A stretch of 53,515 bases of DNA, the filler included, from Jimgerdemannia flammicorona (lineage: Eukaryota), in the NCBI GenBank assembly GCA_003990765.1. It is 2 parts of 2 records of this genome, joined end to end, with 100 filler letters (N's around TTAATTAATTAA, not from the genome) between each part and the next. Parts side by side here need not be neighbours in the genome. Positions count along the whole stretch, not along the records: positions 26,809 to 53,515 come from RBNJ01000703.1; 1 more part is not named here. One strand, 5' to 3'. The number at the start of each line of letters is the position of its first letter. The first letter of the stretch is position 1. Under the pieces are notes generated by a model, which was not told the DNA's origin, made no database searches, and was given only the letters and a program-made list of their open reading frames with translations. The translations under genes and the position numbers were made by a program. Positions 1 through 53,515 of this stretch are shown here, in pieces.

Positions 1-10
1 AGAATCTAAG

Positions 11-362
11 TCATCTTGCATGGTTCCTAAAGCACCTTCGTAACATCCTACCAGCGTGTGGAACATCAGAGTACCTCCAGGTAAGTGTGTCTGCCTTCAG
101 CAAGCGTAGATAGGTAGGGAGGTGATCGTTGCGATAAAATGATGAAGCAGGTTGGATATGTACGTCAAAATCCTCTTCGGTAACATAAATGATCCGTTCG
201 ACATGGGTTCCTTTGTTTTTGAGGTCCGGTACAACAACAATGATCTAGCCATCTTTCTCAACTTTACTATGATATGGATTAATATTTATTAACGATCCTT
301 ACGTTGTGGTTGGATTTATGCCGATTGTATTGTTGAGGATTGCGAAGGATGTGGGTTGTCAT
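11..362 (-). CDS. Possible small spliced host ORF of unknown function (exons 362-303 and 244-11, ~97 aa) in CpG-intact unique DNA
   Basis: CpG is retained in 1-~560, unlike the flanking TE DNA. GTAAG donor at 302 and TAG acceptor at 245 join two in-frame open segments (MTTHILRNPQQYNRHKSNHN / IIVVVPDLKNKG...). No recognisable domain. Confidence 0.22.
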
Positions 363-609
363 CGATTCGGTTTCATGACGTTATTCACGGCGTGAGGGCC
401 AATTTATCATATATATTCTTTTGTTGTATAATACTCCTTTGGGATACGGGAAGAGGCGATTTTATTGATAATACATATAACGTGAATTTACGTATACTGA
501 TCGCACTGTTTGGTGACGTCTCCTCGATGACGTCGTACATATCGAGTTGTCAACTGGTTATCAATAAGGATGTCATAGTTGGTTGTATTGGTTATGATCA
601 CATTTACTG

Positions 610-1325
610 GAATTGTTACTCCTCTGAAACATCCTGGATCTTTCCTAGAGGTGTGGCTCTTATATTATCCACTGTAACAAACATCAACTTAGTTATTTCT
701 TCAACCTCTCAATCTAGGCAGTCTGCTGCTTTCTTACTGAGAAGACATCCTCCTGCTCCAGTATCAATAATGGTTTTGAAGATTCTATCTTCAATCTGAC
801 AGGTTGCATAGGCAGAGGTCTTGTGATTATCTTCACTTTTTTCTCCTGAGTCTTCTTAAATATTATTGGTCTTGGTTATCTTCCAATCTTGCTCCTTAGT
901 TGTCTTAGTAAGTCTATATCTTATTTGCTATCTGAATGTGAGTATTTCTACTAGCTGACCAAAAGTTATGTTAACCTTTTATTGACTGAAGTCCTTGAAG
1001 ATGTCATACTTGAAAGTCTTGGTCTTATAAAGCTTCTTCTCTTTTTCTCCTTTACTGACTGAGATAGTTCCTCAAATAATATCTTAAACAGCCTGTTTCA
1101 GCTCTGTATCTTGATTCATTTTTTCATCTTGGCTTTCTGTAGCAGTTTCTATCTATTTTTCCATAGAGTTCTTCTTGAGTCTCTCTAGTGATCTCTTATA
1201 GGGTTGCTTGCAAATATCTTAACAGTCTCAGTAGAGTAGACTTCTCATTCTTCTTCATCCAATTCTCCAATCTCCTCAAAGATGATGATATTAGCCTGTT
1301 TCATATTTTGAGTAGTATTACTTGA
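610..1325 (-). mobile_element. Degenerate Ty3/Gypsy family B, gag-protease region (left part; host of the nest)
   Basis: Minus strand reads YDIFKDFSQ*KVNITFGQL and the aspartic protease motif KTIIDTGAGGCLLS (DTG at 757-765). It is continuous in frame with 24131+ across the CTGGG TSD (KHKAQ|SSNTTQN). Left boundary approximate. Confidence 0.8.
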
Positions 1326-1330
1326 CTGGG

Positions 1331-2844
1331 TGTAAGATGGTTGCTTTTTTAGAGTAACTGTTATATAGTTCTGAAAGAGTTTTTTGGAAGTTCTGAATAT
1401 TCTGGAAGACTGTTTTCTTAAGATCAAGATCAATTTTATATAGAGTATGTCCTCTATACTTATTGATTTCAAGATCAGATTGATATCTCAACCAAAATTC
1501 TTTTTCTGGACTAGTTCTGGATGTTCAGAATTTTTCATATTTTAGGAAGTTCAAGAAACTAAGACCAGCTTAGTTGAATTGGCATATTGCTGTAGATAAT
1601 AACTAATTAGAAAATTTCATAATGGGGTTAGGAGTGGGACCTAACAGGGAGTAGATTTACTTAAGAGTGGTTTGTGGATTATTAAATAAGTTTATTTGTT
1701 ATTTATGATATTGCTATACTAGGAGTAGTTGTATAAAGAGATATTGTGGGAAAGTACTCAGGAGTTGTGTTCAGATTGTTCAAGTATTCAAGTCTGTTTT
1801 AAGTCTAAGATTCTGAGGTCTAGGAGAGGGGGTATTTATACTAGTAAGGAGCTATCTGGACTATACTGAATATGAGTATAGCACTTAGTGCCTTATTGAG
1901 TTAAAATGCAGTCATATAATATAAGTGTGATCTGATATATCAAAGAATTGTCTGACTGCTGAGTTAGTTCACAGTCACATTGTATAAGGCTAATCTAACT
2001 ATACTATGACTGCTAAACTATCTATAGATTTAGATACTATCTGGGTAGTCTTCAATGATATCACCATTGATGACATTATCTCTAGCAAAGTCTGAGCAGT
2101 TTTCTGACCTCTGATATCATCAGTTTCAAAGGTATCATCACTTCTATCTCTTACAAGATTGAGGCTATTCTTGATAGTAGTGGTTGCATAAGGATAATAG
2201 GTCTTGGTTCTCTTTTTTTTTGGACTTCTGGTACATTTGTGAGGACTGGCCATCTTTGTCTAGGGCAAGAGCTCCCAATGTTATGGCTGGGAGTTCAAAT
2301 CTCTTGGAAATGATATTTTCTATAATCTGAGGCAATTTCTAGTAATAATATCTGTCACATAGATGGCTTGAGATTGGTTTCAATAATGTTGACTTTCTTG
2401 AGTTCAGATAAAGCATCTGTTACTCTCTAATGAAGGTGACACAGATAGAGCAAACAGAGTTGTTCAAATGTATTTTGCTTCTACTAAGTAATGAGATTTT
2501 TATATAGTTGTAGTATATCTTGGTCTTGAGTTAATAAGTGCAGTTTATAAACTTTTGATAGATGAGATAGAGTTCTTCTTATCTCAGTTTGAGTTTGGTA
2601 CTTTCAGTTTTCTTTTGTCATAGTACAGTATACCAAACTAGTTATAGAAGTTCAGAGTCAGTCTTATGGTTGTAGTACTTTTTCTAGTATTCTTATATCT
2701 TGGTGGTAGGTTCTCATGCTTACTAGTATATTTGTATAACCAGATGATCTCTTCAGTAACTTGTTTTGTAGTCTTGCATGTGGTTTCCAAATTAGTTCTG
2801 AGGATGACATGCGATTTTGGTGGCTTAGAGGTTGTGCACTTACA
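1331..2844 (-). repeat. 3' LTR of outer family-A element (1514 bp)
   Basis: TGTAAG start, CTTACA end, followed by the PPT complement ACTCTCTCCTTCT. Direct repeat of 22616-24125. Confidence 0.93.
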
Positions 2845-4054
2845 ACTCTCTCCTTCTTAGCTTTCAATGTCCTCATCAAGATCTTCTAATTTGATCTAGT
2901 GTTATTATACCATTTGGATAGTTCTTGTGACTGTATTTGTTGAGGATTTGTTCAACTTTGTATTCTTCTTAGTCATTAATAATGATAGGTATAGGTGGTT
3001 CTGTGGTTCAGTTTAGAAATGTGTCTCAGACTTTCTGAGGTAGTGGTCTGACATAGCTGTCAACTTTGGAAAAGTCTTCCTTAGAGTTCTCGGGTTCTTC
3101 TTTAGATAGGCAGATGGAGATGGCAAAGAGAGGACATTTCTTGGCCAATTTCTTGAGCTGTAGCTTATTGATATGGATGATCTTTGGTCCAGAGTCACTA
3201 GGACTGAGTGGGTCTCTTTTGCCTTATAGTTTGAAGTTGTGGCATCCTTTCTTGATGGTCAGCAAATGGTTTACCTAATCGATCATGGGGTTTTTTTGTT
3301 TTAACCATAGAGTCTCAAGGATGATCTCATTGTTAGGAAGTAGTACAATCTGGAGGGTAACATATACTTGGTAGTCACCAATTCGAAAGGGCAGATTGCA
3401 GACTTCCTTGCTAATAATATGTGAGGTTCCATCAGCTGTGGCAATTGCTTGAGTTTGTTGTACCAGAGAGGTGAAGACCTTGAGTCTGTTGGCCATTTCT
3501 TCATTGATAAAGTTGCCTGAGGTACTACTGTCTATCATAATCTTAACAGGTGCTCAATTGACAAAAGCCTGAAGTTGTAAGAGGGTTGCTTTTTAGAGTA
3601 ACTGTTATGTAGTTCTGGAAGGGTTTTCTGGGAGTTCTGGATATTCTGGAAGACTATTTTCTTATGACCAAGATCAATTTCATATAGAGTATATCCTCTA
3701 TGCTTATTGATTTCAAGATCAGGTTGACGTCTCAACCAAAGTCCTTTTTCAGACTAGTTCTAGATGTTTAGGATTTTTCATATTTCAGGAAGTTCAAGAA
3801 ACTAAGACCAGCTTAGTTGAATTGGCGTATCGCTGCAGACAATACCCAATTAGGAAATTTCATGATAGGGTTAGGAGTGGGACCTAACAGAGAGTGGATT
3901 TACTTAAAAGTGGTTTGTGGATTATTAAATAAGTTTATTTGCTATTTATGATATTGCTATACTAGAAGTAGTTGTGTGAAGGGATATTGTAGGGAAGTGT
4001 TCAGGAATGTTCTTGTGTATTCAAGTCTGAGATTCTGAGGTCTGGAGGAGGGGG

Positions 4055-4062
4055 TATTTATA
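4055..4062 (-). promoter_or_regulatory. Putative LTR TATA box (TATAAATA), conserved in all four family-A LTRs
   Basis: GTATTTATACTAG occurs on the + strand at equivalent positions (~1833, 4054, 18362, 23118), upstream of a conserved AATAAA in element orientation. Confidence 0.6.
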
Positions 4063-4251
4063 CTAGTAAGGGGCTATCTAGACTATACTAGATGTGGATG
4101 TAGCACTAAGTGCTTTGCTGAGTTGGAATGTAGTCACATAGTACAAGTGTGATCTGACATGTCAAGAGATTGTCTGGCTGCTGAGTCAGTTCACAGTTAT
4201 ATCATACAAGACTAATCTAACTATACTATGACTGCTAGGCTATTTATGGGT

Positions 4252-5349
4252 TTAGGCACTATCTGGATAGTCCTCGATGACATCACTATTGATTGCATCA
4301 TCTCTGATAAAGTAGTCATCTAGGAAGAGTGGTTTGCGGATTACTTCTCCTTGTTTGCTGAGGTAATAATACATTGGAACTTCATCTCCATCCCATAAGA
4401 TGGCATTGTCTGTCTCATATGTTGGATAAGGTATTGGTAGGCAAAGGAGGGGTGCATCGTCTTCACTTTCATTGGATTCACTATCTACATACCTTCTATA
4501 GGTTACAGCATTATGAGTCACAGGGTTGTAGTAAGCTGGTGGCTGTGGTTCATGTTGCTTGTACTCGGATGGTGGAGTGGTTGGTTCAATCTCGAGGGTT
4601 GTCTGGAGGTACAGGTTGTGTTCTCTGGTCTCTTCATTGTAGTTGAAGTAATCAGGAGTGAATACAGATTGGTATTCATATCAGTGGTCATTGTCCCAAT
4701 AAGTTTTGTATGCTGTTATGAATTGTTGTAAGTTCATCGGCAAGATTGGCAGTGTGATCAGGGTTGGCAGAGATCCTTGGCTAGAGGTCATGTCGGTGTC
4801 AGAGGGATCATTATCTTCTACTTTATCTTCATCGAAGTGGATTATATTGTAGATATTCTTCATGGTATATCCAACTTGGGGCATTTGCAGGATATGATCA
4901 TTGGGGTGTGGGAAGATTCTGTCTGTGGTTTCGATGTACTCAAGGTACTTGTGGTTGAGTTCTTGTATCATGTCATCAATTTGGCCATAGGACAGGGTAG
5001 TGACCATTTCACTGGTGGTAACTCAGAGGCATGGAATAATGGTACTGTACTCATAGAAGAGTTCTCAATGTTTGCGGGCGATGAGCTTCTGGTGTTGGGA
5101 CATCTGGGTAATATCTGTATTGTGGTAGTACTTGATCATATCTTTCAGGAGGTGGTCAATCTAGTAGTAGCTTGAGATTTGTCCAATTTAGTGGGCCTCG
5201 CTAAGCATGTTTAGAGCATTCCATCAGGCTTCCATGAAGTAGAGGGGTGCTAGGCTATGGATATTCATGAGGGGCAGAGGGAGTGTGGCTCTGTTGACAA
5301 TGGCATTCTAAATGTCAGCATAGATATGGGTATAGATCTCAGTGGTCAT
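4252..5349 (-). pseudogene. LTR(U3)-encoded accessory ORF, ~365 aa, unknown function
   Basis: A single frame runs from ATG 5349 to TAA 4252 (1098 nt) with 7 internal stops. Six of them are sense codons (W,R,R,Q,R,W) in the sister LTR copy. ORF-track fragments 4681..5007 and 4252..4521 lie in this frame. Confidence 0.8.
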
Positions 5350-5637
5350 GTTTGTGTGTTTTGGAAGTTATAGTTGTTGTTTGTTTTGGTTCTCTGATTT
5401 GATACGTCTTGGTGCTCGGTATATATGCATTTGATCCTAATTGGTAAGATTCCATTTGTATAAATCTTGTGTTCTGTGACTTCATATTGACTCAGCTTTG
5501 TGCACTGTAAATTCGGTTTGACTTAGCTTCATGATCCAGCAGGTGATTTCCAGATTGTTCAGAGGTTGCATGTGATTTTAGTAGCTTGTTCAGAGGGTGA
5601 TGTGTAATTTCGGTGGCTTGGAGGTTATACGCTTACA

Positions 5638-5650
5638 ACTCTCCCCTTCT
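5638..5650 (-). other. Polypurine tract of inner family-A element
   Basis: AGAAGGGGAGAGT on the minus strand immediately precedes the 3' LTR. Confidence 0.88.
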
Positions 5651-5850
5651 TAGCTTTCAATGTCCTTATCAGGGCCTTCTAATTTTATTCAGTGATATAG
5701 GAAGAATAGGCTTGCTTTCAGTTTTGCCATTTTTTCCAGAGGGTCAGTATTCTTGTCTTGTTTTACTGAGTTCTTGGTTTGGTTTACAATAATTATAATG
5801 TTCAGGAAAATAATATATAGTATATACAGATAGGTGCGGAGTATTTCGTT

Positions 5851-6543
5851 CTAGTTGTTTAAGGAATCATATTCTTGAACTAGGTTGGTAGCATTCTGGA
5901 GATTGGTCTTGGGTTCCCAGGTTGCATTGTGGATTGGATAACCTTTCCATTTGACAAGGTACTCAGGGTGGCTCTTGTTGCTACATTTATTGAGGATTTG
6001 TTCAACTTCGTATTCTTCTTAGTCATTAATAATGACAGGTGCAGGTGGTTTGATGGTCCAGTTTGGAAATAGCTCATCATCATTCTCATTGTATTGCTTG
6101 AGATATTGAACATTAAAGACTGGGTGAATCTTAATAGTATCCAGTAGTGCCAATTTGTAGGAGGTTGGAGAGACTTGTGCAATAACTTCAAATGGTCCAA
6201 TGAACTTGCTGTTTAGCTTTGTAGATGGTCTGTGCTTGAGGTTATCAACTCAGTATCCTCTGATGTCCAGTAGAACTTTTTCTCCAATATCAAAGGTTTC
6301 TTCTCAGCAGTGTTGGTTAACATACCATGACTATTGTTCTTGAGCTCGTGATAAATTCTCAATAGCAATCTGGCTTAGGTTGCACATTCGAAGTAAGAAT
6401 TCTTCAACAGCTTTGACTGTGGAGGGTTCTTCAGTGGTTCAGATAAGTGTCAAAGGGGTGTTTGGGTTTTGTCCAGTGTTGGTGAAGAATGGGGTCATTC
6501 TGAGAGAGGCTTGCTTGCTATTGTTATAGGCAAACTCAACTGC
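5851..6543 (-). pseudogene. Integrase C-terminus and chromodomain of inner family-A pol
   Basis: Translates as AVEFAYNNSKQASLRMTPFF...FIGPFEVI...IHPVFNVQYLK...EYEVEQILNK...EYLVKWKGYPIHNATWEPKTNLQNA (GPY/F region plus canonical chromodomain). Internal stops present. Confidence 0.92.
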
Positions 6544-6638
6544 CACTGGGAACAGTCATCTCTTTCCAGTACCATTCAGGTTATACAACCTTTGGAAGGC
6601 ACTTTCAACTTCGTTTTCAGCAAAAAGAGACTAACAAC

Positions 6639-8664
6639 ATAGCAACCGACAGACAACCTGAGGTGCGTACTGAGCAGGGCGGCCCTAGTGCTTTCGACTG
6701 GCAGCAGGTGGGGAGGGGGCCAGACCTGGGGGGAGGTATGAGGGGCCTGCTGGTGGGTGGATGTGGAAGGGGTAGAGGAGGTGGTGGAGGATCAGGATCT
6801 GAGAGGGCAAGCTTCGTGGAGATGATGAAGGGGAGACAGCAGGTGTCGGGGCTGGAGGGCTGGCTGAAGAAGGGCAAGGAGACTAAGAAGGTGACGGTGC
6901 CAGGGGGTGCGACTCTTAGAAGGGGGGGCGGTGGAGTGGCAGGAGTAGTGGCTGGGGGGGGTGTGACTGCTGATGGTGTTGGGACTGTCGATCTGGAAAA
7001 AAATCCAGATGTGATGGCTGATGGCGAGACTGAGCGGCTGAGGCTTAGAAGGCAAGGGGACTTGGCAGATGGTGTAACAGGTCTGGCGGTGGCTCCATTA
7101 CTCAAGAAATCGATTTTGGCATTCGTGGTCACACTATGCTTCCGGGGCCTGGTGGTGATGGCGAAAATGGTACTCGGGCTCATCGCTAAGCAGGTGGTGG
7201 GTGCAGCATCTGTGAAGTTTTTGAAGGAACTAGAAGGAGTGGAGGTGGGTTTTGAGGAGGCGGCACCACTGGAGGAGGTGCTGAAGGTTGGATTGGTGGT
7301 TGGGGAGGTATGTGTTCCTATGGCGCAGTGCCTGAAGTGGGACCCCAGGGTGATCCAACTGCTGGTGAAGGGAGTACCAATGGTGACAGTAATGGAGATG
7401 AGGAAGAGGGTTGAGGAGTTCATGGCGGAATATGGCGAGGTGGTAGATATTGGGTTCAGGGTCTGAGAAGGGACCTTGCTCAGGACTGGTGACATGGATG
7501 TGAGAATTTGGCTGGCTGAGAAGGAAGCCACTGGGAAGGCAAGGGATTGGCCTTCAGCGATGGTCTGGGGAGCAATCCTGTATAAGGTGACAAGGGTGAA
7601 GGGGAGTGAGGAAGAGGAGGAGGATTTACTGGAAGCACTCGAAGAGCTGGGGGGGGGCTGTAGAGAGGCGAGCGAAGGCTTGGGAGGCTTTTGAAGAGAT
7701 GACACACTTAGAGGTAGTGGATGAGAAGCGGATTCGAGTGACTAAGGAGCAGTGGGAAAGGGCTCAGGGGTGTAAGAGGCAGAAGGAGCTGCTGGCCAAG
7801 CTGGATAGCAGACCACTGGGGGAGGCGAGCAAGGTGAAGGGCACAGGGGGAGCTGGAGCGAGTGTCTGGGCCGGTGAGGGGGAGGGAAAGGACAAGAAGG
7901 AGGCGAGGGAGGACAAGAAGAAGGCTGGGAAGGACCTGTATGCAGATGGTACACTGGAGGTGTGGGAGGAGGACTGGGTGGGTTCCCCTACCCCTACCCC
8001 TCTCATCAGGCATGGCCCAGCTTCCCGGAATAAGGTGGTGGAAGATGTGCCAATGCAAGGGGCCCAGAGGGTGCAATTTGGAGTTCCAGAGGTGGCGTAT
8101 GGGGGACGGGTGGAGGCGGATGGCGAGGAGGAACTGGTGGATGTCCCGGAAGTATGGGATGAGTCTGTAAGTGCTGGAGCTGATACCACAATGTTGGATG
8201 GAGAGAGGCCGGTGACTCCAGAGGGGAAAGAGGTGGGGAATTTGCTTTGGATGTACCGGATGATAAATAACCTGGTGGCAGAAGAGCTGAGAGAAGTGGA
8301 CTTGCGAGTGATGAGTGATGAGCATTGGGTAGGAATACTGCAGGAGGATGGCATGATGAAGGCATTGAAGGCAGAAATTCTTACAGTGTACCTGGAGGAG
8401 GAAGGATATGAGGTGGATAAGGAGAGGGAGGAGGAGATAGCGGTTGTTGCTGGAGAAAGGGCTGAATACTGCTGGAACAAGCGACATGGACTACAGCTCT
8501 GGCAGGAAGCATGCATTGAATACCGAGAGGAGTTTGAGGAGAAGGCCGATGGTGAGATGAATGAACTACTGGCTGGATTGGAGGCTCAGAGGGCTGAAGA
8601 GGAGGAGGTGGCTGCGGAACATAATTTGGACAGGACACAGGAGGAGATGAGCATAGAGCAGTAG
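6639..8664 (+). pseudogene. LINE copy 1 ORF1 (RRM-like nucleic-acid-binding protein), disrupted
   Basis: Colinear with the intact 640-aa ORF1 at 44125-46047. Start codon decayed ATG>ATA at 6639, W>TGA at 7464-7466, and a frameshift around the G-run at ~7649-7658. Confidence 0.85.
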
Positions 8665-8697
8665 AGGCAGATTGACAACATCACATATATAATTAAT

Positions 8698-11600
8698 ATG
8701 AACAGTACAACCAACATTCTCTCTTTGAACATGAATGGGTTACGGGGCACTTCTCGACGTAGGAACATTTTTACTTGGATGAAGGGATTGGAGGCCGATC
8801 TCTTCCTCTTGCAAGATGTCTAGTGCGAAGATGACTCTGATAGGTTAGAATGGACAAAGGAATGGGGAGGTGCGGCGATTTAGAGGGGCAAGGTTGGGAT
8901 TTTGGTTAGGAAAGGCAGAGGGGAGATACAGGATGTACAGTACTGGGGGGAGAGGCTGGTCTGGGGAGAGTGGATTTGGGTAGGCTGGGAGCCAGTTACA
9001 GTTGGTTCCTGCTACTGCCCTGCAGTACGGGGTGAGAGGGTCGATTGGGTGAAAGGCCTACAGGAGAGTGGATTACTTGTGGAGGCCGGGGTGGATGTGC
9101 TAGGGGGAGATTTCAATATGGTTAGGGATATTCTGCTGGATAGATCAGATGGAGAACGAGGTGCTGGGAGCAGGTGTGGAGGGCTGATGGCATGGGAGGA
9201 AGTAGAGAGGCTGAGTGCACTATTGGATGCTGGAAGGGAGTGCTGGGGGAGTAGGAGAGTCTATACACATTGGGCAGGGGGTCTGGGGACTAGAATCAAT
9301 TGGATTTTGACAGCTTGTTGCTGGGGACTGGATGTTTGGAAATCATTGGAGGTGGAATGGTGTCTATGGTCGGATCACTGGGGGCTTTTGGGACAGGGGT
9401 GCTTTGGGGGAAGTGGGGATGGGCCTGGACATTGGCGCCTCAATTCCTCTTTGTTAGATGACAAGACCCAGTGAGATGAGTGGGCTAAAGACATTCAGCT
9501 GAGGGTGGAGACCTGGAGGCAGGAAGGGGCTGTGGTTAGGACTTGGTGAATGAGGATGAAAGAAATGGCCAGGATCTACTGGAAGGAGGCTGGCAAGGAG
9601 GCAGGGAAGCAGCAAAAACAAAGAGTGTGCTGGGCCTCTGCTAGATTGACGAGGCTCCTGGAGGAGTGGGCAAGGCTGACGATGTTGGAGGGAGAAGAAG
9701 ATTGGAGATTAATGAGGGCGAAGATGGAGGTTGGGGAACTTCAACAGGTGCTGCAGGAGGAGGAAGAGGCAAGGGTACAGAGCTTGGCAGCACAGCTTCA
9801 TTGGCAGGATCTGGAGGAAGGAGAGAGGCCTTCCAAGCTTCTTATAAGGGCCCTTAGGGCGAGGCAGGTCCAGCAATGGTGGGAAGGGGTATTGGACTCT
9901 GATGGTGTACTGGTGCATAGTGTACAGGACATTCTTGGTTCGCTGAAGGAGAGATGGAGTAGATTGTAGAGTGAGGAGGAAGGTGGGGCAGATGCCGTTA
10001 CAATTGAACGAACATTGGAGGATTGGCACCCACCACAAGTCAAAGGGCTAGGGGACCTGGTGATGCCTGTACAGGAGGGTGAGATCCACCAGGTTCTTGC
10101 CACGACAACGTCCAGTATGGCACCTGGGGAGGATTGGCTGCCCTGGGACTTTTGGAAGCAAATGGTTGAAGTCCCAGGGGTGATGGGAGAGATGACAGCA
10201 TTGTGTGACCTTATTCTACAGACAGGTAGATAGGTGGGGGAGCAGGACCTTGGGCTGGTGACACTGCTCTACAAAAACAAAGGAAGGCAGGAGAATTGGA
10301 AGAACTGGCGGCCGATAATGCTACTAGATATGGACAAAAAGTTGGTAACCAAGGTGGTGGTGGCAAGACTACAGAAGGTGGCCCAGCAAGTCGTGGGTGT
10401 TGAGCAGAGGGGATTTGTGGGTGGTCGGCTCATCAGGGATAGCACTGCCTGGGTGCATGGCATCATCGAAGGGGTGAGGGCATGTGGACTGGATGGGCAT
10501 CTAGTTTTCTTGGACCAGGAGAAGGCTTACGACTGGGTGCGGAGAGTCTGGCTGGAGAAAGTTTTGGATAGAATGGGGGTGTCGCTTCAATTCCAGTCAA
10601 CAATGGTCAGCCTACTGGAAGGGAGTAGGGCTGCACTCATGTGTAATAGACATAGAGGGGTAGCATTCCCCTTGGGAAGGGGAGTGCCCCAGGGGGATCC
10701 ATTGTCCCCCATTTTATATGCTCTTTCTCTGGAACCACTTATGGACCGGATTAGGCGGAGGATAGTGGGGCTCTCTGTCTTTGGCATAGGATGGAAGGTT
10801 GGGGCCTTTGCTGATGACATAGTGGTGGGCTTGGGTTCGATTGCTGATGTTGAGAAGCTCAAGAGGACTGTGGAGTGGTATGAGGAGCATTCTGGAGCTA
10901 AGCTGAATTGGCATAAGTGTGAGACAATGGTGCTTGGTAACAGCCTGGTGGGAGGGGAGGTTATAGGAACAATTGTCCCCACCGGTGAAGCAGTGCGGTA
11001 CTTAGATATCTACTTGTCAGTCTATGGGTCAGTTCTGCCCAAGCTTTGGTAGGAGCAGAGGATTGGAATCTGGGAGGAGGCTCTGCAGAGTTGGGGGGGA
11101 AGACATTTTTCTCTGGTAGGGTGGGTCTTGATTTTGAATATCTACTGGCTGCCAAAGTTGTGGTATCTGGTGTATCACCTGGACTTCCCAGCCTGGGTAG
11201 TGAAGAGATTGATGAAGTCGGCGAAGGGATGGATTTGGGCTGGCAGGCGGAGTCAGATTAGTTGGGAGACCCTGTCCCTACCAGTGGCAAGAGGTGGTCT
11301 TGAGCTGGTTGACTTCCCGAAATGGTTACACTGCTTGAGAGCGTGGTGGCTGAAGAGGGCGGTGGAGTTGAGAGGAGGTGGATGGGTTCCTCTGTTACAG
11401 AAGATATGGGAGAGGCAGACATCGCCAAGGGGCTCAACTGGTGATCTCCTCTCCTTGGTTGGGCTTCGGAACACTGCCCAACTACGGTATAAAGAATTTT
11501 GGTAGAGAATTGCAGAAGGAGCGTACCGCATCAGCATTCGTTGGCAGGGGAATGAAGGTGAGGAGGATTGGGACCTGGTGATGTGGAGATGGGACCATAT

Positions 11601-12374
11601 ACTGTTAGGTGGTGCTCCTTTAGTTGAGTTCGACATTAGTGAGAGAATAGAATGCCAAAGGGGACCAGGCCAGGATCTGTGGCCTAGCAGTTGGCAAGGA
11701 GTTGGAATTGGCAAGGAGTGGAACTAGCGTAGTGTTTGGACCTGGAGTGCTGCAGTGAGAGCATGGCTGCCACCAAAGTACTGGGTGGTCTGGTGGCACA
11801 TGCTGTGGAGGAATGTTATGCTCAATTTTCACTTGGGGCACCTGGTTGTAGGGAGCTGCTTCGACTGTGAGAAGTGCCATAATGTAGGGCAGGAGGGGGG
11901 TTATGTACAGACGCCAGAACATTGGCTAAGAGAGTGTGAGGTGTTGGGGGAATTTTGGCGGACAATTGGGGATCGCTTAGGGGTATGGGGTAGGAGTGAT
12001 GGGGTACAGGGGCGATGGGAGGACTTGTGGGTTAGATTGGTAGGGGGAATAGGGATGAAGTGGCTCACTTTAGGTTGGGCTTTGGCAATTTGGGTGGGGT
12101 TGGCCAGTCATTGGCTATTTGTTTTTGAGGATGGGAGAAGGCAGAGCTTGGAGGACTGGCTGCTGTGATGGCATAGGCTTATGGAAGATACCTTAACAGG
12201 CTGGTGGCTGGGTTGGGGGATGCAGAGTAGTTGGAGGCACCACTTGGTAGAGGAAATCTGTGGGCAAAGTGGGGGGAGAGTGGGGGTTGTTGGTGAAAGG
12301 GTGATTTTCATTCGTGAGGAGGTAGGGAGGGGCCCCCTGGTGGGGATTGGATAGTTGGTTGGATTGATGTATAA
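8698..12374 (+). pseudogene. LINE copy 1 ORF2 (APE endonuclease, reverse transcriptase, C-terminal CCHC), disrupted
   Basis: APE motifs SLNMNGL, LLQD, GGDFN and SDH. RT motifs APGED, WRPIML, FLDQEKAYD, GVPQGDPLSP and AFADD. C-terminal CEKC...EHWLREC. Many TGG/CAG-derived stops. End coordinate approximate. Confidence 0.92.
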
Positions 12375-12413
12375 TTATTCATAGACTGGTAATAAAGGCG
12401 GAGTCCAAGTGAC

Positions 12414-12470
<57 letters not shown>

Positions 12471-12476
<6 letters not shown>

Positions 12477-15400
12477 AACTGCAGTGAGGTGTTCATGCCA
12501 GTCATCTTGTTTGTAGGAAACATAGTTCCTTAGCATTTGTTCCAGAGTTCGGTTCATTCTTTCAGTTTGGCCATCAGTTTCTGAGTGAAAGGTTGTGGAT
12601 AGTATAAGTTTTGTTCCAAGGTGTGTATGGAGGGCTTTTCAAAAATGGCTGGTGAATTTTGGGTCTCAGTTACTAACGATGATCTTGGGAAGACCGTGAT
12701 AGTGGAAGATGTTGTCAAACAAGAGTGTGGCTATGTCTGGTGCTGTTGCAGTAGTGGTAGTAGGCACAAAATGGGCTTGTTTGCTGAGATAGTCTATAAA
12801 GACAACAATTGCATCTTTCCTATTCCTGGTTCAGGGTAGTTGTACAATGAAGTCCATAGAGATTTGTTCCCAATTTGTAGAAGGTACTGAGATAGGGTAA
12901 AGTAAGCTGGGTTTTGCTAGTGTTGAGGACTTGTTTCATTGGCAGGCATCACAGGAAGTGATGTAGGTTTTGAGCTGATCTGCCATATGGGGCCAATAGA
13001 AGTTTCAAGAGATAACTTCATAACATTTATCAAATCCTAAATGTCTAGCTGTAGGGGCATCATGACATTCAAATAGGATAGTCCTTCAGAGGTCTTGGTT
13101 GTTTGGGACATATAGTCTGTCTTTGTAGTAGATAGCATTATCCTTTAGTTGGTATTGATAATACTGTGTATACTTGTCAGCATCATCACTATTCAGGATT
13201 TCTCGCAGTGCTTGAGCTTTCTTATCATTGGCACATGCTGTGATAATTTGTTCCATGATGGAGTTTGTAACCAAGGTGAGAGTTTGAATAACCTCTTCAA
13301 TTGGTGGTCTGGAGATTGCATCAGCAACAATATTTTCCTTGCCAGAGTGGTACTGGATTTCATAGTCAAAGTTGGTGAGGACTTTCATCCATCTGGCTTG
13401 CTTTCAAGAAAGGGTAGCCTATATCTTGATATTGACTAATGATTTGTGATCAGTCAATATAGTGAAGTGTGCTCCTTCTAGGTAGGGTCACCATTTGATC
13501 AGAGTATCTATGATGGCTAGCATTTTCTTCTTGTGGGTTACATAGTTAATTTCAGTATCATTGAACTTGTGGGAGTGATAGGCCACAGGGTGTCCTTCTT
13601 GCATGAGTACTGCTCCAAGGGCTAGGTCAGAGGCATTAGTGGTAACTTCATATGGCAGTGCAGGGTTTGCCGCTTGAAGTACTGGAGTGGTTATCAGGGC
13701 ATTCTTTAGTGCTTGAAAGGTAGTATCTTGCTCAGGTCCCTAAGTTACAAGATTGTTGAAGTCTTTCTCTTGTTTTATGGTCCAGGGTTGCTCTTGTTTC
13801 TTGCTATGCTTGGTCATTTGAGTGAGGGCAGTAGCGATTTTAGCAAAGTTGACAACAAATTGCCTGTAATAGTTTGCTAATCCCAGGAATGACTGGAGGT
13901 CTTTCAGCTTCTTGGGTCTGGGCCAATACTTAATTGCAGAGATTTTGCTAGGGTCCACTTTGATTTCATTTGGAGTGACAATGTGTCCAAGGAATTGAAT
14001 TTCTTTCAGGAGAAATTTGCACTTGCTGAGTTTTGCAAAGAGTCAGTTTTCTTGGAGTTTCAGTAGTACTAGTTCAAGGTGTTCAAGATGTTCCTCTAGG
14101 GTTTTGCTGAAGACTAGGATGTCATCAATGTAGACAACAATGAATTTGTCCAGGTATGGATGCAGAATGGTATTCATCAGTGTCGGGAAGATTGCTGGAG
14201 CATTAGTTAAGCCAAAGGGCATAACCAGGAACTCAAAGTGTCCATAGCAAGTTTGGAAAGCTGTCTTGTAGATGTCTTCTTCTTTCATAGCAATTTGTCA
14301 ATAGCCATTTCATAGGTCAAAAGAGCTCATGAATTGTGGGTTGGTAAGTCTATCAAATATTTCATTGATCCTCAGTAGTGGGCAACAGTTCTTGATGGTC
14401 TGTTCATTGAGATCGCGGTAGTCAATGCACATTCGCAGGTCTCCTCCTTTTTTCACAACAAAGAGGACTGGTGCGCCATAGGGTGATACACTGGGTCTGA
14501 TGAATCCTTGTTCTAGGAGTTCATCAATTTCTTTCTTGAGTGCATCGATTTCTCTCAGAGACATATGGTAGATTGACTTGAAGGCTGGTTTGGCATCTGG
14601 GATAGTCTTGATGGCATGGTCTACCACTCGTTTAGGAGGTAGGCCTTTTGGGAGTTTCTTTGGAAATATGTCTTGAAATTTCTGGAGTAGTGGTCTGACA
14701 TGGCTGTCAACTTTGGAAAAATCTTCTTCAGAGTTCTCAGGTTCTCCTTTGGATGGGCGGATGGAGATGGCAAAGAGAGGGCATTTCTTGGCCAATTTCT
14801 TAAGTTGTAGCTTGTTGATGTGGGTAATCTTTGGTCCAGGGTCACTAGAATTAAGTGGATCCTTCTTGTCTTGCAGTTTGAAGTTGTGGCATCCTTTCTT
14901 GATAGTCAGAGAATGGTTTACCCAATCGATCATAGGGTTCTCTTGTTTTAACCATAGAGTCCCAAGGATGATTTCATTGTTAGGAAGTGGTACAATTTGG
15001 AGGATAACATGTACTCAGTAGTTGCCAATTCGGAAGGGTAGATTGTGGACTTCTTTGCTAATAATATGTGAGGTTCCATCAGCTGTAGCAACTGCTTGAG
15101 TTTGTTGTACTGGAGAGGTGAAGACCTTAAGTCTGTTAGCTGTTTCTTTACTGATGAAGTTGCCAGAGGCACCACTGTCTATCATAATCTTAACAGATGC
15201 TCAGTTGACAAAAGCCTTAAGAGTGAGCAGTTTGTCTGATCCAATGGTGGTGATTTCAGTTGTAGGAGCTTTCCTTCTATTGGTTCTTCTTTGTGCTAGT
15301 TTATTGACATAAGAGAAGCAATCATCAATCATTCGAGAAGAGTACATTCTAATGTCATGAGGGCATCGGCCACTTGGTACATATCCATCTTCAATCTTCT

Positions 15401-17845
15401 TGTAGAATTGTTCTTCTTTACTCATGGTAGGTTGAGTTGGGGCCTTGTTTGATGAGCCAAATCCTTTGGATCCTTGGATGGTGGGCAGTAGTTCAGGGAC
15501 TTCCTTGACTGTCAGGGTTGACTTGATTTTTTCAAATAGGATCTGGGCAATGCAGAAACCAATAGAGATCTTGAAGGGTGTCTAACTGTGGTTTCAGATG
15601 AGGACAATAATTTCGCCTGTATAATCCTCATCAATGACTCCTCCTTCTACTGAGAGTCCTTTCAATACTAGGCTGCTGTGATAGCATATTCTTCCAACAT
15701 GTCCTTCAGGAATTTGGATACTGATTCCTGTGTAGACTTATTTGACTTCTCAGTTGGAAACTGTAGCTTCTTTGGCTGCATACAGGTTATATCCAGCTGC
15801 TTTCTGACTTCCTTTGATTGGGGCCTTAGCAGTTTATCTTAACTTGACAAAGTTCAGTGTTCTGGTGGTCAGATTGTTGAGGTGGTGCAGAGTGGTAACA
15901 GTTGCTCTTGTTGCTGTTCGAGATTTTCAGTTAGGGCAGGCACTGGCCATGTGTCCTGTCTTTTGGTAATAGAAGCATGCTCCACTTCTTCAAAGTTCAT
16001 TCCTTTCACCTTCAGTAAGTTTCTTGAAGGTACTTGGCTGGATAGGTTCGTGATTTCTAGGTGTCCAAGAGGTGGATGTGGAGGGAGCTTGGGATGCTTC
16101 ATGCTTGGGTTCTTCTTTCTTAGTCCAAGTCTTTTCCTTATTGTTGAATTGTCTTCAGGGCAGAATTGGTCCAGCTGTTAGGATTCACTTGACCATAGTC
16201 TTGATTCTTGCCAGGCACCATTGTTGGTGATCACAACCAACTAGGCAGCCTTGTTCTTGGATTTTTCTAGTAAGCCATTCAGGTAGGGCATCAAATAAAT
16301 GGTCTGCTCTTATACCATTTCATGCTTCATCGTTGGCGATATATCCTAGGCCAACAGTATTTAGGAGTGACTTGAGTTTTGTACAGAAGATTTCAAATTC
16401 TTCTTTGCCATATACATCAAATTTGAGGTTGCGGAGTTTTACTCGAGATTCAGCGATCATGGTTTTGCTGTAGTATTGAGCAATCATAAGTTGTTTGAGT
16501 CTAGGGGCTGCAGGATGGGCTCCATATCCTGGGGTATTGTTTGCTGCATTCTGAGCAACTACTACAGGTTGGGTATCCCATGTGAGGGGTTTTTCAGAAA
16601 AGGTTCGCCACCATTCTTCGGCAGGTCCTCAGAAGAATATAACAACTCAGCAGACATAGGCTGTAGTGATAGCAAAGAGTTGTTCCAGTGTGTGGTCTTG
16701 ATTGTTTGTCAGAATGCAGTCAGCAACTCGCTCATTAGTCCATTGATTGGCTTTAAAGTTGGTGTCAACTATACTAATGAAGCTTTGGACTTCTTGTGTA
16801 GTACTATTGAAGGTAGGTAGGCTCAGATTTTTTGTAGGTCAGGTCTGTTCAGCTAAGGCAGTAATGGTTGCTGCCATTATAGCTACTTGGGCTGTGAGAT
16901 CAAGAATCTGTTGGTTCACTATATTATTTGCTGGAGGCAGTTGGACTGCTGGTAGTGGTGTTACTGGTACTACTTGAGGTACTGGTGTAGAGTGTGATGG
17001 GGTTCTTTGGGTCTGTGTAAATTGCTGGAGTAGTAGTTATGGGTCTGGAGTGAGGGCTTGATAGATAACTGTTTGTTGCTGTGTAAGTATATTCTGTCCT
17101 GATGGAGGTACTTCTCCTTCAGTGATATATCTGGAATCGAATTCACTGAGATACTCCTCCTCTTCTTCAGTTTGGTCCCCATGTAATTGAGTTTACTTGG
17201 CATCAAAGTAGATAGAATCAGTTGTATATCTGATTTTGGATGGACTTAATTCAAAGTCAAGTTCAGGTTCGGTATTGGTTTCAGATTCAGGTAGAGCTAT
17301 AGCAGGGCCTGCTTCAGGTTTAGGGTTAGGTAGTTGATGAAGGATTTCTCTTGCTTCTTCTTTAAGAATATGGTGGGCCTTACTGTTCTGGAATTGATAG
17401 TATAATGCGGTCTTAGTCCTGGTATGGTGAAAGTTGGTAGAGTTGAGCCACTTGGCTACAGAGGCTTGGGCTTCATGAGGAACTAAGGCTAGGAAGACTG
17501 CTGCTGGTTGTCCTAGGTCACTCAGATTTGTAGAGCTGACAAAACTCTTGTTGAGAAGAGTAAAGAAGGCTTCAATAAGACCTTCTTCATCTTGACTTGC
17601 TGGGTGTAGTGCAAGGAGTTCGGTGAATAGAGTTTCATCTATTTGCTGGTTTAACTGAAGTACTTCTTTCTTTGAATGAAGTTTATCCCACTTGTTGCAG
17701 GTGTGGAGGTCAAATTGTTCTTGTATATCAGGTTCAATTCTCTCCAGATTGTCAGATGGTTCAGGATAAATTCCAGTTCAAAGGTTGGGCTTTATACCAA
17801 CTTGTAGGAATTCTCAGAAGGGTTTGTAGTGGGGTGAGGAAGCAT
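12471..17845 (-). pseudogene. Inner family-A gag-pol (gag with CCHC knuckle, dUTPase, protease, RT, RNase H, integrase N-terminus/core), disrupted
   Basis: Knuckle ACFYYQKTGHMASACP (~15935-15985). PR MIDSGASGNF (DSG 15171-15179). [43 protein letters not shown]...TDHKSL. IN ECHD...HLG...SCDACQ and [20 protein letters not shown]. Start position approximate. Confidence 0.94.
15450..15857 (-). pseudogene. dut: dUTPase domain between gag zinc knuckle and protease (inner family-A copy)
   Basis: All five trimeric dUTPase motifs are recognisable: AAGYNLYA, (R>H)SSL, GGVIDEDYTGEI, GF(R>C)IAQ, (R>Q)GSKGFGSS. Confidence 0.92.
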
Positions 17846-17869
17846 CTTGAAGCAGAATTGAATTATAAA

Positions 17870-17881
17870 CTGCTGCTACCA
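17870..17881 (-). other. Primer-binding site, probably initiator tRNA-Met
   Basis: TGGTAGCAGCAG lies 3 nt inside the 5' LTR. TGGTAGC is complementary to the GCUACCA-3' end typical of tRNA-iMet. Confidence 0.75.
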
Positions 17882-17884
17882 AGT

Positions 17885-19944
17885 TGTAAGAGGGTTGCTT
17901 TTTAGGGTAACCATTATGTAGTTCTGGAAGGATTTTCTGGGAGTTCTGGATATTCTGGAAGACCGTTTTCTTGTAGCCAAGATCAATTTCATATGGAGTA
18001 CATCCTCTATGCTTATTGATTTCAAGATCAGGTTGACATCTCAACCAAAGTCCTTTTTTGGACTAGTTCTGAATGTTCGGAATTTTCTATATTTCAGGAA
18101 GTTCAAGAAACTAAGACCAGCTTAGTTGAATTGGTGTATCGCTGCAGACAATACCCAATTAGGAAATTTCATGATGGGGTTAGAAGTGGGACCTAACAGA
18201 GAGTGGATTTACTTAAGAGTGATTTGTGGGTTATTAAATAGGTTTATTCGCTATTCATGATATTGCTATACTAGGAGTAGTTGTGTGAAGAGATATTGTA
18301 GGAAGTGTTCAGGAATATTCTTGTATATTCAAGTCTGAGATTCTGAGGTCTGGGGGAGGGGGTATTTATACTAGTGAGGGGCTATCTGGACTATGCTAGA
18401 TGTGGATGTAGCACTAAGTGCTTTGCTGAGTCAGAATACAGTTACATAGTACAAGTGTGATCTAATATGTCAAGAGATTGTCTGGCTGCTAAGTTAGTTT
18501 ACAGTTACATCAAATAAGGCTAATCTAACTATACTGTGACTGCTAGGCTATTTATGGGTTTAGGCACTGTCTGGGTAGTCCTTGATGACATCACCATCAA
18601 TTGCATCATCTCTGATGAAGTAGTCATCTAGGAAGAGTGGTTTGTGGATTACTTCTCCTTGTTTGCTGAGGTAATAATACATTGGAACTTTGTCTCTATT
18701 CCACAAGGTGGCATCATCTGTCTCATATGCTGGATAAGGTGTTGGTGGGCGAAGGAGAGGTGCATTGTCTTTACTTTCATTGGATTCGCTGTCTGCATAC
18801 CTTCTGTAGGTTACAGCACTATGAGTCACAGGGTTGTAGTAAGCTGGTGGCTATGGTTCATGTTGCTTGTACTCGGGTGGTAGAGTGGTTGGTTTGATCT
18901 CGAGGGTTGTCTGAAGGTACAGATTGTGTTCTCTGGTCTCTTCATTATAGTTAAAGTAATCAGGGGTAAATGCAGGTTAGTATTCGTGCCAGTGGTCATT
19001 GTCCCAATAAGTCTCATATGCTGTTATGAATTGTTGTAAATTTATCAGCAAGGTTGGCGGTGTGATCAGGGTTGGCAGAGATCCTTGGCTAGAGGTCATA
19101 TCAGTGTCAGAGGGATCATTGTCTTCTGCTTCGTCTTCATCGAAGTGGATTATATTGTAGATGTCCTTCATGGTATATCCAACTTGGGGCATTTGCAGGA
19201 TATGATCATTGGGGTGTAGAAAGGTTCTGTCTGTGGTTTTGACATACTCGAGGTACTTGTGGTTGAGTTCTTGTATTATGTCATCAATTTGGCCATAGAA
19301 CAGAGTAGTGACCATTTCACTGGTAGTAACTCAGAGGCAAGGAATAATGGTACTATACTTATAGAAGAGTTCTCGATGTTTGTGGGTGATGAGTTCTGGT
19401 GTTGGGACATCTGAATAATGTCTGTATCATAGTGGTGCTCGATCATATCTTCCAAGAGGCAGCCAATCTGATAGTAGCTTGAGATTTGTCCAATTCGGTG
19501 AGCCTTGCTAAGCATGTTCAGAGCATTCCATCGGGCTTCCACGAAGTAGAGGGGTACTAGGCTATGGATATTCATGAGGGGTAGAGGGGGTGTGGCTCCA
19601 TTGACAATGGCATTCCAAATGTCAGCATGGATACAGGTATAGATCTCAGTAGTCATGTTTGTGTGTTTTGGAAGTTGTGGTTACTGTTTGTTTTGGTTCT
19701 CTGATTCAATGTATCTTGGTGCTCAGTATATATGCATTTGATCCTGATTGATAAGATTCCATTTATATAAATCTTGTGTTCTGTGACTTCATATTGACTC
19801 AGCTTTGTGTACTGTGACTTCAGTTTGACTCAGCTTCATGATCAAGCAGGTGATTTCCAGATTGTTCAGAGGTTGTATGTGATTTCAGTGGCTTGTTCAG
19901 AGGGTGACATGTAATTTCAGTGACTTGGAGGTTGTGCACTTACA
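17885..19944 (-). repeat. 5' LTR of inner family-A element (2060 bp)
   Basis: TGTAAG...CTTACA termini. Direct repeat of 3576-5637, with differences overwhelmingly transitions. Confidence 0.95.
18560..19656 (-). pseudogene. Second copy of the LTR-encoded accessory ORF
   Basis: MTTEIYTCIHADIWNAIVNG...DYPDSA*. One 1-nt deletion near 19394; its stops are mostly at different codons from the 3' LTR copy. Confidence 0.8.
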
Positions 19945-20176
19945 GAAGTATAAGCAGTTTGTCTGATCCAATGATGGTAATTTCAGTTGTAGGAGCTTTC
20001 TTTCTATTGGTTCTTCTTTGAGCCAGTTCATTGACACAAGAGAAGCAATCATCAATCATTTGGGAAGAGTACATTCCAATGCCATGGGGGCATTGGCCAC
20101 TTGGTACATATCTATCTTTAATTTTCTTGTAGAATTGTTCTTCTTTATTCATGGTAGGTTGGACTGGGGCCTTGTT

Positions 20177-20584
20177 TGATGAGCCAAATCCTTTGGATCC
20201 TTAGATAGTAGGCAGTAGTTCAGAGACTTCCTTGACTATCAGAGTTGACTCAATTTTTTTGAATAGGATCTGAGCAATGCAGAAACCAATAGAGATCTTG
20301 AAGGATATCCAACTATGGTTTCAGATGAGGACAATAATTTCACCTGTGTAATCCTCATCAACGACTCCTCCTTCTACTGAGAGTTCTTTCAATGATAGGC
20401 TATTGTGACAATATATCCTTCCAACATATCCTTCAGAGATTTGGATACTGATTTCTGTATAGACTTGCTTAACTTCTTAGTTGGAAACTATAGCTTCTTC
20501 AGCTGCATATAGATCATATCTAGCTGCTTTTTAACTTCCTTTGGTTGGGGCCTTAGCAGTTTGTCTTAACTTGACAAAGTCCAG
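20177..20584 (-). pseudogene. dut: dUTPase domain of outer family-A copy
   Basis: Colinear with 15450-15857. Reads AARYDLYA, GGVVDEDYTGEI, CIAQ, GSKGFGSS. Confidence 0.9.
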
Positions 20585-22615
20585 TATTCTGGTAGTTAGG
20601 TTATTGAGATGGTGCAGAGTAGTAACAGTTGCTTGTATTGCTGTTCAGGGTTTTCAGTTGGGGCAGATACTGATCATATATCCTATCTTTTAGCAATAGA
20701 AGTATGCTCCACTTCTTTGAAGTTCATTCCTTTCTCTTTCAGTGAGTTTCTTAAAGATACTTGGCTGGGTGAATTTATGATTTCTGAGTGTCTATGAGGT
20801 GGATATTGAGGGAGCTTGGGATGCTTCATGCTTGGGTTCTTCTTTCTTGGTCTAAGTCTTTTCTTTGTTGTTAAATTGTCTTCAGGGCAGAATTGGTCCA
20901 GCTGTTAGGATTCACTTGACCATAGTCTTGATTCTTGTCAGGCACCATTGTTGGTGATCACAACTAACTAGGCAGCCTTGTTCTCAGATTTTTCTAGTAA
21001 GCCATTCAGGCAGTATGTTGAATAAATGGTCTGCTCTTGTACTATTTCATGCTTTGTCATTGGCAATATATCCTAGGCCAACAGTATTCAGGAGTGACTC
21101 AAGTTTTGTACAGAAAGTTTCAAATTCTTCCTTACTATATATGTATATCAAATTTAAGGTTATAGAGTTTTACTCAAGATTCAGCAATCATAGTTTTGCT
21201 ACAGTATTGAGCAATCATGAGTTGTTTCAGTCCAGGGGCTGCAGGATGGGCTCCATATTCTGGGGCATTATTTGCTATATTCTGAGTAACTACTACAGAT
21301 TGGGTGTCCCATATGAGGGGTTTTTCAGGAAGGGTTTGCCACCATTCTTCAGCAGGTCCTTGGAAGAATATAACAACTCAGCAAACATAGGCTATAGTTG
21401 TAGTGAAGAGTTATTCCAGAGTATGGTCTTGATTGTTTATCAGAAGGTAGTTAGCAACTCACTCATTTGTCTATTGATTGGCTTCAAAGTTGGTGTCAAC
21501 TATACTAATAAAGCTTTGGACTTCTTGTACAGTACTATTAAAGGTAGGTAGGCTCAGATTTTTGGTAGGTTGGGTCTGTTCAGCTAAGGTAGTAATGGTT
21601 GCTATCATTATTGCTACTTGGGCTGTGAGGTCTAGAATCTGTTGGTTCACCATGTTGTTTACTGGAGGTGGTTGGGCTACTGGTAGTAGTGTTACTGGTA
21701 CTATTTGAGATACTGGTGCAGCATGTGAGGGTATTCTTTGAGTCTGTATAAGTTACTGGAATAATAGTTGTGAGTCTGGAGTGAGGGCTCAATAGATAGC
21801 TGTTTGTTGCTGTATAGGTGTGTTCTGTCCTGATGGAGGTGTGTCTCCTTTGGTGGTGTATTCGGAATTGAATTCACTGAGATACTCCTCCTTCTCTTCA
21901 GTTTGGTCCTGGTATAGTTGGGTTTGCTCAGCATCAAAGTAGACAGAATCAGTTATATATCTGATTTCAGATAGACTTAATTCAAAGTCAAGTTCCAGTC
22001 TAGTGTTGGTTTCAGGTTCAGGTAGAGCTGTAGTAGAGCCTGCTTCTGGTTCAGGGTTAGGCTGTTGATGAAGAGTTTCTCTTGCTTCTTCCTTAAGAAT
22101 ATAGCAGGCCTTGCTGTTCTGAAAACAGTAGTATAATGTAGTCTTGGTCCTGGTATAGTGAAAATTAGTAGAGTTGAGCCACTTGGCTACAGAGGCTTGG
22201 ACTTCATGAGGAACTAAGGCTAGAAAGACTACTGATGGTTGTTCTAGGTTGCTTGGATTTGTGAAGCTGACAAAACTCTTGTTGAGAAGAGTAAAGAAGA
22301 CTTCTATAAGACCTTCTTTACCTTGACTTGCTGGGTATAGTGCAAGAAGTTCAGTGTATAGAGTTTCACCTATCTGCTGATTTAACTGGAGTATTTCTTT
22401 CTTTAAATGAAGTTTATCCCACTTGTTGTAGGTATGGAGGTCAAATTGTCCTTATGCATCAGGTTCAATTCTCTCTAGATTGTCAGATGGTTCAAGATAA
22501 ATTCCAGTTCAGAGGTTGGGCTTTATACCAACTTGTAGGAATTCTCAGAGGAGTTTGTAATAGGGTAAGAAAGCATCTTAAAGAGGAATTGGATTGTAAA
22601 CTACTACTACTAAGT

Positions 22616-24125
22616 TGTAAGAGGGTTGCTTTTTTAGAGTAACCATTACATAGTTCTGGAAGGATTTTCTGGAAGTTCTGGATATTCTGGAAGACTATTT
22701 TCTTAAGGTCAAGATCAATTTCATATGGAGTACATCCTCTATACTTATTGATTTCAAGATTGAATTGACATCTCAACCAAAGTCCTTTTTCTGGACTAGT
22801 TCTGAATGTTCAGAATTTTCCATATTTCAGGAAGTTTAAGAAACTAAGACCAGCTTAGTTGAATCAGCATATCACTGTAGACAATACCCAATTAGGAAAT
22901 TTCGTGATGGGGTTAGGAGTGGGACCTAATAGGGAGCAGATTTACTTAAGAGTGATTTATAGGTTATTAAATAGGTTTATTTGCTATTCATGATATTACT
23001 ATACTAGGAGTAGTTGTGTAAAGAGATATTGTGGGGAAGTGCTCAGGAGTTGTATTTGGATTGTTTAAGTGTTTAAGTCTGTTTTAAGTCTGAGATTCTG
23101 AGGTCTAGGGAAGGGAGTATTTATACTAGTGAGGAGCTATCTGGACTATACTGAATATGGGTGTAGTACTTAGTGCCTTACTGAGTCAGAATACAGTCAC
23201 ATAGTATAAGTGTGATCTGACATATCAAAGGATTATCTGACTGCTGAGTTAGTTCACAGTTACATCATATAAGGCTAATCTAACTATACTATAACTGCTA
23301 AGCTATCTATAGATTTAGACACTGTCTGGATAGTCTTTGATGACATCACCATTGATGACATCATTTTTGGCAAAGTCTGAGCAGTTTTCTGACTTCTGAC
23401 ATCATCAGTTTCAAAGATATCATCACTTCTATCTCTTGCAAGATTGAGGCTATCTTTGGTGGCAGTGGTTGCATAAGGATAACAGGTCTTGATTCTCTTT
23501 TTTGTTGGACTTCTGGTACATTTGCGAGGACTGGTCATTCTTGTCTAGGGTGAGGGCTCTCAATGTCATGGCTGGGGTTTCAAACCTCTCAGAAATGATA
23601 TTTTCTGTAATCTGAGACAATTTCTAGTAGTAATATCTATCATATAGATGGCTTGAGATTGGTTTCAACAATGTTGGCTTTCTCGAGTTCAGATGAAGCA
23701 TCCATCACTTTCCAACAGAGGTGATACAGATAGAGCAAACAGAGTTATTCAAATGTATTTTACTTCTACTAAGTAATGAGGTCTTTGTATAGTTGTGATG
23801 TATCTTGGTCTTGAGTTAATAAGTATAGGTTATGAACCTTTGATCGATGAGATAGAGTTCTTCTTATCTCAGTTTGAGTTTGGTACTTTCAGTTTCCTTT
23901 TATCATAGTACAGTATATCAAACTAGTTATAGAGATTCAGAGTCAGTCCTGTGGTTGTAGTACTTTTTCTGATATTCTTGTGTCTTGGTGGTAGATTCTT
24001 GTACTTGCTGGCATATTTTATATAACCAGATGATCTCTTCAGTAACTTGTAGTCTTGCATGTGGTTTCCAAATTGGTTCTGAGGATGATATGTGATTTTG
24101 ATGGCTTGGAGGTTGTACACTTATA
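22616..24125 (-). repeat. 5' LTR of outer family-A element (1510 bp) with decayed coding-like U3 cassette
   Basis: Direct repeat of 1331-2844. Adjacent PBS decayed to TAGTAGTAGTAG (22601-22612). Followed by the TSD CTGGG. Confidence 0.92.
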
Positions 24126-24130
24126 CTGGG

Positions 24131-24788
24131 CCTTGTGCTTGATTTTACTTATAAATTTATAAGAATAGTGGTCTTCTTCTCTATAGGTATAGCAGATACC
24201 TCTCTTCTTATCTGAGATAGCAGCAAACTTCTGAACTGGGCAGCAGTCTCTTCCTTTAATTTTCTTTACCATGTCTCCTAGATGAGTAGTTATTTCAGCA
24301 AACTTCTTAACAAGTTCCTCCATAGGGTTGCTGTTTCTTTATTACTCTATAGCTCTTGGCTGAGGTGTGTTTTGATTGATCACTATAGTAAGAATTACAC
24401 TAGTTATCTTAGGTGCTTTAGTTCTGACTCCAGTGACTTTTTCTATTATTTGATCTTATAGATGTCTAGCTATCCAGTATTGCTGAACATAGGTGATCTT
24501 TTGTGCTAGATCCAGAACTACTGGTGATGAGTGAATAGCCATAGCTATCTCTGGATAAACTTCTTTTATAAAGGTTGCTTTAGTTACTTGATCTCAGATA
24601 ATATCAGCATAATTGGTAAAGATTATCTAATATCAGATTCTAGTGTAGAATGTGTTTAGATCCTTACTTATTTCTTAATATATTATATTGAGTAAATCCT
24701 TCAGAGCTTGCTTGATCTTGTCTGTGTAGTAGATAGATCAGAGTCATGCCTTCTGTACTGCTAGCATGATATCATCTTTATTTCCCAC
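24131..24788 (-). mobile_element. Degenerate Ty3/Gypsy family B, gag region (right part)
   Basis: MEELVKKFAEITTHLGDMVKK...GICYTYREEDHYSYK is a decayed CX2CX4HX4C knuckle. It continues into 1325 across the TSD. Confidence 0.75.
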
Positions 24789-26708
24789 TAGTGCTCCAAA
24801 CAAGTCAATTCGAATCAAATCTGGATTCAATTCATCACATGACAGTTTGATCCGAATCTCAAATCTGAAACCATCCAAATCAACTCAGATTAATCTGAAT
24901 TGCCCCATCCGAATTGCCCCATCTAAATCACCCATCTAAACCACCCCAATCCAAATCACTCAATCTAAATCACTCAATCTGAATCACTCAATCCGAATTA
25001 CTCAATCTGAATCGCTCAATCCGAATCCTCTAATTCAAATCCTCCAATTCGAATCCTCTAATTTGAATCCTCCAATTCGAATCCTTCAATCCAAATCCTT
25101 ATCCAAATCCTTCAACTGAATCCTTCAATCCAAATCCTCTACATGACTCATATGCTGGATGCATTCACAACATAATACACACACATATGCATACACATAT
25201 ATATACAAACATGCAAACACACATGTCAACAGATCAGTCTTCAATAGTTCACAGTACCAATGATGCTTCAAGTCAAACATCCCTGATAGCTTCACATCTT
25301 CTATACAATCCTTGCTCCAAAATCTGGCAACATTATGCTAAGATAGGAGATAATGTTGTTTGTAATTATTGCAGGTAAAAAATTAAGATGCACCTATTGA
25401 TACTTTTTGTTTGTTTTGATATACACATGATATTGTTTCATCCACCCCCATAAACTGCACCAGCCAGAAGTTCAAAATGCTTGGGGGTATGACTTCGAAC
25501 ATGAATTGATACATAAAAGACAAGCACTCTGACAAAATCAAAAAGAATACAAAGATAAATAAAATTGACATCCAAGCTGTAGTGGGTACATTTATCCGAT
25601 TGCCTGACCATTTCTGTACCAACAATGCTGTTTAATCAAAAATATTTAGCCATACTCTTTGGCAGAATTTCGAAATTGACTCATTTGCTGGATTGTGTGC
25701 ACAGACCAGCCATTCACAACCATTGAGAGTGATCAATTGCATAGCATCTTTGGCCTCCTCAAGCATGATTTATATTTGTCAAGTACCAATACTATTTATA
25801 AAGATGTCCTGGAGGTCTATAGGAAGGAGTATGACAATCTCCACCAGATACTTCAGGTAAAATAAGGGTAGTACTGTGACCTTTGCAAGCTGAATTATAT
25901 AAAGAGCTTACCAATTTAACCTTACATTCCATAAGCAGAATTCGGCAGGCAAAATTTCATTTACAATTGACACATGGACATCCCCCAATGCAATTTCATT
26001 TCTGGGCATTACCAGTCATTAGATTGACCTCGATTGGTAGCTTAAATCTCTCACCCTTGACTTCATCAAACTTGCTGGCCCTCATTCTGGAGATAATATC
26101 GCAGATACTTTTATTAGTTGTATCCAGGAGCTTGAGATCACTACTAAGGTAAAAAAGGGGGGCTTGCCATCAGGTTGGTGTTTTGAGGGAGGTTCTAAAC
26201 CAAATTAGATTTTAATGGTTATTTATTTTTACATAAATTTGCTAACTGAATATTTCAAGTACAGATTTTGGCCATTACAATGGACAATGCTACAAACAAC
26301 TCAACATTTTTCAAAGTTTTAGTGGCCAGCCTCAAACAGGAAAATGTGGCTTTTGGTGCAAAAAGCTGCCATGTGTGATACCAGGTCCACATACTAAACC
26401 TTGCTATTCAGGACTATCTTATACACATAGACAAAACATCTGAGAGAGGAGGAGCCTTGAGTATAATTTCCAAGCTACACAACCTGGTTGTATTGATCTG
26501 ATCATCTACACAATGATGAAACAAATTTGCTGCACAGTATAGGGCAATCAGTTTAGCCCCAAAAGAGCTTATATTGGACATCTGTATGCATTGGAACTCA
26601 ACATTTGTAATGATCTAGTGTGCACTGGAGTTTGCTGTGGTATGCATCCTTTTTTTCTTCAGTTGGCTGAAGAAACTTATTTCAGATGATTGAAGATTTA
26701 TTTAAAAA
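24789..26708 (+). mobile_element. hAT-superfamily DNA transposon (5' end and intron-containing transposase pseudogene), truncated by the contig end
   Basis: Begins TAGTGCTCC (hAT-type YARNG terminus) with a subterminal repeat array. BED finger SKIWQHY...VCNYC. Transposase motifs ISFTIDTWTSPN, GPHSGDNIA, AITMDNATNN, HILNLAIQ and HWNSTFVM, separated by GT-AG introns. Confidence 0.9.
24870..25140 (+). repeat. Tandem array of ~13-14 bp units (CCGAATC(A/C)(C/T)(T/C)CAAT), hAT subterminal repeats
   Basis: Roughly 15-20 head-to-tail imperfect units without spacers, lying between the hAT terminus and the transposase start. Confidence 0.85.
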
Positions 26709-26808
26709 NNNNNNNNNNNNNNNNNNNNNNNNNNNNNNNNNNNNNNNNNNNNTTAATTAATTAANNNNNNNNNNNNNNNNNNNNNNNNNNNNNNNNNNNN
26801 NNNNNNNN
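26709..26808. other. Artificial contig linker/gap (N44-TTAATTAATTAA-N44)
   Basis: Exactly 100 nt, symmetric, with a central 12-mer that has stops in all six frames. Confidence 0.97.
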
Positions 26809-27560
26809 TTTTTTAATATACTCAAAGTCCTGCAGATTTTTATTGGAAGGGAACCTAGACTATATAGGCCAAAACCCTCCCCCACCACCCATTAAGCACT
26901 GCCTCCCTATTAACCTAGACTAACTATTGTCCAGCAGCTTAACTATTCCAGGTGCAGCAGGACCTATGTTGGCCCAAACCTCATTCTGCACACTATGCTC
27001 TCCCTACCACTAGGGGGAACTCAGCCATACACTAATGACTGAAAGCATACACCCAAAATCCCAATATATACAAGACCATATCTGAGCCAAATAGAATAGC
27101 CTCTGCCACCTCAAAGAGAATGACAGGCAAAGAAAAAACTCTCATCAAAGTACAATACAGTGGATAGGACCTGGTTCTCCCAGATGAGGTAAGTAGAGGA
27201 TTTACATATGCCTAAAATGAGTAGCCTTGGACCCTCCAACCCCACCCAATGACTGGGGCTCAACCTGCCAAATCACTAAAAGAAGCTGAGAGTGATACCT
27301 ATTACCTAACTATACTGCACCAATCAAAAGGCCCCACCAAAGCAGCCACCCCCAGTCTAGCACTCTACTGGTTCACCATTATCACCCTTCCTCCTATCTG
27401 TGATGGCCATCTCCTCTCCCATCTCAATAATATTCAAAAAACAGTCATCTATATCAGAACTGCACTCACCGGGAAGCTTGCTAAAGCCAGAGGGCCCCAC
27501 CATAGATACTGAAGACCTGTAGGTAACCTATACTGAGCACTTGATGCCCAAGGTCAGCCA
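26809..27560 (-). mobile_element. Probable 3' end of a different, degenerate non-LTR element
   Basis: The contig starts in a T-run with a minus-strand AATAAA about 25 nt upstream. The + strand is C-rich like the other minus-strand LINEs, and CpG-free. No domain confirmed; right boundary approximate. Confidence 0.35.
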
Positions 27561-28001
27561 ACTCCCTATGTAATTCATAATGCACTGAGATGACATCTTG
27601 TTAGTGATGGTAAAAGAAAGAAGGCACTGCACCAAAATAGATATACTCCAGACACAGCTGAAGACACCAGAAACCATGAAAAAGTGGAGAAGACACCAAT
27701 TAGATACTGATAAAGGGGCAACTTGTCACCATTGCCTCCCTCCCACTGCCCTGCAACAGGTACAGCAAACCAACCCAAGGTAGAGGGGGTAATAATTGTG
27801 GAAAGTGGACTCAGAAGATTGCCTACCAAATCAATGTGACCAGTAAGGTAGCAGAGAAAGAGGCGAAAAGAAGAGTACTTAGTAGAGTAGCTCTAAAACT
27901 GAAGAAGATAATAGAACAAGAGCAGATGCAGAAGTTGTCTACTTATATTAAAATGATAACTAAAGGATAATCTGAGATAGACTATCTTTTAGTAGAGCTG
28001 A

Positions 28002-28833
28002 TATGATAAGCTAGCAGAGAAATATACTAAGTTACCATCCAAATTAGTTATTATAATTTAGCTATATACTATATCAGATATACCAGCTAACCAGTACTGT
28101 CTTACTGTGCCAACTTGTATAAATAACCCAGATAGTCAAATAAGAATATAACATATTTCTAGTTAGTATACTATATCAGAATTTGAGATCTATATTCTTA
28201 ATAGAAACAACTAAACATTACCAGAAAGAGCAATCTATAGTTAGCTATATAGTAATCAGATAGCAACTACAACTATATAAAATATCTCAGAGATTCAAGT
28301 AAATAAATCTCAGTCTGAAAAGTTCAAAAGCAAAAGGCAAGTCTGTCTAATATACTTTGAGAGATATGTCTGCCAAAAGCTACTTAATTCAGAAAGGATT
28401 GCAATACTTAGGAGAAATGCCTGCTCTACAGCTACTACTTAGGAGATTGTGAGCTTCCTTTTCAACTTCAGTCCACTTTCTGATATAAAGAAGAGAAGTC
28501 TGCCTTATTCAAGAAGTCTGCCAATTCAGGAAGAATCTACATCATCTGAGTTATCTGCCATTTTTGAGAAATCTGCTTTATTTAAGAAGTATGCCAAATC
28601 TGCCATATTATGCAGAATCTGCACTATCTAAGGAATCCATATTATACCAATTTCCCACCTAATTAGAAAATCACTGAAATCATCTGTGTTATGTGAAACA
28701 GAACTTGCATCTATTTTTGAGAGAGAAACCTTTGAACATATTGTTGCTTTTTGACAATGTAATTGGGGGCTCAAGCCAATCTACATAGCAGCCCCAACCT
28801 TGTAATTTGCCTCCATTGAACCGGCACGTTACA
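28002..28833 (+). repeat. LTR related to Gypsy family C (probably a 3' LTR)
   Basis: Starts TATGATAAGC (TGTGATAAGC in the homologue) and ends CACGTTACA. Colinear with the reverse complement of 50375-51714. Confidence 0.8.
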
Positions 28834-29706
28834 ATAGCCATCATTTTGTCCAGTCAACACAGTCAAACACCGTTAAAGTAATTCAGCCGGATGTTATTTT
28901 CCAAATGGCTATCACACTCCGTCCACTCATCTGCCGAGGGTTTCAAGAACGCGCCTGGACTTGTGCCGTTTCTGATGGAGGCGAACATCCATGAAATCGG
29001 GACATGACTAGACGCCACAGGGCTTGTCGACTACCGCCGGTATACCCTACTTCGGGAAGTCAACTGCGGCCGAGTGCAATGTGCGAAACGTGAACCCAAT
29101 TCAGCAGCTGAGTCCGACGTCATCGGGTTTGGGGTGCAAATGTTATTAAAAATCGGAGCATACAAACAGATGCAAATAATTACCGCTTCACGGAGCGTCA
29201 ACATATACCCCATTAGAACGGTAATCCGCCAGTGTTGGAATTCTCTATCTGTATAACTGCGAAGTTATCATTGAAGACATCGGACGGGGAGGCTGCCATT
29301 GATGAACATACAGGATGAGCAGTAAATTAAGAGATCTCAAGCCAAAATCGGAAATACAGACAGAGGACTGGTTCGATAGGAGCTTTGTGGGAGGTCATTG
29401 AACACTCGGTGCTCATCCCAACTCACCATTGTTAAGATGCCTATCCCGGCGGAGAGGAATTAGATGTTTCATTTATTTCTACTACAGCTATACTGCCTCT
29501 TCTGGTGTTGTCGAGTGCTTTTTGTAATATGGCTTTGGAGCCTTACAATGCAGACGAAACCGGCTCATCCGAAAATGTTGGTCTTCAAATTTAGATAGAT
29601 TACGTCAAATTATCACACTCTTTCTGTTCATTTAAAGGAAATGTATAGTTTCGTCTTTTAATCTTGGAGAGGCACAGATAAGTCGGTACAATTTATATGA
29701 AACCCT

Positions 29707-32700
29707 TTAAGACCTCCATAAGGGTCGGCCAGGCTCCCTTTTGAAAGATCCCCTTCTAGCTAGTCCCGGGTGACTGGTCGGGGGTATACTGAGCAGAGGG
29801 TCTTTAGCTATCTTCAAACTTTCGTCCCTGTCAGAGCGGAGATTTCAAGTTTAGCAGGACAACAAGACAGCCAATGAAGAAAAAATTTTCTATATAAAAA
29901 CATCAAAGTAAACTTGCCTGATTTTATTTGTCGTTAAAGTAATCGAAGTAGCTATTGGATATTGTGTGGAAGGACCTGATTGATTTTCTTCTTCGATGCA
30001 ATCGGACTCGGATATGCCTTCTTGCTGTTCTTTGATCTGTGTTTCTACAACTTCACGATTATTGATGTCTGTAACATGTCAGGTTGAGCAGAAGGCGAAA
30101 GACTTGAAGATGTCAGTTAAAACCGAGAGAATACATAAATATAATGAGTTTTATTCCATCACACATATAAAACTGATAATTACACCCGGTTACAACATAC
30201 CATTAGCATTAAAATTTTCTATGTTTCGTTTCAGACCCACACGGAGGATGTCTACGATATCATTATCGATGTTATCTTCTAAAAATGAAGAGAGAGTTAG
30301 GTGAGAAAGATCTGGACTATGACATAAAACCCATCAAGTTACTACAAAAACCAAATTCCACGGTTGTAATATACCAGTAATAACAAGCTCTTTCAGGGTC
30401 ATATTTAGCATCAGAGTTTTGCTCAATGCAAGTGCTCCCTTATTACTAATGTTGGTGTCTAATGATGAATAAGAGATGGATAAGCAAACATACTTAGGTT
30501 ATGGGCTACAACCCTCACATATTGCATATCAGTTTTAATATACTTTTGAGATTCAGCGTAATCAGGGTCGTGTTTGAGTTCAGAGATTTGGCCAGAGAGA
30601 CTACACCTCGATCACCGATATTGTTGTCTTAAGATGATTAGGAGATGAATGAGTCAAAAACACGATGTTAGCTAGATTTCATCAGCGAGCCAAACAACAT
30701 TTCTCACAGTTCCAACATACAATTGAGATTCAGCCTAAACAAGGTCTTATTTTGCTTTAGAGATTCGGCCAAGGCACATGCTCCCTCGGCTTCAATGTTA
30801 TTGGCTAAAGATGAACAGGGAAGAGATAATCGAGAAAAGCAGGTTGTGAGACAGAACCTACGAACAGCTGCAAGTTACATTCATACAGTTCAAACTTACA
30901 TTCAAGAATAAGCATGGTCAGGGACACATTTTTCTTCAAAGACTCGGCCATTTCACGTACCCCCTTAAAGCCGATGTTGTTGGCTGAAGATAAACAAAAG
31001 GCGGATGATATTCATTTCATGAGCTAAAACTCGTCACACAATTACATGTAAAAATTCACCCGGTTCTAACATACAATTGAGTTTCAGTATGGTCAGGGTC
31101 GTGCTTGACTTCAGAGATTTGGCCAGAGCCCCTACACCCTGATCACCGATATTATTGCCTAAAGAGGAATAGGTTATAAATGAGCCAAAAACATAATGTT
31201 AGCTGAATCTCATCAGGGAGCTAAAAACAACAGTTCTTATAGTTTTAACTTACAACTGAGATTTAGAATAGACAAGGTCGTGTTTTGCTTCAGACATTCG
31301 GCCAGTACACGTGCTCCCTCGGCACCAATGTTATTGGCTGAAGATGAATAGAAAAGAGATAACTGAGATAAGCAGATTGTGAAATGAAGTATATAAAACA
31401 GCTGCGAAAACAATTTATAAAATTCAAACTTACATTCAAGAATAAGTATGGTCAGGGTCATATTCTCCTTCAGAGACTCAGCCACTTCACTTGCTCCTTT
31501 AACACCAATGTTGTTGCCTGAAGATAAATAGGAGACAGTTGAATAAAATGCAAAAATTGTTTACAGGATTTCATCACGTAATTTCAACATACCAGTGAGT
31601 CCCAATGTCGTTAGGGTCCTGTTACGCTTCAGCGATACAGCCAGTGCGCTTGCTCCCTTGGCACCGATCTTGCTGGCTGAAAAAGAACAGGGAATTGTAA
31701 ATAAAATACAAGATGTGGTAACCTAGAGCTCAACATGCAGTTGATACGGCTTTAATGTACAATTGAGATTTAGTGTGATAAAACCCGTATTCAGTTTCAG
31801 GAATTCGGCAAGTATGCATGCTCCATATACATCAACATCTTGGGCTGAGGATAAACAGGAGATAGTGGATCAAACAGCTACAGTTTGCAGACAGGAATAC
31901 ATCACACAGCAGCAACAATAGTGCACATACCTTTGTATTTCTGCGTGGTCTGGATCGTGCTGTTCTTGAGGGATTTGATCAATGCACATGTTTTTTCGTT
32001 ACGACCTCTTTTATCTAAACATAAAGTGAGGCTGACAATTAGTTATATTTTTGAATAAACTATATTACAAAACAACTGAATAAAGGTTCCAATTGATAAA
32101 CCTTTGAATCTCATTTTAAAATATAACTTTAACTTTACCAAATAAATCAAAAGGAAAGCCCATAACTCGTCCTTATGATGCTAACAGCACGTACCTGCAT
32201 ATTCATCGAGCCACAAATCAAAATTTGGCGTTTGGGGGGTGTTGGCGGCCGAGCTTTCTGGCCTTTCGGGAATGTTGGCAGTTAACGCTTTCTGTTGTGG
32301 GGAGGTTGTTTGGGTGGTGCTGGCGATCAACGGTTCCGTCTGCGGAGAGGGCGTTTGGGGTGTGTTTACATTCACCGCTTCCGGCTGTGGGGGGGGCGTT
32401 TGGGGGTTGTTGTCGGTTGACTCTTCCGGTTGCGGGGGGGTGCTGGCGATCGTCCCTTCCGTCTGCTGAAAGGACATTTGGACTTTTGGGATATGTTGGC
32501 GTTCCAGCGAGGAGAGTTGCTGACGAGGTCGTAGCGGAAATAAGGGCTCTTCGCTATGGGAAGACAAGAGGCAATGCTGGGTTGATGAACAAGCAAAACA
32601 GAGTCAAAGAGACAGACTGCGTCAGTGCCATATGCCCGCTGTATATTAGGGATCGCTCCTGAAAATAAAATAAAAAATGTGTGTTTGCAAAGGATGATAT

Positions 32701-33885
32701 GACCTACTTTAAGCAGTTCATTGGCGGAAGCACGCTGGTAACAATCCGGTTCCAAACATCGATCAACGAAGTCCACCAGCCGGGTATCCATATTCTGGGG
32801 ATAATGTGGCCGACCTTGTTCAATGATCGTTCGCTTTAGCTAAATTTGGAGTGGCCGAAAATCAGTACGATTTATTAATGGGCAGAATAAATAATGGAAT
32901 TGAATGCATTCAGTGACAAGCCTCATATTTCGACAAATGATAGTTTAAAACAAACCTCTCCCTTCTCTAGGTGATCGCCTTCGTAAGGCGCCTTGCCAAA
33001 GTTAATAATCTCGAGGACGACGATGCCTAGTGCCCAAATGTCGACCTTTTGGTTGATGGGGTTGCCTTTACAGATTTCGGGCGCCCAAAACAATATGTCG
33101 CCAACCTCTTCGGATGACGGTTTCTCGATAATCGTGGGTTTCAAAGAGCTGAAGCCGAAGTCACCTGAATGAGGAATATAGTAAGTGGGGTTAGGTGTAA
33201 GAGGAAAAGCAAGAATTATGTTTAGAATGGTTACCAGGCTTGTCAGGGTGAAATAAATGGGCGAGGTATTTACCGATCACGATGGTGTTATCTTCACCAA
33301 GGAAGACATTTTCGCATTTGATGTTACGATGGATCCAGCCGCGCTTATGTATTTCCGCAAGGCCTGCCACGAGCTGAGGTATTTGTGTGGGCCGGATGGT
33401 AAGAATGATGGACAAGACAAAATTATTTCGGGTACACACACAATGTCACACAACACCAACTGGTCGTTGCATGGAATACAAGGCATTAGACGGACCCTTT
33501 TAAGTATGAACACCATTTGCAGCAAAGCGACGCTGTTGTCGAGGCAATACTTTTGCAAAGTCCCGCCGTTGTAATACGGTGTCACGAGGAAGACGCAGCC
33601 TTCGTAAATGTAGATACTCTGCAGTTTCAGAATATTTGGGTGTGGGTGTTTGGTCATAGTGATGATTTCACTTTCGATGAGCTTCTCGTCCTTGCTCCCC
33701 TCGATGTACTTTTTCACGGCCACGTTCTGGGGCGCGCCGTCGGACTCGCGGCAATGAAACACGCCACCGTGCGCGGAAGGCCATGTGGGCTTTTCGCTAA
33801 GGCCGCTATAAATGAGCTGCGGGTTAGAGAAGTGTTTGGGCACGCCTTCAAACTTGCGTAAAGATAACTTTAGAAGCGTGGTCAT
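29707..33885 (-). CDS. STE20/PAK-like (pseudo)kinase fused via a Pro/Thr-rich linker to RI-like leucine-rich repeats; 18 exons, ~800 aa
   Basis: Exons 33885-33496, 33373-33274, 33164-32956, 32839-32708, 32576-32195, 32014-31931, 31844-31761, 31676-31593, 31517-31434, 31337-31254, 31158-31075, 30983-30900, 30804-30721, 30627-30544, 30458-30375, 30278-30201, 30068-29918, 29827-29707 sum to 2403 nt with consistent phases and no internal stop. Kinase motifs VAVKK, HPNIL, IHRNIKCEN, GDFG, FWAPE and DIWALG. LRR consensus NNIGxxGAxxLAxxLKxNxTLxxLxL. The last intron needs a GC donor; otherwise the stop is at 29890. Confidence 0.88.
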
Positions 33886-34495
33886 AGTGCTTTATGAAAT
33901 TCTCGGACGGAAAGCAACAGAGGTCACATGCTTTTGAATTTGCCCTTATATAATTACAGTGTGCCAATCAAAAATCTCATGGTACCACTCTCGACGTCGG
34001 TTATAGAGTAGCTCCACGTGCCGTGACTGAAGTAGGAATAGCAATAGGTATTACGGGTCAAACCTGTGTAACCTTGCATAAATACAATTTGCCAAATACA
34101 TCGTTGTTCCTCTTCCGCTTCGCTGCAATCCTGCAACTAGCGACTTCATCCCGTTTTCGCACCCTCCCACCTCCCTGTTTACTGTATTCTACCTGTCGGG
34201 TTCGCTTATGCCGAACTGACCATTCGCCACGCAATGTCGATATTCCGACTTGCTGCGATATTCCCCAAAATAAATCAAAACATGTATACAATGTAGTTGC
34301 GAGGGACACGAGAGTTGATAGACATTATATGGGGCGCAATTTTTCAAAAGGTGCCTTATGGCCTATCAGGATTAGTGCCTTTTTGAAAAATTGTGTCCCA
34401 TATAGTCACCACTCGCCTGTTCACACAAAAGTCGGCCTACCTCTCCCCCTCTTTGCGCTTCACCCTCGGCTTCGGCTCCAACGCCCCAAACTGCT

Positions 34496-34561
34496 GGGAA
34501 CCCCGGAGTTTGTTTGACGGCCACAAGCGGGAACCTCGGAGTTTGTTTGACTGTCACAAGC
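34496..34561. repeat. 33-bp tandem duplication
   Basis: GGGAACCCCGGAGTTTGTTTGACGGCCACAAGC followed by GGGAACCTCGGAGTTTGTTTGACTGTCACAAGC (3 mismatches). Confidence 0.9.
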
Positions 34562-34759
34562 CCGCCCATCTCTTGCGCGACCGTCACCCCGACCACGAAC
34601 GTAAGTCGAACTCCATTTGAACAGAGATCGCTCATTTACAAACGGGTAAATATCAACTAGCAGTCGGCGGAAATTCCGTTAAAGGAGCTTGGGAGACCCT
34701 GCATGGCACCCCTTCTCTTACCGTATCATTTCCTGTTCTTGACTTCCAGCTCCGACCTC

Positions 34760-35274
34760 ATGACCATCCCAACCATCAACGTTGATATCACCCTCGAGCT
34801 TGACGACGACTTTGACCCTCCCTCGAGCGCTTCTCTACTCCTACCACACCACAACGACCTTCATCCCGAACGACTTCCCCCTCTTCGTCCCCTCCTCCTT
34901 CCACACACGCCCAGCCGATGCGACTATGGATGGTCCCATGTTTGCAGGCCTAGACCGCCTCCTCGAAGACGTGGACATGGACACGGACCCTTGCCTCAAC
35001 CCCGCCCCCTAGGCTCGCTGCCAGACATAACTGCTCCCACCAAGATCTTCTGTCCGAGTCGAGCTTCATCCGAATCGCGCGTCAGGCTCCAATAACCACA
35101 AATCCAGCCCACATCAAGACGCTTTATCGCACACGCCTTCCCACATTCCGCACACCTTTCCTTCTCCAGTTTGCAGTTTGTGTGATCTTGTACGGGCATT
35201 TGACCTCAGACGCGCTGGCGACCTTGCGTCATCGCAAGTTCTCCTTCGATGATGACGTGCTGGAATCGGGTTAA
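34760..35274 (+). pseudogene. Possible frameshifted gene of unknown function (~170 aa), divergent from the kinase-LRR gene
   Basis: GC-rich, coding-like sequence. Three protein-like segments in different frames (MTIPTINVDITLELDDDFDPP..., ...MDGPMFAGLDRLLEDVDMDTD..., ...FIRIARQAP...FSFDDDVLESG*) need two frameshifts to join. Confidence 0.28.
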
Positions 35275-38200
35275 GAGTTGAAAAGGAGGGGGGAGTGAGG
35301 AAGGGTTGCCCAGGCGACATGGGTGTCCCGTTTTTGGAGGCCCCGAAGAACATTTTGTGGGAACCTCATGAGCGATCCAGCAAGGGAGAGAGAGAGGGAG
35401 AGGGAGGTGGAGGTGGTGGAGAGAGGGGGGCCAGGAAAAAAGGACAAGGAATGGGAGGTTAAGGAGGTATGTATTTTGTGACATATAGTGGTTGTGCTGT
35501 TTGTTGCGTGAGATGGTGGAACACGACCTCATGTCTATTATATTCTTATCTATACCCCTATGCCATTCAATCACACATGTGTAAAATAATTCACAAGGTC
35601 GACTACTGCAATGGCACCGTCATCAGCCTGATAATGTGCTCAACGTCCCTGCCACAGACAAGACTGTTGTTATGTATTGGAAAGGCAAGGTGGGTTTTGC
35701 CGACTTCAAGTCGTGGTGCGTGTGGTTAGGGATAACCGTGCGATTTTTGCTTCGTGGGAGACTCAGTATTGTTATTTCCCTCCCCTTCTCGATGACTGTA
35801 TCTTATTTTGAACTCGTTTCCTCCGATTAGTTTGTTATTAAGCCATACTGAATTGACGCGTGAGATGTTGTATATACCTCTTTGATCATTAGATTGAAAC
35901 GTTGAGCGAGTAGATTAATAAATAGGGTTTTTGTGTATTTGTAAGATATATAATTAGGAAATCCGAAGTGACTACCTCTCGCTCCTTTTTTTCAGAGTGA
36001 GAGGAAGATAAATTATATTTTGTGAAAAAAATACTATTTTTGCGAGTGCGCTCCATCCCGCCACAAGAATATGAACTATCTTATGTACTTCGATTATTTG
36101 ACTAAGCCTCGCTTTGTTCCGGACCGTTTCAGAGTTGGTTTCTGCCATCCTGAAAGTGTTGTTGTCTTAAACATGTATACATGTGGTTTTTCATCTGTCT
36201 AAGACCCATGTGTGAGACATGTAAAATATAGTAATAAAAGAATATCTCCCACTCCCATGGAGTCCCTTAGCCATTTTGAAAGCTTTGGCAGTTTGCTATT
36301 TTTTTCCTATGACTACCATCTTCTCTGAATCCTTGATATGAACAATGACCAAATCCAACAACAACACAATCAGACCATTTGGGCTGAGTGTGATGAGTTT
36401 CTTCATCAAGTCACCAAGGCTGTTGCAATTAGTCTCTGTCCTTCTCTGCTAGATCCTGAAGTTATAAATAGATGAGAGTACTACAGGATCATTGACACCT
36501 TCTTTCTCCACCAACAGGCTGATGAACCATCTGACCTTAGTGATAATTCTGATAGAATAGACCTCTATGATGACAACTGCAGTAATAAGGAATTTCTTAC
36601 AGCCACTAGGATAAGAGCCATTGAGTGATATAACATCCCCTAACTTTCATCATCATTATGGTCTCTCAGAATAGAATCAATGCCCATCTTATCTTGGCAA
36701 ACTCCTCTGCCATAATCCTGAGCCATGGCAAGATGTCTTCTATACATCTACCATCAATGAGACCTTTTATGATAATTTTTCCAAGACTGTCAGAGAAGTA
36801 AATAAGGTTCTTACTAATACTCAATAAGTGATCTACAATATCCTCTGTCTGATTGCTATTACTCTCTATACTCTTAAGCTATACTCAGATGAGACTGACC
36901 TTTACCACAAGCTAATCTATGATACTGTCATTCTTTTGCTAGTAAAAAGGCTCTAGGACTCTCTCTGGATTAGCTTCTATAAGACCAAATACCTCTAGAT
37001 CTACCACTATATCAAACTCACTAAGACTGCTGGATGGTTCTCTGCTCTTATCTCTGCTTACTATATAGTGGTATCTGGCTCTGAGTTTTATGGTAATTAC
37101 TTCAGTACTAACTTTATCTACTACTTCTATAATAATACCAAACACTAAAAGTACTGCCTTCTTATCTACAATATAGCCAAGTCTAGCTATTATAAAGGTG
37201 TTTCTTACTATAGATCAAATCTCTCTAGGGACTATGGGTGGAGAAATAAGACATGGAGCAGATACTACTCTAATTACTACCAACAATCCTCTAGTTTCTG
37301 AAACTATACCCTAAGTATCAATAGCTACAGAGTGTCTCATACTTTAAACCCAGAGTACAGTATATCTCTTCTAATTACTCAGCTCTGAGAGGTCTACCTC
37401 TCTATCATATAATTGCCTCTAAGTTACTGAATATCTTCTCTAAGGTGAGAGAGTACTTCTCTATAATCCTTAAGGCCATATAAAAGAACTTGGACATTGA
37501 TCATTGGGTTATCAATACTGTTTATAGCAAGATATAGATTGAATGAATAAGTTCCTTAAACCTCTTAGACCAAACTCTACTTTTCTTATAAATAAGAAAT
37601 ACCCTAGATAAAGAAGGTACTAATAGATACTACTATCACTAAGTTTCAGAATAAGAATACTATCTATACTACTCTATAAGAGAAATTACTATACTTTTTT
37701 AATATCTTTATTATTCACTAGATTAATAAGGTTTAAGTATATCTTAATATATATTTATTGAATAAATTCATATAGTATCTAAACTTCAAGATAGAGGAAA
37801 TCTAAACACTTTATTACATAGTTTACTCAGATGACCACTTTGTCAAGATCAATATCAAGAACACTTATCTTTATATTCTCCTCTACTCAGATGATTAATA
37901 GTTCCTAGTCTTTTACTAATATTAGATCAACTAGAAGTTCCAGACCATATTATTCAAGCTGTTATCTACTCTCCAGATATATATAAAGATAATAGTGGTC
38001 ATTCTGATACCTCTCTAATAGTAGTATATCTGGCTGATCTATTATATTAACAATATCTATCTTCTGGCCTCCTTATAGGAGGAGGCTCTTCACTATAGAG
38101 AAATTATCTATTACTATTTAGAAATACTAGAGTTTCTCCTTTACTCCACTAAATGTATCTGAGAACTCTACTAATAATAGACTTTCTTAGAGTTCCTAGT

Positions 38201-38924
38201 TGATATTGTTAAAATGGAAATACATCTATTACAGAATAAGATATATAAGATTCATAAGAAAACTATCTCTTTTTTCTACTGTATAGCCCTGACTCTGATC
38301 TACAAGATCATATTACTGATGAGTCTATGCAACTTCATGACTCAGACAGTCTTTCTAGTCTATTTCTAGGTCTGGTCTCTAATTTGAGATATTTAGAGGG
38401 CTCTGATAATAAGTAATAACTATTGAAATAGCATGATAACTATCTCTCTAATATTATATAATAATCTTTAGTAGTGGTCCCTCAATCTGTCTGAGTGGAA
38501 TAGCAGATCTCTGCTCTCTAAGCACTCTGAAGATATGTACTATCAATACTAATATAAGTGACTATAGATGAGATTTTAATATTGTCTCTACTATTAGTAT
38601 CTCACAGACTATATATCAGATGATAGACTTTTAGACTCTATGGAAGAAGAGCCAATTCATTAATTACCAGAAGCTCAAGATGGTTCTCTTTGTCTTATAG
38701 ATCAATAACTGCTATTGAGAGAGTTATATAGTCCTCATATAGATAGATAATATGATCATAAAGATATTTATCAATAAGCAAGAGGGCTCTCTTCACTATC
38801 TGAATACTATCACAACTCAGATTTATTACCTCTATCTGATGAAGAGAATTTTCCTCTTTGTCAAACACATCTCTAGTACTAATAATATAAAGACAGACTT
38901 TCTCAGCCATATCTACCCCTTTTC

Positions 38925-39230
38925 TGATAACTGGCAACTGAACCCTTGGATCTTTTGCCACTTCCTTTGGTGGGGCCCTATCTCTTTAGATCTTTTTATA
39001 TCTCAGATAATAGTCCAAACTCCCCTCTTTTATAGTTACTGGGTAGATCTCAAGGTCATAAAGATAGATATATTTTAATACCCCTGACTGGCTTACAGAG
39101 TATATACCAACTTGCCCTGGATTCTCATTAATTATATCCTATATAAGGTCAAGACAGACTGCTGCCAATATCTCATTCTCATTATACTATTCTGAATATA
39201 GTAGAGCTGGTAACTCAAACTTCTCAACAT
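38925..39230 (+). pseudogene. DIRS DNA N6-adenine methyltransferase-like domain
   Basis: WQLNPWIF...WGPISLDLFIS (cf. DLFAS) and YTNLPW at 39103-39120 (cf. YANPPW), directly after RNase H. Confidence 0.8.
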
Positions 39231-39399
39231 GGCTATAGTATCTTCTATTCTCCTTTCTTCTCATCTTTTAATAATAGCATCAATGACCAAAATAATATAC
39301 TGGACTGCTCTAATATGATATATTAGTAGTAATCTCCTAATACTATTATACTGATACTACAGACTCACTAACTTATTTAGATCAGTATTCAGACTTCCT

Positions 39400-40260
39400 T
39401 TTATAAGAACTACAAGTCTGCCTTCTAACACTATACTTATTAGTACTATTGATAGTATGTCAATTCTATGTATACTATTACTGAACAGTATATTAACTGC
39501 TTGACTCAACTCTTTTAGAAGAGAATGAGCACTCACTAACTTTGTAGTATTTATATAGCTATTAGACAGTAGATGTCCATAATATATAGGGTCTATTTTT
39601 TCACCCTTTTTTTCACTTATCTCATTTGAGATACTGCTAACCTTCACTCTCCTCCTTCTAAGAATAAGTCCAGCTGATAGAATGTAGTCTCTCTTATACA
39701 GTGGCTGACTTCTTTGAGCTCTTATAATAATCTCAAACCTCAGGTCTTATGTAGTAAGAAGACTCATGCTCAGCTGGCCTTATATATATCTTAGAGAGTA
39801 GCCAGTGACTTTGCCAGATGCTAGACTACTATTAGTTTTCACAGCAGTATAGATGATTGGCTGGTCAAGATATTCCTGATGGTAGATATATCTGAGGAAA
39901 ATATCTTCAATATTACTGCCTCATCACTACTCTTCTGGAGGACAGAGATCTATATCTCATCTACTAGACTTTCTGTTAGACTCATGAGATAGAGCTGCTC
40001 TACCCCTCTACTGACAGTAACTGTCTTTTTATCAGTGTATACTTCCCACATTACAATCTTATCTCTGATTACCTTCCCAACTGGTTTTTCAAGTATATAA
40101 CAGTAGTAGGCATTGATTCTATTCATTACCCACACTCTGTCTAGATAGAGTCTTCTACTAAGACTCTGGAAGAGAGTATACTTATTGATGTGATCTTTGA
40201 GAGCAGCAACTGGAGCTTCTGGACAAACTTTAAGTACTATTACCATTTTTTTCTTCAGGT
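39400..40260 (+). pseudogene. DIRS tyrosine recombinase
   Basis: Box II H-S-V-(R>TAG) at 40133-40144, then NWS and FKYYY with the expected spacing. 5' boundary approximate. Confidence 0.78.
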
Positions 40261-40399
40261 GTCTGCCCTTTTCAGAATAGCTTGGACTTTTTCTTTAGTC
40301 TAAACAGTCCTCTAATACAAGAGTCAGAGTATCTGCAAGACACATCTTTTTTTTTTTTTTTTTATAGTCACTTGGACTGCCCTTTATTACTGAATTCTA

Positions 40400-43300
40400 T
40401 AGTACTAACAATATAATGTCACTCTCTCCCTCAACCAATGCCCCCTGGGCCCAGACCTCTCCCTTCGATCTCCCCCTGCCCAAGCACCACCTGATCACCC
40501 ACAACCCGAATTCTTCCACCACTCTTCAGGGAGGTACTCTGCACCAACCCCCTATGACTCCCTCCACCCAGCCCCCAACCCCACCACCAGCTATTCAAAA
40601 TGTCCAAAAGCAACCATTCCCAACATGCCATCTTTTCCCCAGCCCCAACCTGACGCCCTTCCTCAAAAACATGAACCCAATATCCCGCCAACCCGACCCA
40701 CATAGCCAAAGCCCACCCAAGGATCAGCTACTCGTCTCCAACTCCACCCACCAGTCGCTGGCTGAGCTCTCCCCATCTCCCCCCTCCCTCTCCCTCCAGA
40801 GCACTCAGCCCCACTCAGTTCCCAATACCACTCCAGAACTCTTCCAAAACCTCACATTCACCAAGCCAATGTTCAGGCATTTGTACCACGCCTCCCTCCT
40901 GGCCAACATTGCAACACTCCTCGCACTCAAATACTCCACCGTCCACCAAGTGCCCAGACCAATAGGTCAACATCACATTCCGCCATAGGACACGCCACCA
41001 TACCACCCAGAACTTGGGGGGCAGCCACTGCCTCACCCTTTTGCTCCAGAGCCAGAGACCATTCCAGTTCCACTCCTCACCAATTCCAACCCTCTGCCAG
41101 GCTTCAGGCCACAGGTCTCCCCCTAGGCCTCGCAGATACTCCAGACCCTCGCCGAGTTGAAAGTCCTCCACCAGAACACCACCCAATAGCAACCTGTCCC
41201 ACTGCCACATCCGCAGTCCCCAATCCTCCTCAGCTTCATCACCATGCCATCGAAGTCCAATCTTCTTAGCACTATCCACCACCCCCCACCAGAAGCCCAT
41301 AAACCATATCCTCCTGCTCCCTGCCATGGCCACCATTGCGAGCAGGTCACCCGAGTCACCATGTGGGGAATACTGAACCTCCTACAATTGCTGCATGAGT
41401 GGCACCCACTCCCGACCTCAAAGCTCACTCGCCCTCCTCAACCACCAAGCTCAAAGGCATAGGAGCCACTTAGTAAAGTCCACTAAGCCCAGCCCACCTC
41501 TTTCCAAGGGCAGTGTGAGCACCTCCCAACCGACCTGGCTCTGCCTCCCTCTCCAGATCCATGACCTCACTATCTTCAACAGCCCCTTGACCACCCAAGT
41601 TGGGAAGTCCAAATGATAACCCACGTACCATAGCTTTGGCATCCAATACACATTCAGTACCATCACCCTTCCAGCTAGAGACATATGCCAGCCTCCCCAA
41701 CGCAGCAGAACATTTCCCCACTCCAATAGTTGACAATCCCACCATGCCTGGGGAAGAAGAGAGCCAAACACTGAAAAGTAGATCCCCAAATATCACACCA
41801 GTTCTCCAGCAGGTACCACTGTCCCAATGATCTCACCACCAACAATTCCATCACCTAGCACCAGAGTCTCACACTTGTGCTAGTTCAGCTTGGCACCAGA
41901 GCCCCTCTCATATCATTCCACAGAACCCTGTAACTCCCCTACATCCACCAGGGAGCCCAGCCTGACCACCATGTCATCAGCGAAGGCCCCCACCTTCCAA
42001 TTCACCCCTAAAATGTCCAAACCCTCAATTTGGCGCCGAATCCTGTCCAGTAGAGGCTCCAGAGAAAGGGCATACAATATGGGCGACAGTGGGTCCCCTT
42101 GGGGCACTCCACGGCCCAGGGGAAAAGTCACCCCCCTGTGACCATTAATAACCAACGCCACCTGACTGTCCTCCAAGAGACTGATCAAAGAACCTCGGAA
42201 CCCTGGGGGGATACCAATCCGTTTCAGCACCCCCTCCAGCCATATCCTCTGCACTTTATCATAAGCCTACTCCTGGTCCAGAAACACCAGATGTCCATCA
42301 ACCCCTGCTGCCCAGGCACCTTCAATTACTCCATGAACCCAAGCCGTCCAATCTTGAATCAACCGACCACCAACAAACCCACGCTGCTCCACACCAAGCA
42401 CCTGTTGAGCAATTCCTTGCAGCCTCCTCACCAAGATCTTGGTCACCAATTTGCGGTCCATGTCGAGAAGCATAATAGGCCACCAGTTCTTCCAGTCCTC
42501 TTGCCTCTCCTTGTTCTTGTAGAGCAAGGAGACTAGCCCTAAGCACTGTCCCCCAATCTAGGCACCAGACCGAAGAACTTCATCACACATAGCAGTCATC
42601 TCCTCTAGCGCCTCATCAACTCCAGCCATTTTCTGCCAAAAATCCCAGGGAAGCCCATCCTCTCCTGGGGCAGTCCCTTTACTCATTGAGACCATAACTC
42701 TGCGAATTTCCTCACCACACACTGGGTCCCCTAATGTCCCAAGCCCCATTGCAGGGTCTGGGTGCCAATCCCCCAGCTGCCTCTCAATGTCCAGAGCATC
42801 CATTCCTCCTTCCTCCTCACTCCACAAATTCTCCCACCAGTCCCTCAATAGGCCCAGAATTGCCGGCAACCCCACCACCAGCTCGCCGTTCGTATCCAGA
42901 ACCCCTTCCCACCACTGCCTCATTCCTCGTGCTTGTAACATCCTCAATAAAAACCTAGTAGGCCTCTCCTCTTCCTCCAGCCCCTGCCACCGCAAGCAGG
43001 CCACCATCCCCTGCAGCTTCACCTCCTCCTCTTTTCGTAACACTCCTGTAAGCTCTTCGACCTCCCGTCGGATTCTCACAATACGCCAATCAGTCACGTC
43101 CCCATCTTCCAGCACACCTGCCCATCTCCCCAAGAGAGCTGCCAGACGCCATGAGGCCCACAGCACCCTCTGCCTTTGCTGGGTACCCTTCCCTTTCCCT
43201 GCTTCCCTCCAATACCTCTGGGCAGTTGCCTTCAGTCTTCTCCAACAGTCTCCGATCCCCAGGCCCTGTTCCCACCACCTACAGATCTTCCCAACCATCT

Positions 43301-44093
43301 CCATCTCCCAACCCTCCCACACCACCCTATCCTCCAACAAGGAAGAATTTAGCCGCCAATGTCCAGGCCCATTCTCATTTCCCCCAAACCTCCCCCCTCC
43401 AAGCAGCCCCCAGTGATCAGACCATGGACACCATACCACTTCCAGCACTGACCAGACATCTGCTCCCCAACACTCCGCTGTCAGAACCCAGTCAATCCTG
43501 AAGCCCAGTCCTGCTGCCCAGTGGGTGTACACCCGCCGATCGGCCCGGAGGTGTCTTCCTGAGTCCACTAAAGAACACAATCTCTCTATTTCCAGCCATT
43601 CACCCAGCCCACCACTTTCACCCTGCACACCTCTCCCGCCATCTGTTCTATCCACCTCCTTATCCCGTACCATGTTGAAGTCCCCCCCCATACAATCCAG
43701 GCCAACCTCTCCTAATACACCAGCCTCTTTCAAATGGCAAATCCAATCCACCCTCTCTCCTCTTTCAGCTGGGCAATAATAAGACCCAACTGTCAACGAG
43801 CCCCATCCAGGCCTCTTCCATATACCCCACACCACCCGAGACCCCCAATGTCCAATGTCCACAATATCCCCCATCTCTTTCCGAACAAGAATACACACTT
43901 TCCCCCTCCATACTGCCACATTCCCCCATTCCTTCGTCCAATCCTGTAGGTCCACATCTTCCTCATATCGAACATCCTGTAGCAAGAAGAGGTCCACGTC
44001 CAATCCCTTAAGCCATCCAAATATTTACTTCCTTCTAGCTGCCCCCCGTAACCCATTAATGTTCAATGAGAATATCTTAGTTGTACTGTTCAT
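40400..44093 (-). pseudogene. LINE copy 2 ORF2 (APE-RT-CCHC), disrupted by stops
   Basis: MNSTTKIFSLNINGLRG, LLQD, GGDFN, RIDW, SDH, APGEDG, FLDQE, GVPQGDPLSP, AFADD, CEECC...EHWLGEC. End approximate. Confidence 0.92.
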
Positions 44094-44124
44094 ATTGAAA
44101 GAATGTTGATTTGGCGACCCCAAC

Positions 44125-46047
44125 CTAATATTCCATGCTCATCTCATCCCCAGCCAGATCCAAGTGCCATTCAGCTTCCAAGTCACCCTCCACAATAGCC
44201 TGAGCATCCAATGCCTCCAAGATTTCCTGACATTCCACCCCATCCACGACCTCCATATCTGATTGGTAGTCCAAGCAGACTGTGTGCCACTTCTCCAGTC
44301 CCTTCCTCGAGTTCCACAAGAAAAGTGCCCTATTACTTGTAATCTTCCGAAGCTCCTCCTCCTGCTGATCATCCACTTGATATTCAACTGACTCCAGGAG
44401 GACAGCCAGGATCTCATTCCTCATCTTCCTCGGCACTTCCTCCCCTCGAAGAATCTCCTCCCAATGCCTCTCTTCCATCACCCGGAAGTCCTCACCCCCC
44501 AGCTCTTCAGCCGCGACCCCTTCCAAGGTCTTCCACATCCACTTCTCCTCATCCACTGCCTCCGCCGCACTCTGAGCAATTTGTCCCCCATCTACCTTGG
44601 GGTCCATCAGCGTGCTCCTCCTCACTGACTCATCCCACTCCTCATCCGGCACATTCAGCAGCTCCTCCTCCCCCTCGGCCCCGCCCGGGACACTATACTG
44701 AGGGTGTACACCCTCCCCCATTTCGGCATCTGCCTCCAACTTGCCTTCCTTCTCTTCCCCCACTCCAATCTGTGCCCCACCCTGGGCCATTCCTCCCCCC
44801 TCAGCCCAGGCACTCTCCTGCAACCCCACAGCTACCTCCTCTGAGCTCCCACCAGCCCTATCCCCACCCAACCTCGCCAGCAGCTCCTTCTGAATTTTCC
44901 TCCCCTGCATCTTCTCCCAAGCCCCCTTCTCCATCCAGACCCTCTTTCTATTCACCTCCCCTACCACTGTCCTGGCCTCAAACTCCTTCCAGGCCAATCT
45001 CCTCCTTGCAACTGCCCCTTCCAGGTCCTCCAGCGCCTCCAACAGGTCCTCCTCCTCCTCCTGAGTCCCCTTCACCCTTGCGACCTTACACTCCACTGGT
45101 CCCCACCTCAGTGTCGCTGGCCAGTCCCTCAACTTTCCCGTATTCTCCTTCCAAAACAGTCTCACCCTGACATCGATGTCACCAGTCCTCAGCATCGTGC
45201 CCTCCCAGACCTTGAACCCAACGTCCACAATCTCTCCAAATTCCTTGATCGCCTCCACAACCAGCTCTCTGGTCCTCTCCTTTGCCACAGTCAGGAGATC
45301 CAACACCGTCAACTGTACCACCCGGGGGTCCCAGTGCATGCACCGGGCCATAGGGACCACAACCCTACCAACCATCACCCCCTTCTCCATGGCTGCCAAC
45401 AGGGTGTCTTCCTCCTCAAACCCTACCTCAACCCCCTCCTTTTCCTTCAAAAACTTCACTGACACTGCTTCCTTAGCCTCCTGCGCCACCAACCCCAAAA
45501 TCATCCTTGCCGTCACCGCCAAGCTCCGGAAGCACATAGTGACCGTGAATTCTGACCTCGACTTCTTGAGTAACGGGGCCGACACCATGCCTATCACACC
45601 ATCTGCTAAATCCCCGGGCCTCGTGCCTGCTCCCAGTCCCGAATTGCCAACCGCCATCACATCTGGATTTTTTGCCAGATCCCCAGTAACAGCCCCATCA
45701 GCAGTCACAGTACCATCTCCAGCCCCTACTCCAGCTCCTACCCTACCACTAGAGGCTCCCCTGGGCACACCTCCCTGTCCCCCAGCAGCTACTGTCAACA
45801 CCTTCCCCAAGTCTAGCCAACCATCTAGCCCAGAAGCCATCTGCCCCATTCTGACCTTATCTGCAAAGGTCGACCTCTCTCCTCCTCTCTGCCTCAGACC
45901 ACCCCTTCCACCACTGCCAGTGCCTCTGCTTGTCATCGAGACCTCTGGCATCCCCAAACCATCACCCCTCCTCCCCACCTGCTGCCAGCCAAAGGCACTG
46001 TCACCCCCCTGGCCAGTACGCCCACCAGTTTGATCGTTGCTGTCCAT
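44125..46047 (-). CDS. LINE copy 2 ORF1, intact 640 aa (Gly-rich N-terminus, RRM-like core, acidic C-terminus)
   Basis: Uninterrupted ORF directly upstream of ORF2, homologous to 6639-8664. RRM assignment rests on pattern only (VEVGF, EFGEIVDV). Confidence 0.88.
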   Translation of the reverse strand: MDSNDQTGGRTGQGGDSAFGWQQVGRRGDGLGMPEVSMTSRGTGSGGRGGLRQRGGERSTFADKVRMGQMASGLDGWLDLGKVLTVAAGGQGGVPRGASSGRVGAGVGAGDGTVTADGAVTGDLAKNPDVMAVGNSGLGAGTRPGDLADGVIGMVSAPLLKKSRSEFTVTMCFRSLAVTARMILGLVAQEAKEAVSVKFLKEKEGVEVGFEEEDTLLAAMEKGVMVGRVVVPMARCMHWDPRVVQLTVLDLLTVAKERTRELVVEAIKEFGEIVDVGFKVWEGTMLRTGDIDVRVRLFWKENTGKLRDWPATLRWGPVECKVARVKGTQEEEEDLLEALEDLEGAVARRRLAWKEFEARTVVGEVNRKRVWMEKGAWEKMQGRKIQKELLARLGGDRAGGSSEEVAVGLQESAWAEGGGMAQGGAQIGVGEEKEGKLEADAEMGEGVHPQYSVPGGAEGEEELLNVPDEEWDESVRRSTLMDPKVDGGQIAQSAAEAVDEEKWMWKTLEGVAAEELGGEDFRVMEERHWEEILRGEEVPRKMRNEILAVLLESVEYQVDDQQEEELRKITSNRALFLWNSRKGLEKWHTVCLDYQSDMEVVDGVECQEILEALDAQAIVEGDLEAEWHLDLAGDEMSMEY

Positions 46048-46229
46048 GTTGCTAGTTGTCAGACACCAAAAACGTTGTAAAAAGTGTTGTCTGAGTCTTG
46101 TGTCACCCGAATGTTACTGGTGAAAGATGGCTGCTGCAAGACACATCTCTGATACTCTACTTGGTATACTTGCTGGGAGGCATTCTTCTTGAGATAGTTG
46201 ATCTGAAGGAGATATACTTCTTTCTTATC

Positions 46230-46630
46230 TGAGCTTCCAAATTCTTCAGCTTACCTTGTTCCTTTAGTCAGTTTGGAGACTTCTTATAATTGTGAGATCT
46301 TGACTTTCATAGAGACTGCTTGGGCAATCTTCTGTCCTCTAAAGATTTAGTACCATTCTGTACCACTATTATATAGGATGATCTTGATTTCATCTGTATA
46401 TCCTGGATCTATAGTTCCTCCTTCTACAGTTAATCTTTTTCTGGTAAGTCCAGACCTTGAGGTCAGTTGAATATAAGTTCCTTGGGGTAGCTATATGGCT
46501 AGTTCAGTTCTGAACATCAATGTTCTTCCAGATTTGATAGATTTATTCTCCGGACTGTAAAGATTATACCCTATGTCTTCTTAGTGAGCTTTGGTTAGAG
46601 GTTTGGCCTTGGGATGTAGCAAGACATACT
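46230..46630 (-). pseudogene. dut: dUTPase domain of Gypsy family C, downstream of protease
   Basis: DIGYNLY, SRSGL, GGTIDPGYTDEI, GQKIAQ and R*AEEFGSS correspond to motifs I-V. Confidence 0.88.
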
Positions 46631-49600
46631 GGATAATATCTTTGCTAAGTTTGGACTATCCTTGGGCTGAAGCTCTACTGGTAGAAAGTCTCTAAGCTCT
46701 GAGAGTGAGGTGTGGCCATCTGGCTCCAGTAGAGGGATCTTGGAGATAATTGATTCCTCTTTTTTCTGTGGGGTCTAGAACTTCCATGAAATTGATAGCA
46801 TCTTCTATCCATCCTTAATAAGTTACATATCTGATGAGAGCTAGAATATCTTCTTCTAAATCATATATCTTGAGAGTTCTTCTTCTTAGTTTCTTGGCTT
46901 GGCTTTTTTGGATCTAATCTCTATTATCTCCTCTCTTCAATATGTGGATTGCAATATCCTGGCTGAGGTGAATCTTCTAGTGTCTGCAGTCTCAGCAGTC
47001 TAGGTGCTTTCATGATTGCAATATCCCATTGCTCAAAAATACTATTCCTGACTGTTAATTTCCTGTTGTCTTGAGAATCAGTGTATATCTTAGTCATAAG
47101 TTGGGAGAAAAGCGACCAAGAGATATACTTCTGTTCAGATAAAGAGACCTTGTCCTTTAAATCAACTTTGTAACCTTGTGGTGACTTCTTGAAATGTGGT
47201 TAACTATACAAAAGTAGTTGGGAGTTCTAATCTTTGAGGTCTCTTTGTTTCTTATTGATCTAGTAGATAGCACTGATAGCAGTAGTCTCAGGGAGAGTAG
47301 AAGACCATTTTATGTAGATATCTTCTTAGTCAAAAAGCTCTGTCTTAGTGTGTTTCCTACTTTGGAATAATGGGGATTATGCTGGATCCTTTATTAACAT
47401 TCCAGGGGTCATTATCTTCAGATAGTGTCCAGTAAGGATCATATCAGAGAATGAGTTCAGAAACCTCTTCTTCTTCAGGTACTTCTTGTTCAGAAATCTC
47501 CTGTCCAGGGGTTTCTTTTTCCTTGGATGATTCTTGACCCCAGATTGATTATACTTCTGCAGCTTTAGTCACAGGTGTTTCTGAGATATATCTATATTTC
47601 TTCTTCCTTTTTCTGCACTCAGGATATGCTATACCAGGTTAATTCCTTGTTCCAATAATCTTAGAGGAGTGCTCAGAGCACTTATATATTTTGAGACAGA
47701 TGGGGCATTCTTTGATCTGTCCCACAATGGCTCCAATTGTGACAGAGATGATATTTCTAGCCCACACATTGTCTTCTGGCCTGTCATCTACTAGATTGGT
47801 TCAGAGATTGTATCTGGGATCATTTCTATCTTCAGATTCTTCTTTCTCTTCTGTGGTAGACTCTTTACTACTAGTATATTCTTCCTGGATAGTGATATTC
47901 TTCTTCTTTTTTAATTGCTTATAGCTGATTATATTAACTTTATACTTTTTACCTTAGTAGTCAAACTTGAGTACTTATTGATCAATATCAACAACTGTAT
48001 TCATTTCCTTCATCCAGTTGATACCAAGAATCATATTATAGGTAATAGCTTTAATGACAATAGCTTTTGGAATAGAGAACTGAATGTGTCTCAGGAAGAT
48101 AGTAATGTTTTGCACTTCTCCAAGAGGTTGAGTTTAGGCTCATCTGCTACTATAATGCTGAAGTGAGATGGTCTATCAATGGGCTATTAGAGGGTGTCCA
48201 GAAATCATTTGGCAATAACACAGACAGCTGCTCTTATATTTATGATGATTTTTACCTTTTGTCCTCCAATATCTCCATATAGATAGATGCTAATATATCT
48301 TTCTGCAGCTTGAATAGGAGTGGGAGCTGGTTCTTGCTGTAGGATTGGGACTTGGCCAGTGCTAGACCTGGTGGTTCTCAGTAGTTTGTTTCAGACTCTA
48401 GCTGGTGTCAGTTACAGGAACTGTAGGAGAGAAACTTTCATCTTGACTTCTTGGATCTTTTGCCTGACTTTGTTATAGATATCTCTAGATATAGTCTTCA
48501 GGATATACTTCTTCTTAGACTTCAGAAAAGCTGGCTCTTGTTCTTCTTGCTCCATTTCTTCATTCTCTGAAGGTAGTTCATTTGTTTCAGAAACAAAGAT
48601 AAGAGAGATTGAGGAGGTATTTCTACTTGCTCTTCTTTATATTCTTTATTTTTCTCTTAAATTCTTCTGCTAGTATTCCTAGATGGTCTTTCTATAGGTC
48701 TCTTCCTCTTTTCTGCTGGGTAAACTGTCTTTCTGGTGATGAATTTAGTTAGATATAATTCCAGATCACTGTATTCTTTACTATTGCTTTCTTCTTGAAA
48801 GTCTTCTATAGGATAGGCTTCAGTCTTCTTGTACTAAATTTCATTTCTTCAATTTGGTGGTTCTGAGTCCCTTCAGTCACTTCTTTTGTTATCACATTCA
48901 GTAGCATAGTGTCTAAATTATCAAAAGTAAAAGTACTAGACTTGGACTCTATCTCAGATAGAGTATTTTCTTTCTTCTTACTGGTAGCTTCTGTTATCTC
49001 TGAGTGAATAACCTTGGTTCCTTTGTGGTGTACCCTCTGTTGTCTTGAGGGTAGCTCTGATTTTCACATATAGTGAGTTTTTCAATCTGTTCAACCAATC
49101 AGTCTAACTTGGAACTGAGGTCCTGAATTTCACTTCTATCTTTCTTCTATTCTTTGACTGGTTTCTTTTCTTCAGATCTTTCCTATCCTTGAAGGAGCCC
49201 TTGTAGGGCTTTGACCAGGATGTCTTCTTTGTCATTCTTCTTATCATGGTCACTCTAGGTAATTCCTTGTCTGATATTGAAAAATCCTTAGACTGCATTT
49301 ACTTGTTCTTCAGATCTTCTAATGTCTAAAATATAGACATGCTGAGTAATGTTTGGGGGAATTCCATTCATGAAGATCATTGAGTCTATAATGTCTTGAT
49401 TAGTGGCATTGAACTCAGCTATATATATTCTCTTCTGAATTCTATTAAAGAATGTACTAGGTCATTCTCTAAGATTTATCTTCATTCCTATAATAGACTC
49501 TTGGGCCTTGTAGTAGGTCTCATTTTCTGTATACTTCTCAATTAGCCAGTGGGGCATAGCTTCATACTCTACTAGTCAAGTTGGTGCTGTATTGATGGCT

Positions 49601-50374
49601 GCTCCATGGTCTAAATTGATATTATTTATTGTTTAGGTGAAAATTTATTTAGCTAGTTCTCTGAGTTGGATCTTATTTATAGCAATTTTCCTTTTAGGGG
49701 AAAGATACTTCAGAGCTACAATTCTCTTGGGTCTTCTTCAGAGTATCTTGTAAAGATTGGCAATGGAGTAGCCATTTCATTATCACTATCATCTAATTCT
49801 AGTTCTGATTCTGATCCTAGTGCTGATTCTGATTCTAATTTTGATTCTGATACTGATTCTGATTTACTTTCTAAATTTTTACTAGAGTTCAGGATACTTG
49901 GGTATCCTAAGAATGGTGTTAGAGATCTTGGGTAAGGTGAAATAGGTCTGGGTATTCTTAAAGGAGCTATTCCTTAGTCTTCTTATTCTGTAATAGCTGG
50001 TGGTATAGGTTTAATAAGTGAAATTAGTGAAAATTAGACTTCTTCAATAAGGTCTTCAAGTTGTTATACTAGTTTATCAAAAATCTAGTAGGGCTGCCTG
50101 TGTAATCTGGTTGATCTAATTGGTCTAGTAATAAGTCTGTTGATACTGACTGAGGATTCTGTACTATGCTGACTTCTTATTGAGATCCTTCTGAAGCTGG
50201 GTAGTTGGCAAGTCTTGAAGTGATTATTTCTCTTTCTATCTAAATACTGGTAATGACTAGTTTTCCTGTAGTAGCAGAGATTAATGTTGTATCAAATATA
50301 TCCAGTTTGACTGTGGGTTCTTGTGAGTTGAAAAGTCATATTAATTTTGAAATCTTCTCAGTTAAGCCTCTAAA

Positions 50375-51714
50375 TATAATATGCCCAGCTTAATAGAGGT
50401 AAATTATAAGGTTGGAGGTTGATATAGTTTGGCTTGAGCCCTCAGTTACTTTGTCAAAAGTAACAAAAGTTCTAAGATTTCTGAGGTCTTTAGTGTTTAG
50501 TGGTATAATAGTTAAAGCTAGATATCTGTAAGTGATTCTGGTGATTTTCTTATTGGGACAGTTCTTTGGATATAGTGGTAATTTGTGTGATATGGGTATT
50601 CCTTATATAGACAATTTTAGTATGACAATCTTATATAGTATAAGTGGATTCCTTATGCAATTTCTGCATGATGATCTTATATAATACAAGTAGATTTCTT
50701 ATGTAATTTCTCAAAAATGGCAAGTGACTTAGTTTGGTACAGATGCTTCTGAATGAGCAGTGTTCTGAGAATATCAGATAACTTGATAACTCAGATATCT
50801 CAGATAACTTAGATAATATAGTTAACTCAGATGTTGTGGATTCTTTCTGAATCAGCAGAGTTCTGAAAAATAACTTAGATGATATAGATAACTTGGGTAA
50901 CTCAGATAGCAGATAATTTAATAACTCAGATAACTTGAGTAGCTTAAATGGCAGATTTTTATCAAGAACTGACTTTGTTTGCATGGGTTATATCATAGAC
51001 TGGCTCTATTGTAAAGTTGTATCAGATAGACTGGCTTGTGGCAAAAATAGTAGACTCTCTGAGAATAGCAGACTCTTCTCTTAAAAATAGTGGATTTCTT
51101 GAATGACAGCAAAGTTCTTCACTCAAACTTGGGTGGTAAATACACTTGAACTTTTCAGACTCTTCTTTGTATTGTAAAGTGGACTGGAGTGGAAATGGCA
51201 AAGCTTATAATCTCTCAGTAGTGGCTTTAGAGTGGGTGTTTTTTCTAAGTATTACAATTAAATTTCTTTAAGATAAAGTGACTTTTGGTAGACATATGTA
51301 TCTCTTGAAGTATAGTAGGCAGACTTGACATTTGCTTTGGATTCAATTTCAGACTCTTCTTTGTATCAGAAAGTAAACTAGAGTTGAAATGTGTTCTGAA
51401 TTTCAGACTGAGATTTATTCACTCTTATCTCTGGGGTATTTTATATAGTTGTAGTTGCTATCTGGTTGCTATATGACTAATTGTAGAAGACTATTTATGG
51501 CAGATGTTTCTGGTTTGATACAAGTGTTCAGGTCCTATATAAGTGTTCAGATCCTGATAAGTGTTCAGGTCCTATACAGATAAATATACTCTTTCTAATA
51601 TATCTGACAAATTATAGAAGTTGGTACAGTAAAACAGTCTTGGTTGCTTAGTGCACTAGATATAGTATGTGGCTAATTTATGATTTTGGTGGTACAATTC
51701 TACTGCTTATCACA
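50375..51714 (-). repeat. 5' LTR of Gypsy family C (~1340 bp) with internal tandem repeats
   Basis: Minus-strand TGTGATAAGC start and decayed ...GGCATATTATA end. Homologous to 28002-28833. Arrays at ~50770-50950 and 51521-51578. Confidence 0.8.
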
Positions 51715-51720
51715 ATAGCC

Positions 51721-53215
51721 TAAAACTTATATAAATACTCCCTTGACTTGTAGTGAATAAATCTTAGTCAGTTGAAGTTTGAAGTAAAAAGAAGTTTTAT
51801 AGAGAAACCCACTGCTTCAAGAGATGAAAATAATTCTAAGAAAAAAACAAGATAACTAGAGCAACATTTACACAAAGTTTAAGTTTGAAGGATTACTCTT
51901 GCTATTTTGTCTCCATCTCAAAAATTGTTATAGAATTCAAAATACAAGACTACAGAAAATATCAGAATACTGCCAGAAAACTCAAGATATAGGTCAAGAC
52001 TGCTTTATTCAAGATATAAGTCAATTGTCAGTTAATACCATCTTGGAAATCTAGACTGCATATTTAAGATACAAGTCAGTTAGTTAAAAATACCACCACA
52101 GTCAGATAAGGAAACCTGCTATAGAAATTAGATATAAGACTCATGAAACTTACTAGAAAACTCAACCAAAGATATATAAGACTGCTAAGAAATATAAGGA
52201 ACCTACAAAATGATCATCAGGAACTTCACACTATTCCAAACCTTTCACTATTTTAAATATCCAGTAATATAACCAATGACTCATGACACATGTACTCCAA
52301 TATGATGTGAACTTCAACATAATGTAAATAAATCAAATGGCAGTTGAACTAAACATTGAGTCAGAATATTGTTAGAGATAAAGAGATATATAATATATAA
52401 ATAACTGATAGCATATTAAGCTGTACAAATCAGCAAAAAATCTATACAAATTATATATTATAATATATAGGATAATCTACTTCTACTATATAGTGATCAC
52501 TACTATCTATTTTATAAATTATCTATATTTCAAGAATACTCTCTAAAAAGGAAATTACCAAATCATCTTTTATATAAATAAGAGAACTTGTTTAAAAATC
52601 CAGTATTATCTTTATATTACTAAATACCAATAAGAATATAAGAAACTATTGAATATTTTATTATTTTTATCAAAGTAACTAAGGACTTAAACCAAACTAT
52701 ATAGTAGCCCCAATTTTGTAATTTGCTTCTATTGAGTTAGTATGTTACATTTGGAGACTTAACTGAGAAGATCTTCTTTAAATCTATATGACTTTTCTGC
52801 TTATAGAAATCTAATAGCTAAATAGAATATATTTTATATAATACTAATCTCTACTACTATAGACGAATAAGTCATCACCAGTATTTGGACAGAAAGAGAA
52901 GTAATTACTCAAAGACTTACTAATTACTTAGTATTAGAAAGATCTCAACTAGAAGCTAGTATAGTATAGAATTCTTAATTAGTACTAACAGATCTACTAC
53001 CAGGAGACCTTATCCAACTAGATCAATTAGACAATATAGAGAACTCTGTTGGAAATATCAATGAGCTTTTACAAGAATTAGAAAACTTCATTATACAATT
53101 CTGATTTCCCTCAGAAGCTCCACTAGTCTTTCCCATAGAACTACTATTAGATAGTAATTACAGAACCAGAAGGACTAGGAATAGTCTCTTCAAAAATACC
53201 CAGATCTATTGTTTC
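51721..53215 (+). mobile_element. Partial LTR (to 52749), PBS and leader of a family-C-related Gypsy
   Basis: The LTR end ...TTGTAATTTGCTTCTATTGAGTTAGTATGTTACA matches 28800-28833. It is followed by TTTGGAGACTTAACTGAGA, the same PBS type as at 50355-50374. Confidence 0.7.
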
Positions 53216-53217
53216 TC

Positions 53218-53500
53218 TTTTTTTTTTATAGTTACTTGGACTCCTTCCTTTATTAATATACCCATCTATCCTCTATATAATACACTGTGCCCACCCCTAT
53301 CTGACCCCCCTAGGCCCCCCCCCCACCTCTCCCACACTCTCTCAATGAAAGACAACCATGTCATTCACCATTACTACCTACCCACCACTCTGTTCACAGA
53401 TCCCTTCCACCAGACAGTAATGTCACCCACCCTGAGGACCCCAACCAACCCACCACCCTATCAGCAAATCTCCTATTAACCCCTCTCATCTTAACAACTT
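53218..53500 (-). mobile_element. 3' fragment of a third LINE of the same family
   Basis: T-run followed by ATAGTTACTTGGACTCC..CTTTATT, the family 3' terminus. The body resembles the 3' end of ORF2 of copy 1. Another T-run begins at 53505. Confidence 0.85.
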
Positions 53501-53515
53501 CTTCTTTTTTTTTTT

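Follow-up and report, generated by a model that had tools for sequence, protein, structure and literature searches.

Why do two nested LTR retrotransposons of Jimgerdemannia flammicorona (GCA_003990765.1) carry LTRs that agree at both ends and have nothing in common between them, and do the middles hold genes? The locus lies in a stretch of 53,515 nucleotides, filler included, which was analysed as a whole and is called the window below. The initial annotation had interpreted the LTR middles as interchangeable accessory genes, kept in a fixed slot and exchanged by template switching. We compared the four LTRs with one another and with public protein and contig collections.

Nested chromoviruses of the window

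LTRs were paired by self-BLAST of the window and their exact ends were set by inspection of the LTR termini. Two elements were recognized, nested and each with its own LTR pair (Table 1), both being Ty3/gypsy chromoviruses located on the minus strand. In the self-BLAST the outer LTRs (1331-2842 vs 22616-24123) showed 88.4% identity and the inner ones (3572-5637 vs 17881-19944) 90.6%. The LTR termini have the form TGTAAG...CTTACA, a purine run (polypurine tract) is placed directly upstream of the 3' LTR, and TSDs of 5 bp surround both elements.

Table 1. Coordinates of the features of both elements in the window
Feature	Position	Strand	Basis
Outer element, TSD CTGGG	1326-1330; second copy 24126-24130	.	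inspection of ends
Outer element, 3' LTR (element sense), 1,512 nt, TG..CA-type termini	1331-2842	-	self-BLAST, end inspection
Outer element, 5' LTR, 1,510 nt	22616-24125	-	self-BLAST, refined end
Outer internal region, 3' piece	2843-3570	-	self-BLAST; polypurine tract adjoins LTR
Outer internal region, gag and dUTPase side	19950-22615	-	continuation of 2843-3570
Inner element, TSD GAAGT	3571-3575; second copy 19945-19949	.	inspection of ends
Inner element, 3' LTR, 2,062 nt	3576-5637	-	self-BLAST, refined end
Inner element, 5' LTR, 2,060 nt	17885-19944	-	self-BLAST, refined end
Inner internal region: dUTPase, aspartyl protease, RT, RNase H, integrase (H2C2, rve), SH3_Tf2-1, chromodomain (element order)	5638-17884	-	Pfam
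LINE inside inner integrase region: endonuclease and RT, 3' poly(A) run, TSD AACTCAAC	6541-12473	+	Pfam, end inspection
TATAAA in all four LTRs, putative promoter	4057-4062; 18365-18370; 1835-1840; 23120-23125	-	motif position
AATAAA in all four LTRs, putative poly(A) signal	3934-3939; 18243-18248; 1691-1696; 22976-22981	-	motif position
Putative U3 ORF, 3' LTR copy: 251 codons and stop; one private in-frame stop at 4681-4683	4252-5007	-	shared-stop comparison
Putative U3 ORF, 5' LTR copy: 251 codons and stop; two private in-frame stops	18560-19315	-	shared-stop comparison
Frame-matched interval preceding the ORF, no shared stop over ~153 codons	5026-5481	-	shared-stop comparison
Outer middle (putative U3), ~676-685 nt, edge depending on where homology resumes; 2084-2795 of the initial annotation	2093-2768; sister copy ~23380-24050	-	no match to inner middle
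ORF stub in outer LTR: last ~20 codons and stop	2030-2092; sister copy 23315-23377	-	alignment with C-termini of ORF and P0001

A six-frame Pfam scan of 5638-17880 revealed on the minus strand dUTPase (3.8e-29), RVT_1 (3.8e-32), RNase H (7.5e-28), Integrase_H2C2 (1e-16), SH3_Tf2-1 (3.7e-15) and PF00385 Chromo (1.2e-15). Protease, RVT_1, RT_RNaseH, Integrase_H2C2 and rve follow one another in this order between the two LTRs, with Chromo at the 3' end of pol and SH3_Tf2-1 just before it. On the grounds of this minus-strand domain order and the Chromo domain, the inner element is a Ty3/gypsy chromovirus; it is autonomous in type and interrupted by a LINE. The stretch upstream of dUTPase, without Pfam match, is presumed to be gag. 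A search with pol brought up named chromoviruses of plants and charophytes, 37-55% identical, and other matches of which the best reached 50-53%. The primer-binding site matched no tRNA, and a self-priming check, in which the complement of this site was sought in the LTR with purine/pyrimidine coding, gave scattered matches only.

The dUTPase domain (PF00692) is found at ~15450-15830 of the window (-), just upstream of the protease, and the homologous part of the outer element falls within 19950-22615; a dUTPase is also carried by some of the closest metagenome pol relatives (P0067, P0090). An RT noticed on the plus strand of the inner element is not chromoviral and belongs to the nested LINE. 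The latter contains Exo_endo_phos and RVT_1, ends in a long poly(A) run, has a GC content of ~52% with a very strong G>C skew of 0.35-0.47, and has an inverted copy, ~70% identical, at ~40.8-45.7 kb.

The outer element is devoid of PR-RT-RH-IN. Its internal region (2843-3570 and 19950-22615) matches only inner 14659-17880 and short pieces from near the 3' end: outer 2916-3020 corresponds to inner 5966-6070, an integrase-tail remnant, and further on there is sequence matching inner 14659-15221. It is a pol-deleted, non-autonomous derivative, presumably mobilised in trans, and the deletion of pol could also postdate its insertion.

Outside the two elements, 24131-39000 was translated in six frames and inspected by eye; the minus strand displayed a run of leucine-rich-repeat-like units of the type LAKSL...N.IGD..., and the plus strand BED/hAT-like motifs. 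Runs of N occupy 26709-26752 and 26765-26808, and direct and inverted repeat pairs of 74-83% identity were noticed at 30532-30994 / 31063-31528, 28213-28495 / 51160-51509 and 50136-50468 / 52656-52992.

LTRs with shared ends and unrelated middles

Outer and inner LTRs align in the self-BLAST over 1331-2083 / 3576-4305 (84.8%) and 2795-2905 / 5588-5698 (82%). In element sense, the common parts amount to ~75 nt at the LTR start and ~740 nt at its end. The initial annotation had reported colinearity over the first ~730-750 bp and the last ~50 bp; the shared ends are real, and their order has to be reversed, the elements being on the minus strand according to Pfam. The ~730-750 bp constitute the 3' part of the LTR (putative promoter, R and U5) and the ~50 bp the presumed start of U3, where homology reaches as far as LTR position ~75. 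When the shared 3' part was aligned for all four LTRs, 43 of the 738 ungapped columns proved to be fixed differences (5.8%), 36 of them transitions, and there is one 21-nt indel.

Between the shared parts lie unrelated middles of ~676-685 nt (outer) vs ~1,260 nt (inner). Neither blastn (word size 7) nor tblastx gave a significant match between outer and inner middles in any of the four copy pairs; the compared sequences included the short shared flanks, and all matches fell there. The two LTRs of an element carry the same middle, so both middles have passed through reverse transcription. Thus far the initial annotation described the locus well: its claims that the ends are common and the middles do not align, and that each middle occurs in both LTRs of its element, so that both variants transposed, were borne out by self-BLAST and by the LTR-pair alignment. 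The possibility it had raised against itself, namely that the middles are diverged homologues or indel derivatives of one another, did not materialize, each LTR having its own unrelated segment. As the elements are at most ~6% apart wherever they can be aligned and unrelated over ~680 vs ~1,260 nt, the middles differ by replacement, not by gradual divergence or a simple indel. The LTR centre (putative U3) tolerates wholesale replacement, with the ~75 nt start and the ~740 nt end retained.

Our comparison of LTR middles concerns the two variants found within this window. Two public runs, belonging to two studies, have contigs over every bin of both middles, so both LTR types occur in other data sets, in the form of many diverged fragments. 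Among the joints listed for the run contigs, those seen connect the homologous parts that outer and inner LTRs have in common, with no sign of further cassettes.

Copies of one LTR differ almost exclusively by transitions, which account for 189/193 substitutions in the inner pair and 163/169 in the outer (352/362 overall), with only 2 and 6 gap columns, respectively. In 207 of 352 cases the mutated C stands before A; by site, CpG is hit most often and CpT least. CpG sites mutated in one copy only stand to unmutated ones as 39:24, giving an estimate of ~45% of CpG sites mutated per copy. This decay is RIP-like or of deamination type, and in its RIP-like character it looks fungal. Such transitions create stops without frameshift, and a stop private to one LTR copy is therefore most simply explained as post-insertional. 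The signature extends across all four LTRs (1331-5637, 17885-24125) and makes dating by LTR identity unreliable here.

Reading frames of the inner and outer middles

Openness was assessed by reading the two LTR copies of an element in register and distinguishing stops common to both from private ones, with 1,000 alignment-column shuffles as the null. In frame 0 of the inner element the region LTR 154-1384 contains a single shared stop, at 613, and beyond 1384 there are 14 more in ~680 nt; 12 of the 15 private stops of this frame lie within LTR 154-1384. The other two sense frames have 31 and 48 shared stops, with longest open intervals of 198 and 153 nt. The shared-stop-free interval of 771 nt (LTR 613-1384) exceeds those of all 1,000 shuffles (median 308, 95th percentile 465, maximum 693), and inside it an ORF starts with ATG. 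All in-frame stops of this ORF are private to one LTR copy and, given the prevalence of transitions described above, fit decay after insertion.

Among 5.8 billion proteins the ORF has one relative, P0001, an intact protein of 247 aa from a 998-nt ENA contig. The two align end-to-end with 60% identity and 80% positives, Met against Met, and both finish with ...YPDS(A/I). When a profile was run against 1.84 billion cluster representatives, the one match besides P0001 was P0002 (E 9.8e-07), which was rejected as low-complexity (9 matching stretches, the best to profile positions 135-182). None of 59 candidates proved to be a shorter homologue at E <= 0.001. Related loci were also sought by protein patterns in JGI metagenome contigs and IMG/VR, where 0 of 191 and 0 of 124 pattern matches, respectively, were confirmed, and a degenerate pattern for the LTR start had no match in metagenome contigs.

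The encoded protein would be very acidic (pI 4.05), with Asp, Pro, Tyr, Thr and Glu as the commonest residues. It matched no Pfam family (E up to 10), no PDB sequence (E up to 1) and nothing in Rfam, and by Pfam and PDB sequence it displayed no homology to known retroviral accessory proteins. An AlphaFold2 model based on a 3-row alignment had a mean pLDDT of 32. The ESM Atlas has an entry identical in sequence to P0001, whose model is poor (pLDDT 0.39); it gave no usable feature match, and all structure rows were at TM <= 0.30. Judging from the reading frame and its homologue, the inner middle holds a protein-coding gene, ancestrally open, conserved and of no known family. That the frame stays open, with the same ends, across 40% amino-acid divergence argues for selection on it.

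Upstream of the ORF and in its frame, shared stops are absent from a further 459 nt, a length slightly short of the 95% shuffle bound; a TGA common to both copies (5023-5025) separates this interval from the ORF Met. It could represent an N-terminal extension or a second ORF. With ~45% of CpG sites mutated per copy, it is plausible that this TGA hides a codon mutated in both copies, although P0001 begins at the downstream Met.

The outer middle is of a different kind. Shared stops occur in all six frames of the outer LTR pair (whole LTR: 40, 22 and 23 in the sense frames, 22, 44 and 27 in the antisense ones), and the longest intervals free of them, 261 nt sense and 276 nt antisense, are to be compared with a shuffle median of 243 nt. 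Neither a Pfam match above noise nor an Rfam family was found for this middle, and the search for tandem repeats in the LTRs yielded one trivial 20-nt array only. Its composition, A>T and C>G, has the same bias as the element sense strand, so that a retroelement RNA of the same orientation could have been its source. The initial annotation had seen here a decayed second gene and had named the lack of an ORF as fatal to its reading; comparison of the outer LTR copies gave no ORF, and the peptide segments quoted as remains of one gene stem from different frames. The outer middle is non-coding filler, a derived replacement rather than a second gene.

Immediately adjacent to this filler, the outer LTRs retain ...RDNVINGDIIEDYPDSI* in register with the end of the inner ORF. 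The common final ~17-20 codons before a shared stop, which had been noticed initially, are thus confirmed by alignment of the stub with the C-terminus of the inner ORF. P0001, although far more divergent, shares this C-terminus, so the ORF including its end predates the split between the outer and inner LTR types. The case for loss and not gain is built on the stub and the age of the P0001 C-terminus: the outer LTR type would most simply be derived, with the upstream region and ORF codons 1 to ~231 replaced. Of the proposed variable accessory genes, there remains one middle that appears to be coding; the idea of unrelated payloads fails on an outer middle without open frame at insertion, and the stub suggests that one gene was lost or replaced, not that two were exchanged. 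The lineage without pol apparently also manages without the ORF.

A putative U3 gene and its alternatives

All four LTRs have TATAAA and AATAAA at matching places, the former ~190 nt past the ORF stop and the latter another ~120-145 nt on; TATA-like motifs are also present in the variable parts, not all of them common even to the two copies of one element. Since TATAAA and AATAAA are kept in every LTR and lie downstream of the ORF, the inner ORF would sit in U3. If transcription starts further upstream, it would instead belong to a long R region.

Such a gene could be maintained in the following way. The ORF would be located downstream of the ~75-nt LTR start, presumably the end recognized by integrase, and upstream of TATAAA, R and U5. 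As part of U3 it would be copied from the RNA 3' end into both LTRs, giving two gene copies per insertion, and on genomic RNA it would form the 3'-terminal cistron, presumably expressed, by analogy to retroviral U3 genes, from a subgenomic or spliced RNA or from a promoter internal to the LTR. We propose that the conserved start serves integration and the conserved 3' block transcription and strand transfer, so that only the LTR centre would be free to change. The outer LTR would have arisen from the ORF-bearing type when ~1,260 nt were swapped for ~680 nt of unrelated non-coding sequence, presumably by recombination or by template switching in reverse transcription, with a stub of ~20 codons left behind. 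The gene itself may be of benefit to the element.

Genes in or overlapping U3 are well known from retroviruses: sag of MMTV, nef of primate lentiviruses and bel/bet of foamy viruses, which are expressed via subgenomic or spliced RNA or an internal promoter. The resemblance concerns a coding frame in U3 (here placed by motifs), duplicated in the provirus and 3'-terminal on genomic RNA. The difference is that Pfam detects no relationship between these genes and the ORF described here, and that the carrier here is an env-less chromovirus.

Additional ORFs in LTR retrotransposons, among them Retrosat2 ORF0, upstream of gag-pol (PMC3485330), bdelloid ORF3 (PMC5408684) and plant aORFs (PMC7264820), have been described from internal regions. 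Like the present ORF, they are lineage-restricted, without known function and faster-evolving than pol; they are internal, whereas the ORF reported here is wholly inside the LTR (PMC7264820, PMC3485330, PMC5408684). A phrase search of the plant aORF review brought up no ORF within an LTR (PMC7264820), and in the main texts of open-access papers we found no chromovirus or fungal element described with a gene housed entirely in its LTR.

The closest parallel is crapaud from the Podospora anserina complex, whose LTR subfamilies differ in U3 upstream of the TATA box and keep R/U5 conserved; recombination between co-packaged RNAs with selection on promoter function was proposed by its authors (PMC10787394). 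Common to both cases are a chromodomain Ty3/gypsy element, RIP-type mutation and sibling subfamilies that differ almost only in U3 (PMC10787394). Also in our elements variation is confined to the putative U3, the 3' ~740 nt showing 5.8% fixed differences vs a middle without similarity. However, crapaud LTRs measure 339-443 bp with a variable part of <200 bp, and no ORF is described in the available text (PMC10787394), whereas here the variable part spans 0.7-1.3 kb and one version apparently encodes a conserved protein of 251 codons, of which the other keeps a stub.

Taken together, the data are probably best read as an autonomous chromovirus that carries an accessory gene in U3 and a non-autonomous sibling from which this gene was lost by replacement. 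The crapaud precedent, with U3-only variation upstream of TATA and conserved R/U5 in a fungal chromovirus, as documented (PMC10787394), invites the view that the locus exemplifies ordinary diversification of U3 into promoter or enhancer subfamilies, the inner ORF being incidental and without protein function; the lack of a known family and the poor fold prediction would suit it. We consider it improbable, as an open interval longer than in any of 1,000 shuffles and an intact homologue, 60% identical with the same start and stop, are hard to reconcile with an unselected frame, and the short, non-coding variable part of crapaud (in the text available, PMC10787394) is no match for the lengths found here. 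The inner middle might also be a host gene or mobile element captured by an ancestral short LTR, the outer type then being nearer to the ancestor. Capture of extra ORFs by LTR retrotransposons is known (PMC5408684), and none of the retroelement proteins in Pfam is related to the ORF. This explanation seems very improbable to us: the LTRs do not derive from one another by an indel, each having its own unrelated segment, the last ~20 codons in the outer LTR together with the divergent P0001 make the whole ORF older than the split, and no host-like homologue appeared among the 5.8 billion and 1.84 billion proteins searched.

The initially proposed slot, in which sibling lineages hold different accessory genes swapped by template switching and both middles are coding cargo, accounts for the conserved ends with wholly non-homologous middles, for the apparently true coding nature of the inner one and for the fact that both versions were reverse-transcribed and are covered by contigs of two other data sets; even the element-typical sense-strand composition of the filler would agree with it. 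It predicts an open frame in each middle, and only the inner is open (771 nt). The outer was closed in all six frames at insertion, its longest open interval being near the shuffle median, it has no family match in Pfam or Rfam, and the truncated gene end next to it signifies loss, not the swap of a whole cassette. With, moreover, two variants only in the window, we give this proposal little credence. Returning to the U3 accessory gene lost by replacement, a bolder version of it would make the ORF a true accessory gene of an env-less chromovirus, such as an acidic transactivator or a genome-defence antagonist, needed by or useful to autonomous copies and dispensable for those mobilised in trans, with the U3 centre as a recombination-tolerant slot for which further cassettes, some of them coding, exist elsewhere. 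We offer it tentatively and regard it as unlikely in this full form.

LTRs are usually treated as non-coding control regions and masked in annotation, and genes borne by them are thus rarely recorded; this may explain why a single relative of this protein, P0001, was found among billions of predicted proteins. The present case also calls for caution in LTR-based family classification and dating, the LTRs being dissimilar over half their length in elements at most ~6% apart elsewhere. A sibling lineage in which the gene was replaced and which still spread is a natural comparison for what the gene is needed for. If the reading given here is true, a chromovirus gene housed in U3 extends a retrovirus-like strategy, that of a 3' accessory gene duplicated with the LTR, to plain LTR retrotransposons.

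Follow-up and report, generated by a model that had tools for sequence, protein, structure and literature searches.

Complex retroviruses are set apart from simple retroelements by their accessory genes. LTRs, for their part, are usually regarded as regulatory DNA and nothing more. MMTV sag, an accessory superantigen ORF of ~320–370 codons, resides in the U3 of a betaretrovirus and encodes Sag, a type II membrane protein. Other 3′ accessory genes run into U3, such as lentiviral nef and foamy-virus tas/bet; of these, tas has an internal promoter and an acidic activation region.

Extra ORFs have also been described in LTR retrotransposons, and brtn, one of the fungal examples, is antisense. As far as the available portions of the sources go, brtn is the additional ORF of Botrytis BcGypsy1/Boty (PMC8365987), bdelloid LTR retrotransposons carry extra ORF3s (PMC5408684), fungal elements with an 'add. 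ORF' are given in PMC2864245, and plant LTR retrotransposons carry additional ORFs (aORFs; PMC7264820), the accessible text of the latter containing none of five phrases that would denote an LTR-internal position. Further, the accessible part of PMC2864245 describes dUTPase-carrying chromoviruses of fungi, namely PosPlaTy3 (Postia placenta), elements of Phanerochaete chrysosporium and Tmt1 (Tuber melanosporum).

The window analysed here is a stretch of 53,515 nucleotides from Jimgerdemannia flammicorona (assembly GCA_003990765.1), made of two parts joined by filler letters. It contains an LTR retrotransposon with a reading frame in each of its LTRs, and the best explanation as a whole, which we consider likely, is an accessory gene in the U3 of a dUTPase chromovirus, near-intact at integration and since killed. 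Like sag, this gene is a complete sense ORF inside U3, located before the LTR promoter elements in both LTRs, so that duplication of the LTR doubles it too, and it has no kinship with gag, pol or env. Its product differs from Sag in showing no Pfam match and no hydrophobic anchor; further, a chromovirus and not a retrovirus carries it, and the host is probably no vertebrate. With nef and tas/bet it has in common that a 3′-terminal accessory gene overlaps the LTR and, with tas, also an acidic region and a putative promoter of its own ahead of the ORF. However, nef and tas/bet only overlap U3, whereas the window gene lies wholly inside it, and there is no sequence or predicted-fold similarity. 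The extra ORFs of LTR retrotransposons, which include env-like ORFs, are similarly lineage-specific genes with function unassigned; in the available portions of their descriptions they are found ahead of gag, behind the 5′ LTR, or after pol, before the 3′ LTR, or run antisense, and are not inside the LTR as here. The dUTPase-carrying fungal chromoviruses resemble the carrier itself, a chromodomain Gypsy element with a dUTPase in its polyprotein, here between gag and PR, a kind of placement also given in PMC2864245, but the available parts of their descriptions, on which, and not on sequence, this comparison is based, mention no LTR-borne gene. No Ty3/Gypsy ORF wholly inside an LTR was found in the literature searched, which left most subscription journals and Repbase outside its scope; the papers listed on ORFs in LTRs dealt almost entirely with MMTV.

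A reading frame in the U3 of a nested chromovirus

Self-comparison and direct-repeat families resolve two nested, related LTR retrotransposons, both on the minus strand of the window, which also carries one host kinase exon; host-gene introns are ~100 nt. For the inner element, blastn matches 3572–5637 to 17881–19944 (90.6% over 2067 columns), and TG..CA ends together with an ACTTC duplication set the LTR limits at 3576–5637 and 17885–19944. The features are as follows.

1331..2845, minus strand: 3′ LTR of the outer element, partner at 22616–24126 (self-comparison)
3571..3575, minus strand: target-site duplication ACTTC (5 bp), partner at 19945–19949, flanking the inner LTRs
3576..5637, minus strand: 3′ LTR of the inner chromovirus, 2062 bp, TG..CA (self-comparison, ends, duplication)
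3934..3939, minus strand: AATAAA poly(A) signal in R, identical across all four window LTRs
4055..4062, minus strand: TATA box TATAAATA of the main LTR promoter, identical across all four window LTRs
4252..5349, minus strand: LTR gene, 3′ LTR copy, ATG at 5349, TAA at 4254–4252; 366 codons, 7 internal stops, no frameshift
5420..5444, minus strand: promoter-like module in distal U3, CCAAT at 5444→5440, then 13 nt, then ATATATA at 5426→5420 (motif reading only)
5639..5651, minus strand: polypurine tract AAGAAGGGGAGAG adjoining the inner 3′ LTR (sequence reading)
5890..6543, minus strand: remaining integrase (SH3_Tf2-1) and chromodomain of the inner element, 5 stops in 215 codons
6544..12473, plus strand: G-rich non-LTR retrotransposon within the integrase gene, with RVT_1 (Pfam, poly(A), duplication)
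12474..17777, minus strand: inner gag-dUTPase-PR-RT-RNaseH-integrase (H2C2), one frame, 30 stops in 1768 codons, no frameshift
17870..17881, minus strand: primer-binding site TGGTAGCAGCAG, 3 nt past the inner 5′ LTR (sequence reading)
17885..19944, minus strand: 5′ LTR of the inner chromovirus, 2060 bp (self-comparison, ends, duplication)
18560..19656, minus strand: LTR gene, 5′ LTR copy, with a 1-bp deletion after codon 88 and stops at codons 109, 227 and 269

The read-through translation of the inner element, with X placed at stops, was run against Pfam. It gave, in order and in one frame, gag-asp_proteas (9e-11), RVT_1 (2e-32) and RT_RNaseH (3e-28), further Integrase_H2C2 (8e-18), SH3_Tf2-1 (2e-16) and Chromo (6e-17), and between gag and PR a dUTPase (PF00692, E 2.7e-29, profile positions 3–128 of 129). 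The features that define a Ty3/Gypsy chromovirus (Metaviridae) are all present, namely LTR ends, duplication, primer-binding site, polypurine tract and the order PR-RT-RNaseH-IN with a C-terminal chromodomain, and the inner polyprotein includes a dUTPase domain, as do those of the dUTPase-carrying chromoviruses; from this domain set, gag and dUTPase through to the chromodomain, the inner element is therefore a dUTPase-bearing chromovirus. The non-LTR insertion that splits its integrase gene is 5.9 kb long, with a 57-nt poly(A) at 12417–12473 and its own ~10-bp target duplication.

The original prediction held that both inner LTRs contain the same sense ORF upstream of the TATA box, that the 3′ LTR copy is free of frameshifts over 366 codons with seven stops, and that the 5′ LTR copy has a sense codon at six of these. 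Translation bears out each of these points (5349→4252 and 19656→18560). The internal stops of the 3′ copy are at codons 14 (TAG), 42 (TGA), 54 (TAA), 63 (TAG), 95 (TGA), 109 (TGA) and 223 (TGA). At six of these sites the 5′ copy reads TGG, CGA, CGA, CAG, CGA and TGG; codon 109 is TGA in both copies and is the sole internal stop common to them, while the stops at codons 227 and 269 are private to the 5′ copy. The two copies are 89.8% identical with a single 1-bp gap. In both, in-frame stops occur within a few codons upstream of the ATG, which is therefore the start. The gene occupies LTR positions 289–1386, its ATG lying 288 nt into the LTR after the polypurine tract. From the gene stop it is 190 nt to TATAAATA (4062→4055), with AATAAA next at 3939→3934; as the TATA box is downstream, the ORF lies in U3. 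It does not have the internal-region position of the usual extra ORFs, being wholly in U3 and repeated in the 5′ LTR. Such a position implies that every new insertion carries two copies and that every solo LTR keeps one, so that the gene spreads with every LTR, as had been proposed.

The outer element is interrupted by the inner one at a site matching inner coordinates 15221/15226, and lacks everything from RT to the chromodomain. Its LTR matches the inner LTR at both ends, over ~72 nt at the start and over a final ~750 nt in which the last 18 codons of the gene and the stop codon lie; the middle consists of ~680 nt of unrelated, closed sequence in place of the rest of the gene and the promoter-like module. 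The outer LTR was considered as a second gene subfamily and rejected, since only those last 18 codons are kept and the frame has 24–31 stops. As the outer LTR is without the gene, some lineages of the element group, at least, can do without it. It may have been gained in one lineage or lost in the other, and the common 3′ codons slightly favour loss.

Coding signature, relatives and selection

The LTR frame is open well beyond chance. It has 8 stops, compared with 24.9 ± 4.6 per frame in dinucleotide shuffles, and in none of 2000 shuffles did any frame have 8 stops or fewer. The stops common to both LTR copies, taken as approximating the state at insertion, number 2 in the gene frame (1 internal, 1 terminal). 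The two remaining sense frames have 16 and 24 such stops, and the three antisense frames 4, 22 and 19. The antisense in-register frame was tried as the true gene and rejected, having 4 stops common to both copies versus 1 for the sense frame. The base composition by codon position matches pol, with G at 0.24 in the first position, A at 0.43 and G at 0.09 in the second, and C at 0.36 and G at 0.13 in the third, and the remaining LTR sequence is without three-base periodicity. The host kinase exon in the window is unlike the LTR gene, with a position-3 G of 0.27.

A HMMER scan of 1.84 billion representative proteins returned 4 matches at E ≤ 0.001, of which 2 are true relatives, both partial and both from short contigs in metagenome protein sets. 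P0003 (128 aa, from a 1180-bp JGI contig) covers residues 1–128 at 80% identity with no stop, and P0002 (247 aa, from a 998-bp ENA contig) covers residues 115–364 at 60% identity, likewise with no stop and with two in-frame gaps of 2 residues each. At the six N-terminal stop sites P0003 has W, R, R, Q, R and R, the R at the shared codon 109 among them. Agreement with either LTR copy extends to 115 of 128 positions for P0003 and 168 of 247 for P0002. The other two matches, P0004 (a plectin-repeat protein, E 7e-13) and P0005 (a bacterial repeat protein), were discounted, as in each case a stretch of 40–70 residues was matched many times over, which we take as repeat-inflated chance. Searches using a word index, run at near length, at shorter length and with a profile, gave no relatives besides P0002 and P0003, and no match was obtained in metagenome contigs scanned with the alignment and with P0003, in viral contigs scanned with P0002, or in genome contigs scanned with the alignment. 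No cellular homologue of the LTR protein was found among the 1.84 billion representative or 5.8 billion clustered proteins.

In place of dN/dS, two simulations were run on window codons 115–365. When these codons drifted neutrally to the observed identity, the frame was still open in 0.8–4.6% of 1000 runs per setting, depending on transition bias; this result is open to ascertainment because protein databases list only open frames. The second simulation, of which a two-copy variant was also run, considers the pattern of replacements and is conditioned on an open frame, so that the ascertainment objection does not touch it. Relative to P0002, 51 of 97 replacements (52.6%) are BLOSUM62-positive, whereas neutral drift staying open gives 30–34%, and none of 400 neutral runs reached 52.6% at any of three transition biases. 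Being more conservative than the neutral simulation, the replacements point to purifying selection on the LTR protein between subfamilies. Altogether, it is very probable that the LTR frame is a real gene under selection.

Decay of the gene and abundance of the family

Both window copies of the LTR gene are now dead. An internal control is given by the element's own gag-pol, necessarily intact at the time of insertion. The stop density of the LTR frame, 7 in 365 codons (1.92 per 100), equals that of gag-pol (30 in 1768, or 1.70 per 100, and 5 in 215); its decay is therefore that of a gene still open on arrival. This density, together with the Arg of P0003 at the common stop, upholds the earlier view that the ORF was essentially intact at insertion; at integration the gene would have had at most one defective codon.

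Between the two inner LTRs there are 189 transitions, 4 transversions and 2 indel columns, and between the two outer ones 163 transitions, 6 transversions and 6 indel columns. Indels being nearly absent, the dead gene still reads in frame. Each of the seven stops in the 3′ copy arose by a C→T or G→A change. The C→T rate per available site is 0.81–1.0 at CpG, 0.29–0.41 at CpA, 0.19–0.35 at CpC and 0.04–0.12 at CpT, the lower value of each range being that of the inner pair, and the inner LTRs differ at 35 of 43 CpG sites. The shared TGA had been attributed to decay of CGA. For codon 109 this is reasonable because P0003 has Arg there and the CpG sites differ to the extent stated; as a process, however, plain CpG decay does not hold, the mutation being general C→T/G→A in the order CpG > CpA > CpC > CpT. 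A CpG-first preference is not the order of Neurospora RIP. The TA/AT index, 0.82–0.85, is under the RIP threshold of 0.89 quoted in the accessible part of PMC8365987. The decay may be described as RIP-like, and the CpG-first order fits methylation-driven deamination of repeats as well. The LTR gene would thus have been killed along with gag-pol by repeat-directed C→T/G→A hypermutation of one kind or the other.

The family is abundant in soil-metagenome runs. Ten of the eleven public runs listed match parts of the LTR, and 8 of these are soil metagenomes; among the eleven, none that contains an LTR stretch is on record as RNA. This occurrence, the mutation spectrum and the dUTPase-bearing chromoviruses described from Postia, Phanerochaete and Tuber point to a fungus living in soil as the most likely host; the intron length is a further hint, and the ESM Atlas taxa for the non-LTR insertion are mixed (Arthropoda, Basidiomycota, Ascomycota, Cnidaria). 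Four runs at 80% likeness gave 258 to 3298 short contigs each. In run X1, 319 of 343 variable places are transitions. The codon-14 stop site, the only stop among the 40 of 590 variable places listed, has the sense letter in essentially all depth of the four runs. Contig depth is low over the internal stretch 5752–5900 relative to the LTR, a difference that is not usable as a copy ratio.

Predicted protein, expression and origin

The protein was predicted to have a helical N-terminal part and an acidic, proline-rich C-terminal part, to be unlike gag, pol and env, and to lack a transmembrane segment, and all of this agrees with the analysis. No Pfam family matches even at E ≤ 10, and no hydrophobic segment, and hence no membrane anchor of the Sag type, is seen in the Kyte–Doolittle profile (maximum 19-residue mean 1.04). 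AlphaFold2 gave a pLDDT of 31.9 for the whole protein from a 3-row alignment, and for P0003, the natural N-terminal 128 aa, five helices at pLDDT 51 and pTM 0.46. Residues 141–365 have a pI of 4.15, with 41 D+E versus 12 K+R, 13% aromatic residues and 10% proline. The protein probably consists of a helical N-terminal domain (~residues 1–140) and a disordered, acidic, aromatic- and proline-rich tail. Structure searches, proposed earlier as a check, gave no fold match: Foldseek against the PDB with the low-confidence P0003 model returned generic helical bundles only (best E 1.3, TM ≤ 0.36), no PDB sequence match was better than E 0.27, and the ESM Atlas, wherein the model of P0002 has a pLDDT of 0.39, gave no feature match and a structure TM of ≤ 0.30. 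No kinship with Sag or Nef was seen by sequence or fold in Pfam (E ≤ 10), in the PDB or with Foldseek on the low-confidence model. The acidic tail recalls acidic activation domains. As no family or structure was matched, the proposed activity is argued from composition; the best guess would be a regulator or adaptor whose target is either transcription of the element itself or a host factor, and that the protein is a transcriptional regulator is doubtful.

Upstream of the gene, the ATATATA of the promoter-like module lies 71 nt before the ATG, and the leader between them is 70 nt long, A/C-rich and without an ATG. The counterpart in the 5′ LTR, at 19727–19751, keeps ATATATA and the leader, and its CCAAT site has become TCAAT by one C/T difference of the kind seen in the decay. 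The block of CCAAT/TATATA, leader and ORF is present in both inner LTRs and, as a unit, absent from the outer LTR. Going by these motifs, a promoter belonging to the LTR gene itself is possible, though somewhat short of probable. If it exists, each LTR would be a self-contained unit consisting of a distal promoter, a leader, the ORF, read-through of the main promoter and an AATAAA of its own. That every LTR, whether 5′, 3′ or solo, is such a gene, with a helical-head/acidic-tail protein used in trans, for example in activation of the main promoter or on a host factor, is a speculative reading and in its entirety unlikely.

Expression could instead resemble that of sag or nef, with the gene as the 3′-terminal cistron of a spliced or subgenomic RNA made from the 3′ LTR only, and with CCAAT/TATATA incidental. 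This is a known route for U3-resident retroviral genes, every genomic RNA includes the U3 of the 3′ LTR, and A/T-rich motifs come cheaply in C→T-mutated sequence of 40% GC. The module, on the other hand, is kept in both LTR copies, with TCAAT for CCAAT in the 5′ one, and its spacing is classical: CCAAT is followed after 13 nt by the TATA motif, and this after 71 nt by the ATG, with no earlier ATG. It lies in the same block as the ORF. Expression from the 3′ LTR only is a tentative alternative, on balance rather unlikely.

It is also conceivable that a cellular gene or retrocopy was picked up into U3 by one lineage and rode there for a time without serving the element. In agreement with such a capture, the block of the inner LTR faces ~680 nt of unrelated sequence in a sister LTR with which both LTR ends are common, it brings its own CCAAT/TATATA, and the ORF is unrelated to known retroelement proteins. 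However, neither of the two protein collections holds a cellular homologue, and the G-poor composition by codon position is pol-like and not that of the one host exon in the window. Further, P0002, at 60% identity, has retained an open frame in which the indels are in frame and the replacements conservative, features that would be lost in a passenger of no use. The gene-less LTR has the last 18 codons and the stop, which loss from a gene-bearing ancestor fits at least equally well. Passenger capture is accordingly judged improbable.

The wholly different central U3 of two otherwise related LTRs could also mean that a fragment of an unrelated transposon was nested in the LTR of the founder. Pfam shows no transposase, RT, gag or other TE domain at E ≤ 10. 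The unit runs complete from ATG to stop on the element's sense strand and in the element's own composition, and its 3′ end is common to the sister LTR; a nested fragment is thus very improbable. Finally, the absence of any gene, the frame being a chance opening in a G-poor strand or the true frame being the codon-aligned antisense, is close to refuted: a sense strand with 14% G, which lowers TAG/TGA frequency, and an antisense in-register frame with only 7 stops would allow it, but the shuffles, the antisense stops common to both copies, the periodicity, the relatives and the replacement pattern are all contrary.

The preferred reading remains that the U3 gene of this dUTPase-carrying Ty3/Gypsy chromovirus would be a genuine accessory protein gene. 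U3-resident accessory genes are a known type; new here, as the evidence supports, are the chromovirus carrier and the orphan protein, for which we infer both function and mode of expression. If this reading is true, retrotransposons can use the LTR as coding space, and a gene placed there is copied twice per insertion and persists in solo LTRs after the internal region has gone. Genes can then escape annotation pipelines in which LTRs are masked as non-coding. Should each LTR indeed be a gene, the solution of sag and tas would have been invented independently in a non-retroviral Gypsy element, and solo LTRs would become a dispersed multigene family. The LTR gene is a concrete candidate for a retrotransposon-encoded regulator in a host, probably a soil fungus, with strong repeat-directed mutation.

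Transition-dominated decay of the nested elements

The decay of the two nested Gypsy elements (1331-24126) is RIP-like or methylation-driven hypermutation. The LTR pair of the inner element, a dUTPase-carrying chromovirus, differs by 189 transitions against 4 transversions, and that of the related outer element, which the inner one splits, by 163 against 6; between the internal regions of the two elements, 308 transitions stand against 28 transversions. In the repeat copies of both, mutation rates follow the order CpG > CpA > CpC > CpT, and there are nearly no indels. The gag-pol reading carries 35 stops, yet a single frame is maintained across about 1980 codons.

Coding content and LTR variants of the Gypsy elements

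The chromovirus polyprotein contains a complete dUTPase domain placed between gag and protease, and a long open gag stretch lies first after the PBS; the latter had no Pfam match.

Features of the chromovirus polyprotein
15200-15830, minus strand: dUTPase domain (PF00692, E 2.7e-29, profile positions 3-128 of 129)
17193-17777, minus strand: N-terminal gag stretch of 194 codons

The outer element (1331-3574 and 19953-24126) is a deletion derivative in which RT is fused to what remains of a chromodomain, at about 2846-3012. Its LTRs are of a variant type: the two termini are retained, as are the promoter, R and U5, but the central U3 is different. Contigs of X6, the one public sequencing run guessed to derive from RNA, cover R/U5 of the inner LTR (3736-3987) at 40-400 times the depth seen over the gene-bearing U3, contig depth being no measure of expression; this deep part is also common to the gene-less LTR family.

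Two non-LTR retrotransposons with a strand bias opposite to that of the Gypsy elements

Two related but diverged non-LTR retrotransposons, the first inserted in the inner element's integrase gene, have a GC content of 52-56% against 36-40% in their surroundings.

Non-LTR retrotransposons
6544-12473, plus strand: first copy
40347-46200, minus strand: second copy, with open frames still long (662 and 488 aa)

The ORF1 of each is 662 aa long and, in either copy, without a Pfam match. Their sense strands are very G-rich and C-poor, with G at codon position 3 at 0.46-0.51, whereas this bias is reversed in the Gypsy elements, the sense strand of which is C-rich and G-poor.

Host gene and remaining stretches

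A host gene encodes a protein kinase; Pkinase profile positions 13-95, 105-140 and 141-201 are matched there in separate frames, and its introns are roughly 100 nt long.

Host gene
32400-33900, minus strand: protein-kinase gene, several short exons, GC 46-49%

At 26709-26808, 88 N are listed as an assembly gap. The regions 36000-40000 and 46200-53515 contain stretches with a CpG observed/expected ratio of 0.03-0.06 and TA/AT above 1, which are probably older repeats, more heavily mutated from C to T.

What the first reader, a model, noticed from the sequence alone, without database searches (positions are those of the whole stretch)
29707..33885. Kinase-LRR gene with NLR-like one-repeat-per-exon architecture: candidate immune or non-self sensor
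Seen: an N-terminal STE20/PAK-like kinase fold, a Pro/Thr linker, then ten consecutive exons of exactly 84 bp (28 aa), all phase 1, each encoding one RI-type LRR (the first degenerate), plus a 78-bp degenerate one. No signal peptide or TM segment is evident. The gene sits on an intact island amid dense TEs. Established: 84-bp RI-type LRR exons are typical of animal NLRs such as NOD2 and NLRC3, whereas described fungal NLRs use WD40, TPR or ankyrin repeats rather than LRRs. Inference: a cytoplasmic LRR sensor coupled directly to a kinase-like signalling domain without a NACHT/NB-ARC switch, possibly part of a lineage-expanded family.
Basis: partly seen in the sequence, partly recalled or inferred. 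Interest (0 to 1): 0.8.

Follow-up and report, generated by a model that had tools for sequence, protein, structure and literature searches.

The report
Fungal kinase-like gene with LRR exons
A mycorrhizal fungus gene joins a probably inactive PAK-like kinase domain to a row of NOD2-style leucine-rich repeats, one per exon; public annotation misses this layout, a sensing role is untested, and the transcripts seen keep one intron that would cut the protein short.

Summary
On the minus strand, 29707-33885, lies an 18-exon gene. Fully spliced it gives 800 aa: a PAK/STE20-like kinase domain, a 114-aa P/Q/T/S-rich linker, ten consecutive 84-bp phase-1 exons plus one of 78 bp that encode RI/NOD2-type LRRs, and a tail.

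Spliced contigs in two public runs confirm 14 of 17 introns exactly. One contig links kinase exons to LRR exons.

The organism is Jimgerdemannia flammicorona. Its public model, 339 aa and partial, is wrong and lacks the LRRs.

The kinase belongs to a Mucoromycotina-wide family that expanded in this species. Here the catalytic HRD reads HRN, and four paralogues read GFG for DFG, so it is probably a pseudokinase.

The array grew by duplication of a three-exon block, introns included, with dN/dS 0.47.

Caveats:
- Both runs' contigs retain the intron between LRR exons 2 and 3, which carries an in-frame TAG.
- One run shows a 2-nt deletion in LRR exon 2.
- Whether paralogues carry LRRs could not be tested.
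- An immune-sensor role is speculation.

Verdict: a real, unannotated fusion architecture of moderate interest.

The parts
33496..33885 (-). Exon 1: start codon and kinase N-lobe (degenerate Gly loop, VAVKK lysine)
   Evidence: Model. Pfam PK_Tyr_Ser-Thr 33.7 bits against cut-off 23.1. 100% identical to the start of public protein P0001. Contig X1 record 4 covers 33496-33881.
33274..33373 (-). Exon 2: catalytic loop reading HRN instead of HRD
   Evidence: HRN is also present in P0130, a separately deposited near-identical protein of the same species. Joint 33373->33496 in both runs.
32956..33164 (-). Exon 3: DFG, activation segment, APE
   Evidence: Pfam Pkinase 40.1 bits against cut-off 31.7. 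Alignment.
32708..32839 (-). Exon 4: end of the kinase C-lobe
   Evidence: Pfam Pkinase profile positions 225-259, E 0.0083, below cut-off. Joints 32839->32956 and 32576->32708.
32195..32576 (-). Exon 5: P/Q/T/S-rich linker, ending in a motif shared with paralogues just before the LRR exons
   Evidence: No Pfam family. Composition. Paralogue models P0004 and P0005, and the public model P0001, stop at or just past this junction.
31931..32014 (-). LRR exon 1 of 11 (84 nt, phase 1), degenerate N-terminal unit
   Evidence: Joints 32014->32195 and 31844->31931 in both runs.
31761..31844 (-). LRR exon 2 (84 nt, phase 1)
   Evidence: Run X2 shows a 2-nt deletion at 31816, in one contig at depth 6.6.
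31677..31760 (-). Intron 7 (84 nt, GT-AG), retained in the spanning contigs of both runs. It carries an in-frame TAG at 31725-31723.
   Evidence: X1 record 2 lies unbroken on 31592-31844 and X2 record 6 on 31622-31844. The stop is read from the frame.
31593..31676 (-). LRR exon 3 (84 nt, phase 1)
   Evidence: LRR_6 half-match E 0.047.
31434..31517 (-). LRR exon 4 (84 nt, phase 1), first exon of duplicated block A
   Evidence: Joint 31516->31592, cut +1.
31254..31337 (-). LRR exon 5 (84 nt, phase 1), block A
   Evidence: LRR_6 E 0.0063. Several other contigs match this exon only in part and run on into other sequence that reads LRR-like by eye (table 7).
31075..31158 (-). LRR exon 6 (84 nt, phase 1), block A
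   Evidence: Joints at both sides.
30900..30983 (-). LRR exon 7 (84 nt, phase 1), block B, 81% identical in DNA to LRR exon 4
   Evidence: Joints.
30721..30804 (-). LRR exon 8 (84 nt, phase 1), block B, 82% identical to LRR exon 5
   Evidence: Joints.
30544..30627 (-). LRR exon 9 (84 nt, phase 1), block B, 81% identical to LRR exon 6
   Evidence: LRR_6 E 0.0022. Joints.
30375..30458 (-). LRR exon 10 (84 nt, phase 1)
   Evidence: Joints.
30201..30278 (-). LRR exon 11 (78 nt, phase 1), degenerate C-terminal unit
   Evidence: Joints 30278->30375 and 30068->30201.
29918..30068 (-). Exon 17: acidic, non-repeat tail
   Evidence: No Pfam family. X1 record 1 covers it.
29828..29917 (-). Last intron, 90 nt, GC-AG
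   Evidence: Joint 29826->29917 with 4 nt of slack. Only a +1 shift gives GC..AG, read from the sequence.
29707..29827 (-). Exon 18: last coding exon, stop codon ends at 29707. The transcript contig runs on to 29651.
   Evidence: X1 record 1 covers 29651-29826.

Best explanation
This is a real, expressed, lineage-specific fusion gene of the Endogonales fungus Jimgerdemannia flammicorona. Fully spliced, it encodes a soluble 800-aa protein. Residues 1 to about 283 form a PAK/STE20-like kinase-like domain. Residues 291-404 are a disordered P/Q/T/S-rich linker. Residues 405-710 hold about nine good and two degenerate 28-residue RI/NOD2-type LRRs, followed by a 90-aa tail. The kinase domain descends from a kinase found across Mucoromycotina, whose older form carries a long disordered tail. 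In Jimgerdemannia that kinase multiplied, and in this copy the tail is replaced by an LRR array. The array is related (50% identity) to the LRR array of another protein of the same fungus, a MYND-LRR protein. It grew by tandem duplication of exon-plus-intron units. Most likely mechanism (inferred): the LRR horseshoe is a protein-binding module tethered by a flexible linker to a catalytically impaired kinase-like domain (HRN, degenerate Gly loop). That domain would act as scaffold, allosteric partner or decoy rather than as an efficient enzyme. Output may be gated at the RNA level, because the intron between LRR exons 2 and 3 is retained in the transcripts seen and would truncate the protein to kinase plus linker. 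Shown: gene structure, splicing, family relations, motif changes, exon-block duplication. Inferred: fold, pseudokinase status, binding role, regulation by intron retention.
For: Gene model: an open 2403-nt CDS over 18 exons with canonical splice sites. Fourteen of 17 introns match contig joints exactly in run X1, and 9 of them also in X2. X1 record 2 (1032 nt) joins exons 3, 4 and 5 to LRR exons 1-4. Record 1 (921 nt) joins LRR exon 5 through to the 3' end. Organism and annotation: exon 1 is 100% identical to a 339-aa partial J. flammicorona protein whose model reads through introns and stops at the exon-5 donor. Kinase: Pfam passes on exons 1 and 3. The best solved relatives of paralogue P0004 are PAK1 (E 2.6e-30) and then PAK4. 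The nearest relatives outside the species are Mucorales and Umbelopsis proteins, 47-50% identical, 660-790 aa, kinase plus tail without Pfam LRR. Tree: the window gene sits inside a clade of 8 J. flammicorona rows (support 100/99). That clade is sister to a long-tailed J. flammicorona plus Endogone pair, and all of these sit within Mucoromycotina. Motifs: the window and P0002 read HRN. P0002, P0003, P0004 and P0006 read GFG for DFG. All 11 Mucorales and Umbelopsis rows in that alignment keep HRD and DFG. HRN recurs in the separately deposited P0130. LRR: a profile of the 11 units hits NOD2 (5irm, E 2.1e-11) and LRRC34. The spliced LRR region is 50% identical over 232 ungapped residues (E 3e-54) to P0123, which scores 102.6 bits on Pfam LRR_6. 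Growth of the array: LRR exons 4-6 against 7-9 are 81, 82 and 81% identical, and the two introns inside the block are 72 and 77% identical. Constraint: dN/dS between the blocks is 0.47 (Fisher p 0.034). Of 19 coding differences seen in X2, 10 are synonymous.
Against: The only listed contigs that span intron 7 (31677-31760) retain it in both X1 and X2, and it carries an in-frame TAG. Those mRNAs would therefore give roughly 470 aa without the main LRR array. Contigs cannot show that a spliced form is absent. X2 also shows a 2-nt deletion inside LRR exon 2, in one contig at depth 6.6. Pfam LRR_6 does not reach its cut-off on any single exon (best 18.4 against 23.4 bits; 6 of 11 exons give half-matches), because exon borders split the Pfam unit. 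The window keeps DFG while its nearest paralogues have GFG, so residual activity cannot be excluded. No functional data exist.
Confidence: 0.7

Rival explanations
1. One reading: a cytoplasmic innate-immune or non-self sensor. The LRR array recognises a microbial or allogeneic ligand and signals directly through the attached kinase-like domain, without a NACHT/NB-ARC switch, as one member of an expanded receptor family.
For: The repeats are of the NOD2/RI type. The protein looks cytosolic. The kinase family is expanded in this species. The array changes by exon-block duplication. The differences between the duplicated blocks fall, by my reading of the alignment, 9 of 26 on the five beta-strand x positions, which make up 5 of 28 positions. 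Other contigs that partly match one LRR exon run on into sequence that reads LRR-like by eye (table 7), which hints at further LRR transcripts. The fungal adenylate cyclase LRR has been reported to sense bacterial muramyl dipeptides (passage of PMC2939053).
Against: Nothing tested bears on ligand, induction or cell death. dN/dS is 0.47, not above 1. RI-type LRRs are equally typical of non-immune proteins: ciliary LRRC34 and DRC5, RanGAP and ribonuclease inhibitor all match the sister array P0123. No paralogue is shown to carry LRRs. The kinase is probably inactive. The dominant contigs would not translate the array.
Confidence: 0.15
2. A young chimeric gene on its way to decay. The kinase-plus-linker part is the product, and the LRR exons are a recently captured or recently uncoupled 3' segment that is transcribed and spliced but no longer translated.
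For: Intron 7 with an in-frame stop is retained in both runs' spanning contigs. X2 has a 2-nt deletion in LRR exon 2. The catalytic Asp is lost. The setting is TE-rich. Constraint on the duplicated blocks is only moderate (dN/dS 0.47, p 0.034).
Against: About 340 codons downstream of intron 7, spread over 11 exons, remain open with every splice site intact and the LRR consensus kept. dN/dS is below 1. Of the 5 X2 differences in LRR exons, 3 are synonymous. Contigs drop minor isoforms, so a spliced form may exist.
Confidence: 0.2
3. Kinase and LRR array are two separate neighbouring genes, as the public annotation implies: a kinase-only partial model with no LRR.
For: The public model P0001 ends at the exon-5 donor and has no LRR.
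Against: One spliced contig joins exons 3-5 to LRR exons 1-4 across canonical in-frame junctions in X1, and the same junctions appear in X2. P0001 visibly reads through introns and aligns to my model at only 60% identity with 69 gap positions. No start codon or promoter-like gap separates the parts.
Confidence: 0.03

Closest known systems
Mucoromycotina PAK/STE20-like kinases with an N-terminal kinase and a long disordered tail (for example proteins named 'STE/STE20/PAKA protein kinase' in Mucor lusitanicus and 'PAK 3' in Apophysomyces; P0008-P0015, P0126-P0134, and the long-tailed J. flammicorona P0131)
   Same: The kinase domain is 47-50% identical and sits at the N-terminus. The unusual Gly-loop replacement and the motif after the kinase are shared. 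They fall in the same clade in the tree.
   Different: They keep HRD and DFG, carry S/T/P/K-rich tails of about 400-1000 aa, and have no LRR. No formal census was made.
LRR domains of animal NOD2 and NLRC-type NLRs and of ribonuclease inhibitor
   Same: 28-residue RI-type repeats. NOD2 is the best solved match to the repeat profile. One LRR per exon is described for fish NLRs and NLRC3 (passage of bioRxiv 10.1101/027151). That NOD2 and NLRC3 LRR exons are 84 bp is my recollection and was not checked.
   Different: There is no NACHT, CARD or PYD domain. A kinase-like domain is attached in cis and N-terminal. The exon structure here arose at least partly by recent duplication within the gene, so the likeness to animal NLR genes is probably convergent.
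ROCO/LRRK kinases (LRRK2 and Dictyostelium Roco proteins)
   Same: LRRs and a kinase domain sit on one cytosolic polypeptide.
   Different: By recollection, LRRK proteins have the LRR N-terminal to a Roc-COR GTPase and a TKL-type kinase. Here there is no Roc-COR, the kinase is PAK-like and N-terminal, and the LRRs are RI-type.
Plant and oomycete LRR receptor kinases
   Same: LRR plus kinase.
   Different: Those have extracellular LRRs, a transmembrane helix and a C-terminal kinase (passages of PMC2939053). Here there is no hydrophobic segment outside the kinase core and the order is reversed.
Fungal proteins with both LRR and kinase domains listed by Soanes and Talbot 2010 (four in Batrachochytrium dendrobatidis, five intron-less ascomycete genes of bacterial type)
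   Same: Fungal proteins that combine LRR and kinase without a transmembrane region (passage).
   Different: The ascomycete ones lack introns and resemble bacterial proteins. The identities of the chytrid ones sit in their Table S8, which I did not open, so LRR type and domain order cannot be compared. No Mucoromycotina example is mentioned in the passages read.
J. flammicorona MYND-finger plus LRR_6 protein (P0123)
   Same: The closest LRR array found: 50% identity over 232 ungapped residues, from the same species.
   Different: Its N-terminal partner is a zf-MYND domain, not a kinase.
HER3/ErbB3-type pseudokinases
   Same: The catalytic-loop Asp is replaced by Asn (HRN). This comparison is from my recollection of ErbB3, not from a call.
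   Different: An unrelated kinase group. ErbB3 is a receptor tyrosine kinase homologue.

Membership tests
Eukaryotic protein kinase superfamily (Pfam Pkinase / PK_Tyr_Ser-Thr) | Profile match above the curated cut-off | tested here: met
   Exon 1: PK_Tyr_Ser-Thr 33.7 bits against 23.1. Exon 3: Pkinase 40.1 against 31.7. The exons were scanned singly because the spliced protein could not be submitted.
Catalytically competent protein kinase | Gly-rich loop GxGxxG, VAIK Lys, alphaC Glu, HRD Asp, DFG Asp, APE | tested here: not met
   Alignment. Lys (VAVKK), Glu, DFG and APE are present. HRD reads HRN. The first two Gly of the loop are replaced, in the whole Mucoromycotina family too. Activity itself cannot be tested with these tools.
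PAK (p21-activated kinase) subfamily of STE20 | Kinase domain closest to PAKs | tested here: met
   Paralogue P0004 (55% identical to exon 1) has PAK1 as best solved relative at E 2.6e-30, then PAK4 at 3e-24. The window protein itself was not submitted whole.
PAK (p21-activated kinase) subfamily of STE20 | N-terminal CRIB/PBD domain (PF00786) with a C-terminal kinase | tested here: not met
   The kinase starts at residue 1. No PBD was found in any of the 28 family members scanned, whereas ordinary PAKs list PF00786.
RI-type LRR (Pfam LRR_6, PF13516) | Profile match above the curated cut-off | tested here: inconclusive
   Single exons: 6 of 11 give half-unit matches, E 0.0022-0.18, best 18.4 bits against cut-off 23.4. 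Exon borders split the Pfam unit, and the spliced array could not be submitted. Indirect support: 50% identity over 232 residues to P0123, which scores 102.6 bits.
RI-type LRR (Pfam LRR_6, PF13516) | 28-residue period with the NxIGxxGaxxLaxxLkxNxtLxxLxL consensus and likeness to solved RI-type arrays | tested here: met
   Alignment A1. The profile hits NOD2 5irm at E 2.1e-11 and LRRC34 at 2.8e-4.
NLR / STAND receptors | Central NACHT or NB-ARC nucleotide-binding domain | tested here: not met
   No such Pfam match on exons 1, 3, 4 or 5, the LRR exons, or exon 17. Kinase, linker and LRR account for residues 1-710, which leaves no room. Exons 2 and 18 were not scanned.
LRR receptor kinases (plant or oomycete type) | Signal peptide, extracellular N-terminal LRRs, a transmembrane helix, a C-terminal kinase | tested here: not met
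   The domain order is reversed. The only hydropathy peak (1.74) lies inside the kinase core. No dedicated signal-peptide or TM predictor was available.
ROCO / LRRK | Roc GTPase and COR domains between LRR and kinase | tested here: not met
   No Pfam match other than kinase and LRR, and the layout leaves no room.

The most novel reading that the evidence does not exclude
Jimgerdemannia has independently built a NOD-less intracellular LRR receptor class. In this reading, a family of PAK-derived pseudokinase-LRR proteins has arrays that expand by exon-block duplication and a full-length output gated by a detained intron. They would survey the cytoplasm for microbial or non-self ligands, for instance from the endobacteria reported in Mucoromycota or from plant partners. 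This would be a first LRR-based surveillance system in fungi, which are held to lack LRR pattern receptors.
Probability: 0.12. Interest if true: 0.8.

Novelty: new variant of a known kind. Interest (0 to 1): 0.45.

Why it matters
Comparative studies report no LRR-type pattern receptors and no LRR-bearing NLRs in fungi (passages of PMC2939053, PMC4986451 and PMC12258605). Here is a transcript-supported fungal gene that ties a NOD2-type LRR array to a signalling-type domain. The public protein model misses this architecture entirely, so domain censuses based on that model would not see it. It gives a concrete locus for asking two questions: whether early-diverging, plant-associated fungi use LRR modules for recognition, and how new multi-domain genes and repeat arrays arise in TE-rich genomes. 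The case also shows a kinase family sliding toward pseudokinases after duplication. If the LRR exons prove untranslated, it is instead a dated example of a failing gene fusion.

Tried and rejected
- Whole-genome paralogue census: no genome is held for this window. I could not test whether the loci of P0002-P0007, P0019 and P0020 carry LRR exons.
The model was rebuilt from coordinates alone.
- Pfam on LRR exons: the first try used the wrong frame and was corrected.
- The 27-column repeat alignment was too short for the search for homologous proteins. A 91-aa unbroken window translation (two LRR exons with an open intron between them) found only P0123.
- The look-up of sequencing runs: no RNA holder listed. 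The two runs laid are marked 'RNA?' as a guess. Their intron-less joints are what I use.
- Cover and depth: bins without cover (29400-29563, 32024-32187) are not used as evidence, except where a contig joins across them. Depth differences were not used to rank parts.
- A joint at 33054->33140 (GA..GT, side 26, X1) fits no canonical intron and was set aside as a likely chimera or paralogue.
- Tandem Repeats Finder saw no array, because the period exceeds its reach at this divergence.
- The search of earlier findings gave nothing in three look-ups.
- Paper searches for LRR_6 + Pkinase + fungi, Endogonales genome and kinase expansion, Mucoromycota + leucine-rich repeat + kinase domain and Jimgerdemannia turned up no description of this architecture among the titles and abstract starts listed. 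PMC8778642 has no mention of LRR or Jimgerdemannia.
- A RanGAP-like reading (LRR followed by an acidic stretch) was considered and dropped. RanGAP1 matches the sister array far more weakly (E 3.7e-15) than RI-like proteins and NOD2 do (E 8e-44 to 2e-33).
- Structure prediction and complex prediction were not run, because the spliced protein cannot be submitted.

Full report
**What is there.** The finding lies on the minus strand. I listed every AG|exon|GT candidate with an open phase-1 frame and then fixed a coordinate model.
- Exons 1-4 (390, 100, 209 and 132 nt) encode a kinase domain.
- Exon 5 (382 nt) encodes a linker.
- Ten consecutive exons of exactly 84 nt and one of 78 nt follow, all entered in phase 1.
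- Two tail exons close the gene.
- Sixteen introns are GT-AG (75-180 nt). The last (29917-29828) is GC-AG.
- The spliced CDS is 2403 nt and gives 800 aa.
- The repeat finder detected the LRR periodicity independently (families D5 and D10). tblastn of the model found no second copy in the window.

**Transcript evidence.** One search found two public runs of one coded organism, from two samples and two studies, that hold parts of the stretch. The tool only guesses that they are RNA. Laid on 29400-34300, their contigs skip 14 of my 17 introns at exactly the predicted borders (CT..AC on the plus strand). Nine of those joints also appear in the second run (table 5).
- X1 record 2 (1032 nt) runs from exon 3 through exons 4 and 5 into LRR exons 1-4.
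- X1 record 1 (921 nt) runs from LRR exon 5 to 29651, past the stop. Its 11-letter loose end matches the end of LRR exon 4.
- So kinase and LRR exons lie on one spliced transcript.
- Introns 2 and 9 are not among the 15 joints shown (7 more were not listed). Contig lengths and that loose end are consistent with their removal.

**The exception matters.** Both X1 record 2 (31592-31844, unbroken) and X2 record 6 (31622-31844) retain intron 7, at 31677-31760. In the coding frame that intron carries a TAG at 31725-31723 (frame read). X2 also lacks 2 nt at 31816 inside LRR exon 2, in one contig at depth 6.6.
- The mRNAs represented by these contigs would yield roughly 470 aa: kinase, linker and two poor LRR units.
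- Contigs drop minor variants, so a spliced form is not excluded.
- All LRR exons are phase 1, so skipping LRR exon 2 would also keep the frame.
- Record arithmetic in X2 further suggests an in-frame 168-nt shorter linker. This is my inference, table 8.

**Organism and annotation.** Exon 1 is 100% identical to 'hypothetical protein BC938DRAFT_482202, partial' of Jimgerdemannia flammicorona, 339 aa. That model reads through introns, omits the DFG exon and ends at the exon-5 donor. It aligns to my model at 60% identity with 69 gap positions. No public protein found here has the kinase-LRR layout.

**The kinase part.**
- Pfam kinase profiles pass their cut-offs on exons 1 and 3.
- Paralogue P0004 has PAK1 as its best solved relative (E 2.6e-30).
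- Outside the species, the nearest proteins are from Mucorales and Umbelopsis. They are 47-50% identical and 660-790 aa, with kinase at the N-terminus, then tails without Pfam domains.
- A full HMMER scan of 1.84 billion representatives with paralogue P0003 found further members with names only from Endogonales, Umbelopsidales and Mucorales, among the 10 looked up. A few cluster members carried no name.
- None of the 17 further family members scanned has an LRR.
- A local profile of the window's repeats matched none of the 275 kinase relatives held at E below 0.1. The positive control P0123 matched at 1e-65.

**Family tree.** The tree had 24 rows. I left out P0001, P0005, P0124, P0130 and P0152 as bad models, fragments or near-duplicates. 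The window gene sits inside a clade of 8 J. flammicorona rows (support 100/99). That clade is sister to a long-tailed J. flammicorona protein plus an Endogone fragment. Twelve named J. flammicorona proteins of the family were seen. Two locus-tag series occur, so some may be alleles, and I estimate 7-9 loci.

**Catalytic motifs.**
- The whole family lacks the first two glycines of the Gly-rich loop.
- The window gene and P0002 read HRN for HRD.
- P0002, P0003, P0004 and P0006 read GFG for DFG. P0007 and all 11 Mucorales and Umbelopsis rows in the alignment are intact.
- Three models lack the DFG exon.
- HRN recurs in the separately deposited P0130, so it is not an assembly slip.
- The window domain is therefore probably a pseudokinase or a very weak enzyme.

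**The LRR part.**
- The eleven units align to NNIGxxGAxxLAxSLKxNxTLxxLxLx. The first and last are degenerate.
- Scanned singly, 6 of 11 give LRR_6 half-matches below the cut-off, because the exon border falls inside the Pfam unit.
- A profile of the units hits NOD2 (5irm/5irl, E 2e-11 to 4e-11) and LRRC34.
- The only long public protein sharing words with two of the exons is P0123, a J. flammicorona zf-MYND plus LRR_6 protein. The spliced array is 50% identical to it over 232 ungapped residues.
- P0123's solved relatives include NOD2, ribonuclease inhibitor and NLRPs. They also include ciliary LRR proteins and RanGAP, so the repeat type does not by itself imply immunity.
- The ESM Atlas look-up listed an 'RNI family' cluster that is mostly Mucoromycota.

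**How the array grew.** LRR exons 4-6 and 7-9 form two copies of a roughly 530-nt block. The exons are 81, 82 and 81% identical. The introns inside the block are 72 and 77% identical, against about 40-62% for other intron pairs.
- Between the blocks, dS is 0.35, dN is 0.17 and dN/dS is 0.47. Fisher's test gives p = 0.034.
- That indicates moderate purifying selection, not diversifying selection.
- By my reading of the alignment, 9 of 26 residue differences fall on the five beta-strand x positions.
- Of 19 coding differences in X2, 10 are synonymous.

**Surroundings.** An RVT_1 ORF lies at 10234-11052. A GC-rich block with strong GC skew spans 6.6-12 kb, and an inverted relative spans 40.4-46 kb. 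Nine dispersed repeat families lie at 1.3-23.4 kb. The 'island amid TEs' description is reasonable, but I checked it only in part.

**Interpretation.** The best-supported reading is a lineage-specific fusion.
- A duplicated PAK-like kinase lost its disordered tail to an RI-type LRR array of a kind present elsewhere in this genome.
- The kinase then lost its catalytic Asp.
- The array expanded by unequal duplication of exon-intron units.
- I infer that the LRR horseshoe binds a partner, and that the tethered kinase-like domain acts as scaffold, allosteric partner or decoy.
- Intron-7 retention may gate production of the full-length protein.
- The immune-sensor idea remains possible but untested.
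- The rival that the LRR exons are no longer translated is kept at 0.2. About 340 codons in 11 exons stay open with intact splice sites and dN/dS below 1, which argues against it.

**Comparison with what is known.**
- Passages of Soanes and Talbot 2010 (PMC2939053) report no LRR receptor kinases and no NB-ARC plus LRR proteins in fungi. They do report a few LRR-plus-kinase proteins, four in a chytrid and five bacterial-like ones in ascomycetes. Their Table S8 was not opened.
- Dyrka et al. 2014 (PMC4986451, passages) and the 2025 Sordariales study (PMC12258605, passages) find no LRRs in fungal NLRs.
- The gene is not an NLR, an LRR-RLK or a ROCO protein. Each lacks a defining feature here.
- My paper searches found no description of this architecture among the listings seen. 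This is no proof that none exists.

**Limits.**
- The spliced protein could not be sent to Pfam, homology, structure or complex tools.
- No genome was available for a paralogue census.

Noticed in passing
window 6600-12000 (+) and 40400-46050 (-): Two GC-rich blocks (52-58% GC against 33-43% around them) have strong GC skew of opposite sign. One holds an RVT_1 reverse-transcriptase ORF (10234-11052). The other holds ORFs of 640 and 481 aa without Pfam matches. Arms 7409-7656 and 45015-45262 are 71% complementary. They are probably two diverged copies of one retroelement in opposite orientation, flanking the gene at about 20 kb and 7 kb.
   Followed up: partly
window 1328-5386 and 14659-23355: Nine direct-repeat families (86-92% identity between the best copies) recur at spacings of about 2.2, 4.7 and 14.3 kb. 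This suggests tandem or nested copies of another repeat element. ORFs at 14310-14933 and 21015-21551 have no Pfam match.
   Followed up: partly
window 32227-32394: In run X2, the pieces of contig record 6 imply an in-frame 168-nt (56-codon) shorter P/Q/T-rich linker than in the window. This is inferred from record coordinates only and may be a length polymorphism of the repetitive linker.
   Followed up: no
window 31254-31337: Several contigs in both runs match this one LRR exon at 90% or more and then run into other sequence that reads LRR-like by eye (loose ends at 31271, 31276 and 31317). This hints at expressed paralogous RI-type LRR genes. Their N-terminal domains are unknown.
   Followed up: no
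window 33992-34300: Contigs lie just upstream of the gene's start on the plus strand (for example 34031-34300, with 12 differences and one gap). They overlap an ORF at 34023-34517 that has no Pfam match. This is probably repeat-derived or neighbouring transcription.
   Followed up: no
P0131 (J. flammicorona, 1353 aa): The long-tailed, ancestral-type member of the kinase family carries a run of near-identical repeats of about 15 residues (a KKFDGRAST-like motif) in its tail.
   Followed up: no
window 33054-33140: One X1 contig shows a non-canonical 85-nt skip inside kinase exon 3 (GA..GT, only 26 letters on the short side). It is probably a chimera or a paralogue and was not pursued.
   Followed up: no
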